DNA from: Candidatus Actinomarina sp.
Lineage (GTDB): Bacteria > Actinomycetota > Acidimicrobiia > Actinomarinales > Actinomarinaceae
Assembly: GCA_041234785.1 (NCBI GenBank)
Contig: JBEROH010000025.1
Location: forward strand, 30,444-94,443
Length of the DNA stretch: 64,000 nt
Direction of reading: 5' to 3'
Part shown: positions 1-64,000 of the stretch, piece by piece
How the letters are laid out: every line of letters begins with the position of its first letter
Position numbering within the stretch: the first letter of the stretch is position 1
Notes under the pieces: generated by a model
Told to the model about the DNA's origin: nothing
The model's database searches: none
Seen by the model: only the letters and a program-made list of their open reading frames with translations
Program-made: the position numbers and the translations under genes

Positions 1-3
1 ATT

Positions 4-636
4 TTGACATTACTATTTACAAGTTTATCCATTTTAAATTTACCTAGTTTTATGCAAGAATCTTTTGATAACTCAGATTTAGTAGATTTCTACACAAGCC
101 CCGAAGGGTCTCCTCAGCAAACTTTAGAAGTAGTAATTGGCACTGACTTACTTAAAGTAGTAAGCAGAATTAAGGAACTTACAGGTAAGTCTACTGTAGT
201 ACTTGATGCAGATGGATGTTTAGAAATTCCAAAGTATGCTCAATCAAATTTACAATCAAAAGAAGAATTAGCAAATGAGATTTACAACTTAATAGCATTT
301 GAGAGACAAGAAAACAATGTTGATGCGCTGGAATTAAATTATAATCTTTCTAAAGTTGCTCTTGAATATGCTTATCAAATGTATACAAATGGTTTTTGGT
401 GTCATCAAAATCCATTGAATGGTGAAAATGTAAATGATAGACTTTCAAAAATTGGATTTCCTTATAAAACAGTGGGTGAAAATTTAGCTATTTCTTCATC
501 TATACGATCTGGGCATCAAAGTTTGATGAACTCTGAATCACATAGAAATACAATTTTAGATAATGAATTTAGAAGAATAGGTATTGGAGTTGTGTCTGGA
601 CCTCTGGGGCTTGTAATTGTACAAGTGTTTTCTTAG
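4..636 (+). CDS. Secreted CAP/SCP (PR-1-like) domain protein; the 5' end may extend beyond the window start
   Basis: ORF track 4..636. C-terminal motif GHQSLMNSESHRNTILDNEFRRIGIGV is typical of the CAP/SCP family (HxxxxxxxxxYxxIGxG). The ORF begins at the window edge. Confidence 0.55.
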   Translation: MTLLFTSLSILNLPSFMQESFDNSDLVDFYTSPEGSPQQTLEVVIGTDLLKVVSRIKELTGKSTVVLDADGCLEIPKYAQSNLQSKEELANEIYNLIAFERQENNVDALELNYNLSKVALEYAYQMYTNGFWCHQNPLNGENVNDRLSKIGFPYKTVGENLAISSSIRSGHQSLMNSESHRNTILDNEFRRIGIGVVSGPLGLVIVQVFS

Positions 637-638
637 TA

Positions 639-932
639 ATGCTTGATATAAATAGTTTTACTTTAATACTTATAGAAGGATTAATAGATTATTTAAAAAA
701 AAATCAAATTGAATTAGATGATGAAACAATTGTAGAAATTAAGGAAAATCTCCAAAAAGAATTTTTCTTATCATTTGAAAAACAGACAAAAACACCAACA
801 CAAATAATCAATATTTTTTTACAAGAACACTTGAGTCCTGAATTAAATATTACTCCAAAAGACTTAGGTGAAAATGCTTTGGCAGCAATTTTAAATTGGG
901 GAATTTTAAAGGCTAAATATTTTGAGAGTTGA
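639..932 (+). CDS. Hypothetical small protein (97 aa)
   Basis: ORF only, in the same orientation and tightly packed between the CAP protein and the MATE gene. No recognisable motif. Confidence 0.3.
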   Translation: MLDINSFTLILIEGLIDYLKKNQIELDDETIVEIKENLQKEFFLSFEKQTKTPTQIINIFLQEHLSPELNITPKDLGENALAAILNWGILKAKYFES

Positions 933-2211
933 TATAACAAAAAAAGATATCTGGATTAACTCTTATCCAATTTTTTTATGGCTCATATTAGAACCAATTG
1001 TTGGATTAGTAGATTCAAAAATTGCGTCATTAATTGGCATTAATTCATTATCCGCAGTAGGTGTTGGAGAAACTATTTACTTTGTATTTGTTTGGATATT
1101 TATCTTTCTAGCCTACGGAACCACACCTTTAGTCTCAGCATTTAAAACTAAAAATCAAATTAATCAATTAAACTTTCTAATTAAATTTGGAAGACAAATA
1201 TCAATTTTTCTTGGATCGATAGCATTTTTTGTTTTATATTCGACAAACAGTTACTTTATAAATATTTTTCGTCCTACAGCAGTAGTTGGAGAATTATCAT
1301 CAAGTTATCTAATCTTGCGGTGTGTTGGCCTTCCTTTTTATTTAATTAATATGCATTCAACTGCTGTGTTGAGAGGTTTAAAATTACCTAAGGCAACTTT
1401 CAATAGTTCATTGATAGTTACATTTTTAAATATTATTTTAAGTTATGTTTTTGGTATTGTTTTTGAATTTGGGGTAATGGGGATTGGTTTTGCCAGCTCT
1501 GCTTCTTTTTTAGTTGCATCTATTTACTCAACAATAATTTTAAAAAAAACTCAAAATAACTTTACAATTTCTTCAGACATTGTTGAAAAGCAAAAAATAA
1601 GATTGAAGTTTTTTTCTGTTGGTATAAATATCTTAGTTCGATCATTATTTTTAACTCTATTTATGGCTTTTTTGAGGAATAAAGCATCTCTTATGTCAAT
1701 GGAGGAGATAGCCCTCCAACATGTTTTATTGCAACTTTGGTCTATAGGGTACATTTTTGCCGACTCAATTGCAATTGCATCACAAACATTAGTTTCAGAG
1801 TATATTTCTACAGACAAGTCATTCAGTGGTTCAAAACTTCAAAAAGACTTATATAAAATTATATTTTTTCTTTCAACAAGTCTTTTCATATTTTCATTTC
1901 TAACATTAGAAAAACTAGTTTCATTAGTAAGTTCACAAAGTTTAAATAATTTAATTTCATTTGAATTAATACTTTTATTTTCTATTAGCTTATTAGTTGG
2001 CAGCTTTGCATTTCTTTGGGATGGAGTTTTGCTTGCCTTGGACAAATCAAAAGAGTTTTCTATCTTAACGATTATTGCTTCTTTAACAGGGTTTTTAGTA
2101 TGTACAATTTTATTATTGAAGCAAAACTCTTTAGAAACACTTTGGATTGCATTAAATGTTAGTTTGGCAATTAGAACTTATTTGGGTTATAAATATCAGA
2201 AAATAAGTTAA
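922..2211 (+). CDS. MATE-family multidrug/oligosaccharide efflux transporter
   Basis: 429 aa, about 12 predicted TM segments. N-terminal region (WLILEPIVGLVDSKIASLIG...) resembles MATE/NorM/DinF. TTG start. Confidence 0.6.
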   Translation: MRVDITKKDIWINSYPIFLWLILEPIVGLVDSKIASLIGINSLSAVGVGETIYFVFVWIFIFLAYGTTPLVSAFKTKNQINQLNFLIKFGRQISIFLGSIAFFVLYSTNSYFINIFRPTAVVGELSSSYLILRCVGLPFYLINMHSTAVLRGLKLPKATFNSSLIVTFLNIILSYVFGIVFEFGVMGIGFASSASFLVASIYSTIILKKTQNNFTISSDIVEKQKIRLKFFSVGINILVRSLFLTLFMAFLRNKASLMSMEEIALQHVLLQLWSIGYIFADSIAIASQTLVSEYISTDKSFSGSKLQKDLYKIIFFLSTSLFIFSFLTLEKLVSLVSSQSLNNLISFELILLFSISLLVGSFAFLWDGVLLALDKSKEFSILTIIASLTGFLVCTILLLKQNSLETLWIALNVSLAIRTYLGYKYQKIS

Positions 2212-2852
2212 TCTACCGCTTTTAATATTGGCCTATCTAGGTAGTAACTTAAGATTTGTAATTCTTGAGAGAGGTCAACGGATCTAATTTGAATATTTGG
2301 TGTATTTTTTAAGAGTACTGGTGCAAAGTTTAGAATTGACCTAACTCCACAGTTAATTAAATGATCAGCTACACCTTGCGCATACTGTCCTGGTGTCGCA
2401 ATAATTCCAATTGCAACATCAAATTTTTCACAGTAGCTTTTAAGCTCTTTTAATGGTTTTACTACCAGTCCAGCCACCTGGCTATCAATTTTTTTTGGAT
2501 CTTCATCAAACAGACCCACTATACCGAATCCTTTTTCTCTGAAGCCACCATAATGAGCAAGAGCTGAACCCAAGTTTCCTATACCTACAATTACTGCACT
2601 CCATCCTTCAACCAGTCCTAATTCAAGTTGAAGTTGATTCCTTAGTGTAGAGATATCATAACCAACCCCTCTAGTACCTAAAGTTCCCAAGTAAGACAAA
2701 TCTCTCCTAACTTGAGCATCGTTTACTTTTGCTAATTCAGCAAGTTTTCTTGAAGAAACACCAATTGAATCAGTTTTTAACTGATCTAGACATTGTAAAT
2801 AAAGAGGTAGTCTTTTAACTGTTGCTGGAGGAATTTGCTTATTTTCTTTCAC
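2208..2852 (-). CDS. rex: Redox-sensing transcriptional repressor Rex
   Basis: 214 aa. N-terminal winged-helix motif KRLPLYLQCL and Rossmann NAD(H) site VIVGIGNLGSALAHY are diagnostic of Rex. A consensus Rex operator lies 1.4 kb downstream in front of nuoA. Confidence 0.85.
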   Translation of the reverse strand: MKENKQIPPATVKRLPLYLQCLDQLKTDSIGVSSRKLAELAKVNDAQVRRDLSYLGTLGTRGVGYDISTLRNQLQLELGLVEGWSAVIVGIGNLGSALAHYGGFREKGFGIVGLFDEDPKKIDSQVAGLVVKPLKELKSYCEKFDVAIGIIATPGQYAQGVADHLINCGVRSILNFAPVLLKNTPNIQIRSVDLSQELQILSYYLDRPILKAVD

Positions 2853-2957
2853 TACTGCACAATCTAATTACTTATTAAATTTATATGTAATTATTTGAAC
2901 TAATTATTAGATATAAAAACTTCTGATTATAGTTTTTTCAATGTAAGTTATTTAAAT

Positions 2958-4223
2958 ATGCAAAACAATTTAAAAAATTATGATGTCCTAATTATTGGTG
3001 CTGGACCAGCCGGTTCAAATGCTGCTATTTCTTACAAGTCATTATATCCAAATTTAAAGGTAGCTTTGATAGATAAGGCAATATTTCCTAGAGACAAATC
3101 GTGTGGAGACGCTATAGGACCAGGTGTGATTAATGCTTTAAAAAGGTTTAACAATCAACACATACTTGAAAATGAACCTGAAGTAGTTTCAACAACATTA
3201 TATGGTCCAGATAATGTAGGAATTCAAAATTATATTCCAAAAGTAAAAAACAAAGATGATTCAATTGTCTACGTAATCCCTCGATTAGATTTAGATAACA
3301 GAATTTTGAATCTAGCGAAAAACAAAGATGTAGATGTTTACGAAGGACATTCTTTTTTAGACTTCGAGGTTTTAGAAGATAGGTCAATTAACGTTTCTGT
3401 AATGGAAAATACAGAAACTATTATGTTCAAGACAAAAATTTTAGTTGGAGCTGATGGTGCAAATTCTAGAGTTAGAAAAAAACTCACGTTAGGTCAAAAT
3501 TCAGACTGGCACAAAGCTTTAGCAATTAGAGCTTATATTGATAGTCCAAACTATATTGAGATTTTTGAAGAGAGAACTTTGATGTTTGAAATTAATGTAT
3601 CTGCAGAAAAAGGATACGCATGGGCATTTCCGAGTAAAGGAAATCTTTTAAACATTGGAATAGGTGTACCCGTTAGCATATTTAAAAAAGACAAATTAGA
3701 TATTAACGAATTATTAGATAAATTTATAGAACAACTTAAAAATAGAGGTGTTAAGGTAGAAAACATTAGAAAAAAGAAGTCTTATATTCTTCCTTTCGCA
3801 TCATCAATTCCAAAAAGATTTAAAGATAAGAACATTGTATTGATTGGCGATGCAAGCTCGATGATAAATCCTATGAGTGGTGAGGGTATTTTTTATGGAA
3901 TGGAAGCAGGGTATCTATTAGCTAAAAATACAAAAGACTTATCACACCCCGACTCTATAAATAATGGTATATCAGAATATGAGAAAGAGTTTAAAAAAAG
4001 GTTTAAAAAGCACTATTTAAGCTGTGCAATAGCCCGACTCTTGCTCCAAAGTCCATTTATGACTAGACGGCTTCTAAAAGTTGCTTCGAATGATCAAAAT
4101 ACAATTGATTTTGTAGTAGAACTATTATTCGATGAAGCATATTTAACCTTAAAAGAAGTAGTAAAAATAGGTATTAAGTTCTTATTGCCAAACAAAATAT
4201 TTTCCTTGCTCCAAAAAAAATAG
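2958..4223 (+). CDS. FAD-dependent oxidoreductase of the geranylgeranyl reductase family (possible MenJ-like menaquinone saturase)
   Basis: 421 aa. N-terminal dinucleotide fold DVLIIGAGPAGSNAA...SCGDAIGP, a GADGANSRVR motif, and a GDASSMINPMSGEGI C-terminal FAD motif typical of the GGR family. Location between rex and nuo suggests quinone-related function (inference). Confidence 0.7.
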   Translation: MQNNLKNYDVLIIGAGPAGSNAAISYKSLYPNLKVALIDKAIFPRDKSCGDAIGPGVINALKRFNNQHILENEPEVVSTTLYGPDNVGIQNYIPKVKNKDDSIVYVIPRLDLDNRILNLAKNKDVDVYEGHSFLDFEVLEDRSINVSVMENTETIMFKTKILVGADGANSRVRKKLTLGQNSDWHKALAIRAYIDSPNYIEIFEERTLMFEINVSAEKGYAWAFPSKGNLLNIGIGVPVSIFKKDKLDINELLDKFIEQLKNRGVKVENIRKKKSYILPFASSIPKRFKDKNIVLIGDASSMINPMSGEGIFYGMEAGYLLAKNTKDLSHPDSINNGISEYEKEFKKRFKKHYLSCAIARLLLQSPFMTRRLLKVASNDQNTIDFVVELLFDEAYLTLKEVVKIGIKFLLPNKIFSLLQKK

Positions 4224-4272
4224 TAGTCGAAATAATTTAACATGATATAAGTAGTAGAATAAGTGTAAAACT

Positions 4273-4290
4273 TTGTGAAATATTTCACAA
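4273..4290. promoter_or_regulatory. Rex operator (ROP) palindrome TTGTGAAATATTTCACAA upstream of nuoA
   Basis: Perfect 18-bp inverted repeat matching the actinobacterial Rex operator consensus TTGTGAAnnnnTTCACAA. It sits 13 bp upstream of the nuoA TTG start, just before RBS AAGGAGGA (4293-4300). rex is encoded nearby. Confidence 0.65.
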
Positions 4291-4303
4291 ATAAGGAGGA
4301 AAA

Positions 4304-4708
4304 TTGATAGATTGGCTTCCAATTTTAGTCATGCTTGTCGTAGCTATTGGGTTTGCACTAGTATCCCTTGGAATATCTTATTTACTTTCCCCAAAAAATC
4401 CAACACCTGAAAAACTTGCTCCTTATGAGTGTGGAATATTTCCAGAATCAGAAACTTCACAAAGATTTCCCGTCAAGTTCTATATGGTTGCTATGTTGTA
4501 TATTGTTTTTGATATAGAAATAATATTTTTGTTTGCATGGGCATCAAGATTTAATGATTTAGGATGGTATGGAATTTATGCGATTTCAATATTTACTTTT
4601 TTTGTACTCGAAACACTATATTATGTATGGAAAAAAGGAGTACTTGATTGGAATATTCCAAGACGTGAACGTTATTTAAACAACCAAACACTTAAAGAGG
4701 TTGCTTAA
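4304..4708 (+). CDS. nuoA: NADH-quinone oxidoreductase subunit A (operon 1)
   Basis: 134 aa, 3 TM segments, motif PYECG. TTG start after a strong RBS. First gene of a contiguous nuoA-N cluster. Confidence 0.85.
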
Positions 4709-5169
4709 TGTACACTCCTGATAATATTTTCACAACAACAATTGACAAAGCTGTAAGGTGGTCAAGAACTCAATCAATGTGGCCAGTTACCTTTGGTTTA
4801 GCATGCTGTGCTATTGAAATGATGGCAGCAGGAAGTGCTAAATATGACCTTGCAAGATATGGAATGGAAGTTTTTAGGGCCTCACCTCGACAAGCGGACC
4901 TAATGATTGTCGCTGGAAGAGTTTCTCAAAAAATGGCACCAGTTTTAAGACAAGTTTATGACCAAATGGCTGATCCAAAATGGGTAATTGCGATGGGAGC
5001 TTGTTCTTCTACTGGTGGAATGTTTAACAATTATGCGTTAGTTCAAGGAGTTGATCACATAGTACCGGTAGATATTTATGTTCCAGGTTGTCCCCCGGGT
5101 CCTCAATCTCTAATGCATGGAATTTTAACCTTGCATGAAAAAATTATGGAAGGTGAAATAAATCGATGA
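4708..5169 (+). CDS. nuoB: NADH-quinone oxidoreductase subunit B (operon 1)
   Basis: N2-cluster motifs [16 protein letters not shown] and PGCPP. Start overlaps the nuoA stop (TAATG). Confidence 0.9.
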
Positions 5170-5576
5170 ATTCCGAAAACATTATTACGACAAAAGCTGA
5201 GTATAAAAATATAATTCAAAAATTTAAAGATGAAGGATTTGAATTAATGGTTGATTTAACAGTCGTTGATTGGTACAGAAAAAAAGAACCAAGATTTGAA
5301 ATTGTAGTACAACTCTTATCCGCATCTTTAAATAGCAGAAAGACAATTAAAGTTTTTGTAGAAGATGATCTATCAATTGAATCAATTACAGAAATATATC
5401 CAGGTGCAAATTTTTATGAAAGGGAAGCATTTGACATGTTTGGAATAATATTTCTTAATCATCCGGACCTAACCAGAATATTAATGCCTGATGATTGGGT
5501 TGGACATCCTCTAAGAAAAAATTATAATTCTGGAAGAATTCCTGTTCAATTTAAAAATGCTCCAAAGGTTGATTAA
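5166..5576 (+). CDS. nuoC: NADH-quinone oxidoreductase subunit C (operon 1)
   Basis: 136 aa, 30-kDa subunit motif [15 protein letters not shown] overlap with nuoB. Confidence 0.85.
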
Positions 5577-6952
5577 TGGTAAGTAAAAATTTTAAAAAAA
5601 GAAATTTCAAAAATATTAAAAATTTTTTTGATTTTTGGGCTACTAACTCAGAAGAAGGCGGATGGAATATTGCTTCAACAGATGAAGGATCACAAAAAAT
5701 GCTCGAAAATGAAAACGAAAAACAAATTAAAATTCAAACAGGTACTGAGGTTATAGATGATTTTGTAATTGATGAAGAATCGCTTGAAGACGAGAGAATG
5801 ATAGTAAACATGGGCCCCCAACACCCTTCTACTCATGGTGTATTAAGACTTCAAGTTGAGTTAGAAGGAGAAGTTGTTAGAAGGGTAAAACCAATAATTG
5901 GATATTTACATACAGGAATGGAAAAAACTGGAGAAGAATTAAATTACTTTCAAGGACCTACAAACACAACTCGTATGGATTATCTTTCACCATTGTTTAA
6001 TGAGTTGGTATTTTCACTAACAACTGAAAAATTACTTGATATTGAAGTTCCAGAGAGAGCCCAAACAATAAGAATATTAATGACAGAATTGAACAGGGTT
6101 TCTTCTCATTTAGTAGCTTTGGCAACGGGCGGAATGGACATTGGAGCTTTATCTATGATGATTTTCGGCTTTAGAGAAAGGGAGTTGATTTTAAATTTCT
6201 TTGAAAAAACTACTGGTTTAAGAATGAACCATAATTACATTCGACCAGGAGGTGTAGCAGCAGATTTACCAGACGGATGGAGAAAAGATATTAAGGAAAT
6301 TTTAAAAGTTATCCCAGAAAAGCTTAAAGACTATGATGATATGCTTCTTGATAACCCGATATGGAAAGGGAGATTGCAAAATGTTGGAATTCTTAATACT
6401 GAAGAATGTTTTGCATACGGAATAACAGGACCAAGCTTAAGGGCTTCAGGTTATTCATGGGATCTTCGAAAATCTCAACCTTATTCAGGCATTGAAAATT
6501 TTGAATTTGAAGTACCTACTTTAAAAGAAGGAGATGTTTTTGCAAGATGGAGGATTAAAGTATTAGAAATAATTGAAAGTTTAAAAATAGTAGAGCAAGC
6601 TATTGATAAAATGCCTAAAGGTCCATATAGAATTCAAGACAAAAAAATTACACCTCCTCCAAGAAAAAGATTAGATGAATCTATGGAAGCTTTGATTCAT
6701 CATTTTAAATTATTTACAGAAGGATTTAAAGTACCCGAAGGAGATGCATACACTGCAGTTGAATCTCCAAGAGGTGAGTTAGGTTGTTACATAGTTTCTG
6801 ATGGAACTTCTAAACCATACAGAATGCATGTAAGAGGGCCATCTTTTTGTAACCTCCAAGCTTTGCCAATAATTATGGCTGATAGTCCCATTGCAGACGC
6901 AGTTGCTGCAATTGCTTCACTTGATCCTGTAATTGGAGATGTAGACAGATGA
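5576..6952 (+). CDS. nuoD: NADH-quinone oxidoreductase subunit D (operon 1), with an N-terminal extension of about 50 aa
   Basis: 458 aa. 49-kDa subunit motifs GPQHPSTHGVLRL and C-terminal DR. Position equivalent to mammalian NDUFS2 Arg85 reads LHTGMEK (Thr). Confidence 0.9.
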   Translation: MVSKNFKKRNFKNIKNFFDFWATNSEEGGWNIASTDEGSQKMLENENEKQIKIQTGTEVIDDFVIDEESLEDERMIVNMGPQHPSTHGVLRLQVELEGEVVRRVKPIIGYLHTGMEKTGEELNYFQGPTNTTRMDYLSPLFNELVFSLTTEKLLDIEVPERAQTIRILMTELNRVSSHLVALATGGMDIGALSMMIFGFRERELILNFFEKTTGLRMNHNYIRPGGVAADLPDGWRKDIKEILKVIPEKLKDYDDMLLDNPIWKGRLQNVGILNTEECFAYGITGPSLRASGYSWDLRKSQPYSGIENFEFEVPTLKEGDVFARWRIKVLEIIESLKIVEQAIDKMPKGPYRIQDKKITPPPRKRLDESMEALIHHFKLFTEGFKVPEGDAYTAVESPRGELGCYIVSDGTSKPYRMHVRGPSFCNLQALPIIMADSPIADAVAAIASLDPVIGDVDR

Positions 6953-7563
6953 CCTGGGAAGACAAATATCTTAAACAAGCAAAAAAAATAATTAAACTTT
7001 ATCCTCAAAAAAGATCAGCTATGGGACCACTTTTGCACTTAGCACAGAGTAGAGATGGGTACATTTCCGATGAATCTATTTCAGTAATTAGTGAATTAGT
7101 TGGTGTGACAGAAGTTCAAGTAAAATCGGTATCAACATTCTATTCAATGTATAAACAGGAACCAACTGGTAAATATTTGATAAGTGTTTGCAAATCTATT
7201 TCTTGTGAAATTAATGATTCTAAGTCTGTAATTAATGCAGTTAAAGATTTCACTGGATTAAACAATAATGAAACGGATGAAGAGAAATTGTTTACTTTTG
7301 AAGCTGTTGAGTGTATAGGTGCTTGTGGAGGGGCTCCTGCTGTGCAAGTAAATTATGAGACAGTTGAAGGGTTAACGACCGAAAAGGTAATAAATCTTTG
7401 TAAATGGTTAAAAGACACAACCCCAGACTTAATAGTTGCAGATGTTTTACAAGAAAAATTTGGAGGCACAAAATCATTTGATTGGGCTATAAAAGATAGT
7501 TCTGGAAGCACAGGTTCCGTTCCTGGATTTCAAACCTTTAATACTACAAAGGAAGAAAAATGA
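6949..7563 (+). CDS. nuoE: NADH-quinone oxidoreductase subunit E (24 kDa, 2Fe-2S)
   Basis: Cys motifs CKSISC...CIGACGGAP. ATGA overlap with nuoD. Confidence 0.9.
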   Translation: MTWEDKYLKQAKKIIKLYPQKRSAMGPLLHLAQSRDGYISDESISVISELVGVTEVQVKSVSTFYSMYKQEPTGKYLISVCKSISCEINDSKSVINAVKDFTGLNNNETDEEKLFTFEAVECIGACGGAPAVQVNYETVEGLTTEKVINLCKWLKDTTPDLIVADVLQEKFGGTKSFDWAIKDSSGSTGSVPGFQTFNTTKEEK

Positions 7564-8849
7564 AAGAAACACTTCTTCTAACAAAACACATGAGAGAATA
7601 TCCAGAAAACAGTCATTTAATTGATTCTTATGAAAAAAATAATGGGTATAAAACTGCTAAATCTGCTTTAAAAAGTTTATCTCCACAACAGATATTACAA
7701 GAAATAAAAGATTCAAATATTAAAGGTAGGGGTGGAGCAGGTTTTCCAACAGGAACCAAGTGGGGAATGTTGGTAGAAGATCAAGAAAAATATTTAGTTA
7801 TAAATGCAGACGAATCAGAACCCGGAACTTTTAAAGATCGAATTTTACTTGAAAGAGACCCACATCAATTGATAGAAGGAATGATATTAACATGTTTTGC
7901 TTCAGGTATTCATAAAGCATTTATTTATATTCGTGGTGAGTATGCAAAGCCTGCTAGGAGAGTTCAAAAAGCTGTTGAACAAGCTTATGAAAAAAACTAT
8001 ATAGGCAAGAACATATTTGGTTCAAATTTTGATTTAGATATTGTTGTTCATCTTGGAGCAGGAGCGTATATCTGTGGTGAAGAAACTGCGCTTTTAAATT
8101 CTCTTGAGGGGAGAAGAGGGGAACCGAGACTAAAACCACCTTACTATCCTGCTGTGAAGGGTTTATATATGAAGCCAACCTTAGTCAATAACGTAGAAAC
8201 TATTTCTTCTGTTCCATGGATAATAGCAAATTCTGGTTTGGAATATAATAAACTAGGGGTCGAAGGTTCTGTAGGTACTAGAATTTTTAGCTTGTCAGGT
8301 CATATTAATAATCCAGGTAATTATGAAATCCAAATGGGTAGCTCATTTGGGGAATTTGTCGACACTTTAGGTGGTGGAGTCAAAAACAGTAAAAAAATTA
8401 AAGCATTTATTCCTGGTGGTGCATCAGCTCCTTGGTTTAGAGGCGATCAGTTAGACATTAAGATGACAATTGATGATGTAGCTAAAAATAATTCTATGCT
8501 TGGTTCTGGGGCAGTAGTCATGATGGATGAAGATACTAATTTAGTAAGCGCAGCAAAAAGTATTGTAAGTTTTTTTGCTCACGAATCTTGTGGGCAGTGC
8601 ACACCATGTAGAGAGGGCACAACATGGTTGGAAATGATTTTAGATAGAATTGCCTCTGGGCGTGGTAGAACTTCTGATGTAGAGTTATTACTAGACATTT
8701 GTGACAATATTTCACCAGGCTTATCTTGGCCACCTAAAATGACAACTATTTGCCCTCTAGGTCCTTCGGCTGTTTCTCCTATAACTTCTCTAATGAAAGA
8801 TTTTAGAGATGAAGTTGATAAACTAATTCCTTCGAAAGTGCTTTTATGA
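7560..8849 (+). CDS. nuoF: NADH-quinone oxidoreductase subunit F (51 kDa, NADH/FMN binding)
   Basis: 429 aa. GRGGAGFPTG FMN/NADH motifs and 4Fe-4S motif ESCGQCTPCREG. Confidence 0.9.
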   Translation: MKETLLLTKHMREYPENSHLIDSYEKNNGYKTAKSALKSLSPQQILQEIKDSNIKGRGGAGFPTGTKWGMLVEDQEKYLVINADESEPGTFKDRILLERDPHQLIEGMILTCFASGIHKAFIYIRGEYAKPARRVQKAVEQAYEKNYIGKNIFGSNFDLDIVVHLGAGAYICGEETALLNSLEGRRGEPRLKPPYYPAVKGLYMKPTLVNNVETISSVPWIIANSGLEYNKLGVEGSVGTRIFSLSGHINNPGNYEIQMGSSFGEFVDTLGGGVKNSKKIKAFIPGGASAPWFRGDQLDIKMTIDDVAKNNSMLGSGAVVMMDEDTNLVSAAKSIVSFFAHESCGQCTPCREGTTWLEMILDRIASGRGRTSDVELLLDICDNISPGLSWPPKMTTICPLGPSAVSPITSLMKDFRDEVDKLIPSKVLL

Positions 8850-11155
8850 ATCAAAAAATTAATTTAAATGTTAATGGTCTGGTTATTGAATCTGAAAACG
8901 ATAAATTACTTATTGAAGCATGTGAAGATTCCGGGATCCACATCCCAAGATTTTGTTGGCATAAGAGACTTGATCCTGTAGGAATGTGCAGAATGTGTTT
9001 AGTAGAGATTGATACTCCAAAAGGTAAAATTTTGGTTCCTTCTTGTACAACCAAGGTTACAGACGAAATGATTGTTGATACTGAATCTGACACTGTAAGA
9101 AAAGCACAAGAGGGAATATTAGAATTTTTATTAATAAATCACCCTTTAGATTGTCCTATTTGTGACAAAGCTGGTGAATGCCCCCTTCAAGATCAAACAA
9201 TGGCATATGGACCTGGAGAAAGTAGGTTTGTTGAGGAGAAAAGACACTTTGAAAAGCCTTTACCAATTTCGGAAATTATTCTATTAGATAGAGAAAGATG
9301 CATATTGTGTGCTCGCTGTACTCGTTTTTCAGATGAAATTTCTGGTGACCCTTTAATAGAGTTTATTCAAAGAGGAAACAAAACTGAAGTAAATACTTTT
9401 CCTAATGAACCTTTCAAATCTTATTTTTCTGGAAATACTGTACAAATCTGTCCAGTTGGAGCACTAACTTCGACTTCTTATAGATTTAAGGCTAGGCCGT
9501 GGGATTTAAAAACAACACAGTCAACTTGTAATGGTTGTTCGATTGGATGCACGATTGAGTTGAATTCATCACAAAACAAAATGCTCAGAATACTTGGTGT
9601 TGACAATGATGCAGTTAACCAAGGTTGGCTATGTGATAAGGGGAGGTACAACTTTGAATATTTAAACTCAAAACAAAGATTACTTTCATCTATGAAAAAA
9701 GTTAATGATATTTTTGAAGAAATTAGTTTACAAGAAGTTTTTAGCGATTTAAAAAATGAAATTATAGATGAATCCACCAAGGTTAAATTTTTTATTGGAA
9801 CAAATCTGACCAATGAAGATTATTATACAATTAAAGAATTTTCAAAAAATATCCCTGCCCAAAACCAAACCTTTTATCTTAATGATGATTTCTTACACTC
9901 TGGAAAGTACCAAAATACAATAGATCAAGCTTCATTAAATGATTTAGATAATTCTGATGTTATTGTTCTATGGGCTCAAGATTTAAAAGAAAATCTTCCA
10001 ATATTATTCTTAAGAATCAGAAAAGCTGTAAAAAATGGAGTGAAGTTGGTCATATTCGGTCATTCTAATCAAACACTTCTTGATATTTCAGATACCTTTT
10101 TTGGTGAAAACATTGTTTCTAATAATTTTGAGATTATCAAAGACTTAAATAAGATTAAAGATTTTAAAAAATCAGTATCTGGAAAGAAAGTTACCGCTGT
10201 AATTGGAAAGTCTTCTCCATTCCAAAGCAATGAAAGTTTAGATAATTTAGTTAAATTTCTTCAAGAAAATTCTGAAGTGAAAATATTAAGGGCTTATTCT
10301 AAAGGTAATATTTTTGGGGCAATAAGTGTATTTGACTCTGTAAAAGGTACTAAAGAATTTATTAACGATACTTCTAATGATACCCCCGATCTTTTATTTG
10401 TAGTAGGTGCAGACCCTGTAGGTTCTTCTATTTTTTCAAGTAATTTCAAAGAAAATATCAAAAAAATTAAAAAAGTTGTATCTTTAGATTTATTTCAACA
10501 TGAGACTTCAGAACTAAGTACCTATATAATCCCAACAGCTTCAACACTTGGAGAAAAAGAAGGAACTTTTACGAATATTGAGTTTAGAACATCCAGAATT
10601 GATAAGCTTGTCCCATCTCCAGGACAATCAATTAGTGACTGGGAGTTTTTTGCTGGCCTTATAAACTATTGTAATCTACAAGAATTTTCAAACAGTGTTC
10701 ATGAAATAAACAAAAAACTATATGAGAATTTGAAATCTTCAAATATACCAATCTTTGATAATTTAGATAAACCCAGTAACGTAGAGGGAATTATTCACAT
10801 AAAAACTCCAAATGTTGAAATTTCTGATGAAGTCATTGAGTCTAACTATTTTCTTGGAAACAAACTATATGGCGACAACGCAACAGTTAGGCACTCTGAA
10901 AGTATTTCTTTTTTGGGGTCTAAAAAGTTTATTGAAATGAATGAAGAAACAGCAAATCAATACAGCCTTACTAATGGAATATGTAAATTAGAACAGAACA
11001 GCTTTTCAGTCAATTTAACTTATAATATAAATAATAAATTACCAGATGGACTTATTTTTATACCTAAAAATCGAAGAGACTTAAATAAATTTAACTTTTT
11101 AGACGAGATAAAAATTTTTCCAGGTTCACAAGAAGGCTCATTAAATGTCAGTTGA
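8846..11155 (+). CDS. nuoG: NADH-quinone oxidoreductase subunit G (75 kDa)
   Basis: 769 aa. N-terminal 2Fe-2S/4Fe-4S cysteine clusters (CRMCLVEI, HPLDCPICDKAGECPLQD, CILCARCTRF). Confidence 0.85.
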   Translation: MNQKINLNVNGLVIESENDKLLIEACEDSGIHIPRFCWHKRLDPVGMCRMCLVEIDTPKGKILVPSCTTKVTDEMIVDTESDTVRKAQEGILEFLLINHPLDCPICDKAGECPLQDQTMAYGPGESRFVEEKRHFEKPLPISEIILLDRERCILCARCTRFSDEISGDPLIEFIQRGNKTEVNTFPNEPFKSYFSGNTVQICPVGALTSTSYRFKARPWDLKTTQSTCNGCSIGCTIELNSSQNKMLRILGVDNDAVNQGWLCDKGRYNFEYLNSKQRLLSSMKKVNDIFEEISLQEVFSDLKNEIIDESTKVKFFIGTNLTNEDYYTIKEFSKNIPAQNQTFYLNDDFLHSGKYQNTIDQASLNDLDNSDVIVLWAQDLKENLPILFLRIRKAVKNGVKLVIFGHSNQTLLDISDTFFGENIVSNNFEIIKDLNKIKDFKKSVSGKKVTAVIGKSSPFQSNESLDNLVKFLQENSEVKILRAYSKGNIFGAISVFDSVKGTKEFINDTSNDTPDLLFVVGADPVGSSIFSSNFKENIKKIKKVVSLDLFQHETSELSTYIIPTASTLGEKEGTFTNIEFRTSRIDKLVPSPGQSISDWEFFAGLINYCNLQEFSNSVHEINKKLYENLKSSNIPIFDNLDKPSNVEGIIHIKTPNVEISDEVIESNYFLGNKLYGDNATVRHSESISFLGSKKFIEMNEETANQYSLTNGICKLEQNSFSVNLTYNINNKLPDGLIFIPKNRRDLNKFNFLDEIKIFPGSQEGSLNVS

Positions 11156-12242
11156 TTTAATTATTTCTCTCGTAAAAGCAAATATAGTCCTGGCTGTCTT
11201 GTTGACTAATACTATTCTCTTAATTTGGTTTGAAAGAAAACTAGTAGCGGGTATGCAGTCAAGAGTTGGTCCTGATAGAGCTGGTCCATTTGGTATTTTA
11301 CAAACTGTCGCTGATGCAATCAAGTTATTACTAAAAGAACAAATTCTTCCTTTGAAAGCTGATAGAGCTATGTATTTATTAGCTCCTATTATTGCTCTAG
11401 TTCCTTCATTTCTAATATTTATGATCATCCCTATTGGGCCAAACTTAAACATAACAATTGCAGGTGAAAATTATATTGTAAAATTTGTTGGTGCAGATAT
11501 CAATGTTGGTGTTTTATATTTTCTTGCCCTCTCTTCTCTAGCTGTTTACAGTGTTGTCTTAGCAGGCTGGTCATCAGGCTCAAAGTATCCTCTCATAGGT
11601 GGGGTTCGAGCTTCTGCTCAAATGATTTCTTATGAAGCAGCTATGGGGCTAGCGTTAGTTCCAGTAATTCTTTATTCTGGGTCTTTATCTCTGGTAGACA
11701 TTGTAGAAAGTCAGGCCGGTAATCTCTCCACAAATATTCCAATATTAAACACTTTTGTTTCTTTTATTCCAAAGTGGAATATTTTTCCTCAATTTGTAGC
11801 TTTTGCAATTTTTTTTATCGCTGCAGTTGCAGAGGTAAACCGAGCCCCGTTTGATTTAGTTGAAGCTGAACAAGAACTAGTCGGCGGTTTTCATACAGAA
11901 TATTCAGGATTTAGATTTGCTATGTTCTTTTTAGCGGAATATATAAATATGTTTAATATGTGTGCTATAACAGCAACATTTTTTCTTGGAGGCTGGTTAG
12001 GACCAACATTTGAAGGAATTCTTCCTTCATTCATCTCAGCACTAATGCCAATAATTTGGCTAGGATTTAAGACATTTTTTCTTTTGTTTATTTTTGTATG
12101 GATTAGAGCAACATTACCAAGATTGAGATATGACCAGCTTATGGAGCTTGGATGGAAAAGATTGATTCCACTAGCTTTAATTTGGTTAATATTGTCATCT
12201 TTAGTATTAGGATTGCGTGAATTTGGTTTACCTTGGAGTTGA
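11145..12242 (+). CDS. nuoH: NADH-quinone oxidoreductase subunit H
   Basis: 365 aa polytopic protein with NuoH/ND1 signature regions (GWSSGSKYPLIGGVRASAQMISYE, EAEQELVGGFHTEYSG). Confidence 0.9.
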   Translation: MSVDLIISLVKANIVLAVLLTNTILLIWFERKLVAGMQSRVGPDRAGPFGILQTVADAIKLLLKEQILPLKADRAMYLLAPIIALVPSFLIFMIIPIGPNLNITIAGENYIVKFVGADINVGVLYFLALSSLAVYSVVLAGWSSGSKYPLIGGVRASAQMISYEAAMGLALVPVILYSGSLSLVDIVESQAGNLSTNIPILNTFVSFIPKWNIFPQFVAFAIFFIAAVAEVNRAPFDLVEAEQELVGGFHTEYSGFRFAMFFLAEYINMFNMCAITATFFLGGWLGPTFEGILPSFISALMPIIWLGFKTFFLLFIFVWIRATLPRLRYDQLMELGWKRLIPLALIWLILSSLVLGLREFGLPWS

Positions 12243-12245
12243 AAT

Positions 12246-12860
12246 ATGAGTGAGAATTTTGGATTATTTAAAGGACTAAAAGTTACATTTAAAGAACTTT
12301 TTAGAAAATCTGTTACAGATAAGTACCCTAAGGAGTTTAGAGAAAAACCTCAAAGGTTTCATGGTCGGCATGTATTGAATAAATATGAAGACGGTATGGA
12401 AAAATGTATTGGTTGTGAATTATGTGCAGGTGTTTGTCCAGCTCAGTGTATATATGTAAGAGGTGAAGACAATCCAGAAGAGAACCCAGTAAGCCCTGGT
12501 GAAAGATATGGATTTATTTACGAGATAAATATGCTTAGGTGCATCTATTGTGCATTGTGTGTAGAAGCGTGTCCAACAGAAGCTATTACTATGACCTCAC
12601 TATTTGAGATGAGTGTAGCTAATAGATCAGAAGCTATTTTTGACAAATCAGTTTTATTAGTTGATGATGAAGGCAAACCTAGATCTCACGAAGAAAAAAC
12701 TAAATTAACAAACGAACACGATATTAACACTTCAGATGGTTGGATGAGAGCAACTTCATCAAATGGTAATCCCAACTTTCAAAATGTGATTAATTGGTCT
12801 GGATCTTTAGGAATTGGAAAAAAAGATCCTGAAAGAGGACAGGTTTTGGAGGAAGAGTAA
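12246..12860 (+). CDS. nuoI: NADH-quinone oxidoreductase subunit I (2x[4Fe-4S] ferredoxin-like), with a C-terminal extension
   Basis: CIGCELCAGVCP and CIYCALCVEACP motifs. Recalled similarity to actinobacterial NuoI. Confidence 0.85.
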   Translation: MSENFGLFKGLKVTFKELFRKSVTDKYPKEFREKPQRFHGRHVLNKYEDGMEKCIGCELCAGVCPAQCIYVRGEDNPEENPVSPGERYGFIYEINMLRCIYCALCVEACPTEAITMTSLFEMSVANRSEAIFDKSVLLVDDEGKPRSHEEKTKLTNEHDINTSDGWMRATSSNGNPNFQNVINWSGSLGIGKKDPERGQVLEEE

Positions 12861-12861
12861 T

Positions 12862-13389
12862 ATGTTAGAAATTTTACTTTTTTTTATTCCAGCTAGTTTA
12901 ATTATTATCGGAGCATTAATTGTTGTTTTCGCAAAAAATCCCGTACATAATGCGATGGGTTTAGTTTTAACCCTTATTTCACTTGCGATTGCATATATTA
13001 CTTTAAATGCACCTTTTGTTGCAATGGTTCAAATGCTAGTTTATGCAGGTGCAGTAATGACATTATTTTTATTTGTAATCATGATGATTGGAGTTGATAA
13101 AAGAGAACAATCAACAGAAAAAATTAAAGGTCAAACATATTTAGTAAGTGGAGTATTTCTAATACTTATTTCACTTTTAGTTTACGTTGCAATTAATTCT
13201 AAATTTAAATGGTCTCTATGGTTTCCTAAAGTCGACTATGTTGTAGAGGGAACCCCTCAATTAATAGCAGGGTTACTTTTTACAGGTTGGATACTTCCGT
13301 TTGAAATAATTTCTTTATTATTAATTGTTGCCACAGCTGCTGCGATTGCCTTAGCTTATGACTCAAAAAAGAAGAGTACAGATGCTTGA
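12862..13389 (+). CDS. nuoJ: NADH-quinone oxidoreductase subunit J
   Basis: Hydrophobic ND6-like protein. ATG at 12862 chosen directly after the nuoI stop. The ORF track's longer 12814 start overlaps nuoI in another frame. Confidence 0.75.
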
Positions 13390-13690
13390 GGTAACAACGG
13401 ACTGGTATTTAACGCTTTCTGCAATTTTATTTTCAATTGGCTTTTTTGGAATGATGATAAGAAAAAATGCCTTAATTATGTTTATGTGTATTGAGCTTAT
13501 GTTAAATGCAGTTAATTTAACTTTTATTGCTGCATCCAATCATTTTGGTCAAATAGATGGACAGATTGCAGTTTTTTTTGTACTTGTTGTAGCTGCTGCA
13601 GAAGTTGTTGTAGGGTTAGCAATTATTGTATCAATTTTTAAAAAACAAGTATCCGCATCTGTTGATGTTTTAAATATTTCTAGAGGTTAA
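13382..13690 (+). CDS. nuoK: NADH-quinone oxidoreductase subunit K
   Basis: About 100 aa, 3 TM segments, ND4L-like ([11 protein letters not shown]...[12 protein letters not shown]). ATG 13382 overlaps the nuoJ stop. An alternative ATG at 13358 is possible. Confidence 0.75.
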
Positions 13691-13691
13691 G

Positions 13692-15590
13692 ATGATTAAA
13701 TTTTTTATACTTTTAGTAATTTTTTTACCACTTGTAACATCTTCTATACTGTTTATTAACAAAAGAATATTTAATGAAAAATTTACAAGTTTTGTTACTT
13801 TAAATATTTCTTTGTTGACATTCTTAATTTCAGTTTATATTTTTGTAGTATTTTCATTGAATAATTATGAAGGTTTTGAATTTAAGTTGTTTCAGTGGAT
13901 TAAGCTAATTGATATACAAATAGGTTTTAGCCTTAATGGATTATCGGGAATCATGCTTTTGCTTATTACATCTCTTTCTTTATTAATTCAGTTGTTTTCT
14001 ACGTCGTATATGTCTGAAGACAAAAACTATAATTCATATTTTGTTTTTTTCAATTTTTTTGTCTTCTCAATGTTATTTTTAGTAATGTCTTCAAATTTTT
14101 TAGTAATGTTTATTGGCTGGGAACTAGTTGGATTAAGCTCTTATCTTTTGATATCTTTTTGGTCGGAAAAAACGTCAGCAGTAAAAGCTGGAAATAAAGC
14201 TTTTGTGATTAATAGAATTGGTGATTTTGGATTTTTAATAGGATTAATGTTGATTTTTAATAATTTTAATACTTTTGAATTTAATTTAATTTTTTCACAA
14301 ATTTCTTTGAAGTCAGAAAGTACACTAACTTTAATTGCAATTTTTTTATTGCTTGGAGCATTTGGTAAATCAGCTCAGTTTCCATTGTTTAGTTGGTTAC
14401 CAGATGCTATGGAAGGTCCTACTCCTGCTAGTGCTTTAATTCATGCAGCGACAATGGTCACTGCAGGGGTGTTCATGTTGGTAAGAATTTCCCCTTTGCT
14501 ACAGTATTCTGAAGTTGCAAATCTAATAATAATCTCTATTGGCCTCTTCACGGCATTAATTGCAGCCTTTTCGGCAATTAATCAAAATGATATAAAAAAA
14601 GTTTTAGCTTATTCTACAATTTCCCAACTGGGATTTATGTTTATTGCAATAGGAGCAGGTGCATATGTAGCCGCAATATTTCATCTTGTAACCCACGCAT
14701 TTTTCAAAGCATTACTTTTTCTAGGTGCTGGATCTGTTATTCACGCTATGCACCACGAACAGGATATAACAAAAATGGGAGCTTTAAAAAAGCAAATGCC
14801 TATAACAGCAACAACAATGGGAATAGGTACAATTGCCATCGCCGGCATCCCACCCCTTGCTGGCTTCTGGTCTAAAGACGAAATTCTTGCATCAGTTTTT
14901 TCAAAAGGCGGAGTCTATTATATTTTTTGGGGCCTAGCATTAGCTGCTGCATTTTTAACAGCATTTTATATGGGAAGACATTGGTTGTTGATTTTTCAAA
15001 AAGAAAATAACTTTGATCATACTCATGTAAATGAATCACCAAAAAAAATGTTGATACCATTGATTATATTGAGTGTCTTTTCCATTTTCATCGGATTTAT
15101 TAACACACCTCTTTTTCATGGATTAGAAAAAGTACTTTATCAATCTCTCGAAGAAGTTTATGTAACACATCTACCAGAAGGATTTACATTGATTGCACTT
15201 GCATTAATTTCAATAGGAATTGGATTCTCGGGGTTAATAAGTTCTTACCTTATTTACTCTTTAGCTGTACACAAAAAGTTAGATTTTCAAATAGCAATTA
15301 ACTTTATAACTTTCTTGAAAAAACTATCGTTGAATGTTTTTTACTTAAATAAAATAGGAAATTTTATTTTTGTTGCAAGCCTTAAAAATTTTACTCGTAA
15401 AATTGCTGTTGTTGTAGATGGATTAATTATTGATGGTGCTGTGAATTTAGTTGCAGACACTTTTAATAAGACTTCAAAACTCACTTCATTCTCACAAACT
15501 GGTCAAGTAAGAAATTATGTAATGTATTTTGGTTTGTTTTTAGTTTTATTAATAGGTCTATTTATTGCCACACCATTGGTTTCACCATGA
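13692..15590 (+). CDS. nuoL: NADH-quinone oxidoreductase subunit L (antiporter-like)
   Basis: 632 aa. ND5 motifs (WLPDAMEGPTPASALIHAATMVTAGV). Confidence 0.9.
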   Translation: MIKFFILLVIFLPLVTSSILFINKRIFNEKFTSFVTLNISLLTFLISVYIFVVFSLNNYEGFEFKLFQWIKLIDIQIGFSLNGLSGIMLLLITSLSLLIQLFSTSYMSEDKNYNSYFVFFNFFVFSMLFLVMSSNFLVMFIGWELVGLSSYLLISFWSEKTSAVKAGNKAFVINRIGDFGFLIGLMLIFNNFNTFEFNLIFSQISLKSESTLTLIAIFLLLGAFGKSAQFPLFSWLPDAMEGPTPASALIHAATMVTAGVFMLVRISPLLQYSEVANLIIISIGLFTALIAAFSAINQNDIKKVLAYSTISQLGFMFIAIGAGAYVAAIFHLVTHAFFKALLFLGAGSVIHAMHHEQDITKMGALKKQMPITATTMGIGTIAIAGIPPLAGFWSKDEILASVFSKGGVYYIFWGLALAAAFLTAFYMGRHWLLIFQKENNFDHTHVNESPKKMLIPLIILSVFSIFIGFINTPLFHGLEKVLYQSLEEVYVTHLPEGFTLIALALISIGIGFSGLISSYLIYSLAVHKKLDFQIAINFITFLKKLSLNVFYLNKIGNFIFVASLKNFTRKIAVVVDGLIIDGAVNLVADTFNKTSKLTSFSQTGQVRNYVMYFGLFLVLLIGLFIATPLVSP

Positions 15591-17074
15591 TAGAACTAAT
15601 TTTTTCATTTATTTTTGTACCTTTTTTAGGTTCAATAATTATTTTTCTACTCCCAAAAACTCGTTCTGAATTGTATAGACCAATCTCAATTGCTATCTCT
15701 TTGATCACTCTAACTAATTCAATTTACTTATTATTTAGTGAGTATTCAAAAACGGAGTTTAATATTTTATACAGATTTACATGGATTAAATCCTATGGTT
15801 TAGAAATAAACTTTGGAACATCTGGAATGTCAGCACTACTTATTTTTCTCACAGCTTTGTTAATAGTCTTATCACTATTCTCTCTCAACCAACTTCACGC
15901 AGAAAGCAAAGGTTTTCTCGGTTCATTTCTAGCTTTGCATTTTGCAATCAATGGAGTATTTGTTAGCGGTGATTTAATTTCACTATTTATATTTTTTGAA
16001 GCAATCCTAATTCCAATGTATTTCTTAATGGGAATATGGGGTGGTGAGAACAGAAAATATGCGACAATAAAATTTATAATTTATACCGTATTTGGTTCAA
16101 TTTTTATTTTTATTGGTACAGTTTATGTCGCTGTTATTAGTTATTCATATAATGGCAAGTTAGCTGTCGACTTTGAAACACTTGGAAATTTAAATTTAAC
16201 TTTAACGCAATCTAAAGTTTTATTTTTACTTTTCACTTTTGGTTTTTTAGTAAAAGTCCCAATCTTTCCACTACATACATGGCTTCCAGACGCACATGTA
16301 GAAGCCCCTACTGCAGGAAGCATCATGCTTGCAGGAGTTTTGTTAAAAGTTGGAGCTTTTGGAATACTTAGAGTTTCCATACCTTTTTTTACTGAAGGGT
16401 ATCTTGAATATCGAAGTTATATTGCAATTCTTTCAGTAATTGGGATTATTTATGGCGCTGTTGTAGCAATTGCACAGGAGGATATTAAAAAATTAATTGC
16501 ATATTCTTCTATTAGCCACATGGGATTTGTAATGTTGGGAATCTCAGCAGGTAGTCTACTAAGTTTAGAAGGTGCAATTATTCAAATTTTTAACCATGGA
16601 ATTACAGCTGCAGCATTGTTTATGCTTGTTGGATTTTTATATGATAGAAGACATACAAGAAAAATAAGTGAATTTGGAGGGTTAAAAATAACAATGCCTA
16701 AATATGCCGCAATATTTTTATTTACATCCTTTGCATCGATTGGATTACCAGGGCTTAATGGTTTTGTGGGAGAGTTCATGATATTAATAGGAAGTTACGA
16801 AACTTTTAATCTCCTCTCAACTATTGCTGCTTTAGGTGTAGTTTTAGCAGCTATATATATGCTTTGGGCATATCAAAGAATTTTTACTGGTAGCATTTCT
16901 AAAGAAGAAAACAAGGTATTAAAAGATCTTAACCTGAGAGAGTTAATTTCAATTGTTCCTTTATTATTACTTATGTTGTTAATTGGGGTTTATCCAAAAT
17001 TAATTGAAAGTTTTGTCACCCAAGATGCTTTTGCAATCAATAGTATTATTAAATTTATTATAGGTATGAAATGA
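15587..17074 (+). CDS. nuoM: NADH-quinone oxidoreductase subunit M
   Basis: 495 aa. ND4 motifs (HTWLPDAHVEAPTAGSIMLAGVLLK). Confidence 0.9.
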   Translation: MIELIFSFIFVPFLGSIIIFLLPKTRSELYRPISIAISLITLTNSIYLLFSEYSKTEFNILYRFTWIKSYGLEINFGTSGMSALLIFLTALLIVLSLFSLNQLHAESKGFLGSFLALHFAINGVFVSGDLISLFIFFEAILIPMYFLMGIWGGENRKYATIKFIIYTVFGSIFIFIGTVYVAVISYSYNGKLAVDFETLGNLNLTLTQSKVLFLLFTFGFLVKVPIFPLHTWLPDAHVEAPTAGSIMLAGVLLKVGAFGILRVSIPFFTEGYLEYRSYIAILSVIGIIYGAVVAIAQEDIKKLIAYSSISHMGFVMLGISAGSLLSLEGAIIQIFNHGITAAALFMLVGFLYDRRHTRKISEFGGLKITMPKYAAIFLFTSFASIGLPGLNGFVGEFMILIGSYETFNLLSTIAALGVVLAAIYMLWAYQRIFTGSISKEENKVLKDLNLRELISIVPLLLLMLLIGVYPKLIESFVTQDAFAINSIIKFIIGMK

Positions 17075-18543
17075 CATCAATTTCAGAGTTAATTGGTTTA
17101 AATTTTGTTGTTATTGGTCCCACTTTAACTTTATTAGTGACCACTTTGATTCTTCTTTTTTCTACTATATCGATTAGAACTTCTACTGTTGTAAAAAAAT
17201 ACATTACATTAGTTGGTGTCTTTGCAACTTTATTTGCAATATTTTTAAAATTTGGTTTATTTTTTTCAAATGGTCTATCTTCTTACTTTTCAGAGAAAAT
17301 ATTGCTTGATGAATTTTCTTTGTTTGGAAATTTGTTGATTGGGTTTGTATTGATATTTACTTTCATACCTTTTTGGAAAACTTCAGAAATGTTTTCAAGT
17401 AAAACTACTGAAGCAATTATTTTAATATTGATGTCAGCTTCAGGGTTTCTTTTAATGGTAGATTCCGAAAATTTTATTATGTTATTTATAGGATTAGAAA
17501 TTGGTTCTATTAGTTTGTATGCTTTATCAGGATTAAATAGAGGTGACAAGTTAAGTAACGAGGCTTCACTCAAGTACTTTTTACTAGGATCTCTAGCTTC
17601 CTGCATATTGATTTATGGTGTTGCCCTTTTATATGTTTCGTTATCAATAACAGGTGTTTACGAAACAAGTATTGCAATAAGTTTTATTGGCACAGATAAT
17701 GTTCCCTTAACAACATTAGTTGGACTAATATTTTTGATTGTAGGATTGTTATTTAAGGTTGCAGCCGCCCCATTTCAAGCTTGGGCGCCAGACGTTTACC
17801 AAGGTGCTCCAACAGGATATGTAGGGTATATGGCATCGGTAGCTAAAGTATCCTCCTTCATAGTTTTAGCTCGACTATCAGCTGTTTCATTATCATTAAT
17901 TTTGGATAAATTTGAACTATTCTTTTCTGCCATTATTATCTTGTCAGTAGTTTTGGGCTCATTGTTTGCTTCAAATCAAACTGACCTTAAAAGATTGTTA
18001 GCTTATAGCGGTGTAATACAGTCTGGTTTTATTCTTGCAGGAATCAGTTCAGGCCTTAATGGTATTAGTGCTTCATTATTTTATCTTACGACCTACATAG
18101 TCCAGCTCCTTGGAGTATTTTTTGTGTTCTCATTAATTAGTGGACATATGAGTTCAGATTTCAGTATTGAAAAACTTTCTGGACTTTTTAAAGATAATAA
18201 ATTATTAACTATTTCCTTCTCTATTTTTATGCTTGGTATAGCTGGACTGCCTTTAACAAGTGGTTTTGTGTCAAAATTTATTCTTATAGCAAATCTTTGG
18301 TCGTATGAAAGATATGTTATTGTCGTAATGTTAATGCTCTCTACTGTTGCTGGATTTTATTTTTACCTTAAACCTATTTGGACTGCTTCTATTCAAAAAT
18401 CAGAGATTTTGAAAATTAAAATAAAAATTAGCTTAGTTGAAAAATTAGTATTGCTAATACTTTCCTTTTTAACTATTTTTTTAGGATTATTTCCTAACGG
18501 GTTAATAAACTTAACTCGCTGGGTAATTGAGAATTATTTGTAA
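17071..18543 (+). CDS. nuoN: NADH-quinone oxidoreductase subunit N
   Basis: 490 aa. ND2 motifs (APFQAWAPDVYQGAPT). Last gene of operon 1. Confidence 0.9.
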   Translation: MTSISELIGLNFVVIGPTLTLLVTTLILLFSTISIRTSTVVKKYITLVGVFATLFAIFLKFGLFFSNGLSSYFSEKILLDEFSLFGNLLIGFVLIFTFIPFWKTSEMFSSKTTEAIILILMSASGFLLMVDSENFIMLFIGLEIGSISLYALSGLNRGDKLSNEASLKYFLLGSLASCILIYGVALLYVSLSITGVYETSIAISFIGTDNVPLTTLVGLIFLIVGLLFKVAAAPFQAWAPDVYQGAPTGYVGYMASVAKVSSFIVLARLSAVSLSLILDKFELFFSAIIILSVVLGSLFASNQTDLKRLLAYSGVIQSGFILAGISSGLNGISASLFYLTTYIVQLLGVFFVFSLISGHMSSDFSIEKLSGLFKDNKLLTISFSIFMLGIAGLPLTSGFVSKFILIANLWSYERYVIVVMLMLSTVAGFYFYLKPIWTASIQKSEILKIKIKISLVEKLVLLILSFLTIFLGLFPNGLINLTRWVIENYL

Positions 18544-18699
18544 TGATTGCCAAAATTTATCCCTTATCTTATCTAAACCACCAAGGAGGTTGGGATGAAA
18601 TGCTATACTTTCTAATACCAGCAATAATTCTCAGTTGGCTAAGGTATAAAAAAGTAAAATAAGTTTTAGTGTTTAAAATTTATCCTTTAAAATCATTTT

Positions 18700-19416
18700 A
18701 TGATTGAAATCAAGAACCTAACCATGAAATACAAAAATGGTAAAGGCATCGAGAACATTAACCTAACTATTAATGATGGGGAAGTGAAAGGATTATTAGG
18801 TCCAAATGGTTCTGGAAAATCAACAACGATGAGAAGTTATATGGGTTTTTTGAATCCTATTTCATATGAGATGTATGCAAATGGTATCGATACACTAAAA
18901 AACCCAGTTGAGGCAAAAAAAATAATTGGTTATCTTCCTGGAGATCCACAGTTACCACAGAATTTAAATTCTAGCTCTTTATTTTCACTCAGTGCAGACA
19001 TGAGAAATCATTCTGTTGACTATGCTATGGAACTTGCTGAAAGGTTCGAGCTAGAAGTTGATCAATCAATAAAAGAGTTATCAAAAGGCAACAGGCAAAA
19101 AACAGCACTTATATTATCTCTATCACATAAACCCAAGGTACTAATTCTTGATGAACCAACTTCAGGTTTAGATCCGTTTCATCAAAGAACTTTTTTTGAC
19201 ATTATTCGAGATTTCTCAAAAAACGGAACCTCAGTTATGCTTTCTTCTCATATAATTTCTGAAGTAGAAAAAATTGCTGATTCTATAGCTGTTCTCAAAG
19301 GAGGTAATAAAATTTACGATGAGTATTTTCAAACTTTTTTAGACAAAGCGATAAATGAAGAAAAAAGTTTAGAAGATGCATTTTTTGAATTTTTTGATAA
19401 AGGAAATAAATCATGA
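18700..19416 (+). CDS. ABC transporter ATP-binding protein (ABC-2 exporter type)
   Basis: Walker A GPNGSGKST, signature LSKGNRQK, Walker B LILDEPTSGLD. Confidence 0.85.
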   Translation: MIEIKNLTMKYKNGKGIENINLTINDGEVKGLLGPNGSGKSTTMRSYMGFLNPISYEMYANGIDTLKNPVEAKKIIGYLPGDPQLPQNLNSSSLFSLSADMRNHSVDYAMELAERFELEVDQSIKELSKGNRQKTALILSLSHKPKVLILDEPTSGLDPFHQRTFFDIIRDFSKNGTSVMLSSHIISEVEKIADSIAVLKGGNKIYDEYFQTFLDKAINEEKSLEDAFFEFFDKGNKS

Positions 19417-20237
19417 ATAGATACTTTAAATATTTAATCAAAGTTCCTTTTAAATTAATTTTAACATGGTCAATTGCGCCAGCGCTTTATGTATCATTAC
19501 TTCCACTTGCTTTTGCAAATCAGAGCGTTGAATCAGTATTAATAGATGCTCAAAGGGAAGCATTTTCTGGTTTAGCTGAAAATGAAGGATTAATGAATTT
19601 TATAGGCATATCTGACTGGAACAATGTATTTACTCTTGAAGGTATGGTGACAACTTACTTTATGAATTTATTCGTTCCTCTTTTAGTTTCAATCGCCACA
19701 ATAGTTTTACTAAACAAAATGACCGCTAAAGCAGAAGAAGATGGAACTTTTGAATTTATTGCTTCACTTCCTATGACAAGAAGTACAATTTACTTAGCGC
19801 ATTCCATAGTTGCAGTCTTATTTGGATTATTAATATCATTTTGCTGGTTTAGCGTAATGTATATACCTATGGCATTGATGAACTTAACTCAGACACTTGA
19901 TTATCTACCTTTGATTAAAGCTGGATTTCAATCTGCACTTGGAGGAGTATCATTTGGTGTGTTAGGCTTTTCTGCTTCAGCTTTTTCAGGTAAATCAACA
20001 AATGCTTGGACTTTTGGTATGGGGCTATTAGGAATTGAATGGCTTTCAAACATGCTGTCGTCAAATAATAATTTTTTTAATTGGATTAATGAAAATATTT
20101 CTTCTTTTGGAGCTTATGGAAATCCCTATCAAAATGGATTAGAGCTAGAAAGCATATTATTGGTTTTTGGAAAAATATTAGTATTTTTAGTAATTGGATA
20201 TATTGGATTTACTAAGAGATCTCTAAACTTAAAGTAA
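19413..20237 (+). CDS. ABC-2 family transporter permease
   Basis: 274 aa with about 6 TM segments, translationally coupled (ATGA) to the ATPase. Confidence 0.6.
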   Translation: MNRYFKYLIKVPFKLILTWSIAPALYVSLLPLAFANQSVESVLIDAQREAFSGLAENEGLMNFIGISDWNNVFTLEGMVTTYFMNLFVPLLVSIATIVLLNKMTAKAEEDGTFEFIASLPMTRSTIYLAHSIVAVLFGLLISFCWFSVMYIPMALMNLTQTLDYLPLIKAGFQSALGGVSFGVLGFSASAFSGKSTNAWTFGMGLLGIEWLSNMLSSNNNFFNWINENISSFGAYGNPYQNGLELESILLVFGKILVFLVIGYIGFTKRSLNLK

Positions 20238-20275
20238 TAACATTACATAATTTAAGAATCCCTTATCATTAAATT

Positions 20276-20704
20276 ATGCCAACTTATTCAAAAACAATTA
20301 CAGTAAAAAGTGATATAAAAAACACTTTTGATTTTATTGCAGATTTTAGAAACCTTGAAAAATGGAATCCGCATGATTCTGCAACATTGACCACTAAAGA
20401 ACCTTTAAGAGTTGGTTCAAATTTTGAAGTTAAAACTCAATTTAATAACAAAGATTTTGTTTTAAATTATAAAGTTATTGAATGGGGGTCTCCTCTTAGA
20501 GCTTCGCTGCAATCCAATTCATCCAATTTTGTAATTACAGACACAATATTTCTATCTGCTAACAACAAAGGTACAGAGGTAACTTATTCTGTAAATATAA
20601 AATTTAAGGGTATATTTATCTTAATTGGACCTTTCATGAAAAAACACTTTGAAAAGTTAATGGAGAATATATATGAACTTGAAAAAATTCTCGGTCCTGT
20701 ATAA
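20276..20704 (+). CDS. SRPBCC (START/polyketide-cyclase-like) family protein
   Basis: 142 aa, with the size and profile of the SRPBCC ligand-binding family. Confidence 0.45.
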   Translation: MPTYSKTITVKSDIKNTFDFIADFRNLEKWNPHDSATLTTKEPLRVGSNFEVKTQFNNKDFVLNYKVIEWGSPLRASLQSNSSNFVITDTIFLSANNKGTEVTYSVNIKFKGIFILIGPFMKKHFEKLMENIYELEKILGPV

Positions 20705-21212
20705 ATCTTTATTATGTTTTTTCCTGTTATTTTCCTGTAGTGGTGAAGCAGTGACTAGTACAAATTCAAATAACTTTCCAACCATTCAAGGTAAAAACTT
20801 AAACAAAGTCATTAAATCTGTTCCAGATGATTTTGTTGATAAGAATTTAATAGTGATTTTAGCATTCCAACAATGGCATCAATCTTTGGTGGATAAATCT
20901 ATTGAAACATTAGAAAACAGCAGTATAAAAAATGAATTAAATATTATTGAAGTTCCTACTTTGGGGCAGTTCACAAAAATTGGACAATTATATTTAGATG
21001 GCACAATGCGTGCGGCTATCAAAGATGATGCGATCAGAGATCGAACAATTACTGTTTATTTAGATAAGGAAAGCCTTAAGGAAACCTTGAATATTCCTAA
21101 TGAAGACACAATTTATTGGTATTTGATAAAACAAAATACAAGTGACATACTTCTAAGAGGTAATGGAATTTTATTAATTGAGGATATTGAAAAAATTAAA
21201 GATTTAAGTTGA
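20673..21212 (+). CDS. Lipoprotein of unknown function
   Basis: Signal peptide with lipobox LLFSC-S. No known domain recognised. Confidence 0.5.
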   Translation: MNLKKFSVLYKSLLCFFLLFSCSGEAVTSTNSNNFPTIQGKNLNKVIKSVPDDFVDKNLIVILAFQQWHQSLVDKSIETLENSSIKNELNIIEVPTLGQFTKIGQLYLDGTMRAAIKDDAIRDRTITVYLDKESLKETLNIPNEDTIYWYLIKQNTSDILLRGNGILLIEDIEKIKDLS

Positions 21213-21596
21213 AAATAAAATTGCAAAGTAAAATACACCTAAAGTAGTAATTAAAATCATCCCTTGGATCATTCCTTTAAATTTTGGTGCTAGGTTTGGT
21301 AATTTTGAATGTAGGTAAGTTAATAAGCCAGTTGAAGCAAATAAAATCATTTTATAATTGAAGTATTCATTCATGCTAGATGAACTCCAAGAAATAAAAT
21401 ACATACTCATTCCAGAGAACAAACCAAGAAAATAAGCCACCCATCCAATTTGACCGAACTTATTTGCTAGCGCTTTAAGAGTGACTCCACTTTCATCATG
21501 TTTACGGACAACTGGTACAAAAGTTCCCATTAGAATCATTCCACCAAGCCAAACAGAAGCTGAAATTAAATGAATTAGAAAAAGGAAACTATACAT
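21204..21596 (-). CDS. Small integral membrane protein (4 TM segments) of unknown function
   Basis: 130 aa hydrophobic ORF. Confidence 0.45.
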   Translation of the reverse strand: MYSFLFLIHLISASVWLGGMILMGTFVPVVRKHDESGVTLKALANKFGQIGWVAYFLGLFSGMSMYFISWSSSSMNEYFNYKMILFASTGLLTYLHSKLPNLAPKFKGMIQGMILITTLGVFYFAILFST

Positions 21597-21636
21597 AAAT
21601 AAATAATAGCATCTAGTTTCTTATTAAAATAAATTT

Positions 21637-22632
21637 ATGACAACATATTCTGCTTGGCTTCAAAATAAATCTGGTCCATTCTCACAGTTAGAATTTTCAG
21701 AGATTGAACTACCTGTTCCTCAAGATGGAGAAGTTTTAATAGAAACAAAAGCTTCAACTCTAAATTATGCAGACTTACTTTTATCAAGTGGAATGTATCA
21801 ATCTAAACCTGATTATCCCTTTGTCCCAGGTTTTGAAGTTGCTGGAATTGTTAAGTCGGTACCTAAAAGTAGTAAATTAAAAGAAGGAGACAGGGTTGTT
21901 GGGGCTACAACAGTTTTTAGAAATGGGCGATATGGAAGCTTCGGAGACTTTTGTATTTCTTCAGAAAATTTAACGTATCCACTTCCAACTAACATTAGCT
22001 ATGAAGCTGGTGCGGCAATATTAATGTCATATTTAACATCTGATTTTGCATTACATCGAAGAGCGCAATTAAAAAAAGGGGAGCTAGTTTTAGTCAATGC
22101 TGCTGCAGGTGGTGTGGGCATATCCGCTGTTCAGCTAGCAAAATTAGCTGGAGCAAGAGTAATTGCCGCAGTAGGTTCTAAAGACAAAATAAAAATTATA
22201 AAAAAATATAATCCAGATTTAGTTATAAATTATCAAACACAAAATTTGAAAGAGGAAATAGAAAAAAAATATGGTAAAAGTCCATTAAACATTTTTTATG
22301 ATCAAGTTGGAGGAAGGCATTACGAAGAAGGTATCAAACTTTTAAGTTCTGAAGGTAGAGCTTTAATTGTAGGTTTTGCAAGCGGTAATATCCCAACTCA
22401 AATTCTTAGCTATTTATTGGTTAAAAATATATCACTTATGGGAGTATTTATGATTAGTTTTGAAAATAATGATAAAGAATATTTACGAGAGAGGATGAAT
22501 TTAATTTTTGAATTATATTTATCAAATAAAATTGATCCAGTATATAAAACCATTGCTTTTCAAGACATATTGACATATTTAGATTTAATTGGTTCAAGAA
22601 AAACTGTTGGAAGAATAGTTGCAGTTCGTTAA
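21637..22632 (+). CDS. Zn-independent MDR-family NAD(P)H:quinone oxidoreductase (Qor-like)
   Basis: 331 aa. Rossmann motif [23 protein letters not shown] and a GroES-like N-domain. Confidence 0.75.
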
Positions 22633-22664
22633 AAATATTAAATTTAATTACTAATATTAAAGAA

Positions 22665-23267
22665 ATGGCAAAATTATATTTTTATTATTCTGCAATGAAT
22701 GCAGGGAAGAGTACAACGTTACTTCAATCTGCTCATAATTATGAAGAAAGAAATATGAAAACTTTATTATTCACACCAAAATTAGATGATCGTTTTGGAG
22801 AGGGAAAAATTTCTTCAAGAATTGGTTTAGATAGAGAGTGTGAAATCTTTACTCAGGATGATGATTTGTATGTTTGGACAGCACATGAACATCAAAGAGA
22901 TAAAATTTCCTGTGTTCTGGTAGATGAAGCTCAATTTTTAAGTCCTAAGCAAGTATTGCAACTAACTTTAGTAGTAGATAAATTAAATATTCCTGTTCTA
23001 TGTTATGGGCTTAGATCTGATTTTAGAGGTGAGCCTTTTCCAGGAAGTGTATACCTACTTGCATGGGCTGATGAAATGTCTGAAATAAAAACTATTTGTA
23101 AATCTGGCAAAAAAGCAACTATGAATGCTCGTTTAGATGAGAACGGCAATCGAGTTACCGAAGGAGATCAAATATCGATTGGTTTAAATTATGAAGCTCA
23201 ATCAAGAGATATTTTTGAGCTAGATAAAGTTTCACCAATTGGGTATCAAATTCCTGAAGCAAACTAA
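22665..23267 (+). CDS. tdk: Thymidine kinase
   Basis: 200 aa. P-loop [19 protein letters not shown]-terminal Zn ribbon cysteines. Confidence 0.85.
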
Positions 23268-23271
23268 AAAT

Positions 23272-23754
23272 TTATTTATATAAATTTAATGGGGGCTCAG
23301 GACGGGTTGCTAGCCATCCGCATAACAAAAGACCAAAACTTCCAAATATAATATCTCCAACAATTGAAAACATAAAATATATTGTGAAAATAAATGTCGG
23401 AATTATTGTTAGTATTGCTAATTTTTTTGCTTTTCTAGACAACCCTTTATATGTTTTCCAATTTAATATAATTGGACCAAATAATTTATGGCTTTCAATC
23501 CAAAATGTAAATCTATCTGAACATTTTGAAAAAGCCCAAGCAGCGATAAGTATAAATACTGTTGTTGGTAAACCGGGAATTACAATGCCAATATAGCCAA
23601 GCGAAAGGGACAATATTCCAATTGTATAAAATAATGGTTTATGAACTTTTAAAAATAATTTAGGAAAAAATTTATATAAAATAATAAAAAATAATATTGA
23701 ACTCCCAATTGTAGTAAAAACATAACTTGGAATTGATGATAAGTATTCGGCCAT
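23272..23754 (-). CDS. DUF454/YbaN-family inner membrane protein
   Basis: 160 aa, 4 TM segments, architecture typical of YbaN. Confidence 0.5.
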   Translation of the reverse strand: MAEYLSSIPSYVFTTIGSSILFFIILYKFFPKLFLKVHKPLFYTIGILSLSLGYIGIVIPGLPTTVFILIAAWAFSKCSDRFTFWIESHKLFGPIILNWKTYKGLSRKAKKLAILTIIPTFIFTIYFMFSIVGDIIFGSFGLLLCGWLATRPEPPLNLYK

Positions 23755-23991
23755 AGAGTTATTATACTTTTTATAAATTTTTAGATATAATTCATAAACC
23801 TTTGAGCTTAAGATTAATTGAAATACAATGTATAATTATATTATTATGATGTGTCCCTATGCTTATCTTTTAGCTGGCTTTATGTGGTTTATAAAAAATG
23901 GTGGAAAATTTTTTACAAAATCATTATTTTTAAAAAAAGAAATTAAACCTGTAAGATAGTTGTAAATTTATATACCCTTTGTCATATTTTC

Positions 23992-25050
23992 ATGAATAAA
24001 CATAAGTATTTAAAATTATTGAATTTAAAAAATCTTTTCTTTTTAATTTTTATAGTTGTTTTTGTGGCCTGTAATGACGTAACTAATTTACAAAATTCAA
24101 GAGAAAGCAATCCTGATTTAGATAGCAATAGGTTAGTAATCTATAGTGGGAGATCAGAAAGTTTAGTTTCAAACCTTATTGATGAATTTGCTGAAGAATA
24201 CAACATAACAGTGGAAGTAAGATATGCGAGTAGTACTGAATTAGCAGGTGTTTTAGCGCTAGAAGGAAACAAAAGTCCTGCTGATTTGTTTTACTCTCAA
24301 GACCCAATTAGTTTAGGTTATGTTTCTAGTGAAAATTTATTTTTTAAATTACCCGACAATGTATTAAGTAAAGGGAACGTTCTAGGTAACGATGTTAATT
24401 CATATTGGGTTGGAATTTCTGGTAGAGTCAGATCTTTAGTAGTTGATACCAGTGTTGTTAATCCTGGTGATATTCCTAGTGATATATATGGATTAGCTAA
24501 TGAAAAGTTTAGAAATAAAATTGGTTTAGCTCCTACTAATTCATCTTTTATCGCAATGGTTGCTTGCATGATATACGAAGATGGTGAGTTAAAAGTATCA
24601 GATTGGCTAAATCAAATACATAATTTGAACTATTTAGAGTTTATCAATAATTCAACTCAAGTTTCAGCAGTTGATTTAGGTGAGTTAGATATAGGTTTAG
24701 TTAACCATTATTATACATTGCGATTGCTCGCAGAAAAAGGCATTAGTCCTGCACAAAATGTATATTTAGAAAATGGTTGTGGAGTTTTAGTTATGCCTTC
24801 AGGTATTGGTATTTTAGAGTCAAGTAAAAATAAAAAAGCTGCGTTACAATTTATAGAGTTTTTACAATCTAAAAGAGTTCAAGAATATATTACTAATACC
24901 GTCTTTGAATTTCCTCTAGTTGAAGGAGTAGTAACAAATATATTATTGCCTGATTTAAATAGTTTAAACTCACCTAAAAACTTAGATTGGTCAGAATTAT
25001 CACTATTACAAGATAAGGCAATAGAATTAATAATTAAAGCTGGCTTTTAA
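23992..25050 (+). CDS. ABC transporter periplasmic/lipoprotein substrate-binding protein (Fbp/Afu Fe(III)-type family; substrate uncertain)
   Basis: 352 aa with signal peptide and lipobox FVAC. Resembles solute-binding family 1. Followed by a two-domain permease and a TOBE-containing ATPase, as in FbpABC. Confidence 0.65.
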   Translation: MNKHKYLKLLNLKNLFFLIFIVVFVACNDVTNLQNSRESNPDLDSNRLVIYSGRSESLVSNLIDEFAEEYNITVEVRYASSTELAGVLALEGNKSPADLFYSQDPISLGYVSSENLFFKLPDNVLSKGNVLGNDVNSYWVGISGRVRSLVVDTSVVNPGDIPSDIYGLANEKFRNKIGLAPTNSSFIAMVACMIYEDGELKVSDWLNQIHNLNYLEFINNSTQVSAVDLGELDIGLVNHYYTLRLLAEKGISPAQNVYLENGCGVLVMPSGIGILESSKNKKAALQFIEFLQSKRVQEYITNTVFEFPLVEGVVTNILLPDLNSLNSPKNLDWSELSLLQDKAIELIIKAGF

Positions 25051-25110
25051 ATTTTAATTTAAGAATTAAAATTTTATTAATAACCAAAAATTACGGATAG
25101 TCTTATTAAT

Positions 25111-26664
25111 GTGAAAACTCCTAAGGTTCTTATTGTTTTTAATACATTTTTAATGGTTGGATTTTTACTTCCCCTCGTGTATCTTTTTTGGAGATTTTTT
25201 AGTTTTTCAGGCAACATACTTAGTCTCGTTGAAAATTGGGATGTACTTACACTTTTAATTAATACAATCTCTCTCTTTTTTACTGTTGTAATCTCTAGTG
25301 TTTTTTTAGGTATTTCAGTAGCTGTACTGATTTTTAGGTACAGAGTACCGTTTTCAAGGATAATTCTTACTATGCTCATTTTACCATTAGTTATTCCATC
25401 ATATATTGGAGCTTTAACGTACATTTCAATGTTTTCTCCCAAAGGTTTATATGTACAAATTTTTTCTTTTTTGGGAATTCAAGAAATTAATGGTATCGGA
25501 GGTTTTTTTGGTAGCTGGGTTGTTCTTACACTTTTTACCTTTCCTTATGTATTATTAATATTTGGAAATGGTCTCAGTAAACTTGATTCTTCCATTGAAG
25601 AAGCTGCAAGGTCTCTTGGGGTTTCAGGCTTAAGCTTATATTTTAAAATTGTTTTTCCAAGATTAAAGAAACAAATTATATATTCCGCACTACTGGTTGG
25701 GCTATATGTCATTTCAGATTTTGGTGCAGTATCATTAATGAGATTTAGAACTATAACAAAAGCGATTTATACATATTATGAATTCAACATAAACGGTGAT
25801 CCGGTAATATTTTATTCTGTTCTAATAATATTTCTTTCATTAATAATTAGTCTTGTTCAAAGAGGTTCTACGTTTTCAAGTTCTTCAAAAATTTCCGAAA
25901 ATTTTAGAACTCCAGTTAAAAAAGAAATGAATTATTTATTAAAATTTTTATCTATAATTTTTCTGGGGCTCTTGATTTTATTTAGTTTAATTCTCCCTGT
26001 CTCCGTATTAATTTATTGGATTACAAGGGGAATAAGTTTAGGAAATGGCTTGAGTTTAGTTTTTGATGGTGTGTTGGGATCTATAGCAATTTCTGGAATC
26101 ACATCTATGTTGGCAATTGTAATTTCTATTCCAATTGTTGTAATGCTTTATCAGTACAAAAATAATTTCAGTTACTTAATTGAAAGAATTCTTTTAACTA
26201 TGTATGGATTACCGCATATAGCAGTGGGGGTTTCAATTCTCTTTATTTCAATCAAAGTTTTCCCTTCCACCTATCAAAGCTTTCCAATTCTTGTACTTTC
26301 TTACTTAATTGTATTTTTACCACAAGTAATTGCCGGAGGACAGGGTTCAATTGAACAAGTAAAGGTTTCTTATATAGATGCAAGTATGGGATTAGGAAAA
26401 AGAAAAGTTGAAACTTTTTTTAAGGTTACATTACCAATAATTTATAAAGGTTTATTTGCAGGAGGTGCTTTAGTTTTCTTATCAACCATGAAAGAACTTC
26501 CTCAAACTTTATTACTAAGACCAACTGGGTTCAGTACTATGGCAGTTGATATCTGGTCATACGCTTCAGAAGGATTATTTACACAAGCTGCATTTTCCGC
26601 TTTTATTATGTTGGCAATAAGTGCTTTTCCTACTTATATATTAAGTACAAGGAATTTAACTTAA
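25111..26664 (+). CDS. ABC transporter permease, fused two-domain (FbpB/ThiP-like)
   Basis: 517 aa with about 12 TM segments and two EAA-type loops. GTG start. Confidence 0.75.
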   Translation: MKTPKVLIVFNTFLMVGFLLPLVYLFWRFFSFSGNILSLVENWDVLTLLINTISLFFTVVISSVFLGISVAVLIFRYRVPFSRIILTMLILPLVIPSYIGALTYISMFSPKGLYVQIFSFLGIQEINGIGGFFGSWVVLTLFTFPYVLLIFGNGLSKLDSSIEEAARSLGVSGLSLYFKIVFPRLKKQIIYSALLVGLYVISDFGAVSLMRFRTITKAIYTYYEFNINGDPVIFYSVLIIFLSLIISLVQRGSTFSSSSKISENFRTPVKKEMNYLLKFLSIIFLGLLILFSLILPVSVLIYWITRGISLGNGLSLVFDGVLGSIAISGITSMLAIVISIPIVVMLYQYKNNFSYLIERILLTMYGLPHIAVGVSILFISIKVFPSTYQSFPILVLSYLIVFLPQVIAGGQGSIEQVKVSYIDASMGLGKRKVETFFKVTLPIIYKGLFAGGALVFLSTMKELPQTLLLRPTGFSTMAVDIWSYASEGLFTQAAFSAFIMLAISAFPTYILSTRNLT

Positions 26665-26668
26665 ACTT

Positions 26669-27694
26669 ATGACTATAGAAAATCTACTTATAAGAGCACG
26701 ATCTATAACTAAAAATTATGGTAATGAAACAGTTTTAACTAATTTTAATTTAGACGTCTGGAAGGGTTCTTTAGTTGGAATATTGGGCTCATCTGGTTCT
26801 GGAAAAACTACTGTATTAAGGTTAATTGCAGGTTTTGAAAAACCAGATTCTGGGGTTATTGAAATTAGAGATAAAATAATTGTCAGTGATGAAGTTTGGA
26901 CTCCACCAGAAAGTAGAAATATTGGAATGGTTTTTCAAGATTATGCATTGTTCCCTCATTTATCTGTTGAAAAAAATGTAGCTTTTGGCCTTACTAAAGA
27001 TCAAATTAATAAAGGTAGATTATTAGAAGTAATTGATTTGTGTAATTTATCTACTTTTAAGAACAAATTTCCACAGGACTTATCTGGAGGTCAAAAACAA
27101 AGAGTATCTTTGGCTAGGGCTTTAGCTCCGAAACCTGACGTTTTGCTACTGGACGAACCATTTACTAGTTTAGATGCTTATATGGCAAGAGATCTGAGAG
27201 ATGAAGTTGTTAGCTTATTAAAATCTACAAACACTACAACAATACTAGTAACACACGATCAAGAAGAAGCCCTTTCAGTGTGTGATGTTGTGAGTGTATT
27301 GGAAAATGGAAAAGTTATACAAAGTGCAACACCTCAAGAAATTTACATAAATCCTGTTAATCAGTTTGTTGCAAAATCTGTTGGAGATCCAAATATATTA
27401 AAGGGATTTTCTGTAAATAATAAAGTCGAAACTTCTTTAGGCGTGTTTCCAACGGAATTTAATGGAGCACTGTATGTTTCAATAAGACCTGAGTGTATTT
27501 CTTTAACACAAGATGACGAAGGTAAGTATATTGTTAAAGAATGTATCTTTTACGGGCATGATCAAGTTGTGACGTTTAAAAATAATAAAGAAGAATATTT
27601 TCGCTCCAGGTCTTTGCCAGCAAACATCTTCAAACCAGGTGACAAAGTTTCAATTAAAATTTCTGAAATTTCTGTATTTCCTTCAAAGACTTGA
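26669..27694 (+). CDS. ABC transporter ATP-binding protein (FbpC-like, with C-terminal TOBE domain)
   Basis: Walker A GSSGSGKTT, signature LSGGQKQRVSLARAL, Walker B LLLDEPFTSLD. About 100 aa C-terminal extension. Confidence 0.85.
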   Translation: MTIENLLIRARSITKNYGNETVLTNFNLDVWKGSLVGILGSSGSGKTTVLRLIAGFEKPDSGVIEIRDKIIVSDEVWTPPESRNIGMVFQDYALFPHLSVEKNVAFGLTKDQINKGRLLEVIDLCNLSTFKNKFPQDLSGGQKQRVSLARALAPKPDVLLLDEPFTSLDAYMARDLRDEVVSLLKSTNTTTILVTHDQEEALSVCDVVSVLENGKVIQSATPQEIYINPVNQFVAKSVGDPNILKGFSVNNKVETSLGVFPTEFNGALYVSIRPECISLTQDDEGKYIVKECIFYGHDQVVTFKNNKEEYFRSRSLPANIFKPGDKVSIKISEISVFPSKT

Positions 27695-27877
27695 TTTTAT
27701 GTAAGCAACTCTTCCTGCAATTGATTGGAGTTCAATTTCTAGTTCTGAAAGTTTATTAGATGCTCTAGAGAAATCTTTTTCAGCGATATATTCTCTTGAA
27801 TTTGCAAGTGCTTTTATTTGAGTCTCTAAATCAAATATTAAAGATTCAATCTCTGAAAATAATAATGAGTGTTCCAT
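27683..27877 (-). CDS. Hypothetical small coiled-coil protein (64 aa)
   Basis: ORF only. It overlaps the ATPase 3' end by 12 nt on the opposite strand and may be spurious. Confidence 0.2.
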   Translation of the reverse strand: MEHSLLFSEIESLIFDLETQIKALANSREYIAEKDFSRASNKLSELEIELQSIAGRVAYIKSSL

Positions 27878-27910
27878 AAATTGATTCTAATTTAAAAGCT
27901 ATTAATATAT

Positions 27911-27934
27911 TTAGATATTTAGATATTTAGATTT
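27911..27934. repeat. Tandem 8-mer repeat (TTAGATAT)x3 just upstream of the heliorhodopsin start
   Basis: ttagatat ttagatat ttagattt at 27911-27934, 11 bp upstream of the ATG at 27946. Candidate promoter or operator element. Confidence 0.4.
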
Positions 27935-27945
27935 AAGGATAAGTA

Positions 27946-28749
27946 ATGGAAATTAAAATAAAAAAATTAAGAAAATTTAATATAATTATGGGTACAGTCC
28001 ACTTAATTCAAGGTGGAATTTTGTTTTGGCTTGGTACTATTGTGAATTCAGATTTCGTTGTACCAATAACATTAACCCAACTAGTTGGAGTAGGCTCTGT
28101 GAGCGACCCTTCAAGTTTTGCATTGGTTCCACAATTAGAAGTGTGGAGAGAGGTTAATAATTTTGGACCAGCCGTAGCAACTTTCTTGATAGCATCTGCT
28201 GTAGCACACTATTTAATTTCAGGCCCATTTTATGGAAAGTACAAAGAAGATTTATCCAAAGGAATTAATAAAGTACGTTGGATAGAGTACTCAATCAGCG
28301 CTTCTGTAATGATTGTTTTAATTGCACTTCTTGTTGGCATTTATGATATTTGGGCTTTGGCTGGAATTTTCTTTATGAATGCCGCAATGTGTTGGTTTGG
28401 TTGGATGATGGAAGTTCACAACCAATATACACAAAAGGTTGATTGGACAAGCTACATTATGGGCTGCATAGTTGGAGTTGCACCTTGGATTTTTATTTTT
28501 ATAAATTTAATTGGTGATGGAGTATCTACAGATACCAATCCCCAAGGTGTCCCACAATTTGTTGTTTGGATTTTTGTAAGTATCTTTCTATTTTTTAATA
28601 CCTTTTCAATCAACATGATTCTGCAATATAAGCAAATTGGTAAATGGAAAGACTACCTTTATGGTGAAAGAGCATATATTTGGTTAAGTTTATTGGCTAA
28701 GACTTGTCTAGCTTGGCAAGTTTTCTTTGGAACTTATCAACCAAATTAA
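27946..28749 (+). CDS. Heliorhodopsin (inverted-topology microbial rhodopsin)
   Basis: 267 aa, 7 TM segments. Strong resemblance to heliorhodopsin 48C12 throughout, e.g. RWIEYSISASVMIVLIA (counter-ion Glu region), WFGWMMEV, and YKQIGKWKDYLYGERAYIWLSLLAKTCLAWQVFFGT (Schiff-base Lys in SLLAK). Confidence 0.85.
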   Translation: MEIKIKKLRKFNIIMGTVHLIQGGILFWLGTIVNSDFVVPITLTQLVGVGSVSDPSSFALVPQLEVWREVNNFGPAVATFLIASAVAHYLISGPFYGKYKEDLSKGINKVRWIEYSISASVMIVLIALLVGIYDIWALAGIFFMNAAMCWFGWMMEVHNQYTQKVDWTSYIMGCIVGVAPWIFIFINLIGDGVSTDTNPQGVPQFVVWIFVSIFLFFNTFSINMILQYKQIGKWKDYLYGERAYIWLSLLAKTCLAWQVFFGTYQPN

Positions 28750-28820
28750 TTATCTTAATTTTTTACCAAAAAAAATTATAAGAATAAATATTAATAACAA
28801 ACCTATGTATGAAAGTGCCA

Positions 28821-29627
28821 TTAGTCTTTCTTACGAATTTTTTTAAATCCTATATAAATGATAAGCAACGGAACAATTATTATTGATACTGAAACAGAGA
28901 AACCAACAATTTCCTCAACCCAAGTTAGAGCTCTTTGAACATAATAATTCCAAGAAAATAATGATACACCAGCACCTTCTCTTATTTCCAATGTTAAGGA
29001 CGAATAGGAAGTAGTTCTTTCATAATATTCTTTTTGGTTTTGAAGAATCTCAATTTCTTGATTTATGTATCTTAATTGAGATTGAACTTGAAGTTTATCT
29101 TCTGTTGTAGTTGCTTCTTCTCTAATTGCTTCTAAAGCTAGCTTTTCTTCATTTAAAGATTTTATTCTAGAGTCTATATCAAGCACATAAACTGTAACAT
29201 CGTTGGCATTCAAGTTGATATTTGTAAATTTAGATAATTTTTCAATTTCAACTAAAAAGGTATCAAAATCTTCTGATGGAATATTACTAGTAAGACTGTA
29301 GCTTTTTAACCCTTGGTAATTAGTTGATAAATATGTATTGGATATGTTTCCCTCATATTTCTTAACTATTTCTTTAACTTGAGTAACAGTTTTGTCAAAA
29401 TCTGAAGAGCTAACATCAGTACTTGCATACGCAGTTTTAATTACATAGTCACCTGATGAGTAAGAACCTTCGACTTGATTCGATGCACGATCAGCTATCC
29501 CTTGAGTTACCGGATAAGCACTTTCTTCAATGTAATCTTTTGAAGTAAATGAATCTTCGGAATTTTCAGAAAAAGAAGTACAGCTAATAAATAGTATAAA
29601 TAAAAAGAGTAAAAATTTTTTTTTCAT
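28821..29627 (-). CDS. Lipoprotein with coiled-coil region and C-terminal TM anchor (DUF4349-like)
   Basis: Lipobox LFISC-T, central coiled-coil, C-terminal hydrophobic helix followed by KKIRKKD. Confidence 0.45.
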   Translation of the reverse strand: MKKKFLLFLFILFISCTSFSENSEDSFTSKDYIEESAYPVTQGIADRASNQVEGSYSSGDYVIKTAYASTDVSSSDFDKTVTQVKEIVKKYEGNISNTYLSTNYQGLKSYSLTSNIPSEDFDTFLVEIEKLSKFTNINLNANDVTVYVLDIDSRIKSLNEEKLALEAIREEATTTEDKLQVQSQLRYINQEIEILQNQKEYYERTTSYSSLTLEIREGAGVSLFSWNYYVQRALTWVEEIVGFSVSVSIIIVPLLIIYIGFKKIRKKD

Positions 29628-29667
29628 AATGTAAGTATATATATAAAAGTTTTAAATTTATTACTAT

Positions 29668-30753
29668 TTAAAAGTTCGAAAGCTCAATTATAGGTATCTT
29701 AAGTTCTTGATCTGAAATCCCCCCATGATAAGCTGCAAGCTCTGTTTTAAGGTGTGAGGGGTATACAATGTGTTGGTCTTCAACTAAAAAACAGTAGTCA
29801 GGAAAGAGGTCCTTTACAAAATTAGTTTTTGGTTTACCCAATAGAGAAGTTAATTCATTTGAATTTAAAAGAGTTCCTGGAATATTTCTGAATGTATATA
29901 ATACATCATCTTTACTTCCGTTAATATAAACTGCTCTCTGGTCGCCATAGATATTTAATTTTTCATCATTCAAATGGTGTCTCTTATTTTTATCAATATT
30001 GACCAAGCCATGGTCTGCAGAGATAACAGTGCAGGTTTTTTTATTGCTAGTCTCAACCAATTTCCATATAAAAGTTTCAAATTCCCTTACTTCTTTATTC
30101 CACTCTATACTTCCAACTCCAAATACATGGGCTGCTACATCTATATTTGGGTAATAAACAAAATTAAAACGGTTTTCTAGTATTGAAGGGTCGCTGAGAA
30201 AATCAAGAAGATGGTAAGTATCCTCATATCCTAAAGTCATTGATTTTTCATACAATAAATTAGAAAGCCTAGAGTTAACTAAATTTTTTGGTTGAAAATT
30301 AGAAACGAATAAAGAATTTTTTTTAAATTGTTTCCAAATAGTATTTTGATTTTCAAAATGTTTCCCATGCGAAAAATTACTTTTTTCATCTTTCCAATTC
30401 AAAGCGTTCATTAATGAATTTTTTTTTCTATCAAACAAGTAGTATCCAAGAATTCCATGTTCAATCGGATTTGCATTAAACGCAATGGTACTTAAGGCAA
30501 CATTTGTAGAAGTTGGAAATGTTGAGTTTATTTTTCCTGTTACAAATTTTTTTAATTTTGATTCTGTTGAAATTAAATTTTCATAGCCTAGTCCATCGGC
30601 TAGTACAAAATTTACAGTTTCAGCTTCATAAAATTTATTGTTTAATAAATTTTGTGAAATATTTGAATTGTTCTTGTCTAATAATATAAAATTAAAAATT
30701 TCATTTGTGAGATCTAAGAGATTGGGTTCATTTAAAAAATTTGAATTTATCAT
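29668..30753 (-). CDS. Alkaline-phosphatase-superfamily protein (nucleotide pyrophosphatase/phosphodiesterase-like)
   Basis: 361 aa. N-terminal metal-ligand region VLADGLGYENL and a later ISADHG-like region fit type I phosphodiesterase / PglZ-like AlkP-core folds. Confidence 0.5.
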   Translation of the reverse strand: MINSNFLNEPNLLDLTNEIFNFILLDKNNSNISQNLLNNKFYEAETVNFVLADGLGYENLISTESKLKKFVTGKINSTFPTSTNVALSTIAFNANPIEHGILGYYLFDRKKNSLMNALNWKDEKSNFSHGKHFENQNTIWKQFKKNSLFVSNFQPKNLVNSRLSNLLYEKSMTLGYEDTYHLLDFLSDPSILENRFNFVYYPNIDVAAHVFGVGSIEWNKEVREFETFIWKLVETSNKKTCTVISADHGLVNIDKNKRHHLNDEKLNIYGDQRAVYINGSKDDVLYTFRNIPGTLLNSNELTSLLGKPKTNFVKDLFPDYCFLVEDQHIVYPSHLKTELAAYHGGISDQELKIPIIELSNF

Positions 30754-30832
30754 CTATAAAAATCTTACAAAAAATTACACTGAAGTTTGAGAAAAAACTA
30801 AACTTTTTAATGGCTGGACTAAAGTATAAAGT

Positions 30833-31198
30833 ATGATTTCTTATTTTCAAGATTACGTAACAATAGGAGCGGTCCTAGGTTTTGGCATATTTTTTATGCT
30901 CTTTTTAGTTGGCATTGCTTCAATTTTAAGACCCGATAAACCTTATGCTGAAAAGCTTGAAACTTATGAATGTGGAGTAGACCCAGTTGGAACTGGTTGG
31001 AGTCAAACTTATGTTAGATATTATATTTTTGGTTTACTATTTGTAATTTTTGATGTTGAAGCAGTTTTTATTTTCCCTTGGGCGATTAATTTAGAGAAAC
31101 TTGGATATTTTGGATTAGTTGAGATGTTTATATTTGTATTTATTTTACTGATTGGTCTTCTTTATGCGATTAGAAAGGATGTTCTTAAATGGGAGTAG
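30833..31198 (+). CDS. nuoA2: Complex I subunit A, second (11-subunit) operon
   Basis: 121 aa, 3 TM segments, YECG motif. Confidence 0.85.
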
Positions 31199-31686
31199 TC
31201 GATAAATTTGGATTACCAAAACCTATATCTACTGTATTTAATTGGGCAAGGTCATACTCACTTTGGTATTTTCAGTTTGGATTAGCATGTTGTGCTATTG
31301 AGGTTATGGCAGTTAGTGGACCAAGACATGATTTTATGAGATTAGGCATTATTCCATTACCAGCATCTCCGAGACAGGCTGATTTAATGATAGTTGCTGG
31401 AACTGTAACTGATAAAATGGCACCATCGGTTAAAAGGCTTTATGACCAAATGCCTGAACCAAAATATGTAATTTCAATGGGATCTTGTTCTAATAGCGGA
31501 GGACCGTATTGGGATTCATATTCGGTAACCAAAGGAGTTGATCAATTAATCCCAGTAGATGTTTATGTACCAGGCTGCCCACCAAGACCAGAAGCATTGC
31601 AAGAAGGAATTATACTTCTTCAAAAGAAAATTAGAGGTGAGAACATGAAAGAAAAGTGGGAGCAAAAACAAGTTGAGCCAATTTAA
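31189..31686 (+). CDS. nuoB2: Complex I subunit B, second operon
   Basis: [22 protein letters not shown]2-cluster motifs. Confidence 0.9.
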
Positions 31687-31687
31687 G

Positions 31688-32260
31688 ATGGAAGAATTTT
31701 TAGAGTCAATAAAAAATAACTTTAAAGAAGTAACTTTTGATTTCCAGACTATAAGTATCAAAGTTGATTCTAATCAGTGGGTAGAAACCCATAAGTTGCT
31801 AAAAGAATCATTTCAACTAAATTTTTTTTCATGGCTTTCCGCAATTGATTGGGATAATGATGTTTCTGTTGGTGATGCTCCAAAAGAACAAGTGACTCCA
31901 AGTTTTGAAATTATCTCTTGTCTGTCTGACACTACGTCCAATAGACTATTAACTATTTCTACTCTTGTTCCAAAAACTGAGCCTACCGTCCCAACTCTTA
32001 CAGACATATTTGCTGGAGCAAATTGGCATGAGAGAGAAGCTTTCGAGATGTTTGGAATAACATTTGAAGGACATCCGAATTTAGAAAAATTGTATTTACC
32101 TGATGGATATGAAGGAAATCCAATGCTTAAATCATTTGAACTAATTAGTCGTGAAGTTAAACCTTGGCCGGGGGACGTAGACGTTGAAGGTATGCCAGAA
32201 GGCTCAGAAGACGATGAAAGCGCCGATGCTACAGAAAAATTAGAAAATGATAATAGTTAA
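31688..32260 (+). CDS. nuoC2: Complex I subunit C (30 kDa), second operon, with acidic C-terminal tail
   Basis: HEREAFEMFGI motif. ATG at 31688 follows the nuoB2 stop. The ORF track's TTG at 31673 overlaps nuoB2. C-terminus is DVDVEGMPEGSEDDESADATEKLENDNS. Confidence 0.8.
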   Translation: MEEFLESIKNNFKEVTFDFQTISIKVDSNQWVETHKLLKESFQLNFFSWLSAIDWDNDVSVGDAPKEQVTPSFEIISCLSDTTSNRLLTISTLVPKTEPTVPTLTDIFAGANWHEREAFEMFGITFEGHPNLEKLYLPDGYEGNPMLKSFELISREVKPWPGDVDVEGMPEGSEDDESADATEKLENDNS

Positions 32261-33458
32261 TATGGTTAATATTTTAGATCCTCAAGATATGAGAAATTAT
32301 TCAGAAGCTTCAGTTTCAATTGAAATTGAAACTGAAGACATGACTTTAAACATTGGCCCCCAACATCCATCTACACATGGGGTTCTAAGACTTGTTGCTA
32401 AGGTTGATGGAGAAAAAGTTTACAATGTAGAACCCGTATTAGGTTATATGCATAGAGGATATGAAAAACTTGCTGAAGTTAGAACCTATCCCCAAATTAC
32501 AACTTTAGTTAATAGAATTGACTGGGTTTCCGGATTCTCAAATGAAATACCTTTTATTGCTGGAGCTGAAAGGTTGATGGAAATAGAAGTGCCAGAAAGA
32601 GCAAAACATATAAGATTAATTCTTACTGAAATGGCAAGAATTTGCTCCCACTTTGTATTTAACGGTGCCTATCCACTAGAAATAGGAGCTTTAACTCCAA
32701 TTTTTTATGCCATGGAAGACAGGGAAAGGGTTCTTGATTTAATAGAGTCTGTTACAGGAGGAAGATTCCACCCAAACTTTAACAGAATTGGTGGCGTTAA
32801 ACCTGCTGCAGGAGCTGGACCTACAAGTAAAAAAAATATACAAGATTTACCTGCTGGTTTCTATAGAGACACAAAACTTGCTATGGAAAAAGTGATTGAA
32901 GCTGCAGACAAATTTCAAAATTTAATTGGTGGGAATGAAGTTTTTCAAAAAAGAACTAAAAAAGTAGGAATTCTGTCTAGAGAAACAGCCGAAGCATTTG
33001 GTGTTTCTGGACCTATACTTCGAGCATCTGGTGTTAAATATGATTTAAGAACATATACTGACTACTTACCATACGAAAAGTTTGATTTCGATATCCCTAT
33101 AGGGGAAAACGGTGATTGTTTTGACAGGTGGGATGTGAGAACGAAAGAAATGGTTGAGTCTGCAAAAATAGTACTCCAGGCAATTGATTCAATGCCATCT
33201 GGTCCGTTGCAAGCTAAAGTCCCTAAAGTAATAAAAGTTCCTCCTGGAAGAACATATGTAAGAGCTGAAAACCCTAAAGGTGAAATGGGATACTATATTG
33301 TCTCAGAGGGTGGCTTAGGGCCTTATAGACTTAAGGTAAGAACTGCCTCATTTAGTAATGTTTCAATCCTACCCGTAATGCTAGAGGGTGCTTTGCTCCC
33401 TGATTTAATAGCAATCATGGGAAGTCTTGATTTCGTGTTAGGAGATGTTGACCGATGA
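32247..33458 (+). CDS. nuoD2: Complex I subunit D (49 kDa), second operon
   Basis: 403 aa. GPQHPSTHGVLRL and a terminal DR. Carries Arg in MHRGYEK at the position equivalent to NDUFS2 Arg85. Alternative start ATG at 32262. Confidence 0.85.
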   Translation: MIIVNMVNILDPQDMRNYSEASVSIEIETEDMTLNIGPQHPSTHGVLRLVAKVDGEKVYNVEPVLGYMHRGYEKLAEVRTYPQITTLVNRIDWVSGFSNEIPFIAGAERLMEIEVPERAKHIRLILTEMARICSHFVFNGAYPLEIGALTPIFYAMEDRERVLDLIESVTGGRFHPNFNRIGGVKPAAGAGPTSKKNIQDLPAGFYRDTKLAMEKVIEAADKFQNLIGGNEVFQKRTKKVGILSRETAEAFGVSGPILRASGVKYDLRTYTDYLPYEKFDFDIPIGENGDCFDRWDVRTKEMVESAKIVLQAIDSMPSGPLQAKVPKVIKVPPGRTYVRAENPKGEMGYYIVSEGGLGPYRLKVRTASFSNVSILPVMLEGALLPDLIAIMGSLDFVLGDVDR

Positions 33459-34426
33459 GTGAAGTTTTAATTAAAGTTGGCTGGCTTGCTCTCGCCGCTC
33501 TTAATGGTGCTGTGATTTTCACAATTATGGACGTTAAAGGAGCTTCTTGGATGCAAAGAAGACCAGGACCACTTCACGTTGGATTAAGAGGGTTTATTTT
33601 TCCTTTAGCAGAGATTATTAAGTTTATCCAAAAAGAAGACATAATTCCAACAGAAGTTGATAGACCAGTATTTAAGTGGGCTCCCGCATATGTTGTGGTT
33701 TCTGCTGTATCGCTTTTTGCGATAGTTCCTTTGAGCCCCTCTTTGGTGATAGTTGATCTTGAATTAGGTGTATTTTTTGCCCTAGCTATTAGCTCACTTT
33801 CAACAATTGGCGTTCTTACCGCAGGTTGGTCTTCAGCAAATAAGTATTCTTTAATGGGAGGCTTAAGAGCTGCAGGTCAGCTAATCGCTTATGAGCTTCC
33901 ATTAATCCTTGCTGTTGTTGGTGTTGTTATTCAGGCTGAAACTATGTCATTAGTCGGCATTGTTGAAAAACAAATTGAGTGGGGAGTTCCGTTTATATTT
34001 AGTGGACAAATAATTGCTTTCTTAATATTTATGGTTGCAGCAACAGCAGAAATGATGAGAGTACCCTTTGATATGCCTATAGGTGAATCTGAACTAGTTA
34101 GTGGTTTCATGACGGAGTATTCAGGAATTAGGTTTTTAATATTTTATATATCTGAATATATGAATATGTTTATTATGTGTGCTATCGCATCTACTTTGTT
34201 TTTAGGTGGTTACCACATACCATTACTTCCAGTAGAATGGGTGAACTTTTATGGTCCAATTTCACTTTTAACAAAAACATTTATATTAGGATTTATACTT
34301 GTAGCAGTTAGATGGTCTTTTCCTAGATTTAGAGAAGATCAATTACAAAACTTAGCATGGAAGTTTCTTATTCCTGTTTCTTTGTTGAATATTTTAATCA
34401 CAGCTGTTATGAAAGTAGGGTTCTAG
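33455..34426 (+). CDS. nuoH2: Complex I subunit H, second operon
   Basis: 323 aa. [24 protein letters not shown] and [14 protein letters not shown] motifs. ATGA overlap with nuoD2. Confidence 0.9.
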
Positions 34427-34467
34427 TGAAACGATTTAAAATAAAAATACCAGGATTTTTAATAGGA

Positions 34468-34911
34468 ATGAAAATTGTTGTCTTCAACATGTTTAAGACT
34501 TTGTCCCCATTTCACTCCAACCCAAATGTAAACTACCCTTTTGAAAAAGAAAAAGTTGCTCCAAGAGCTAGGGGTGTTATTGCCTTAGATCAAGAAGCTT
34601 GTACAAGCTGTATGCTTTGTGCACGCCAATGCCCAGATTGGTGTATCTATATTGAAGGCCATAAGGAACTACAACCACCTTCTAAACCTGGTGGAAGGCA
34701 AAGAAGTAGAGCTGTACTGGATAGATTTGATATTGACTATGCACTTTGCATGTACTGTGGAATATGTGTTGAAGTTTGTCCATTTGATGCTCTGTTTTGG
34801 TCCCCTGAGTATGAGTACTCAGAATTTAATATGGGCGATATGTTACATAACAAAGAAAGGCTTGATGATTGGTTGAAAACAGTCCCAGACCCTGAAGGGC
34901 TAGAAAGCTAA
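34468..34911 (+). CDS. nuoI2: Complex I subunit I (2x[4Fe-4S]), second operon; a divergent NdhI-like type
   Basis: [12 protein letters not shown] and [12 protein letters not shown] motifs. Start uncertain: candidates are GTG 34426 (overlapping the nuoH2 stop), ATG 34468 and ATG 34489. The ORF track's 34357 start overlaps nuoH2 by 70 nt. Confidence 0.7.
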
Positions 34912-34914
34912 TTA

Positions 34915-35433
34915 ATGGAAGTTTACGAAATTTTTACCTACTTTGTGCTTTTGTTATTAATTTCAACTGCTGTGAGAGTTGTAACCACCTCTAATGTTAT
35001 TCATGCTGCTATTTCACTTGTTTTTACACTTGCATTGACAGCAACATTGTTTTTAATATTATCTGCAGAGTTTGTTGCTCTAGTACTTGTTCTTGTATAC
35101 ATTGGAGCAGTAATTGTCTTGTTTTTGTTTGGAATTATGATAACAAGAGCTCCTTTGGGTAAAAATGCCGAACTTGATAATGATAAAAATAAAAAACTTG
35201 GGGCTATTATTGCTGGCTCAATTTTTATTCTATTTTCGTATATTTTAATTAATGGATTTGAAGGCGAGATTGCAATAAGTCAAGGGTCTTCCACTCAACT
35301 TCTTGGTGAGATCTTATTCACACGTTTTGTATTTCCATTTGAAATTGTATCTTTTGTACTTTTAGCAGCTTTAATTGGTGGCATTACTTTAGCCAGAAAA
35401 GACGAGTCTTTAATAAAAGAGGATCAAATATGA
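34915..35433 (+). CDS. nuoJ2: Complex I subunit J, second operon
   Basis: 172 aa hydrophobic ND6-like protein. Confidence 0.8.
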   Translation: MEVYEIFTYFVLLLLISTAVRVVTTSNVIHAAISLVFTLALTATLFLILSAEFVALVLVLVYIGAVIVLFLFGIMITRAPLGKNAELDNDKNKKLGAIIAGSIFILFSYILINGFEGEIAISQGSSTQLLGEILFTRFVFPFEIVSFVLLAALIGGITLARKDESLIKEDQI

Positions 35434-35735
35434 TAGTGCAACCAGTTTTAATTGTTGCAGCTGCTCTTTTTTCACTTGGGATTTATGGAATTTTAGTCAG
35501 AAGAAATGCTGTTATGGTTTTATTGTCTATTGAACTTATTTTAAATGCAGTCAATATAAATTTTATTCTTTTCGACACAATGCTTGCTGATTCTATGATG
35601 CAGGGTCAAATATTTACAATTTTTATTATTACTATAGCCGCAGCTGAGGTTGGAATTGGTCTAGCTATTGTTCTTATGCTTTTTAGAAATAGAAAAACTG
35701 CAAACATTAACGAATTTGATTTGATGAAATGGTAA
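35430..35735 (+). CDS. nuoK2: Complex I subunit K, second operon
   Basis: 101 aa, 3 TM segments (LNAVNINFIL...AAAEVGIGLAIV). Confidence 0.85.
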   Translation: MIVQPVLIVAAALFSLGIYGILVRRNAVMVLLSIELILNAVNINFILFDTMLADSMMQGQIFTIFIITIAAAEVGIGLAIVLMLFRNRKTANINEFDLMKW

Positions 35736-37744
35736 TTTTTAATATAAATTTTTTTGCTGAAGGTAAACCTGAGTATACAGATGGGGGACTATTAGCAGAG
35801 TTTACATGGCTTCTTGTGGTCTTACCTTTTATTGCAGCTTTACTTATTACTGTTGCTGGAAAATATTTACCATTTAAAGGATCTGAAATAGCATTGATAA
35901 CTATCTGTTTTATATTTTTTTATAGCATAGCTTTAATGTATTTACATATTACTGAAGGAATAGCTAGTGAATTTTTTATTAATGTAGGAAATATTGGCCA
36001 ATTTGAAATTGAGTTTGGGTGGGTTGTTGATGGTCTTTCAATCATGATGTATTTTGTGGTTGGAACTGTTGCAACTTTAGTTTTTGTTTATGCAGTAAAT
36101 TACATGGAAGGCGAAATTAGGTATACATTTTTCTTTACTTCGTTAACCCTATTTGTAGGGAGCATGTTAGTCCTTGTTTCTTCTCCTACATTAATCCAGA
36201 TACTTATTGGTTGGGAACTGGTTGGAGTGTGTTCGTACTTGTTGATTGGTCATTATTGGGAGAAAAAAGAAAATTCTTCAGCAGCAATTAAAGCATTTAT
36301 TACTAATAAAGTTGCAGATGTTGGATTAATGATTGGAATTATTATCTTAGCTTTAAATACAGGAACTCTAAGAATTTCAGAAATTCTTTATCAAGCTACT
36401 CATGATTATAAAGATATTAAAAATGTTGCTTTTGTTGCTGGGGTACTTTTGTTTATTGGAGCTATGGGTAAAAGCGCACAATTCCCTCTTCATGTATGGC
36501 TACCAGACGCAATGGCAGGTCCGACACCAGTTTCGGCATTAATGCATGCTGCAACCATGGTTACAGCGGGTGTATATTTACTTGCCAGGATGTTTCCTTT
36601 TTATGAAGCCATTGCCAAAGATGCCCTATATATAGTTATGGTTTTTGGAGTTATTACTTTAATATCCGCAGGACTTATTGCTGTCGTTCAAGATGACTTA
36701 AAAAAGGTTTTAGCATATTCAACAGTCAGTCAATTAGGTTATATGGTTGCTGCAATAGGTTCTGGAGCTTATACAGCTGCTCTTTTTCATCTTTGGACCC
36801 ATGCATTTTTTAAAGCATTATTATTTTTGGCTGCTGGTTCTGTAATACACTCTGTTCATAGCAATAGTATGTTACAGATGGGGGGTTTGCGTAAAGTGAT
36901 GCCAAAAACATTTTATACATTTATTATTGGCACGGTAGCGTTAGCAGGACTGCCACCTTTTGCAGGGTTTTTTTCAAAAGATGAAATTCTAGCTTCTCTC
37001 AACCATGAGGGTGAAACAGCATTTTTTGCAATAGCAGTACTTGGTGCTTTTATTACAGCTTTTTACATGACAAGAGCAGTTTCTCTGACATTTCTTGGTG
37101 ACTATAGAGGCCATGGACATCCACACGAATCACATGCTCTAATGACTACTCCTTTACTAATTCTATCTGCATTAGCTATTACATCAGGCTGGGTTAATAT
37201 TCCCGGAGTTTATACAGGGTTTACTAAATGGGTTACAACAAGAAGAACCCCAATTTTAGAGTATCATCCAGAAAGTTTCGATATGTTTGCATTAAGTTTG
37301 GGTTTAACAGCTGGAATATTAGGTATTGCAGCAGGTTACTACTTGTATCAATTGCAAGGTAGTGCTGAAACAGGTGATGACAAAATAAAAATACAACCCA
37401 TTTGGAATTTATTAGAAAATAAATATTATATTGATGAATTTTATTTTAAATTTATCATTGATCCAATTAAATTAACAATCTCCAAGATTATTGATCGTTT
37501 TAACACAAATGTATTAGATAGATTTGTTAATAGTTTTGGGATAGTAGCTTCAATATTTGGAAGTTTTGTATATAAAAGTTTAGATCAAAATGGTATTGAT
37601 AAGTTTTTAAACTTTTCTTCAAGCAGTACTGATAATTTTGGAGGAAGAGTTAAATTATTACAAACGGGTAGAACTCAGCAGTATTTAATGTTGTTTTTAG
37701 GTGGTGTAATAGCAATTAGTTTATTAATTTTATTTATTATATAG
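35729..37744 (+). CDS. nuoL2: Complex I subunit L (antiporter-like with long horizontal helix), second operon
   Basis: 671 aa. WLPDAMAGPTPVSALMHAATMVTAGV motif. Confidence 0.9.
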   Translation: MVIFNINFFAEGKPEYTDGGLLAEFTWLLVVLPFIAALLITVAGKYLPFKGSEIALITICFIFFYSIALMYLHITEGIASEFFINVGNIGQFEIEFGWVVDGLSIMMYFVVGTVATLVFVYAVNYMEGEIRYTFFFTSLTLFVGSMLVLVSSPTLIQILIGWELVGVCSYLLIGHYWEKKENSSAAIKAFITNKVADVGLMIGIIILALNTGTLRISEILYQATHDYKDIKNVAFVAGVLLFIGAMGKSAQFPLHVWLPDAMAGPTPVSALMHAATMVTAGVYLLARMFPFYEAIAKDALYIVMVFGVITLISAGLIAVVQDDLKKVLAYSTVSQLGYMVAAIGSGAYTAALFHLWTHAFFKALLFLAAGSVIHSVHSNSMLQMGGLRKVMPKTFYTFIIGTVALAGLPPFAGFFSKDEILASLNHEGETAFFAIAVLGAFITAFYMTRAVSLTFLGDYRGHGHPHESHALMTTPLLILSALAITSGWVNIPGVYTGFTKWVTTRRTPILEYHPESFDMFALSLGLTAGILGIAAGYYLYQLQGSAETGDDKIKIQPIWNLLENKYYIDEFYFKFIIDPIKLTISKIIDRFNTNVLDRFVNSFGIVASIFGSFVYKSLDQNGIDKFLNFSSSSTDNFGGRVKLLQTGRTQQYLMLFLGGVIAISLLILFII

Positions 37745-37752
37745 GAGGAAAA

Positions 37753-39321
37753 GTGGAATTATTATCTAACGGTTTAGGGTTGTCAGCGGTTGTATTTTTA
37801 CCGTTGGTGAGTGCATTAATAGTAGTTCTCATTCCTAAAAGTAAGGAAGGACTTATTAAGTGGTTTACACTAGCATCTTCTTTAGTGACTTTTGGTTTGA
37901 GTATTTTGTTGCTATTACTTTTTGATTTTTCAAATGCACATATTCTTCAACTAGGAAACAAAATTTCTTGGATTAAAAGTATAAATGCCAATTATGAAAT
38001 TGGAATTGATGGAATATCTCTTCCGTTATTAGTACTTTCAACATTTATTACTGTTTTAGCTGTCATATATTCAATAGAACATTTACCAGAGCCTAAAAGT
38101 CCAAAAGGTTTCATGGCACTTATTCTTGTTCTAGAAACAGGTATGAATGGTACATTTGTAGCATTAGATTTAATTTTATTTTTTGTATTTTTTGAAATAG
38201 TTTTACTTCCTATGTATTTTATGATTGGAATTTGGGGTGATAAAACTATTAGAACTGTTGCGGGGTTTAAAAATCAAATTGAAACTCGACTTTATGCAAG
38301 TATAAAGTTCTTTGTATTTACTCTTTTTGGATCTGCGTTCATGCTTTTAGGATTTCTTGGCTTGTACTACAGGGGAAATAAAACCTTTAGTATTCCAGAA
38401 TTAATTGAATTAGGTAGCTCAGGAGCTTTTACTGGAACTTTTGCAACCTTAGTGTTTTCTGTTTTATTTTTAGGTTTTGCTGTAAAAGTCCCCATGTGGC
38501 CGCTCCACACATGGTTACCTGATGCACATACTGCAGCTCCTACAGTGGGTTCAGTTTTATTAGCTGCAATACTATTAAAACTAGGTTCTTATGGATTTAT
38601 TAGAATCGCAATTCCTATATTGCCTGATCAAGCAAAAGCTTGGGCACCAGCAATCGCAATACTTTCAGCAATCGGTATTATTTATGGTTCTCTAGCTTGC
38701 TTAGCCCAAACGGATCTTAAAAGACTTATTGCTTTTTCTTCCGTTGGACATATGGGTTTTGTAATGTTGGGTATAGCAACACTGACCCCAATTGGAATTA
38801 ATGCAGCGATTATAGGAATGGTTGCCCATGGTGTTATTACAGGTCTCTTGTTTTTTATTTCTGGATCAATGGCTCATACGTATCACACTCGAGATATGGA
38901 AAGACTAGGGGGGAATATGAAATTACTTCCCAAAACTGGTGCTTTGTTAGGTTTTACTGCAATGGCTTCCCTTGGCCTTCCTGGACTAGCAGGATTTTGG
39001 GGAGAATTTATGGCATTACTTGGAGCTTTTAATCCTTTGCCAGGTTTAAACATTACTATTTTTAGATCATCTATGGTTGCAGGTGCTATTGGTACCGTTC
39101 TAACAGCAGGATATCTATTGTGGATGCTACAAAGAGTAAATTTAGGCGAACCTTCAGATGAGTGGAATAGCGAAGAATTACATGACGCCGATAAATACGA
39201 ACTTGCTGCGTGGATACCATTAGTCATCCTAACGGTTTTAATTGGAGTATTTCCGAAATTGATTTTTGGTGCAACAAATGATGCAGTAGTTAGCTTACTT
39301 TCCAAAGCATTCGGAGGTTAA
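37753..39321 (+). CDS. nuoM2: Complex I subunit M, second operon
   Basis: 522 aa. HTWLPDAHTAAPTVGSVLLAAILLK motif. GTG start 10 nt after RBS AGGAGG. Confidence 0.9.
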   Translation: MELLSNGLGLSAVVFLPLVSALIVVLIPKSKEGLIKWFTLASSLVTFGLSILLLLLFDFSNAHILQLGNKISWIKSINANYEIGIDGISLPLLVLSTFITVLAVIYSIEHLPEPKSPKGFMALILVLETGMNGTFVALDLILFFVFFEIVLLPMYFMIGIWGDKTIRTVAGFKNQIETRLYASIKFFVFTLFGSAFMLLGFLGLYYRGNKTFSIPELIELGSSGAFTGTFATLVFSVLFLGFAVKVPMWPLHTWLPDAHTAAPTVGSVLLAAILLKLGSYGFIRIAIPILPDQAKAWAPAIAILSAIGIIYGSLACLAQTDLKRLIAFSSVGHMGFVMLGIATLTPIGINAAIIGMVAHGVITGLLFFISGSMAHTYHTRDMERLGGNMKLLPKTGALLGFTAMASLGLPGLAGFWGEFMALLGAFNPLPGLNITIFRSSMVAGAIGTVLTAGYLLWMLQRVNLGEPSDEWNSEELHDADKYELAAWIPLVILTVLIGVFPKLIFGATNDAVVSLLSKAFGG

Positions 39322-39389
39322 AAATTAATATTAATTATTTTGCAATTTCTACTGAATTAATAGTTATCTTTACTATTGTTGGTACGCTT

Positions 39390-40802
39390 TTGTTAGATTT
39401 GATATTAACAAGAAAATCTAAATATTATATAGCAGTGTTTGCATTGTTAGGAACTTTATTCTCTTTAGTTCCTCTTTTTATTCAATGGTCTAACTATACA
39501 GAGCCAATATATGCATTCAGTAATAGTTATACAGTTGATAAATTTTCAATTATTTTAAAAGGATTGTTTATTCTTACTACGTATCTAACTTTTTTAATGT
39601 CAATCAACTTCATTGAAAGCGATAAGTACTATCAAGGAGAGTACTATTATCTTCTTTTAAGCTCTTTGTTAGGTGCACTAGTTGTCAGCTCATCAAGAGA
39701 CATGCTAACTATTTTTATTGGAATTGAATTAGCCTCTACTCCAATGTTTTTATTGTCAGGTTGGAAAAAAGGGGACAGAAAATCTAACGAAGGCTCAATT
39801 AAATTTTTCTTATTAGGAGTACTTTCTGCATCCTTAATTCTTTATGGATTTTCCCTGTTATATGGGCTAACTGGTCAAATAATTTTTTCTAATATATCAA
39901 CTTATATTGTTGCAAACTCTTTATCCCAATCACCCGTATTGCTTCTTAGTGTCATTTTAGTAATTTCAGGTTTAGGATTTAAAATATCTATTGTACCATT
40001 TCACTCATGGGCACCTGACACTTATGAAGGTGCGCCACTACCTGTAGCAGCGTATCTCTCTGTAAGTTCTAAAGCAACTGGATTTGTAGCTTTGATTATA
40101 TTATTAACAACAGTATTTCAATCTTCAGGAAAGAGCTGGGGAATAATTTTAGCAATTATATCTGGAGTAACAATGACAGTGGGCAATTTAATTGCACTAC
40201 AGCAATCTCATCCAGTAAGACTACTAGCCTATTCTTCTATTTCACAAGCTGGATTTATTTTGGCACCTCTAGCTTTGGCTGGTGTAACTGGGAATTATCA
40301 AGAAGGAGTCTTTGCCAGTGTTACATATATCATTATTTATACCTTTATGAATTTAGGTGCTTTTTTATGTGTTCATTTATTTGGTAATTATGCTGGATCT
40401 TCTAATTTTTATGATTGGGGTGGGGTTGCAAAGAAAGCACCCGTTGTTGGTACTTTTACAACGATTTTTTTCTTTTCCCTTGCTGGCATACCCCCACTAG
40501 GGGGTTGGTTTGCAAAATTTGTAGTATTCAGAAGTTTATTGAGTACAGGAGAAGCTATAGGACTAGCTTTAGGAATTGTCGGTGCAATTAATGCAGTTAT
40601 AGCTTTAGTTTATTATGCAAGAATTTCTAAAGTGATTTGGATGGATGAAGAAACGCAAAACTATTCTGAAAAAATATTTTACTTTGATAAACCACTTAAG
40701 GTAGTTACTTTTTTTACCGTTTTAATAACTTTTCTTGCTGGTTTCTTTCCAGGAATTTTCACCTTTCTTGGTGAGGCCTCTTCTATCTTTTTTGGCAATT
40801 AA
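39390..40802 (+). CDS. nuoN2: Complex I subunit N, second operon (5' boundary uncertain)
   Basis: 470 aa from TTG 39390. FHSWAPDTYEGAPLPVAAYLS motif. The reading frame stays open and hydrophobic for about 22 codons upstream with no ATG/GTG/TTG. Confidence 0.8.
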   Translation: MLDLILTRKSKYYIAVFALLGTLFSLVPLFIQWSNYTEPIYAFSNSYTVDKFSIILKGLFILTTYLTFLMSINFIESDKYYQGEYYYLLLSSLLGALVVSSSRDMLTIFIGIELASTPMFLLSGWKKGDRKSNEGSIKFFLLGVLSASLILYGFSLLYGLTGQIIFSNISTYIVANSLSQSPVLLLSVILVISGLGFKISIVPFHSWAPDTYEGAPLPVAAYLSVSSKATGFVALIILLTTVFQSSGKSWGIILAIISGVTMTVGNLIALQQSHPVRLLAYSSISQAGFILAPLALAGVTGNYQEGVFASVTYIIIYTFMNLGAFLCVHLFGNYAGSSNFYDWGGVAKKAPVVGTFTTIFFFSLAGIPPLGGWFAKFVVFRSLLSTGEAIGLALGIVGAINAVIALVYYARISKVIWMDEETQNYSEKIFYFDKPLKVVTFFTVLITFLAGFFPGIFTFLGEASSIFFGN

Positions 40803-40805
40803 AGT

Positions 40806-41825
40806 TTGTCAAAAAAATCAATTGTTCAATATTTTCAAGAAAAATATGAATCTGATTATTTATACTTCGATGACTTTATGGAAGAGTCATTGTATTCAAA
40901 TTTTGGATTTTTCAATACAGAAAAAATTCGATCTAATAAAGAAGGAGATTTCCTAACTTCACCTGAAATTTCAAATTTTTTCGGTAAATTTATTTCAAAT
41001 TGGATATTAAGAAATAATCTAACAAAAAATATAATAGAAATTGGCTCTGGTTCTGGAAAGCTAATTAATCAAATCAATCTTGAAAATATAGTTGCAATTG
41101 AAAAATCTTCTACAGCAATGTTTGAGTTGAACAAACAGGGTATTCGCACCTTTAAAGATTTAAATTCTCTTCCTTTTACTGAATCTGATTTGGTATTTGG
41201 AAACGAAGTTTTAGACAATATACCATGCTCTATAGGAATATTTAAAAACGGAGAATGGAATGAAAAGGTTGTAAAAATTTTTAATAATGAGTTTAGCTAC
41301 GACATTAAACCAATAAGGCAAAATGAGCTAAATTGGATTAATTCTAATAAGATACAACCAAACAAAAACCAACAAGTTGAAATTCAAAGAAATATAGACT
41401 CCTTTCTACTAAATTTGCACGCCAAATTAAATCCTAAGAAAATATTATTTATAGATTATGGATATATACAAGAAGAAAGGCATTTAAGAAAATATGATTC
41501 GTTATTGAGAACTTACAAAAACCACCATCTTTCTGTAGACCCAATTGAAAGCCCAGGACAAGTTGATATAACTTATGATGTTAATTTTTCTGCAGTTGAA
41601 AGATATTTAATATCATTAGATTATAAAGTTGAAATCATTCCTCAAAAAGAATTTTTATATCAGAATGGATTTGATGAAGTATATTCAAAACTTTACAGTC
41701 AATATATTTCAAGTGATGGAATAGAACAATTAAAAATAAATAATTTATTAACAGGTTTAATGGCATTAGTAGATTCAAATGGATTAGGGGGCTTCTATTG
41801 TCTGCTAGCAGAAAAATATAACTGA
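40806..41825 (+). CDS. SAM-dependent methyltransferase of the MidA/NDUFAF7 family (DUF185)
   Basis: 339 aa. Family hallmarks GDFLTSPEISNFFGKFISNW (cf. human NDUFAF7 GDFITSPEISQIFGE), glycine-rich SAM motif IIEIGSGSGKL, GNEVLDNIP, and DITYDVNFS (cf. ADVDFS). TTG start 4 nt after nuoN2 stop. Confidence 0.8.
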   Translation: MSKKSIVQYFQEKYESDYLYFDDFMEESLYSNFGFFNTEKIRSNKEGDFLTSPEISNFFGKFISNWILRNNLTKNIIEIGSGSGKLINQINLENIVAIEKSSTAMFELNKQGIRTFKDLNSLPFTESDLVFGNEVLDNIPCSIGIFKNGEWNEKVVKIFNNEFSYDIKPIRQNELNWINSNKIQPNKNQQVEIQRNIDSFLLNLHAKLNPKKILFIDYGYIQEERHLRKYDSLLRTYKNHHLSVDPIESPGQVDITYDVNFSAVERYLISLDYKVEIIPQKEFLYQNGFDEVYSKLYSQYISSDGIEQLKINNLLTGLMALVDSNGLGGFYCLLAEKYN

Positions 41826-41844
41826 AATAATTTATAATAAAGCT

Positions 41845-42681
41845 ATGAACTTTTTTAAAACTACAGTTTTATTAACTGTAATGACACTAATAGTTATGTT
41901 CACTGCTTCAGCTTTAGGGTATGACTTAGTATCAGCTTTATTTTTTGCAATGATATTCAACTTCGTTATGTACTTCTTCTCAGGTAACTTAGCTATACGT
42001 TCTACCAGAGCACAAAAAATTCAATCAGGGCAATTTAATGAGGTCGTAGAAATCATCACATATTTAGTTAATAAAGAAAAGATGCCTATGCCGGAACTAT
42101 ACATAATAGAAAGTGATCAACCAAATGCTTTTGCTACTGGACGTAATCCCAAAAATTCTAAAATTGCAGTAACCACTGGTATCTTAAGACTGTTAAATAG
42201 AGATGAGCTAGAAGGAGTCTTGGCACATGAGCTTTCACATATTAAAAATAGAGATATATTGGTATCTAGTATTGCTGCGATGTTAGCTGCTGCAATTTCC
42301 TTTATGTCAAGAATGGCATTCTGGGGTGGTGGAAATAGAGATAGAAATACACATCCAGCATTTATACTAATAGCATTTATAGCTGCACCAATTGCCTCAA
42401 TAATTATTCGAATGGCAATATCTAGAACAAGAGAATTTGGTGCAGATTTAACTGGTTCAGATATTTCTGGAAACCCATTAGCGCTTGCATCAGCTCTGGA
42501 AAAAATTGAGAAGTATTCAAAAATTCCAATGAAAGTTAATCCTGCCGTAAGTCAATTATTTATTTCAGACCCTTTAAAAGCTTTTTCAGGACGGAGCATA
42601 ACAAAACTTTTTTCAACCCATCCACCTACATCTGAAAGAGTTAGAAGGTTAAGACAGAGGCAAAGTGGTATTCGGTTTTAA
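41845..42681 (+). CDS. htpX: Zinc metalloprotease HtpX (M48)
   Basis: 278 aa. N-terminal TM segments, HEXXH motif AHELSHIKNRD, PNAFATG motif. Confidence 0.85.
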   Translation: MNFFKTTVLLTVMTLIVMFTASALGYDLVSALFFAMIFNFVMYFFSGNLAIRSTRAQKIQSGQFNEVVEIITYLVNKEKMPMPELYIIESDQPNAFATGRNPKNSKIAVTTGILRLLNRDELEGVLAHELSHIKNRDILVSSIAAMLAAAISFMSRMAFWGGGNRDRNTHPAFILIAFIAAPIASIIIRMAISRTREFGADLTGSDISGNPLALASALEKIEKYSKIPMKVNPAVSQLFISDPLKAFSGRSITKLFSTHPPTSERVRRLRQRQSGIRF

Positions 42682-43015
42682 CAGTACTCCCATTGTGGAG
42701 TCAGAAAAAGTTGAAAATTTAATAGAGACCGGATCAATTCTTATTGACGTGCGAGAAGATGACGAATGGATAGCTGGGCACCATTCTAAAGCAGTGCACA
42801 TTGCAATGGGTACCATTTCTGACAAGCTTGATTTTTTTGATAAAAAAAATAATTACATTGTTGTTTGTAGATCCGGCGCTAGGTCTGCAAAAGTAACAAA
42901 GTTTTTAATAAATGAAGGATTTGATGCATCAAATTTAGATGGAGGAATGAAAAGTTTTTCACAAATCTCAGATAAAATAGTAAATTCAGAAGGACAAAAA
43001 GGTCAAATAATCTAG
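42665..43015 (+). CDS. Rhodanese-domain sulfurtransferase
   Basis: 116 aa. Active-site loop VVCRSGARS (CRxGxR). GTG start overlapping the htpX 3' end. Confidence 0.8.
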   Translation: MVFGFNSTPIVESEKVENLIETGSILIDVREDDEWIAGHHSKAVHIAMGTISDKLDFFDKKNNYIVVCRSGARSAKVTKFLINEGFDASNLDGGMKSFSQISDKIVNSEGQKGQII

Positions 43016-43024
43016 AATCAATAT

Positions 43025-43981
43025 GTGATAATTTGTATTGGAAATGCATTAGTCGATTCGCTTCAAACTGTAGATGAAAAAACCCTTCAATCTCTAGAGT
43101 TAAATAAAGCTAGGATGACCTTAATCGATAAAAATAGGTCAAATTTTTTACTTGAAAATATGGAATCTCCAATTTATGAAGCTGGAGGATCAGCAGCTAA
43201 TACTGCTTACTGGATATCTAAACTTGGTGGAAATGCTGGATTTATAGGAAAAATTTCTGATGACACATTGGGACAACAATTTAAAAAAAGTTTAAAAGAT
43301 TCTGGGCTAAGAGATTTGACCGTATTTGAATCAGAAAATTATCAGACTGGCTTATGTGCTATTTTTATAACTCCAGACGGAGAGAGAACAATGAATACAT
43401 ATCTTGGTGCTGGAGCTTTTTTATCAAAAAATGATATTGATGAAGAAAGTATTAAATCTTGCGAAATTTTATATATGGAAGGTTACTTATGGGACAAGCC
43501 AATTAGCAAAGAAGCATTTCTTTATGCTTCTAAATTAAATAAAAACTCAGGTGGGAAAAATGCGATTACTTTATCCGATGTATTTTGTGTGGAAGCTCAT
43601 CGTGAAAGTTTTGTTGATTTAATTTCAACAAGTATAGATTATATTTTTTGTAATGAAGAAGAAATCTATTCTCTTGCCAAAAGAAGTGATATAGAGAGCT
43701 CTTTAGACTTTATAAGTACAAATTTTCCAAATGTGGAGCAAGTAATTTGTACTCTTGGTCCAAAAGGTGCAGTAGTTTTAAATGATAATCAAAAATATTT
43801 TATCAATGCTTCGGAAACTAATGTAATTGATAAAACTGGGGCCGGAGATTTTTTTGCTGCCGGTTATTTGTATGGCTTGCAAAAAAATTTAGATATATTT
43901 GAATCTGCAAAAATAGCAAATAAGAGCGCTGCTTTAGTAATTAGTGAAATTGGTGTTAGGCCAAACTCAAATTTAATTTAA
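43025..43981 (+). CDS. pfkB-family carbohydrate/nucleoside kinase (ribokinase/adenosine-kinase-like)
   Basis: 318 aa. N-terminal GNALVD and C-terminal DKTGAGDFFAAGYLYG motifs of the ribokinase superfamily. Confidence 0.8.
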   Translation: MIICIGNALVDSLQTVDEKTLQSLELNKARMTLIDKNRSNFLLENMESPIYEAGGSAANTAYWISKLGGNAGFIGKISDDTLGQQFKKSLKDSGLRDLTVFESENYQTGLCAIFITPDGERTMNTYLGAGAFLSKNDIDEESIKSCEILYMEGYLWDKPISKEAFLYASKLNKNSGGKNAITLSDVFCVEAHRESFVDLISTSIDYIFCNEEEIYSLAKRSDIESSLDFISTNFPNVEQVICTLGPKGAVVLNDNQKYFINASETNVIDKTGAGDFFAAGYLYGLQKNLDIFESAKIANKSAALVISEIGVRPNSNLI

Positions 43982-44736
43982 TTTGTCCAAAATAAAATGT
44001 TTTGAATTGTTTCATATGTATCTTGTTTATTTATTTTTATTAGATTATTTAAAACTACAGGTGAAAACTCTTTAGTTTTTGAAAATAAAATTATATTATT
44101 TTCTGAATCTATAGCAACTATATTATTTCCATCAGGAGACCAAAACAATGAGAAAAAATAATAACTAGAAGGTGCCTTGGTGCTGTAAACTTCAATTATT
44201 TCTGATCCTGACTGGTAATAAATTCCTACACTTCTTCTCTCGTCATCTTTCACCCTCCAAGGGTCTAACAGCTTTTCATCAAAAATATTAACTTGAGAAA
44301 TTTCATTTTGAAAAATTGGAACCTGCACAGTTCCTATAACATTGCCACTTTCTAAATCTATTTTAAGCCCTTCTTCAGTGTTTGAGCTTCTGTTCCAGTA
44401 TCTAATGATTAAGTTTCCATTTGTATCAATTTGGGTATTGTAAAAATACATGTCAAAAGAATATGAGTTCAATTCACTACTACAAATTAATTTTTTATCT
44501 TCAAAAATATTTTTATTAAATTCCAGTATATGAATACATTGATCCACTATATCTGGGGCCGGAGGTAAAATATTTTTACTTAATACCTCTGTTTGGTATA
44601 TGATTCTTCCTTCTAATTGTAAATTGTTTGATGCTTGTTCAAATGTTGGGATTGGTATAACCCCAACGAAAGCTACAACTAATGAAGTAGTAATAAGAAT
44701 TAATAAAGATAAAAATAATGATTTAAATCCGTTCAT
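43978..44736 (-). CDS. Membrane-anchored/secreted protein, possibly a beta-propeller (TolB-like)
   Basis: N-terminal TM/signal segment. C-terminal FWSPDGNNIVAIDSENNIILF repeat reminiscent of TolB/WD40-like blades. Confidence 0.4.
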   Translation of the reverse strand: MNGFKSLFLSLLILITTSLVVAFVGVIPIPTFEQASNNLQLEGRIIYQTEVLSKNILPPAPDIVDQCIHILEFNKNIFEDKKLICSSELNSYSFDMYFYNTQIDTNGNLIIRYWNRSSNTEEGLKIDLESGNVIGTVQVPIFQNEISQVNIFDEKLLDPWRVKDDERRSVGIYYQSGSEIIEVYSTKAPSSYYFFSLFWSPDGNNIVAIDSENNIILFSKTKEFSPVVLNNLIKINKQDTYETIQNILFWTN

Positions 44737-45732
44737 TTAATAACTTTTTTCAACGTTTTTTAAGTTCTCTCTTAAAGAGTTTAAGTACAGGCCTGCGACA
44801 ACTAATACTGCTCCAACAAGCAAAAGCACTAAAGGTGGCCATACACTATCAGGAAGCAAAGCTGTAATTAGTCGAGGTAAATTGATAACCAAACCTAGCC
44901 CTCCTACATAAAATATTGATTGTTCCGAGAGTTGAATGCTTATCCAAACAAAAAAAATTGAACTAATAATCAAAATAAATATACTTAAAAAGTTGTTACT
45001 AATTAAATCTTCAATAAAGACAACTAATCCAACTGAAAAAATAATTGAAGAGAGAAGGTAACCCAACCAGCTGGGTTTTAAAATTCTTGAAAAAGTATTT
45101 AATCCCCAAATAAAACTATAAGACATTAAGAATAATCCAACAGCCCAATTTTCAATATTTGAGAAAACCAAATTTCCCAATGAGCCAGTGAAAACAATTA
45201 AAGAAGCAAAAATTGCTATGTGTTGAAGTGGTAGTTTTGTTTTGTTGTAAATTAAGACTGTATAAATTGATACAAAAAAAGAAACAGCAGTAAAAGAAAG
45301 TTCTTCAGTAATATTTAATAAACTAAAAGTGTTTAAATAATTCATTAAAAATACAAACACAGCTGTAAGTGAAATACTTCCTATAAAGTAAAGTACTGAG
45401 GAGACATTTTCAGAAGATTTAAACAAATAAAAGTTTTTATTTTCAAATCTTTCACTATAAGTTGCAGAATAATGAAGAAAGGAAGTAATTATTGCTAATA
45501 ATAAGAGTTGAGCCCAATAGGCTAAGTTCTCCCACAAAAATGGAATAGTTCCCAATAGTCCAGATATTAAAAATAAACTTCCAATTAAAGTTATTGCTTT
45601 TGCAGCTTTTGATTTTTGAGAAAGTTTGGAGTTGGTTTCAAATTTTTGTATTTCATCATAAACGTCTTGACTTATAACATTATTTTTAAGCCAACTTGAA
45701 AGTAAGTTTTGAATTTTTTTATCCATGCGCAC
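44737..45732 (-). CDS. Polytopic membrane protein with N-terminal cytoplasmic domain (DUF2157-like)
   Basis: 331 aa with about 8 TM segments. Its TAA stop is directly abutted by the ATG of the downstream gene, consistent with a two-gene operon. Confidence 0.45.
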   Translation of the reverse strand: MRMDKKIQNLLSSWLKNNVISQDVYDEIQKFETNSKLSQKSKAAKAITLIGSLFLISGLLGTIPFLWENLAYWAQLLLLAIITSFLHYSATYSERFENKNFYLFKSSENVSSVLYFIGSISLTAVFVFLMNYLNTFSLLNITEELSFTAVSFFVSIYTVLIYNKTKLPLQHIAIFASLIVFTGSLGNLVFSNIENWAVGLFLMSYSFIWGLNTFSRILKPSWLGYLLSSIIFSVGLVVFIEDLISNNFLSIFILIISSIFFVWISIQLSEQSIFYVGGLGLVINLPRLITALLPDSVWPPLVLLLVGAVLVVAGLYLNSLRENLKNVEKSY

Positions 45733-45805
45733 ATCATAATCAAATAAATTTTAATCTCACTAATTTTTGTATATAATCTAAACTTTAAAGAGACTTAATT
45801 GTCTT

Positions 45806-45887
45806 GCCGAGATGCCCGAGCGGCCAATGGGAGCAGACTGTAAATCTGCCGGCTATGCCTTCGTAGGTTCGAATCCTACTCTCGGCA
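45806..45887 (+). tRNA. tRNA-Tyr (anticodon GTA), long variable arm
   Basis: Cloverleaf drawn by hand: acceptor GCCGAGA/TCTCGGC, anticodon loop CTGTAAA, T-loop TTCGAAT. 82 nt. Confidence 0.8.
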
Positions 45888-45892
45888 CTTTG

Positions 45893-45965
45893 GCCCTCTT
45901 AGCTCAGTTGGCAGAGCACTTCCATGGTAAGGAAGAGGTCTCCGGTTCAAGCCCGGAAGAGGGCT
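45893..45965 (+). tRNA. tRNA-Thr (anticodon GGT)
   Basis: Acceptor GCCCTCT/AGAGGGC, D-arm GCTCAGTTGGCAGAGC, anticodon stem-loop CTTCC-ATGGTAA-GGAAG, T-arm CCGGTTCAAGCCCGG. 73 nt. Confidence 0.8.
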
Positions 45966-45985
45966 CGAAGACTCAAAAGTCTTAT

Positions 45986-46059
45986 GGCGGCGTAGCTCAG
46001 CTGGTAAGAGCGCACGACTCATAATCGTGAGGTCGGCAGTTCAAGTCTGCCCGCCGCTA
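45986..46059 (+). tRNA. tRNA-Met (anticodon CAT)
   Basis: Acceptor GGCGGCG/CGCCGCT, D-arm GCTCAGCTGGTAAGAGC, anticodon stem-loop CACGA-CTCATAA-TCGTG, T-arm GGCAGTTCAAGTCTGCC. 74 nt. Confidence 0.8.
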
Positions 46060-46083
46060 CGAAATAAAAAAAGGAGAACAAAG

Positions 46084-46245
46084 ATGGCTTCGGATAAAAG
46101 ACCACCATTAACAATGGTTTGCACTGAATGCAAGTCTCACAACTATGTAACAACAAAAAACAAAACTAATGTTCCAGACAGAATGGAATTTAAAAAGTAT
46201 TGTTCTACTTGTCAATCACATAAATTACATAGAGAAAAAAGATAG
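46084..46245 (+). CDS. rpmG: 50S ribosomal protein L33
   Basis: 53 aa. Zn-ribbon CTECKSHNY...CSTCQSH. ATG preceded by AAGGAG. The ORF track's earlier start lies inside tRNA-Met. Confidence 0.85.
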
Positions 46246-46282
46246 CATTATATACTTTTTATATATATTCTTATAAAAGGTC

Positions 46283-46867
46283 ATGAATAGTATTTATAAC
46301 TTGAATAGCCATAGTGAAGAGATTTCAAATTCTGAATTGGTCCAAAAATCACAACTTGGTGATAAAGCTGCTTTTGAGCAGTTAGTTTTAAGACACCAAG
46401 ATTTAGTATTTTCATTATCTTTTAAGTTGACTGGCAATAGAGATATGGCAAATGATGTCGCCCAAGAATCTTTTATACGGGCATGGAAAGCAATTGAAAA
46501 ATTTAGAGGCGACTCTACCTTTGGTACATGGATTTACAGAATAACTGTTAATACTGCTTGGACTTTAAGAAAAAAAGCAAAAAAACATAATACTTTAAAT
46601 ATTGATGATACTTATGAACCTATTGTTATAGATGAAAAAAATGATCCTGAACAAGTGGCCATCAATGCTGACTTAACAGATGTCTTAGTAAGTGCATTAG
46701 ACAAAATACCATTAGATCAAAGAATTATCGTTGAACTTAAAAATAGTGAAGGAAGGTCTCATAAAGAGATAGCAGATTATTTAGGAATAAGTGTTACCGC
46801 TGCAAAAGTAAGATTACATAGAGCACATCAAAAATTAAGATTAATTCTTGAGGAGGTAGAAAAGTGA
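46283..46867 (+). CDS. ECF (sigma-70 group 4) RNA polymerase sigma factor
   Basis: 194 aa. Region 2 (VAQESFIRAWKAIEKFRGDSTFGTWIYRITVNTAW) and region 4 HTH (SHKEIADYLGISVTAAKVRLHRAHQKL). Confidence 0.85.
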   Translation: MNSIYNLNSHSEEISNSELVQKSQLGDKAAFEQLVLRHQDLVFSLSFKLTGNRDMANDVAQESFIRAWKAIEKFRGDSTFGTWIYRITVNTAWTLRKKAKKHNTLNIDDTYEPIVIDEKNDPEQVAINADLTDVLVSALDKIPLDQRIIVELKNSEGRSHKEIADYLGISVTAAKVRLHRAHQKLRLILEEVEK

Positions 46868-47235
46868 AAGAAATATTTTCAAACATCAAGACGAATTTAT
46901 TATGTAAACGAACAAGAAACAAAATGTTGTCGATGTATTTAAGTAACCAATATTTTCGTTTTGACGATAATATTCATGCCTCAACTTGTATAAAGTGTCA
47001 GGTTTCTGGAAAAAGATATAAAGCATTCAGAGAACTTATAGAAAGTAAAATAAATGAAGAAGTCAAAGCTCCTACTGATTTTGCATCTAAAGTTATGGCT
47101 TCACTTGATAAAAAAGTAAAAACTACTACAAGTAAGAGCACAAAAATAATATTATTGACAGTACTCGGAATATTATCAGTAATATTTTTAATATTTGGAA
47201 AAAAACGCTCGTCTAAAAAATTAGAGAAAGAGTAA
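46864..47235 (+). CDS. Membrane-anchored zf-HC2-type anti-sigma factor
   Basis: ATGA-coupled to the sigma gene. HxxxCxxC motif HASTCIKC. C-terminal TM segment ILLTVLGILSVIFLIF. Confidence 0.65.
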   Translation: MKEIFSNIKTNLLCKRTRNKMLSMYLSNQYFRFDDNIHASTCIKCQVSGKRYKAFRELIESKINEEVKAPTDFASKVMASLDKKVKTTTSKSTKIILLTVLGILSVIFLIFGKKRSSKKLEKE

Positions 47236-47241
47236 TAACTT

Positions 47242-47315
47242 AGGGGTGTAGCTCTAATTGGCAGAGCGACGGTCTCCAAAACCGTAGGTTGTGAGTTCGA
47301 GTCTCACCGCCCCTG
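47242..47315 (+). tRNA. tRNA-Trp (anticodon CCA)
   Basis: Acceptor AGGGGTG/CGCCCCT, anticodon stem-loop ACGGT-CTCCAAA-ACCGT, T-arm GTGAGTTCGAGTCTCAC. 74 nt. The CCA anticodon argues against a UGA=Trp code. Confidence 0.8.
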
Positions 47316-47326
47316 CAGAGGTAAAA

Positions 47327-47629
47327 ATGAATGAAATGAATAGAGAGATGAGACGAATGTCTGAGCGTGAAGAACGCTTAGCTAAAAAAGCTGATAGAAA
47401 TGTTGGTAAGTTTCAATCTGGTGAAAAGATATCTAGATTTAAAAAGATATCTAACTATCTTGGGGAGGTAAAAACTGAATTGAAGAGAGTCAATTGGCCA
47501 AGTTCGTCGACTTTGTCCTCTTTTACAATTGTGACAATAGTTACAATAGCCTTTTTTACTTTTTTTATTTTTGGAATGGACTTTAGTTTTAAAAATACTT
47601 TGATTACTCTATTATCTTTCGGAGAATAA
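47327..47629 (+). CDS. secE: Preprotein translocase subunit SecE
   Basis: 100 aa. C-terminal TM after KRVNWPS motif. ATG 47327 chosen because the ORF track's start lies inside tRNA-Trp. Confidence 0.8.
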   Translation: MNEMNREMRRMSEREERLAKKADRNVGKFQSGEKISRFKKISNYLGEVKTELKRVNWPSSSTLSSFTIVTIVTIAFFTFFIFGMDFSFKNTLITLLSFGE

Positions 47630-48253
47630 ATGTTAGAAGATACAAAAATAACTATCGACATAGATAATACAGATGAGGTTGAGGTCACTCCAGCTTTTAC
47701 TCATCCTTATGACCTTCCAGGAGAATGGTTTGTTTTGAATGCTCAGTCAGGACATGAAAAAAAAGTTAAAACTAATATTTTGACAAGAGTTAAAAACCTT
47801 CATCTTGACGATAAAGTTTTTGATGTTGTAATACCAACAGATGAAGTAGTTGAAATCAGAAATGGGAAAAAAGTAAATTTAGAGAAAAAAACTTTTCCAG
47901 GTTATGTTTTAGTTAGGATGGAGTTAGACGACACTACCTGGTATGAGATTAGAAACACCCCTTCAATAATAGGATTTGTTGGTTCAGGAAAAAGACCTAT
48001 AGCTCTTTCTCGTAGAGAGATTGAAAGAATTCTTGGAACAAATGAAGAACTTGAAACTAAAAAAGAATCTCCAAAATATAAACCTGACTTTGAAGTTGGG
48101 GAGACTGTTAGGGTAACAAATGGTCCTTTTGCTGACTTCAATGGTCATATTGAAGAAATAAATTTAGATCAATCAAAAGTTACAGTTTTGGTTAATATAT
48201 TTGGACGAGAAACTCCTGTAGAGCTAGGCTTTACAGACATTGTAAAGAATTAA
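47630..48253 (+). CDS. nusG: Transcription termination/antitermination factor NusG (with an N-terminal extension)
   Basis: NGN domain (EWFVLNAQSGHEKKV...) and KOW domain (FEVGETVRVTNGPFADFNGHIEEIN). Confidence 0.9.
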   Translation: MLEDTKITIDIDNTDEVEVTPAFTHPYDLPGEWFVLNAQSGHEKKVKTNILTRVKNLHLDDKVFDVVIPTDEVVEIRNGKKVNLEKKTFPGYVLVRMELDDTTWYEIRNTPSIIGFVGSGKRPIALSRREIERILGTNEELETKKESPKYKPDFEVGETVRVTNGPFADFNGHIEEINLDQSKVTVLVNIFGRETPVELGFTDIVKN

Positions 48254-48262
48254 GGAAAAAAA

Positions 48263-48688
48263 ATGGCGAAAGCAATAAAAGCAGTTCTTAAATTACAAAT
48301 ACCTGGTGGCGGAGCTACCCCAGCACCTCCTGTAGGTTCTGCATTGGGTCAATATGGTGTCAATATAATGGACTTTGTTCAAGCATTTAATAATGAAACT
48401 GCAAGTAGACAAGGTGAGACGGTTCCAGTTGAAATTACAATTTTTGAAGACAATAAATTTAAGTTTGTCACAAAAACTGCGCCAGCATCTTATTTAATAA
48501 AAAAAGCGATTGGCATTACATCAGGTTCAGCTGAGCCTCATAAAGAAAAAGTAGCATCTATAACCAGAGATCAGTTAAGAACTATTGCAGAAACAAAAAT
48601 GGAAGACTTGAACGCAAATGATGTTGATGCGGCAATAAAAATTATTGCTGGTACAGCAAGGTCAATGGGTGTAACAGTCGAAAGATAA
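48263..48688 (+). CDS. rplK: 50S ribosomal protein L11
   Basis: 141 aa. [26 protein letters not shown] motif. Confidence 0.95.
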
Positions 48689-48738
48689 AAAGTATATTTT
48701 GGGAGGTACAGTGTATCGCTTGAACCAAAGGAGAAGAA

Positions 48739-49425
48739 ATGAAGAAACACGGAAAAAAATACAAATCAGTTAAAAATAATATTCCTTTAGAAAAGCAATC
48801 TAAAACAAATGCTATAGAGATTTGTAAAGAAAATGCAACAGCAAAATTTGATGAATCTGTTGATGTAGCTTTTTCACTTGGTATTGATACAAAAAATCCT
48901 GAACAAAATATTAGAACTACTGTATCTCTTCCAAATGGAACTGGAAAAAAAATTAGAATTGCAGTTTTTGCTGGAGGTGAAGCTCTAACAGAAGCTGAAG
49001 AAGCGGGAGCCGACATTGTTGGAGGAAAAGAGCTCGCTACAAAAGTTGCCTCTGAGCAAAAACTTGATGTAGACATTGTTATCTCAACACCTGAAATGAT
49101 GGCTGAAGTTGGACAACTCGGAAAGATTCTCGGACCTCAAGGATTGATGCCAAATCCAAAAACAGGTACAGTTACTCAAAATGTTGCTAAAGCAGTTGAA
49201 GATTTTAAAAAGGGTAAGGTAGAAGTTAAAAATGACAAGCTAGGAAATTTACATCTTTCAATTGGTAAATCGTCATTTACAATTGAAGCCCTATTAGAAA
49301 ATTTAGAAGAAGTTATTGCAGAAATATTACGTTCTAAACCAGCATCTTCAAAAGGAGAGTATATAAAAAGTCTTTATATTTCTTCTACAATGGGCCCTTC
49401 TATTGGTATTGATATTAATTTATAA
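48739..49425 (+). CDS. rplA: 50S ribosomal protein L1
   Basis: 228 aa. Typical L1 sequence (RIAVFAGGE...GPQGLMPNPKTGTVT). Confidence 0.95.
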   Translation: MKKHGKKYKSVKNNIPLEKQSKTNAIEICKENATAKFDESVDVAFSLGIDTKNPEQNIRTTVSLPNGTGKKIRIAVFAGGEALTEAEEAGADIVGGKELATKVASEQKLDVDIVISTPEMMAEVGQLGKILGPQGLMPNPKTGTVTQNVAKAVEDFKKGKVEVKNDKLGNLHLSIGKSSFTIEALLENLEEVIAEILRSKPASSKGEYIKSLYISSTMGPSIGIDINL

Positions 49426-49552
49426 AATATTTCGTACTTATAAATACAATACGTTTATATTGTAATTTGATAATTAAAACCAAAGACCGTTAGTAGCATT
49501 TGTAAATCTAACGTAGGTAGAGTGTAAGGTCCTTGGTTTAAGGATTTTTTTT
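49426..49552 (+). promoter_or_regulatory. Probable rplJ (L10) leader / autoregulatory 5' UTR
   Basis: 127-nt AT-rich spacer between rplA and rplJ with potential stem-loops (ggtccttggtttaagga...). The position corresponds to the L10(L12)4-binding leader in other bacteria. Structure was not verified. Confidence 0.3.
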
Positions 49553-50146
49553 ATGGTAAGAGAAAACAAAGTTGAAGTTGTTAAAAGTCTTGAAGACTTA
49601 TTTAAATCCGCTAATGCCATAGTATTAGCTGAATACCGAGGACTTACTGTTACTCAACAAACAAAGCTAAGAAGAAAATTAAAAGATGCTGGAGCATCTT
49701 TTAATGTTGTAAAAATGAGTTTAGCAAAAAGAGCAGCACAAAACATAGGTCTTGAATCACTGGAAGGTTTCTTTTCTGGGCCAACAGGAGTCACAGTTAT
49801 TGAATCTGATCCTGTTGAAGCAGCAAAAGTATTAAAAGAGTTTTCAAAAGAGCACGAAGCATTTGTAGTTAAAGGTGGACTAATGAACGACCAACCATTA
49901 ACAGTTGAACAGTTAAATGTTTTAGCGGATATTGAACCCAGAGATATTCTATTGGCAAAAATTGCTAGCGGATTTAATGCACCCATGGTTAAAGTTGCTT
50001 TTGGTGCTAAAGCTATATTGAGTAAGGCTGGGTATGCATGGAATGCTTTGTTAGAAAAAAAAGCATCTGGAGTACAAGTTTCTGAAACTGTTAAATCTGA
50101 TGAAGAGGATGTAGTTTCTGATGAAGTTAAAAACGAGGAGGAATAA
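49553..50146 (+). CDS. rplJ: 50S ribosomal protein L10
   Basis: 197 aa with typical L10 N-domain and an acidic C-tail. Confidence 0.9.
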
Positions 50147-50148
50147 AA

Positions 50149-50535
50149 ATGGCAAAAATGACAACTGATGAGTTACTTAGCATCTTTGAAGAAATGACTG
50201 TTTTAGAGTTAAAAGAGTTTTTAGATGCTTTTGAAGAAAAATTTGATGTATCTGCTGCAGCCCCTGTAGCTGTTGCTGCTGCACCAGTTGGTGGTGGATC
50301 AGACGGAGGAGCAGAGGCTGAAAAAGATTCTTTTGATGTAGTACTTTCAAGTGCTGGATCACAAAAAATACAAGTAATTAAAGAAGTTAGAGGTTTGACA
50401 AGTCTTGGATTAAAAGAAGCGAAAGATCTTGTTGACAGTGCACCATCAGACATCCTAACTGGAGTTTCCAAGGAAGCTGCAGATAAAGCCAAAGAAGCTT
50501 TAGAAGGTGCTGGCGCAACTGTAGAAATCAAATAA
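50149..50535 (+). CDS. rplL: 50S ribosomal protein L7/L12
   Basis: 128 aa. Ala-rich hinge and [15 protein letters not shown]...[13 protein letters not shown]. Confidence 0.95.
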
Positions 50536-50618
50536 TTTTTAGAATTATTTGTTTGCTTAATTACATAGTGCTAATATAATCTATCATTCGGTAGCTGTTA
50601 ATTTATTTTTGAGGAGGC

Positions 50619-53600
50619 TTGTTGTCCGCTGTTCAGAATTCTAGACTTTCGTTTGCAAAAATTCCTAAAGTTCTAGATATTCCAGATTTACTTATTATTC
50701 AAAAAGATTCATTCAAGTGGTTTATTGAAGAAGGTCTCAAAGAAATGCTAGATGAAATTTCACCTATTGAAGATTTTTCAGGAAGATTTTCTTTAGAATT
50801 TTTAAATCATTACTTTGAAGAACCACTTAAAACTCTTGATGATTGTAGGATAACAGACTCAACTTATTCTCAGCCACTTTATGTTACTGCCCAGTTTTTA
50901 GATAGGGAAACAGGTCAGATAAAACAACAAACAGTTTTCTTGGGTGATTTTCCAATAATGACAGATACAGGAACTTTTGTTATTAATGGTACTGAAAGAG
51001 TTATTGTAAGTCAGTTAGTTAGATCTCCCGGAGTATATTTTTCACAAGAAATAGACAAAACTTCTGATAAAGAAGTTTTTATTGGAAAGATGATTCCTGG
51101 TCGTGGGGCTTGGTTAGAGTTTGACACAGATAAACGTGACACGCTAGGCGTTAGGGTTGACAGAAAAAGAAGACAACATATCACCGGATTTTTAATGGCT
51201 TTAGATGTCATTGAGAACAAAGATCAAGCAATAGATCTTTTAGGAGACTATCCATCTGTTCGAAATACCATAGAAAGAGATCCAGACACTTCTAGAGAAG
51301 CTGCTTTAATTGACTTGTATCGAAAGCTTAGACCTGGAGAACCAGCTACTGTTGAATCTGCAAAAAATCTTGTTAAACAAATGTTTTATACCCCTAAAAG
51401 ATATGATCTTACAAAAGTAGGTAGATATAAAGTTGAACAAAAACTTGGTCGTGAATATGGTGAAAAAGATGCAGAAACTTACACTACTGAAGTAGATGGA
51501 ATGTTAAGGGTCGATGACATGATTGACTCAATTAAATATGTGATTGCTTTACACGCTGGAGAAAAAACTTTTATAAATAATAAAGGTAAAGAAATTCAAG
51601 TAAGACTTGATGATATTGATCATTTTGGAAACAGAAGAATAAGGACTGTTGGAGAGCTTATTCAAAATCAAGTTAGAGTAGGCTTAAGCAGGCTCGAAAG
51701 GGTTGTAAGAGAGAGAATGACAACTCAAGAACCTGAGGCAATTACTCCTCAATCGTTAATTAACATCCGACCAATTCAGGCAGCGCTAAAAGAATTTTTT
51801 GGAACAAGTCAGTTAAGTCAATTTATGGATCAACCAAACCCAATTGCAGGTTTAACTCACAGAAGAAGACTTTCTGCCTTAGGTCCCGGTGGTCTTTCTA
51901 GAGAACGAGCAGGGTTTGAAGTTAGAGACGTGCATCCATCTCATTATGGAAGAATGTGTCCGATTGAAACACCGGAAGGTCCAAATATTGGACTTATTGG
52001 AACTCTTGCAACTTATGGAAGGGTAAACAAATTCGGATTTATTGAAACTCCTTACTGGAAAGTTGAAAATGGCGTTGTAAGAACTAACAAAGCAGTTTAT
52101 TTAACTGCTGCTCAAGAAGATGAATTTACCATTGCACAGGCTAACGCACCTCTAAATGATGACGGTACTTTTAAAAATAAAAGAATTTTATCAAGACAAC
52201 ATGGTGGAGAGGTTGCATACGTCACCGATAAAGAAATTAATTTTATGGATGTTAGTCCAAAACAAATCTGTTCAGTAACTACTGCCCTTATACCATTTTT
52301 AGAACATGATGATGCAAACAGAGCTTTAATGGGTTCTAACATGCAACGACAAGCTGTACCTTTAGTTACAGCTGAAGCTCCATATGTTGGAACCGGTATG
52401 GAGGAAAATGTAGCTAGAGATTCAGGAGAAGCTTTAATTTCAAATATTCACGGTGAAGTACAAGAAGTTTCAGGAGATGAAATTGTTGTTAAAGAAGAAG
52501 GAACTAATCAAAAGTTTAGATTTAAAGTTTTAAAATTTAAAAGATCAAATCAAGCTACAAGCTGGAATCAAAAGCCCCTCGTAAAAATTGGGACAAAAGT
52601 AAAACCTGGTGACGTACTTGCTGATGGACCAAGTACTCAAGGAGGAGAACTGGCACTAGGTAAAAATCTTCTTGTAGGTTACATGCCATGGGATGGTTAT
52701 AACTTTGAAGATTCAATAGTTATATCTGAGAGACTTGTGAAAGAGGATGTATTAACTTCTGTTCATATTGCTGAACATGAAATTGAAGCAAGAGACACAA
52801 AGCTTGGTGAGGAAGAAATAACTAGAGACATTCCAAATGTAGCAGAAGAAGTTTTAATGGACTTAGACGAAATGGGAATAGTCAGAATTGGCGCAGAAGT
52901 TTCTCCTGGTGATTATTTAGTTGGAAAAGTAACTCCAAAAGGCGAAACCGAGCTTACCCCAGAAGAAAGATTATTAAGAGCTATTTTCGGAGAAAAAGCT
53001 AGAGAAGTTAGAGATACTTCTTTAAGAGTTCCTCATGGTGAAAGAGGAAAAGTAATAGATGTCCAAATTTTAAAACGTGATGATGGTGCAGATTTGCCAC
53101 CAGGAGTAAATCAAAAAGTTAGAGTTTATGTAGCAATACAAAGAAAAATTCAAGTAGGAGACAAGCTTTCAGGACGGCATGGAAACAAAGGTGTTATATC
53201 TAAAATTCTACCTATTGAAGATATGCCTTATATGGAAGATGGTACACCACTAGATATTATGTTGTCACCTTTAGGTGTTCCTAGCAGAATGAATTTAGGT
53301 CAGATTCTAGAGACACATTTAGGATGGGCAGCAAATCAAGGATGGAAAGAATTTAAAGGGTCCACAAATGCATCTAAAGGGGCTAAACCGGGAACTTTAG
53401 TTTCTACACCCGTTTTTGATGGTGCTAGTGAAGATGAGATACATGAAATTTTAAAAAATGTAAACCCTAATCGTGACGGTCAATTAATGGTTGATGAAGA
53501 TGGAAAAACCATGTTGTATGACGGACGTACAGGTGAAGCATTTGATGCAAAGATTACTGTTGGATACGCATATATCCTAAAGCTTATCCACCTTGTTGAT

Positions 53601-54011
53601 GAAAAAATTCATGCAAGATCTACTGGACCATATTCTATGATTACTCAACAGCCTTTGGGTGGAAAAGCGCAATTTGGCGGACAAAGATTTGGAGAAATGG
53701 AAGTATGGGCTTTGGAAGCTTATGGTGCAAGTTATGCTCTCCAAGAATTATTAACAATTAAATCTGACGATACAGTAGGTCGAGTAAAAGTTTATGAATC
53801 TATTGTTAAAGGCGATAATATTCCTGAACCAGGAATTCCAGAATCTTTCAAGGTTTTGTTAAAAGAAATGCAAAGTTTGTGTTTAAATGTTGAGATTCTT
53901 TCTGCTGGTGAAGAAATTTCAATGAAGGATATTAGTGACGAATATGTCAAAACCGCTGAGACACTTGGTATTGACATGACTAGACCAGAACAAGACGAAG
54001 TGGGGATATAA
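50619..54011 (+). CDS. rpoB: DNA-directed RNA polymerase subunit beta
   Basis: 1130 aa uninterrupted. Conserved beta motifs throughout. TTG start after GAGGAGG. Confidence 0.95.
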
Positions 54012-54014
54012 AAA

Positions 54015-57000
54015 ATGGATAAAGTTTTTGACCAATTAAGCATAAGTCTTGCAACATCTGATCAAATGCGAAGCTGGTCATTTGGAGAAGTTAAAAAACC
54101 AGAGACCATAAATTATAGGACTTTAAAACCAGAAAAAGATGGCCTATTTGATGAAAGAATTTTTGGACCAACAAAAGATTGGGAATGTTCATGTGGTAGA
54201 TATAAGAGAATTAGATATAGAGGCATTGTCTGTGAGCGATGTGGTGTTGAAGTTACTCGAAGAGAAGTTCGTCGTGAAAGAATGGGTCATATCGAACTAG
54301 CAGCACCAGTTACACACATTTGGTATTTCAAAGGTGTCCCAAGTCGTCTAGGTTATTTTTTAGACATGTCTCCTAAAGAACTTGAAAAAGTTATCTATTT
54401 TGCTGCATATTTAGTTGTATCTATCGACAGTAAAAAAAGAACTAAGGATTTAGCAGAACTCGAGGAAGCAGTTGTTGCAGAGGTTGAAATCGTAAATGAA
54501 GATTTTGACGAGTGGGAACAAAAAAGAGTAAAACAAATGGACACTGAGATTAAAGCAATGGAAAGTGCAAAAATTTCTGATGCTGAAATTCAAATCAGAA
54601 AAAAAGAAGTAGAAAAAGAAATCAAACAGAAAAAAGCAAAATCAGATGCAGAAATTAAAATTATTGAAGAAGCTTTTTCAACCTTAAAATCTCTTAAACC
54701 AAGAACGCTGATAGAAAATGACACTCTATGGCGTGAAATGATAGATAAATATGATGAGTATTTTACTGGTGGAATGGGTGCAGAAGCCGTAAGAGATTTG
54801 GTTAAATTAGTAGATTTAAAAGCTGAAATGGAAAAGTTAGAATTAGATTTAGAATCAAAATCTGCTCAAAGACGACAAAGAGCAATTCAACGAATGAAAG
54901 TAATAAAACCATTTGCTGATGGAAAAAATCCTCCTGAGGCAATGATTTTAGAAGTAATTCCCGTCATTCCTCCAGAGTTAAGACCTATGGTTCAACTTGA
55001 TGGAGGACGTTTTGCTACCTCAGATTTAAACGATTTGTATAGAAGACTTATCAATAGAAACAACAGGTTAAAAAAACTTATTGAACTTGGCGCACCTGAC
55101 ATCATTATTAGTAATGAAAAGAGAATGCTACAAGAATCTGTAGATGCATTATTTGACAATGGTCGAAGAGGTAGAGCAGTTGCCGGAGCAGGCGGAAGAG
55201 GACTTAAATCACTTTCTGACATGTTGAAAGGTAAACAGGGAAGATTTAGACAAAATCTTCTTGGAAAAAGAGTAGATTACTCTGCTAGATCTGTAATTGT
55301 TGTTGGCCCCCATTTACAGCTTCAACAATGTGGATTGCCAAAAATGATGGCACTTGAACTTTTTAAACCTTTTGTTATGAAGAGGTTGGTAGAACTTGGG
55401 TTAGCTCAAAATATTAAATCGGCAAAAAGAATGGTTGAAAGAGCCAGAGCTCAAGTTTGGGATGTTTTAGCAGAAGTCATTGAAGAACATCCAGTACTTT
55501 TAAATAGAGCTCCTACACTTCACAGATTAGGTATTCAGGCGTTTGAACCAATTTTAGTTGAAGGTAAAGCTATTCAGGTTCATCCGTTAGTTTGTGAGGC
55601 ATTTAATGCAGACTTTGATGGAGACCAAATGGCTGTTCATGTACCACTTTCTGCTGAAGCACAAGCTGAAGCAAGAGTGTTGATGTTATCTACTAATAAT
55701 GTTCTTTCTCCTGCCTCAGGAAATCCTATAGTTTCTCCAAGCCAAGATATGGTTATTGGTCTCTACTATATAACAGAATGTCATGATGATCTTTCAATAG
55801 CTAAACATAACTTTGTAGATTTTAATGAAGCACAAATTGCTTATGAAAATGGTCATATTAAGTTACAAACTCCAATTAGTGTAAGAATCGGAGATCTTGC
55901 TGGAAGTCCAGAAATGCATAATGAACTAAAAGGAAGATTTTCAGAATTAATAACTGATGAGCCTATAGATGGCACTAAATTAACAAAAACTACTCTTGGT
56001 AGACTTCATTTTAATTCAATTATGCCAAAGGATTTTCCCTATATTCAATCAACGGTAAGAAAACCAGAAATGAAAAAAATTATTTCTGAAATTATAGAAA
56101 GATACAACAAAGCAGAATTAAGAGAATTTTTAGATGCGATGAAGTCTGTTGGCTTTATTTTTGGTACTAAATCAGGACTTACTGTTGCAATGAATGATGT
56201 TAAAACACCTCCTAGTCAAAGTGTAATTTTAGAAAAATATGAAGCTGAAGCTGAAAAAGTCAAAAAACTTTTTAAAGATGACATCATAACTGAAAACGAA
56301 AGAAAGCAAAAAACTATAGAAATTTGGAATGAAGCCACAGAAGAAGTCATGGAAGCTATGAAAATAGAGCTTCAAAGAGAAAAATTTAATCCTGTTGATA
56401 TGATGGTTAAATCTGGTGCAAGAGGAAACATGATGCAAGTAAGACAATTAGCTTGAATGAGAGGACTTGTAGCAAATCCAAAAGGTGACATTATTGAGAG
56501 TCCAATAAAAAGTAATTTTAGAGAGGGAATGTCAGTACTAGAATATTTTATCTCAACTCACGGTGCTAGAAAAGGTCTTGCAGACACAGCTTTAAGAACA
56601 GCTGACTCTGGATATCTAACCAGAAGGCTTGTTGACGTTGCAGCTGGAATTGTAGTAAAAGAATTAGGAGATGAAAATATTGACTGGAGAGGAACTAACA
56701 AAAAAGTTATTATAGACGGAAAAGTTAGTCGTTACCTTCACTCATCACTCTATGGAAGAGTGTTAGCAGAAGATGTTAAAGTAAATAAAAAGATTGTAGA
56801 GCTCAAAAATGGTACAAAGTTAACTAAAGGAACTTATATCGATGCTGAAGTTCTTGACGGTATAGCTAAATCAGGAGTGGAAGATCTAAATGTATTAACC
56901 CCATTCAACTCTTTGCATCCTGAATCAATGGATCCTTTGTGTTATGGTTTTAGCTTAGCAACGGGAAAGCCGGTTGAAGTTGGCGAAGCAGTAGGAATTA

Positions 57001-57929
57001 TTTCAGCTCAGTCAATAGGTGAGCCTGGAACACAATTGACTATGAGAACTTTTCATACAGGTGGAGTTGTTGGATTAGATATTACTTCAGGACTTCCTAG
57101 AATTGTGGAGCTTTTTGAAGCCAGAACTCCAAAAGGAAAAGCAGTTCTATCTCCGATTAAAGGAAAGATAAAATCTATAGACTCAACTCCTGAAGGTAAT
57201 AAAACAGTTCTTATTTCAAATGAAAAAGAAGATGTAGAACTGTTAGTTTTAAGAAGACAAACGTTGTTAGTCAATCAAGGAGACAATCTGATTGCTGGTC
57301 AAGCTTTAACCACAGGTCCTAAAGATCCAAAAGAAGTTCTACAAATTAATGGTGTAAAAACTTGTCAAGAATATTTGGTTGGCGAAGTCCAAAAGACTTA
57401 CCGCGATCAAGGAGTTGAAGTTCATGATAAGCATGTTGAAATGATAGTTCGACAAATGTTGAGAAGAGTTAGAATTGTAAAATCTAATAACTCTGAATTT
57501 TTGCCAAATGAACTTGTTGACTCAACACTATTTAGAAAGACTAACCAAGGGTTAGTCAAAGATGGGAAAGTACCTGCTGAAGGAAGACCTGAGCTTATGG
57601 GTATCACAAAAGCTAGCCTTGCAACAGACTCCTGGTTATCAGCAGCATCATTCCAAGAAACAACAAGAGTACTAACTGAGGCAGCGATGAAGAGAAGTAC
57701 AGACTCGCTAAGCGGTTTGAAAGAGAATGTGATTATTGGTACATTAATACCTGCTGGAACAGGTTCAACTGCTTACCAAAAATTAATGCCTTCTTTACCA
57801 GGTGCTCCGCAAGTTTCTGAACTTGGATTTATGGCTTCAACTTCTGGTGATTCTGAAGACGATGCCTTACCAAATCCAGCTCAATGGCTAGCTATGTTAG
57901 GTGAAGAAAAAGAACAGGAGGATGAATAA
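54015..57929 (+). CDS. rpoC: DNA-directed RNA polymerase subunit beta-prime, interrupted by a single in-frame TGA at 56454-56456
   Basis: ORFs 54015..56456 (813 aa) and 56457..57929 (490 aa) are in the same frame. The junction reads ...[29 protein letters not shown] versus E. coli QIRQLAGMRGLMAKPDG, so the stop replaces the invariant Gly. Combined length 1304 aa is normal for beta-prime. Confidence 0.85.
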
Positions 57930-58023
57930 AAAACTTATAAATTATAGGTTGTTGTAAGTTTAAATTCGTCATATACTTCTTTTTCGGTAAGCCAAAAATA
58001 TAATTTATTAGATTGGAACAATT

Positions 58024-58392
58024 ATGCCTACAACTCAACAGTTGGTTAGAAAAGGTAGAAAGTCTAAAGTGTCGAAAGAAAAGACACCTGGACTAAAGGG
58101 TTCACCTCAAAGAAGAGGTGTGTGTACTCGTGTGTACACTGTTACTCCTAAAAAACCAAACTCTGCTTTAAGAAAAGTATGTAGAGTTAGGCTCTCAACA
58201 GGATCAGAGGTTACAGCCTATATTCCTGGTGAAGGTCATAATTTACAAGAACATTCAATTGTTTTAGTTAGAGGTGGAAGAGTTAAAGACTTACCTGGAG
58301 TTCGATATAAAGTGATTAGAGGCGCACTTGATACTGCTGGTGTGTCTGATAGGAAACAAGCAAGGTCTCGTTATGGAAGTAAAAAAGGTTAA
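58024..58392 (+). CDS. rpsL: 30S ribosomal protein S12
   Basis: 122 aa. [11 protein letters not shown] motif. Confidence 0.95.
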
Positions 58393-58396
58393 TTAA

Positions 58397-58864
58397 ATGA
58401 GAAGAGGACCATCCTTAAAAAGAAAGCCAATACCTGACCCTATATATAATAGTGTTTTAGTTTCTCAATTAATCAATCAAGTTTTATTGGATGGGAAAAA
58501 AGACACTGCAAGTAGCATTGTTTATTCTGCTTTAGATTTAGTTCAAAAACAAACCGGTAGCGATCCAATTACTACATTAAAAAATGCATTTGAAAATGTT
58601 AGACCTCAAATAGAGACCAAATCAAGAAGAGTTGGAGGCACAAACTATCAAGTTCCAATGGAAGTTCCTCAAAGAAGAAGTACAACTTTAGCCATTAGAT
58701 GGATGATAACTTCTTCAAGAAAAAGAGGAGAAAATACTATGGCAGAAAGGCTTGGAAGAGAAATTTTAGATGCCAGTAATAAAACTGGTGCTTCTGTCAA
58801 GAAAAGAGAAGATGTACATAAAATGGCAGAATCTAATAGAGCATTTGCTCACTACAGATGGTAA
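58397..58864 (+). CDS. rpsG: 30S ribosomal protein S7
   Basis: 155 aa with typical S7 sequence. Confidence 0.95.
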
Positions 58865-58867
58865 ATT

Positions 58868-60955
58868 ATGTCTAGAGAATTAGAACTCAAGCAACTTAGA
58901 AATATTGGCATTATGGCCCATATTGATGCGGGTAAAACAACTTTAACTGAAAGAATTCTTTATTATACCGGTAAAACTTACAAAATCGGTGAAGTTCATG
59001 ATGGAGCTGCTGTTATGGACTGGATGGAACAAGAACAGGAAAGAGGTATTACAATTACCTCAGCTGCTACAACTTGTATGTGGAATAAACATACAATTAA
59101 TATAATCGATACCCCTGGTCACGTCGATTTCACTGTGGAAGTTGAAAGATCTTTAAGGGTTTTAGACGGTGCAGTCGCAGTTTTTGATGGTGTTGCAGGT
59201 GTAGAACCTCAATCCGAAACTGTTTGGAGACAAGCAGATAAGTACAATGTTCCTAGAATTTGCTTTATTAACAAACTTGATCGTACTGGTGCTGATTTTG
59301 ATGCTGACGTGCAATCAATTATTGACAGGCTTGCCGCAAAACCAGCTGTTTTACATATCCCTATTGGCACTGAATCAGATTTTATTGGGGTAATTGATCT
59401 TGTAGAAATGAAATCTCATATTTGGTCTAAAGATGATGGTTCTGAATGGGATATTAGTGAAATATCTGAAGACATGATCGAGGAGGCAAAATTAAAAAGA
59501 CAAGAATTATTGGATGTAGTTGCTGAGGCTGATGATGATGTTTTAGAAAAATATTTTTCAGAAGAAGAGTTGACTACTGCAGATATAAAAAAAGCAATTA
59601 GAAAAGGTACTCTTCAAGGGCTTTTTGTACCAGTTCTTGCAGGTAGCGCATTTAAAAATAAAGGTGTGCAGTTATTGTTAAATGCAGTTGTTGACTATCT
59701 TCCATCACCTATGGATATTGATCCTGTTAAAGGTTTTAAACCTGGAGATGAAGAGAATGAAATTGAAAGAAAACATAGCGATCAAGAACCATTCTCTGCT
59801 CTAGCATTTAAGGTAGTAAGCGATCCCCATGTTGGTAAACTAACTTATTTCAGAGTTTATTCGGGGACTTTAAAAAAAGGAGATAAAGTTTTAAATACTA
59901 GTACTGGTAAAGATGACAGACTAGGAAGAATTTTAAGAATGCATGCAAACACAAGAGAAGATATAGATTTTATTGGGACTGGTGACATTGTTGCTGGAGT
60001 TGGTTTAAAAAATGCAAAAACAGGTGACACTCTAGCTGACCCTTCAAAACCAATTCAACTTGAATCAATGACATTTCCTGAACCAGTTATATCTGTTGCG
60101 ATTGAACCTAAGTCCAAAGCAGATGAAGAAAAGTTGTCTGAAGGATTACAAAAACTCGCTGAAGAAGATCCAACTTTCAGAGTAAATTCAGATATTGAAA
60201 CTGGTCAAACAATAATATCCGGCATGGGAGAGCTTCATTTAGATATTCTTGTTGACAGGCTCAAAAGAGAATTCAAAGTTGAAGCTAATATTGGAAAACC
60301 ACAAGTTGCTTATAGAGAAGCGTTAAAAACTAAAGCTAATGTTGAAGCTAAATATATTAGGCAAAGTGGTGGTAGAGGTCAATACGGACATGTTGTTATG
60401 GAGTTCGAGCCAATTAATGATGGATACGAATTTGTAGATCAAATAAAAAGTGGACGTATTCCTAAAGAGTATATTCCTTCAGTAAATGCTGGAGTTTCAG
60501 CTGCAATGGAAACAGGAGTATTAGCGGGATATCCACTGGTAAATGTTAAAGCAACACTATTAGATGGAACATATCATGATGTTGACTCTTCAGAAATGGC
60601 TTTCAAAATTGCTGGCTCTATGGCATTAAAAGATGGTGCGAAAAAAGCAGGTGTAAAATTACTTGAACCGGTAATGTCTATAGAGGTTGTTACACCAGAA
60701 GATTTTATGGGAGATGTTGTCGGAGATCTTTCTTCTAGAAGAGGAAAGATTGCTGAAATGGGACAAAGAGGATCTGCAAAGGTCGTTAATGCTAAAGTAC
60801 CATTATCAGAAATGTTTGGTTACGCAACTGACTTGCGTTCAAAAACACAGGGCCGTGCAACATTTACGATGCAGTTTGATAGTTATGAAGACGTTCCAGA
60901 CTCTATAACTAAAGAAATCACTGCAAGTATTCGTGGAGTAGAGGTAGAAGTTTAA
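58868..60955 (+). CDS. fusA: Elongation factor G
   Basis: 695 aa. G1 [10 protein letters not shown]3 DTPGH, G4 NKLD. Confidence 0.95.
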
Positions 60956-60992
60956 GCAGTAAATTGCTTTAACTTAAAATAAAGGAGAAAAA

Positions 60993-62177
60993 ATGTCAAA
61001 AGAAAAATTTGACCGTAGCAAGCCTCATGTGAACGTGGGTACAATGGGACACATTGACCACGGTAAAACCACATTGACGGCCGCTATCACAAAAGTTTTA
61101 GCTGAAGCTGGTTCAGGTTCTGCAACAGCTTTTGAAGATATTGATAAAGCCCCTGAAGAGAGGGAAAGAGGTATAACAATTCAGATTGCTCACGTGGAGT
61201 ATGAAACAGCTAATAGGCACTATGCACACGTTGATATGCCTGGCCATGCTGATTATGTTAAAAACATGATTACTGGAGCTGCGCAAGTCGACGGAGCCAT
61301 TTTAGTTGTGTCTGCAGCTGATGGTCCGATGCCCCAAACTAGAGAGCATGTATTATTAGCTCGACAAGTTGGAGTACCAGCTATTGCTGTTTTCTTAAAT
61401 AAGGTCGATCAAGTAGATGATGAAGAACTTTTAGATCTTGTAGAAATGGAAGTAAGAGAATTACTTACTGCTTATGATTTCCCAGGTGATGATGTGCCAG
61501 TAGTTAGAGGCTCAGCACTTGCAGCTCTTGAAGGAAAAGAAGAAGGCATAAAAGCTGTTCTTGAATTAATGGAACAAGTAGATGCTTATATTGAAGAACC
61601 AGTGAGAATTGTAGACAAACCATTCTTAATGCCTGTTGAAGACGTATTTTCTATTACAGGTAGAGGTACTGTTGTCACAGGACGAATTGAACAAGGTATT
61701 GTAAATGTCAATGATGAAGTTGAAATTGTTGGTATTAGAGCAACATCAAAATCAGTTTGTACTGGTGTAGAAATGTTTAGAAAATTACTAGACGAGGGTA
61801 GAGCAGGCGATAATGTTGGTTTACTTTTAAGAGGCGTTGACAAAGAAGATGTTGAACGTGGTCAAGTAATTGCAAAACCGGGTTCTATAACTCCTCATAC
61901 AAAATTTGAGGCTGAAGTTTATGTATTAACTAAAGAAGAAGGAGGAAGGCACAATCCATTCTTCAAGGGTTATAGACCACAATTTTATTTCAGAACCACA
62001 GACGTAACAGGTGAAGTCAGTTTAGCTGAGGGTACTGAAATGGTAATGCCTGGCGATAATGTTTCCGTAACAGTGGAATTAATTTCTCCAATTGCTATGG
62101 AAGAAGGTGTTAAGTTCGCTATTAGAGAAGGTGGACGTACCGTTGGAGCAGGACAAGTAACTAAAGTTATTGAATAA
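60993..62177 (+). CDS. tuf: Elongation factor Tu
   Basis: 394 aa. [21 protein letters not shown]. Close to actinobacterial EF-Tu from memory. Confidence 0.95.
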
Positions 62178-62180
62178 TAA

Positions 62181-62220
62181 AAAAAAACCGGGAGTAGAAT
62201 TCGAACTCCCGGTTTTTTTT
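62181..62220 (+). terminator. Rho-independent terminator after tuf
   Basis: A-run, then stem CCGGGAGT...ACTCCCGG with a 9-nt loop, then T8. Confidence 0.8.
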
Positions 62221-62228
62221 GAGGAAAA

Positions 62229-62540
62229 ATGGCAAAACAACAACAGATAAGAATAAAGCTTAAAGCTTACGACAATTATGTCGTTGATGAGTCTGCGCGT
62301 AAAATAGCTGAAACAGTTTTAAAAACACAAGCAAAGGTAAAAGGGCCAGTTCCTTTACCTACTCAAATTCACCGCTACTGTGTTATTAGATCTCCTCATG
62401 TTGATAAAAAGTCTAGAGAACATTTTGAAATGAGAATTCATAAAAGGTTAATTGATATAATTGACCCTACTCCAAAAACAGTCGACTCGCTTATGAGATT
62501 AGACCTTCCCGCAGGCGTTGAAGTTGAGATAAAGTTATGA
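62229..62540 (+). CDS. rpsJ: 30S ribosomal protein S10
   Basis: 103 aa with typical S10 sequence. Confidence 0.95.
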
Positions 62541-63169
62541 ACACAATTATTGCTAAAAAAGTAGGTATGACTCAAATTTTTGATGAAAATTCAAACGCAC
62601 TTGGAGTAACAATACTTGATGTATCAAGTTGTAGAGTTGTACAAGTTAAAAATTTAACATCCGATGGTTATTCTGCTGTTCAGTTGACGATTGGAACAAA
62701 GAAAAATGTAACAAGACCTTTGAAGAATCATTTTAAAAAAAATAATTCAGAACCTGGTGAGGCAGTTTTTGAAGTAAAAGTTAATGATGACTTTAGTTTA
62801 AAACCTGGAACGCAAATTAACGTTAAAGACATTTTTGAAATTGGTCAAAAAGTCGACATAACAGGTATTACTAAGGGTAAAGGTTTTGCTGGTGTTATGA
62901 AAAAACATAACTTTTCGGGACAGAAAGCAAGTCACGGTGTTCACAAAGTGCATAGACATGGTGGCTCTATAGGAAACGCCTCATTTCCGGGACATGTTTT
63001 CAGAGGTCAAAAAATGCCTGGAAGAATGGGTAAAGAAAAAAGTACAACTCAATCTGTAACTATTGTTGCTCTAAATGAAGAAGAAAACTATATATTAGTT
63101 AATGGAGCTGTTCCCGGAAGCAAGGGAAATATTGTCAAAATTCAGAAATCTGTAAAGGTAAAATCATGA
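62537..63169 (+). CDS. rplC: 50S ribosomal protein L3
   Basis: 210 aa with typical L3. Confidence 0.95.
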
Positions 63170-63789
63170 GTATAAAAATTGATACCTTAAATATTGAAGA
63201 AAATAAAATTTCTAAAAAAGAATATAACTTCAATCTACATGATGATATAAATCTAGGATTGTTACATCAAGTAGTAAAAGCAAGTCGAACAAATTTTAGG
63301 AATAATACTGCGTCAGTTAAAACTAGGGCACAAGTCTCTGGTACTGGAGCAAAACCATGGGCTCAAAAAGGTACAGGTAGAGCCAGACAAGGTTCTTTAC
63401 GTGCACCACAATTTACCGGTGGCGGAATTGCACACGGTCCTGGAACAAGAGTTTACCAAGATCGTACTCCTAAAAAAATGAAGAGGAAAGCTTTAGAAAT
63501 GGCAATTTCTCAAAGAGTATCGGAAGGCTCAGTTTTTGTTGTTGATGGAAGTGGATATGAAAAGGCCTCTACCAAAATTGCAGCAAGCACATTAAAAGAG
63601 TTTGGTATAGATAAAAAGTTTACGTTTGTGTATACATCCGGTGATGAAAATTTATTTAAATCTTATAAAAATCTTAAAAATTCTAGATTAGTATCCGTTA
63701 AAAAATTAGCTGCTATTGATATAATATCTACTGACGATACAGTATTTTCTATAAATGCAATTAATGAACATCTTGGTGATAAGAAATGA
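63166..63789 (+). CDS. rplD: 50S ribosomal protein L4
   Basis: 207 aa with typical L4. Confidence 0.9.
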
Positions 63790-64000
63790 AATATTTAGAG
63801 GACGTACTAATTGCACCTGTAATTTCTGAGAAATCTTATGATAGAATCTCAGATTCAAATTCTTATACTTTCTTTGTTCACCCTAAGACTAATAAACCTG
63901 AAATTAAGAAAGCTGTTGAACAAATGTTCGATGTAAATGTTGTAAGGGTAAACACTATGTATCGTAAAGGTAAAAAGAGACGCTTCGGATATGTTCTCGG
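63786..64000 (+). CDS. rplW: 50S ribosomal protein L23 (3'-truncated by window end)
   Basis: ATGA overlap with rplD. Sequence ...[10 protein letters not shown] is typical of L23. The gene runs off the window. Confidence 0.85.

Follow-up and report, generated by a model that had tools for sequence, protein, structure and literature searches.

A MidA/NDUFAF7-family gene adjoining the 11-subunit complex I operon of Candidatus Actinomarina, and the NuoD arginine it may modify

The stretch of Candidatus Actinomarina DNA analyzed here (64,000 nucleotides, 32% GC; referred to as the window) carries two operons for complex I, and the one lacking the genes of the NADH-oxidizing N module is followed directly by a gene of the MidA/NDUFAF7 family. 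This raises the question of whether the product of that gene modifies complex I and, if so, which of the two isozymes could serve as its substrate. Symmetric dimethylation of the arginine equivalent to Arg85 of NDUFS2 has been found when complex I of cattle, humans, Pichia, and Paracoccus denitrificans was analyzed by mass spectrometry (PMC3750175), dimethyl-Arg65 of Paracoccus Nqo4 has been modelled in a 2.3 Å structure (PMC11522691), and the enzyme responsible in human cells is NDUFAF7 (PMC3829151). Escherichia coli keeps the arginine, but its dimethylation was not found (PMC3750175); thus, the arginine alone does not imply methylation. The function of bacterial and other prokaryotic MidA proteins has so far been inferred only in silico (PMC12455994, PMC9006661).

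Two complex I operons and a MidA-family gene

The features of the window to which the text refers are as follows.

4304..18543, + strand: nuo1 operon, 14 genes nuoA-N including nuoEFG (ORF list)
4708..5169, + strand: nuoB1, 153 aa; Arg71 codon at 4918-4920
5576..6952, + strand: nuoD1, 458 aa; GYLHTGMEK, Thr113 codon at 5912-5914
23992-25050, 25111-26664, and 26669-27694: SBP, permease, and ATPase of an ABC transporter 5' of heliorhodopsin
27946-28749, + strand: heliorhodopsin (Pfam PF18761, E 1.3e-88)
28821-29627 and 29668-30753, - strand: DUF4349 and phosphodiesterase genes, between heliorhodopsin and nuoA2
30833..40802, + strand: nuo2 operon, nuoA-B-C-D-H-I-J-K-L-M-N, without the N-module genes nuoEFG (ORF list; A, B, C, D, and N also by Pfam)
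31189..31686, + strand: nuoB2, 165 aa; Thr72 codon at 31402-31404
32247..33458, + strand: nuoD2, 403 aa; GYMHRGYEK, Arg70 codon at 32454-32456
40806..41825, + strand: midA, MidA/NDUFAF7-family (PF02636, COG1565) SAM-dependent methyltransferase, 339 aa, TTG start (Pfam, fold, motifs)
41845..42681, + strand: HtpX-like M48 zinc metalloprotease, 19 nt 3' of midA (Pfam PF01435)
42665..43015, + strand: single-domain rhodanese (Pfam PF00581), syntenic in all Actinomarinales loci
43025..43981, + strand: PfkB-family kinase, with which the co-directional block ends (Pfam PF00294)

The end of nuoD2 (33458) overlaps the start of nuoH (33455), with no E, F, or G gene between them, and the same 11-gene order without EFG is present in relatives, including loci L004, L005, and L007. 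The HtpX-like product matched the HtpX models of NCBIfam below their cut-offs.

The product of midA was established as a member of the MidA/NDUFAF7 family, as a first-pass annotation of the window had claimed from the hallmark motifs encoded after nuoN2. A search against Pfam PF02636 (Methyltransf_28) gave a score of 95.9 bits (cut-off, 23.3; E 3.4e-27) over profile positions 21 to 237 of 249, above the curated threshold; NCBIfam holds no model for the family. All three of the hallmarks are present, namely, DFLTSPEIS (aa 48-56), the SAM motif GSGSG (aa 80-84), and YDVNF (aa 257-261), and among the in-frame starts of midA the TTG alone retains the family-conserved N-terminal FDxFMExxLY. When 20 diverse members were compared, 22 of 22 family-invariant alignment columns were found in the window MidA, the invariant residues including G80, G82, G84, D48-F49-x-T51, N133-E134-x-x-D137-x-x-P140, D217-Y218, P250, and D254. 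By sequence, matches in the PDB were 4f3n, 1zkd, and 5ztz (Dictyostelium MidA), three family members of solved structure. The AlphaFold2 model, for which a 20-sequence alignment was the input, had a pLDDT of 92.8 and a pTM of 0.91. Using Foldseek, TM(query) values of 0.85, 0.81, and 0.77 were obtained for 4g67, Dictyostelium MidA (5ztz), and 1zkd, respectively, with superposition on 4g67 and 5ztz spanning the whole length, while other methyltransferase folds scored below 0.5. The intact SAM motif and the full set of family-invariant residues argue for an active enzyme, and the window MidA is likely to be catalytically competent.

Three nucleotides (agt) separate the nuoN2 stop codon (TAA, 40800-40802) from the midA TTG at 40806. 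The first-pass annotation had placed this start correctly, 4 nt past the stop and on the same strand, but its use of the spacing as evidence of coupling did not hold up, as gaps are equally tight across the window: the median same-strand gap is 1.5 nt and 64% are at most 5 nt, making the 3-nt spacer uninformative. This is in line with the description of Actinomarinales in PMC7771536 as streamlined, with a median intergenic distance of 2 bp. A promoter and terminator scan of positions 29500 to 46500 was uninformative, its counts being at or below shuffle expectation; it detected no terminator in the nuoN2-midA gap or 3' of midA.

Although the first-pass annotation suggested that this operonic arrangement was undescribed, the gene order was published in 2021 in a preprint entitled [quoted passage not shown] (bioRxiv 10.1101/2021.02.01.429150). 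The preprint lists, for Ca. Actinomarina, afuABC, heliorhodopsin, the 11-subunit nuoABCDHIJKLMN, NDUFAF7 (K18164/PF02636), htpX, pspE (rhodanese), and adenosine kinase; it terms NDUFAF7, htpX, and pspE accessory components required for complex assembly and function and also remarks on the neighboring 14-subunit operon. Two nuo clusters of Actinomarinales are likewise described in PMC7771536. In the preprint, heliorhodopsin and nuo2 are suggested to form one transcription unit; in the window, two minus-strand genes intervene, and thus the two do not lie in one unit.

Further downstream, an in-frame TGA (56454-56456) divides rpoC into two ORFs, 54015-56456 and 56457-57929. Pfam places Rpb1 domains 1 to 4 in the former ORF and domain 5 in the latter, and the TGA sits exactly at the conserved Gly of the RpoC motif RQLA-G-MRGL (DNA, ...caa tta gct TGA atg aga gga...). 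Possible causes are an error of sequencing or assembly (GGA to TGA), an artifactual pseudogene from a single-cell or metagenome-assembled genome, and a stop that is recoded or read through.

The NuoD target residue and its NuoB counterpart

The human NDUFS2 segment ending in GLLHRGTEK is 100% identical to PDB 5xtb_Q, and with numbering by the mature 430-aa chain its arginine is residue 85. In a MAFFT alignment anchored on the invariant GPQHP..HGVLRL block, NuoD2 R70, NuoD1 T113, and human R85 share one ungapped column, bearing out the first-pass reading that NuoD2 (GYMHRGYEK) keeps the target arginine whereas NuoD1 (GYLHTGMEK) has threonine. The arginine is invariant among the NuoD2 orthologs of related loci, of which 31 of 31 read GYMHRG[YK]EK.

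Thermus Nqo4 (Thr64) and Mycobacterium smegmatis NuoD read HTG, like NuoD1, and Thr64 of Thermus Nqo4 was named as the ortholog of Arg85 by Rhein et al. (2013). According to Hameedi et al. (2021; PMC8042128), Arg83 of Thermus Nqo6 (NuoB) spatially replaces the missing NDUFS2 arginine, and Arg-type enzymes carry threonine at this NuoB position. NuoB1 R71 aligns without gaps to Thermus Nqo6 R83 (offset +12 to 2fug_6), while NuoB2 has the mitochondrial-type Thr72, the reciprocal of NuoB1 Arg71. The nuo2 operon therefore pairs NuoD HRGxEK (R70) with NuoB AGT..KMAP (T72), and the nuo1 operon pairs NuoD HTGxEK (T113) with NuoB AGR..KMAP (R71). As this reciprocal switch in NuoB matches the published structural account (PMC8042128), the Arg/Thr difference in NuoD represents a known structural alternative and not noise. 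Judged by these residues, nuo1 is classed as a complete Thermus/Mycobacterium-type Q module and nuo2 as a complete mitochondrial/Paracoccus-type one. With threonine in NuoD1 and arginine in NuoD2, a MidA acting on the Arg85 equivalent could act only on the 11-subunit enzyme.

Other differences between the paralogs were observed away from this site. The N terminus encoded by nuoD1 (5576-5800, + strand) is an extension of approximately 70 residues that is rich in Lys, Asn, and Glu and absent from NuoD2, and the best match to Thermus Nqo4 begins only at chain residue 25. Relative to NuoD1, NuoD2 has a 13-residue insertion (PAAGAGPTSKKNI) and is without approximately 25 residues near the C-terminal third. 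NuoB1, the Thermus protein, and PSST of mitochondria have the sequence (V/E)VFRASPRQ at the position of residues 54 to 63 of NuoB2 (gene at 31189-31686, + strand), and in NuoB2 the first Arg of the FRASPRQ segment is missing; this segment includes the hydroxylated Arg of bovine PSST (PMC3750175).

Conservation of the nuoN2-midA linkage

The window MidA has many close relatives (711 database matches), and across a 50%-clustered library its identity drops fast, from 43% to approximately 30%. A scan of a genome collection with an alignment yielded 80 loci, and the window proteins (the query set including nuoE1, nuoF1, and nuoG1) were mapped by tblastn onto 86 loci with 10-kb flanks; these loci are phylogenetically related, and the linkage counts given below are not independent events.

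In the 31 Actinomarinales-type loci (MidA identity, 44 to 59%), nuoN2 and midA are adjacent in all 29 that have enough upstream sequence, and the genes for HtpX, rhodanese, and PfkB lie 3' of midA in every one. However, the whole neighborhood is collinear down to rplK/rplA/rpoB in Actinomarinales, and so the adjacency there is not independent evidence. A further 55 loci came from other Acidimicrobiia (MidA identity of approximately 30%), 37 of them with at least 8 kb of upstream sequence. Among these 37, nuoN2 was found upstream of midA within 10 kb and on the same strand in 17 and directly adjacent in 7, while 20 had no nuo gene within 10 kb of midA. All midA-linked operons run directly from D to H, without EFG, and NuoD has the arginine in 31 of 31. 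Of 46 non-Actinomarinales loci, 33 have an HtpX gene 3' of midA at a distance of no more than 10 kb, so that linkage to midA is at least as good for HtpX as for nuoN2.

The genes located between nuoN2 and midA elsewhere in Acidimicrobiia were considered as candidates for complex I-related functions and rejected, as from their sequences they look unrelated (MurI-like, PIN, IlvC-like, GlgB-like, and membrane proteins). Three MidA homologs from three sampled lineages outside Acidimicrobiia had no nuo neighbors and were found in a cytochrome-c7 neighborhood, a gammaproteobacterial-type folB/surA/lptD context, and a Bacillaceae comG region; linkage to nuo is not a general property of the MidA family. 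Taken together, the counts (29/29 in Actinomarinales-type loci; 17/37 within 10 kb and 7/37 directly adjacent elsewhere) and the inserted genes identify the nuoN2-midA linkage as an Acidimicrobiia-wide ancestral arrangement, far above chance and partly eroded. The first-pass expectation that the adjacency would be conserved in relatives thus held for Actinomarinales-type loci and gave way to erosion in the rest of the class.

Two atypical arrangements were encountered in the survey. In some high-GC relatives (P0137 and P0140), a MobA-like nucleotidyltransferase (PF12804) is fused to the MidA domain, which was considered as a hint of another function and set aside: at the 64% GC locus L089 the genes run nuo2-type J..N, xdhC, and then the MobA::MidA fusion (7001-8611), which sits 3' of the nuo2-type operon and of two xdhC genes (molybdenum-cofactor insertion). 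A fusion with a neighboring gene is the more likely explanation. At two loci of Acidimicrobiia where midA has no nuo2 operon nearby (L036, 3811-7238; L047, 3514-6931) there are NuoF-like (approximately 42% identity to NuoF1) and NuoG-like genes 2 to 5 kb 5' of midA; these may be part of a soluble NAD-linked dehydrogenase or hydrogenase module.

Candidate function and comparison with known systems

Family membership, fold, gene order with its conservation, and the residue states of the two isozymes were observed in this analysis. Membership of PF02636, the split at the Arg85 column, and the conserved adjacency, three checks named by the first-pass annotation, all came out in its favor and make it reasonable to propose an arginine-methylation step that could concern only the 11-subunit enzyme. 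The substrate, type of methylation, and role in assembly that we infer for the window MidA are as follows. The gene at 40806-41825 would encode a MidA/NDUFAF7-type SAM-dependent protein arginine methyltransferase, whose substrate would be Arg70 of NuoD2, which belongs to the Q module of the N-module-less complex I of the preceding operon. The reaction would be a symmetric dimethylation, as the analogies of mitochondrial NDUFAF7 and of dimethyl-Arg65 in Paracoccus Nqo4 suggest. Arg70 is predicted to lie beside cluster N2 at the NuoD/NuoB interface, and NuoD2 would be methylated before or during its joining to NuoB2. This step would not be open to the cell's 14-subunit enzyme, which is of the Thermus type, with threonine in NuoD1 and a compensating arginine in NuoB1. 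We consider dimethylation of NuoD2 Arg70 by the window MidA during assembly of the 11-subunit enzyme to be the probable function, if only by a modest degree.

The main rival to this function is inherited synteny with a different substrate, for example, another protein, in which an ancestral block of nuo2, midA, and htpX has been passively retained, most fully in the streamlined and syntenic Actinomarinales. Such retention would account for the collinearity through rplK/rplA/rpoB that deprives the Actinomarinales adjacency of independence, for the tight packing of the window, where 64% of gene pairs on one strand lie at most 5 nt apart, and for the loss of adjacency, with unrelated insertions, in most other Acidimicrobiia; family members of other lineages, moreover, adjoin folB, lactamase_B, or comG-region genes. 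It is nevertheless rather unlikely, as nuoN2 lies within 10 kb on the same strand in 17 of 37 loci at approximately 30% MidA identity, compared with less than 1% expected for a random pair in a 2- to 4-Mb genome (the counts being phylogenetically nonindependent), and as experiments have identified only one substrate for the family, precisely the residue that is retained in NuoD2 and missing from NuoD1.

The protein could also be a complex I biogenesis factor whose main role is something other than methylating Arg70, acting with HtpX and rhodanese either as a NuoD2-binding chaperone or by modifying another residue or subunit. HtpX proteases serve membrane-protein quality control and rhodaneses the sulfur supply for Fe-S clusters. 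These are general housekeeping functions, and the intact SAM motif and family-invariant residues argue for catalysis, so this explanation appears improbable, even though the midA-htpX-rhodanese block is present in all Actinomarinales loci, htpX follows midA in many other Acidimicrobiia, and the preprint groups NDUFAF7, htpX, and pspE as accessory components (bioRxiv 10.1101/2021.02.01.429150). Methylation of nucleic acid instead of protein, tentatively proposed for Wolbachia MidA, is very improbable here: the low-level m4C/m6A signals seen in E. coli expressing Wolbachia MidA were called preliminary by the authors, and the sites were few (166) and without sequence specificity (PMC12455994). 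The family fold and the characterized members are those of protein arginine methyltransferases, and the neighborhood in the window is respiratory, without restriction or DNA-related genes.

If dimethylation of NuoD2 Arg70 is correct, complex I arginine methylation would no longer be confined to alphaproteobacteria and mitochondria but would include Actinobacteria and enzymes without an N module. A dimethylarginine beside cluster N2 could serve assembly or tune redox potential, and one small genome with two isozymes, one combining the arginine with a linked MidA and the other having the Thermus-type Thr/Arg swap without need of MidA, offers a clean comparative system; E. coli, which is without the modification, is a possible heterologous host for NuoD2 with or without MidA. 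It is conceivable, although here we are doubtful, that in Acidimicrobiia the "ancestral-type" 11-subunit complex I has an ancestral accessory step in which the NuoD arginine is methylated by MidA, a step operon encoded and kept as long as the Q module is of the Arg-in-NuoD type. Were this so, NDUFS2-type arginine methylation would not be purely proteobacterial in origin but would exist beyond the alphaproteobacteria and might predate them, and the Actinomarina isozymes would form a natural pair, methyl-Arg versus Thr/Arg switch, for the tuning of cluster N2.

The kind of system, a MidA/NDUFAF7 enzyme acting on a NuoD arginine, is already known. The first-pass annotation had suggested a bacterial complex I arginine-methylation step; symmetric dimethyl-Arg65 in Nqo4 of Paracoccus denitrificans demonstrates that the modification step was already known in bacteria (PMC3750175, PMC11522691). 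The Paracoccus enzyme differs in being alphaproteobacterial, with 14 core subunits and one isozyme type, and thus without the isozyme contrast of Actinomarina; operon linkage of the Paracoccus MidA homolog is not mentioned in those two papers. The preprint on heliorhodopsins and PMC7771536 deal with this taxon and this gene order, with annotation by KEGG/Pfam only, and the NuoD Arg/Thr asymmetry, the NuoB switch, and the distribution of the linkage across Acidimicrobiia are absent from the passages that a term search located. In the other papers searched, neither the asymmetry nor the switch came up. The isozyme-selective Arg/Thr logic with its NuoB counterpart and the quantified linkage distribution across Acidimicrobiia appear to be new, a modest advance; with the organism uncultured and the gene order published, what is added is the argument from individual residues and the counts of linkage across the class.

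The exact Nqo4-Thr64 and Nqo6-Arg83 arrangement of Thermus thermophilus and M. smegmatis is present in nuo1 of the window, but in Actinomarina the Thr-type enzyme shares its genome with an Arg-type isozyme. The NDUFAF7/MidA proteins of human and Dictyostelium share with the window MidA the Pfam family, the two-domain fold, the SAM motif, and the invariant residues, although identity to Dictyostelium MidA is only approximately 20% over the structural alignment and the window protein, at 339 aa, is shorter than their approximately 400 aa. Unlike these eukaryotic counterparts, the window gene lies in an actinobacterium and adjoins the operon of its presumed substrate, and its predicted partner is an 11-subunit complex without the NADH-oxidizing module.

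Follow-up and report, generated by a model that had tools for sequence, protein, structure and literature searches.

An in-frame TGA at a conserved glycine codon of rpoC in one Candidatus Actinomarina assembly is private to that assembly and most likely an error

In archaea the largest subunit of RNA polymerase is naturally split, and two genes encode its parts A' and A'' (Rpo1N/Rpo1C). Natural splits of the bacterial homologue, beta-prime, exist in cyanobacteria (PMC10895346); in cyanobacteria and plastids the genes rpoC1 and rpoC2 encode gamma (or beta'1) and beta'2, of which beta'1 comprises 624 residues in S. elongatus (PMC10895346), and the cyanobacterial split is conserved phylum-wide. 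An in-frame UGA at a conserved Gly position is also known from organisms using code 25 (Gracilibacteria, SR1/Absconditabacteria), in which UGA is read as Gly. For Actinomarina, a recent preprint (10.64898/2026.04.03.716425) reports selA, selB, selC, selD and about 5 selenoproteins in every genome, along with split or truncated genes, about 5.5 in each genome. Finally, sporadic nonsense and frameshift artefacts are encountered in MAG and SAG assemblies. Here we compare an in-frame TGA in rpoC of a Candidatus Actinomarina sp. with these systems and with the same gene in near-identical and more distant genomes, and our data suggest that the organism itself carries an intact rpoC gene.

The window, i.e. 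the whole stretch of DNA that was analysed, comprises 64,000 nucleotides of contig JBEROH010000025.1 (assembly GCA_041234785.1, positions 30,444 to 94,443 of the forward strand) and has a G+C content of about 32%; at species level it is closest to Candidatus Actinomarina and other genomes of the Actinomarinales. On its plus strand rpoC is divided between two open reading frames. The first (54015-56456) consists of 813 codons and the in-frame TGA, carries the catalytic NADFDGD motif at residues 531-537 and aligns with positions 2-706 of the 1147 positions of the NCBIfam rpoC profile TIGR02386 and with positions 9-807 of the actinobacterial-type model NF011498. The second (56457-57929) has 490 codons, begins at the conserved Met815 codon and aligns with positions 708-1146 of TIGR02386. 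The two share a common frame with zero spacer, and the TGA (56454-56456, plus strand, codon 814 of rpoC) directly adjoins the ATG (TGAATG). Specifically, window positions 56445-56468 read CAA TTA GCT TGA ATG AGA GGA CTT, which translates as Q L A (stop) M R G L and bears out the initial annotation in that a TGA stands within rpoC at a Gly codon and is followed by a Met codon. Its statement that the two frames together make up a normal-length beta-prime also holds, since the joined protein has 1304 residues (813 + 1 + 490) and the sole TIGR02386 position missing between the two is the Gly.

Two other statements need to be revised. The Gly of the QLAGMRGL segment was described as universal; among 24 more distant actinobacterial loci that we fetched, six have QIAAMRGL, four of these being Propionibacterium. 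Moreover, the site was said to lie just before the trigger loop. In the joined protein NADFDGD occupies residues 531-537, the stop is at 814, the bridge helix at 844-875 and the trigger loop at 1002-1017, such that the stop is 188 residues N-terminal of the trigger loop and only 30 residues N-terminal of the nearer bridge helix, just before the F-loop/bridge-helix region.

If both pieces were made, they would jointly cover beta-prime in the manner of the rpoC1 and rpoC2 products, with NADFDGD on the N-terminal piece and the bridge helix and trigger loop on the C-terminal piece. The position of the break is different. The rpoC1 profiles end at residues 693-694 of the window's beta-prime and the rpoC2 profiles begin at 674-678, so that the cyanobacterial junction corresponds to about residue 690 here and precedes the TGA at 814 by roughly 120 residues; and unlike the phylum-wide cyanobacterial split, the break at the TGA is found in no relative, even at 99.9% identity. 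The locus would resemble archaeal A'/A'' in that a homologous subunit is divided into two genes. However, positions 41-92 of TIGR02389 align with residues 173-224 of the C-terminal frame, with the A'' profile running from about residue 133 of that frame, and the A'' start comes about 130 residues after the TGA. The archaeal-type junction falls between the bridge helix and the trigger loop, which leaves the bridge helix on the N-terminal piece, whereas here the TGA precedes the bridge helix by 30 residues and the helix would be on the C-terminal piece.

Contigs of the same species were reached by searching for exact matches to two proteins encoded nearby, EF-G (695 aa) and ribosomal protein S12, identical copies of which were present on 15-22 public contigs. 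Public samples in which the species occurs include JGI 3300004369, SRR3138949, ERR14949510-27, SRR2026986 and SRR2027816. The loci retrieved (L090-L101) align without gaps to the 52-64 kb part of the window at 99.91-99.96% identity, and the gene calls of the window are collinear with those of its relatives. All nine loci covering the site have GGA and match the window over 21 bases on either side, and they represent seven independent assemblies: GCA_964219145.1 from NCBI, ERZ922563 and ERZ28772413 from ENA, 3300004369 from JGI, and the Logan runs ERR14949525, ERR14949524 and ERR14949517. In each of the six loci with the whole gene a single rpoC of 1304 aa is called. The T at 56454 is the sole difference from the GGA codon of these near-identical genomes, in agreement with the proposal that one GGA-to-TGA change suffices, and as a G-to-T change relative to seven of seven independent assemblies it is private to the assembly of the window. 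Comparing rpoC of close relatives had been proposed as a check in the initial annotation, and the outcome is GGA throughout and an unbroken gene wherever it is complete. As judged from these alignments, the near-identical public assemblies appear to resolve the question of the TGA without recourse to reads: the stop is not a feature of the organism or its lineage.

The 813-aa and 490-aa frames were also looked up by exact match as called genes in the protein collection, and there was no record of either. The 490-aa frame has no other private change; that it is nevertheless never recorded as a called gene suggests that the stop is absent from the other sampled assemblies. A protein search with the C-terminal frame gave as best matches 91% identical fragments starting at internal Met codons. 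Two entries that start at MRGL (P0104 and P0120) were considered as candidates for a split rpoC and rejected, the genes being cut by contig ends.

At the level of species, the codon is GGN in all 56 Actinomarinales species representatives (81-90% aa identity around the site); these relatives, at no more than 90% aa identity, are too distant for the strain-level question. Wherever a species-representative locus spans the gene, rpoC is unbroken and of about 1305-1320 codons, with one exception, L047. The early rpoC stop in L047 was rejected as a true split, as it stems from a frameshift, this related MAG having one additional A in a stretch rich in A. An apparent rpoB-rpoC fusion in L011 was likewise rejected because it reflects a run of N. 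Over the homologues aligned, the codon is for Gly in 74 loci and Ala in six, and never for Cys. A pattern scan of metagenome DNA with N at the variable base returned seven matches, all with GGA and all from unrelated organisms, none having a blastn match to rpoC of the window. In the literature searched there was no report of an Actinomarina with a divided or interrupted rpoC.

We consider that the TGA is most likely a base-calling, consensus, assembly or amplification error, and that the organism probably makes a single-chain beta-prime with Gly814. The G-to-T change at 56454 would then have arisen in sequencing or in the consensus, the organism would encode GGA and make an ordinary beta-prime of 1304 residues, and the ATG after the stop would be the conserved Met of a Gly-Met dipeptide and no evolved restart codon. 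The stop occurs in this assembly alone and amounts to a one-base change, the gene is intact in relatives, and there is no recoding signal; we infer that the T is erroneous and was not an allele truly carried by the sampled DNA. Counting against an error are that the operon is free of indels relative to the relatives, that no further gene in the window is broken and that the private substitution rate of the window does not exceed that of other assemblies. The initial annotation had listed three readings, i.e. a natural split, local UGA read-through or recoding, and a sequencing or assembly error, and had chosen none; with a private TGA and Gly in seven assemblies and 56 species the third has gained, and the first two have lost ground.

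Private substitutions provide some insight into the background against which the TGA should be seen. Exact look-ups of nuoH, heliorhodopsin and M48 peptidase brought 62.8 kb of the window into the comparison, with 3-10 independent assemblies at 99.76-99.98% identity. Private to the window are 21 substitutions (seven synonymous, ten non-synonymous, one nonsense and three intergenic; transitions:transversions 7:14). Singletons in the other assemblies number 53 (26 synonymous, 26 non-synonymous, no nonsense and one intergenic; 19:34), and shared polymorphisms 80 (48 synonymous, 27 non-synonymous, no nonsense and five intergenic; 46:34). Random substitutions in the same genes are expected to be synonymous in 21.9%, non-synonymous in 72.8% and nonsense in 5.2% of cases, so that among the 18 private coding changes about 0.9 nonsense changes would be expected if unselected, and one was observed. 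The private changes of the window look like a mix of real strain variation and unselected changes.

Among the private changes are two others at invariant positions of RNA polymerase. On the plus strand, rpoC K735Q (AAA to CAA, 56217) differs from all seven near-identical assemblies, and the residue is Lys in 56 of 56 Actinomarinales species; rpoB K631Q (AAA to CAA, 52509, plus strand) differs from five of five assemblies at a position that is Lys in all 47 species covering the site. Private hits at invariant beta-prime residues occur in other assemblies of the same species too, e.g. P544Q in GCA_964219145.1 (in the VHVPLS segment, which adjoins the active site) and H433N in ERZ28772413. Together with the L047 frameshift, these two make sporadic rpoC defects typical of such assemblies; implausible changes of single bases that turn up sporadically in RNA polymerase genes thus belong to the background of these assemblies. 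At 0.33 per kb, the private substitution rate of the window falls among those of its peers (0-0.52 per kb), and the assembly is thus not obviously worse than its peers.

The TGA is like the artefacts of MAG and SAG assemblies in being a one-base private difference in an essential, otherwise perfectly conserved gene, and in being accompanied by private changes at invariant residues and by the rpoC frameshift in a related MAG. Subject to read-level confirmation, it appears to fit this class, and we note no difference from it.

It is possible, although unlikely, that the T was truly in the sampled DNA as a non-fixed, deleterious or lethal allele, carried by one sorted cell or by a minority haplotype that the assembler picked up, and destined to be a dead end with no functional meaning. 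A T in one assembly and GGA in seven near-identical ones would be accounted for in this way, and the singletons of all assemblies, at 26 synonymous to 26 non-synonymous as against 48 to 27 for shared polymorphisms, fit recent mutations that have not been purged. Yet in a large population nonsense mutations of an essential gene should occur at very low frequency, and so rare an allele is unlikely to be what an assembler reports.

A very recent split of beta-prime private to this strain, with termination at the UGA, re-initiation at the adjacent AUG, fragments 1-813 and 815-1304 and the loss of Gly814, is in our assessment decidedly unlikely. The direct adjacency of stop and start (TGAATG) speaks for it, as do the natural divisions of this subunit in cyanobacteria and archaea. 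Moreover, junction spacings of -4, -1, 0 and +1 bases are routine in this genome, e.g. TAAATG between secE and nusG (47627-47632), and because many genes are joined in this way termination-reinitiation is routine in the organism. Against it, no relative is split at any distance (seven assemblies at 99.9% identity, 56 species), and the position matches neither known split (cyanobacterial at about residue 690, archaeal A'' at about residue 945). The break would also remove Gly814, which does not vary within the order and is situated 30 residues N-terminal of the bridge helix. The 22 nt preceding the ATG contain no SD-like motif; only 25 of 67 window genes have one, so that its absence is weak evidence. 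Taken with the lack of split relatives and of a matching split site, this weakens the reading of the initial annotation in which termination-reinitiation divides beta-prime naturally. The sequence around the break shows no adaptation and no relative shares the break, and a split, if real, would thus be extremely recent. That an Actinomarina strain with a recent GGA-to-TGA change at codon 814 survives, its enzyme being assembled from 1-813 and 815-1304 at a new split site, we regard as quite improbable.

Very improbable, in turn, is a real UGA that is weakly read through by a near-cognate tRNA, e.g. tRNA-Trp(CCA), such that the full-length beta-prime produced would sustain slow growth. In E. 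coli, UGA is relatively leaky when the next base is A, as seen in the read-through of the phage Q-beta coat gene, and tRNA-Trp with the anticodon CCA, which the initial annotation had correctly named, was found with ARAGORN at 47242-47316 (plus strand). However, programmed read-through needs a conserved stop, whereas all relatives have a sense codon here. A stimulatory downstream structure is also lacking: the 70 nt beginning with the UGA have a minimum free energy of -8.5 kcal/mol, shuffled versions averaging -7.1 kcal/mol (z = -0.68), with neither a hairpin nor a SECIS element in these 70 nt, and the wider 161 nt are no better than shuffles (z = +0.58). Cells are unlikely to survive on a small percentage of an essential enzyme in which a bulky residue replaces an invariant Gly, and TGA is a normal stop in this DNA. 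The suggestion of local read-through or recoding thus finds neither a conserved stop nor a downstream structure.

The genetic code of the window appears to be the ordinary one with respect to UGA. TGA terminates 22 of the 61 plus-strand open reading frames of at least 80 aa, many of these stops being part of ATGA overlaps in which the next gene is in another frame. Four tRNAs were found in the window, for Tyr, Thr, Met and Trp (CCA), and none with a UCA anticodon. Most of the about 65 other genes match their family model full-length as judged by profile coverage, and a scan of these genes gave no second interrupted conserved gene and no other in-frame TGA; the genes include two complete complex I operons and the nusG-rplKAJL-rpoBC-rpsLG-fusA-tuf-rpsJ-rplCD block. 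This agrees with the earlier observation that no other essential gene is interrupted, to which the collinearity with relatives adds, and the conclusion that a genome-wide reassignment of UGA is unlikely is strengthened by the use of TGA as a stop. Code 25 and code 4 are excluded for the window, since TGA is a normal terminator, the tRNA set is as described and no other gene is interrupted. The likeness to code 25, an in-frame UGA exactly at a conserved Gly, is set against its single occurrence, the regular use of TGA as a stop (22/61), an actinobacterial genome and GGA in near-identical genomes. Selenocysteine had to be weighed because the Sec machinery and about 5 selenoproteins per genome are reported for all Actinomarina (10.64898/2026.04.03.716425), and was rejected, there being no downstream hairpin and no Rfam match downstream of the UGA, and the site aligning with Gly or Ala and not Cys. 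Recoding of this UGA, be it as Gly in a code-25-like manner or as selenocysteine, thus has hardly any probability in spite of the reported universal Sec machinery, given a TGA that ends 22 of 61 frames, the sole in-frame TGA among the conserved genes of the window, the lack of a UCA-anticodon tRNA there, and a downstream region free of a recoding structure.

For the annotation of such genomes the locus calls for caution, as an automatic pipeline would report either a pseudogene or a pair of rpoC fragments. A stop that was real and tolerated would give the largest RNA polymerase subunit a third natural split site, independent of the other two and just before the F-loop/bridge helix, and, if real, the locus would be a snapshot of how splits of beta-prime originate.

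Besides the in-frame TGA in rpoC, the window carries two private substitutions, one in rpoB (window 52509, K631Q) and one in rpoC (window 56217, K735Q), that are identical in form and sequence context, T[A to C]AAAG, and that both replace AAA (Lys) with CAA (Gln) at residues that are invariant in the respective protein. Such a pair may reflect a systematic, context-dependent base-calling error. Other assemblies of the same species likewise have private changes in beta-prime at positions that do not vary within the order, P544Q at codon 544, beside the active site, in GCA_964219145.1 (loci L090 and L092) and H433N at codon 433 in ERZ28772413 (L094); these too are probably assembly errors. Moreover, in a related Actinomarinales MAG (L047, JAAZZH010000005.1) rpoC ends early, at codon 1195, because one additional A in an A-rich stretch (AAAGAAGG to AAAAGAAGG, locus position about 3560-3590) shifts the frame, and the remainder of the protein carries on in the +1 frame. 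According to a 2026 preprint on Actinomarina (10.64898/2026.04.03.716425), Nanopore assemblies contain approximately 5.5 genes per genome that are split or truncated, and all 84 complete genomes have selenocysteine machinery; no tRNA-Sec gene was found within the 64-kb window.

The window also encodes a heliorhodopsin (27946-28749; Pfam PF18761, E = 1.3e-88), and a short distance upstream of its gene is an 8-bp tandem repeat, ATATTTAG (27907-27930). The number of repeat copies differs among assemblies that are otherwise 99.9% identical, with three in the window, five in the same-species locus L108 and two each in L109, L112 and L113, and the repeat may represent a variable element that influences expression. 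Furthermore, two complex I operons (4304-18543 and 30833-40802) are present within this single 64-kb stretch of a genome of approximately 1 Mb; one operon encodes the complete set of 14 subunits, nuoA-N, while the other encodes 11 and lacks nuoE, nuoF and nuoG.

Finally, comparison of the whole window with the same-species loci (L090-L119) showed that 18 assemblies, produced by several different studies, contain the species; among their sources are a crustacean-associated metagenome and a number of Logan runs. Gene order is identical throughout and nucleotide identity to the window ranges between 99.76 and 99.98%. Judged from these sequences, the population of this species is unusually clonal for a marine picoplankter.
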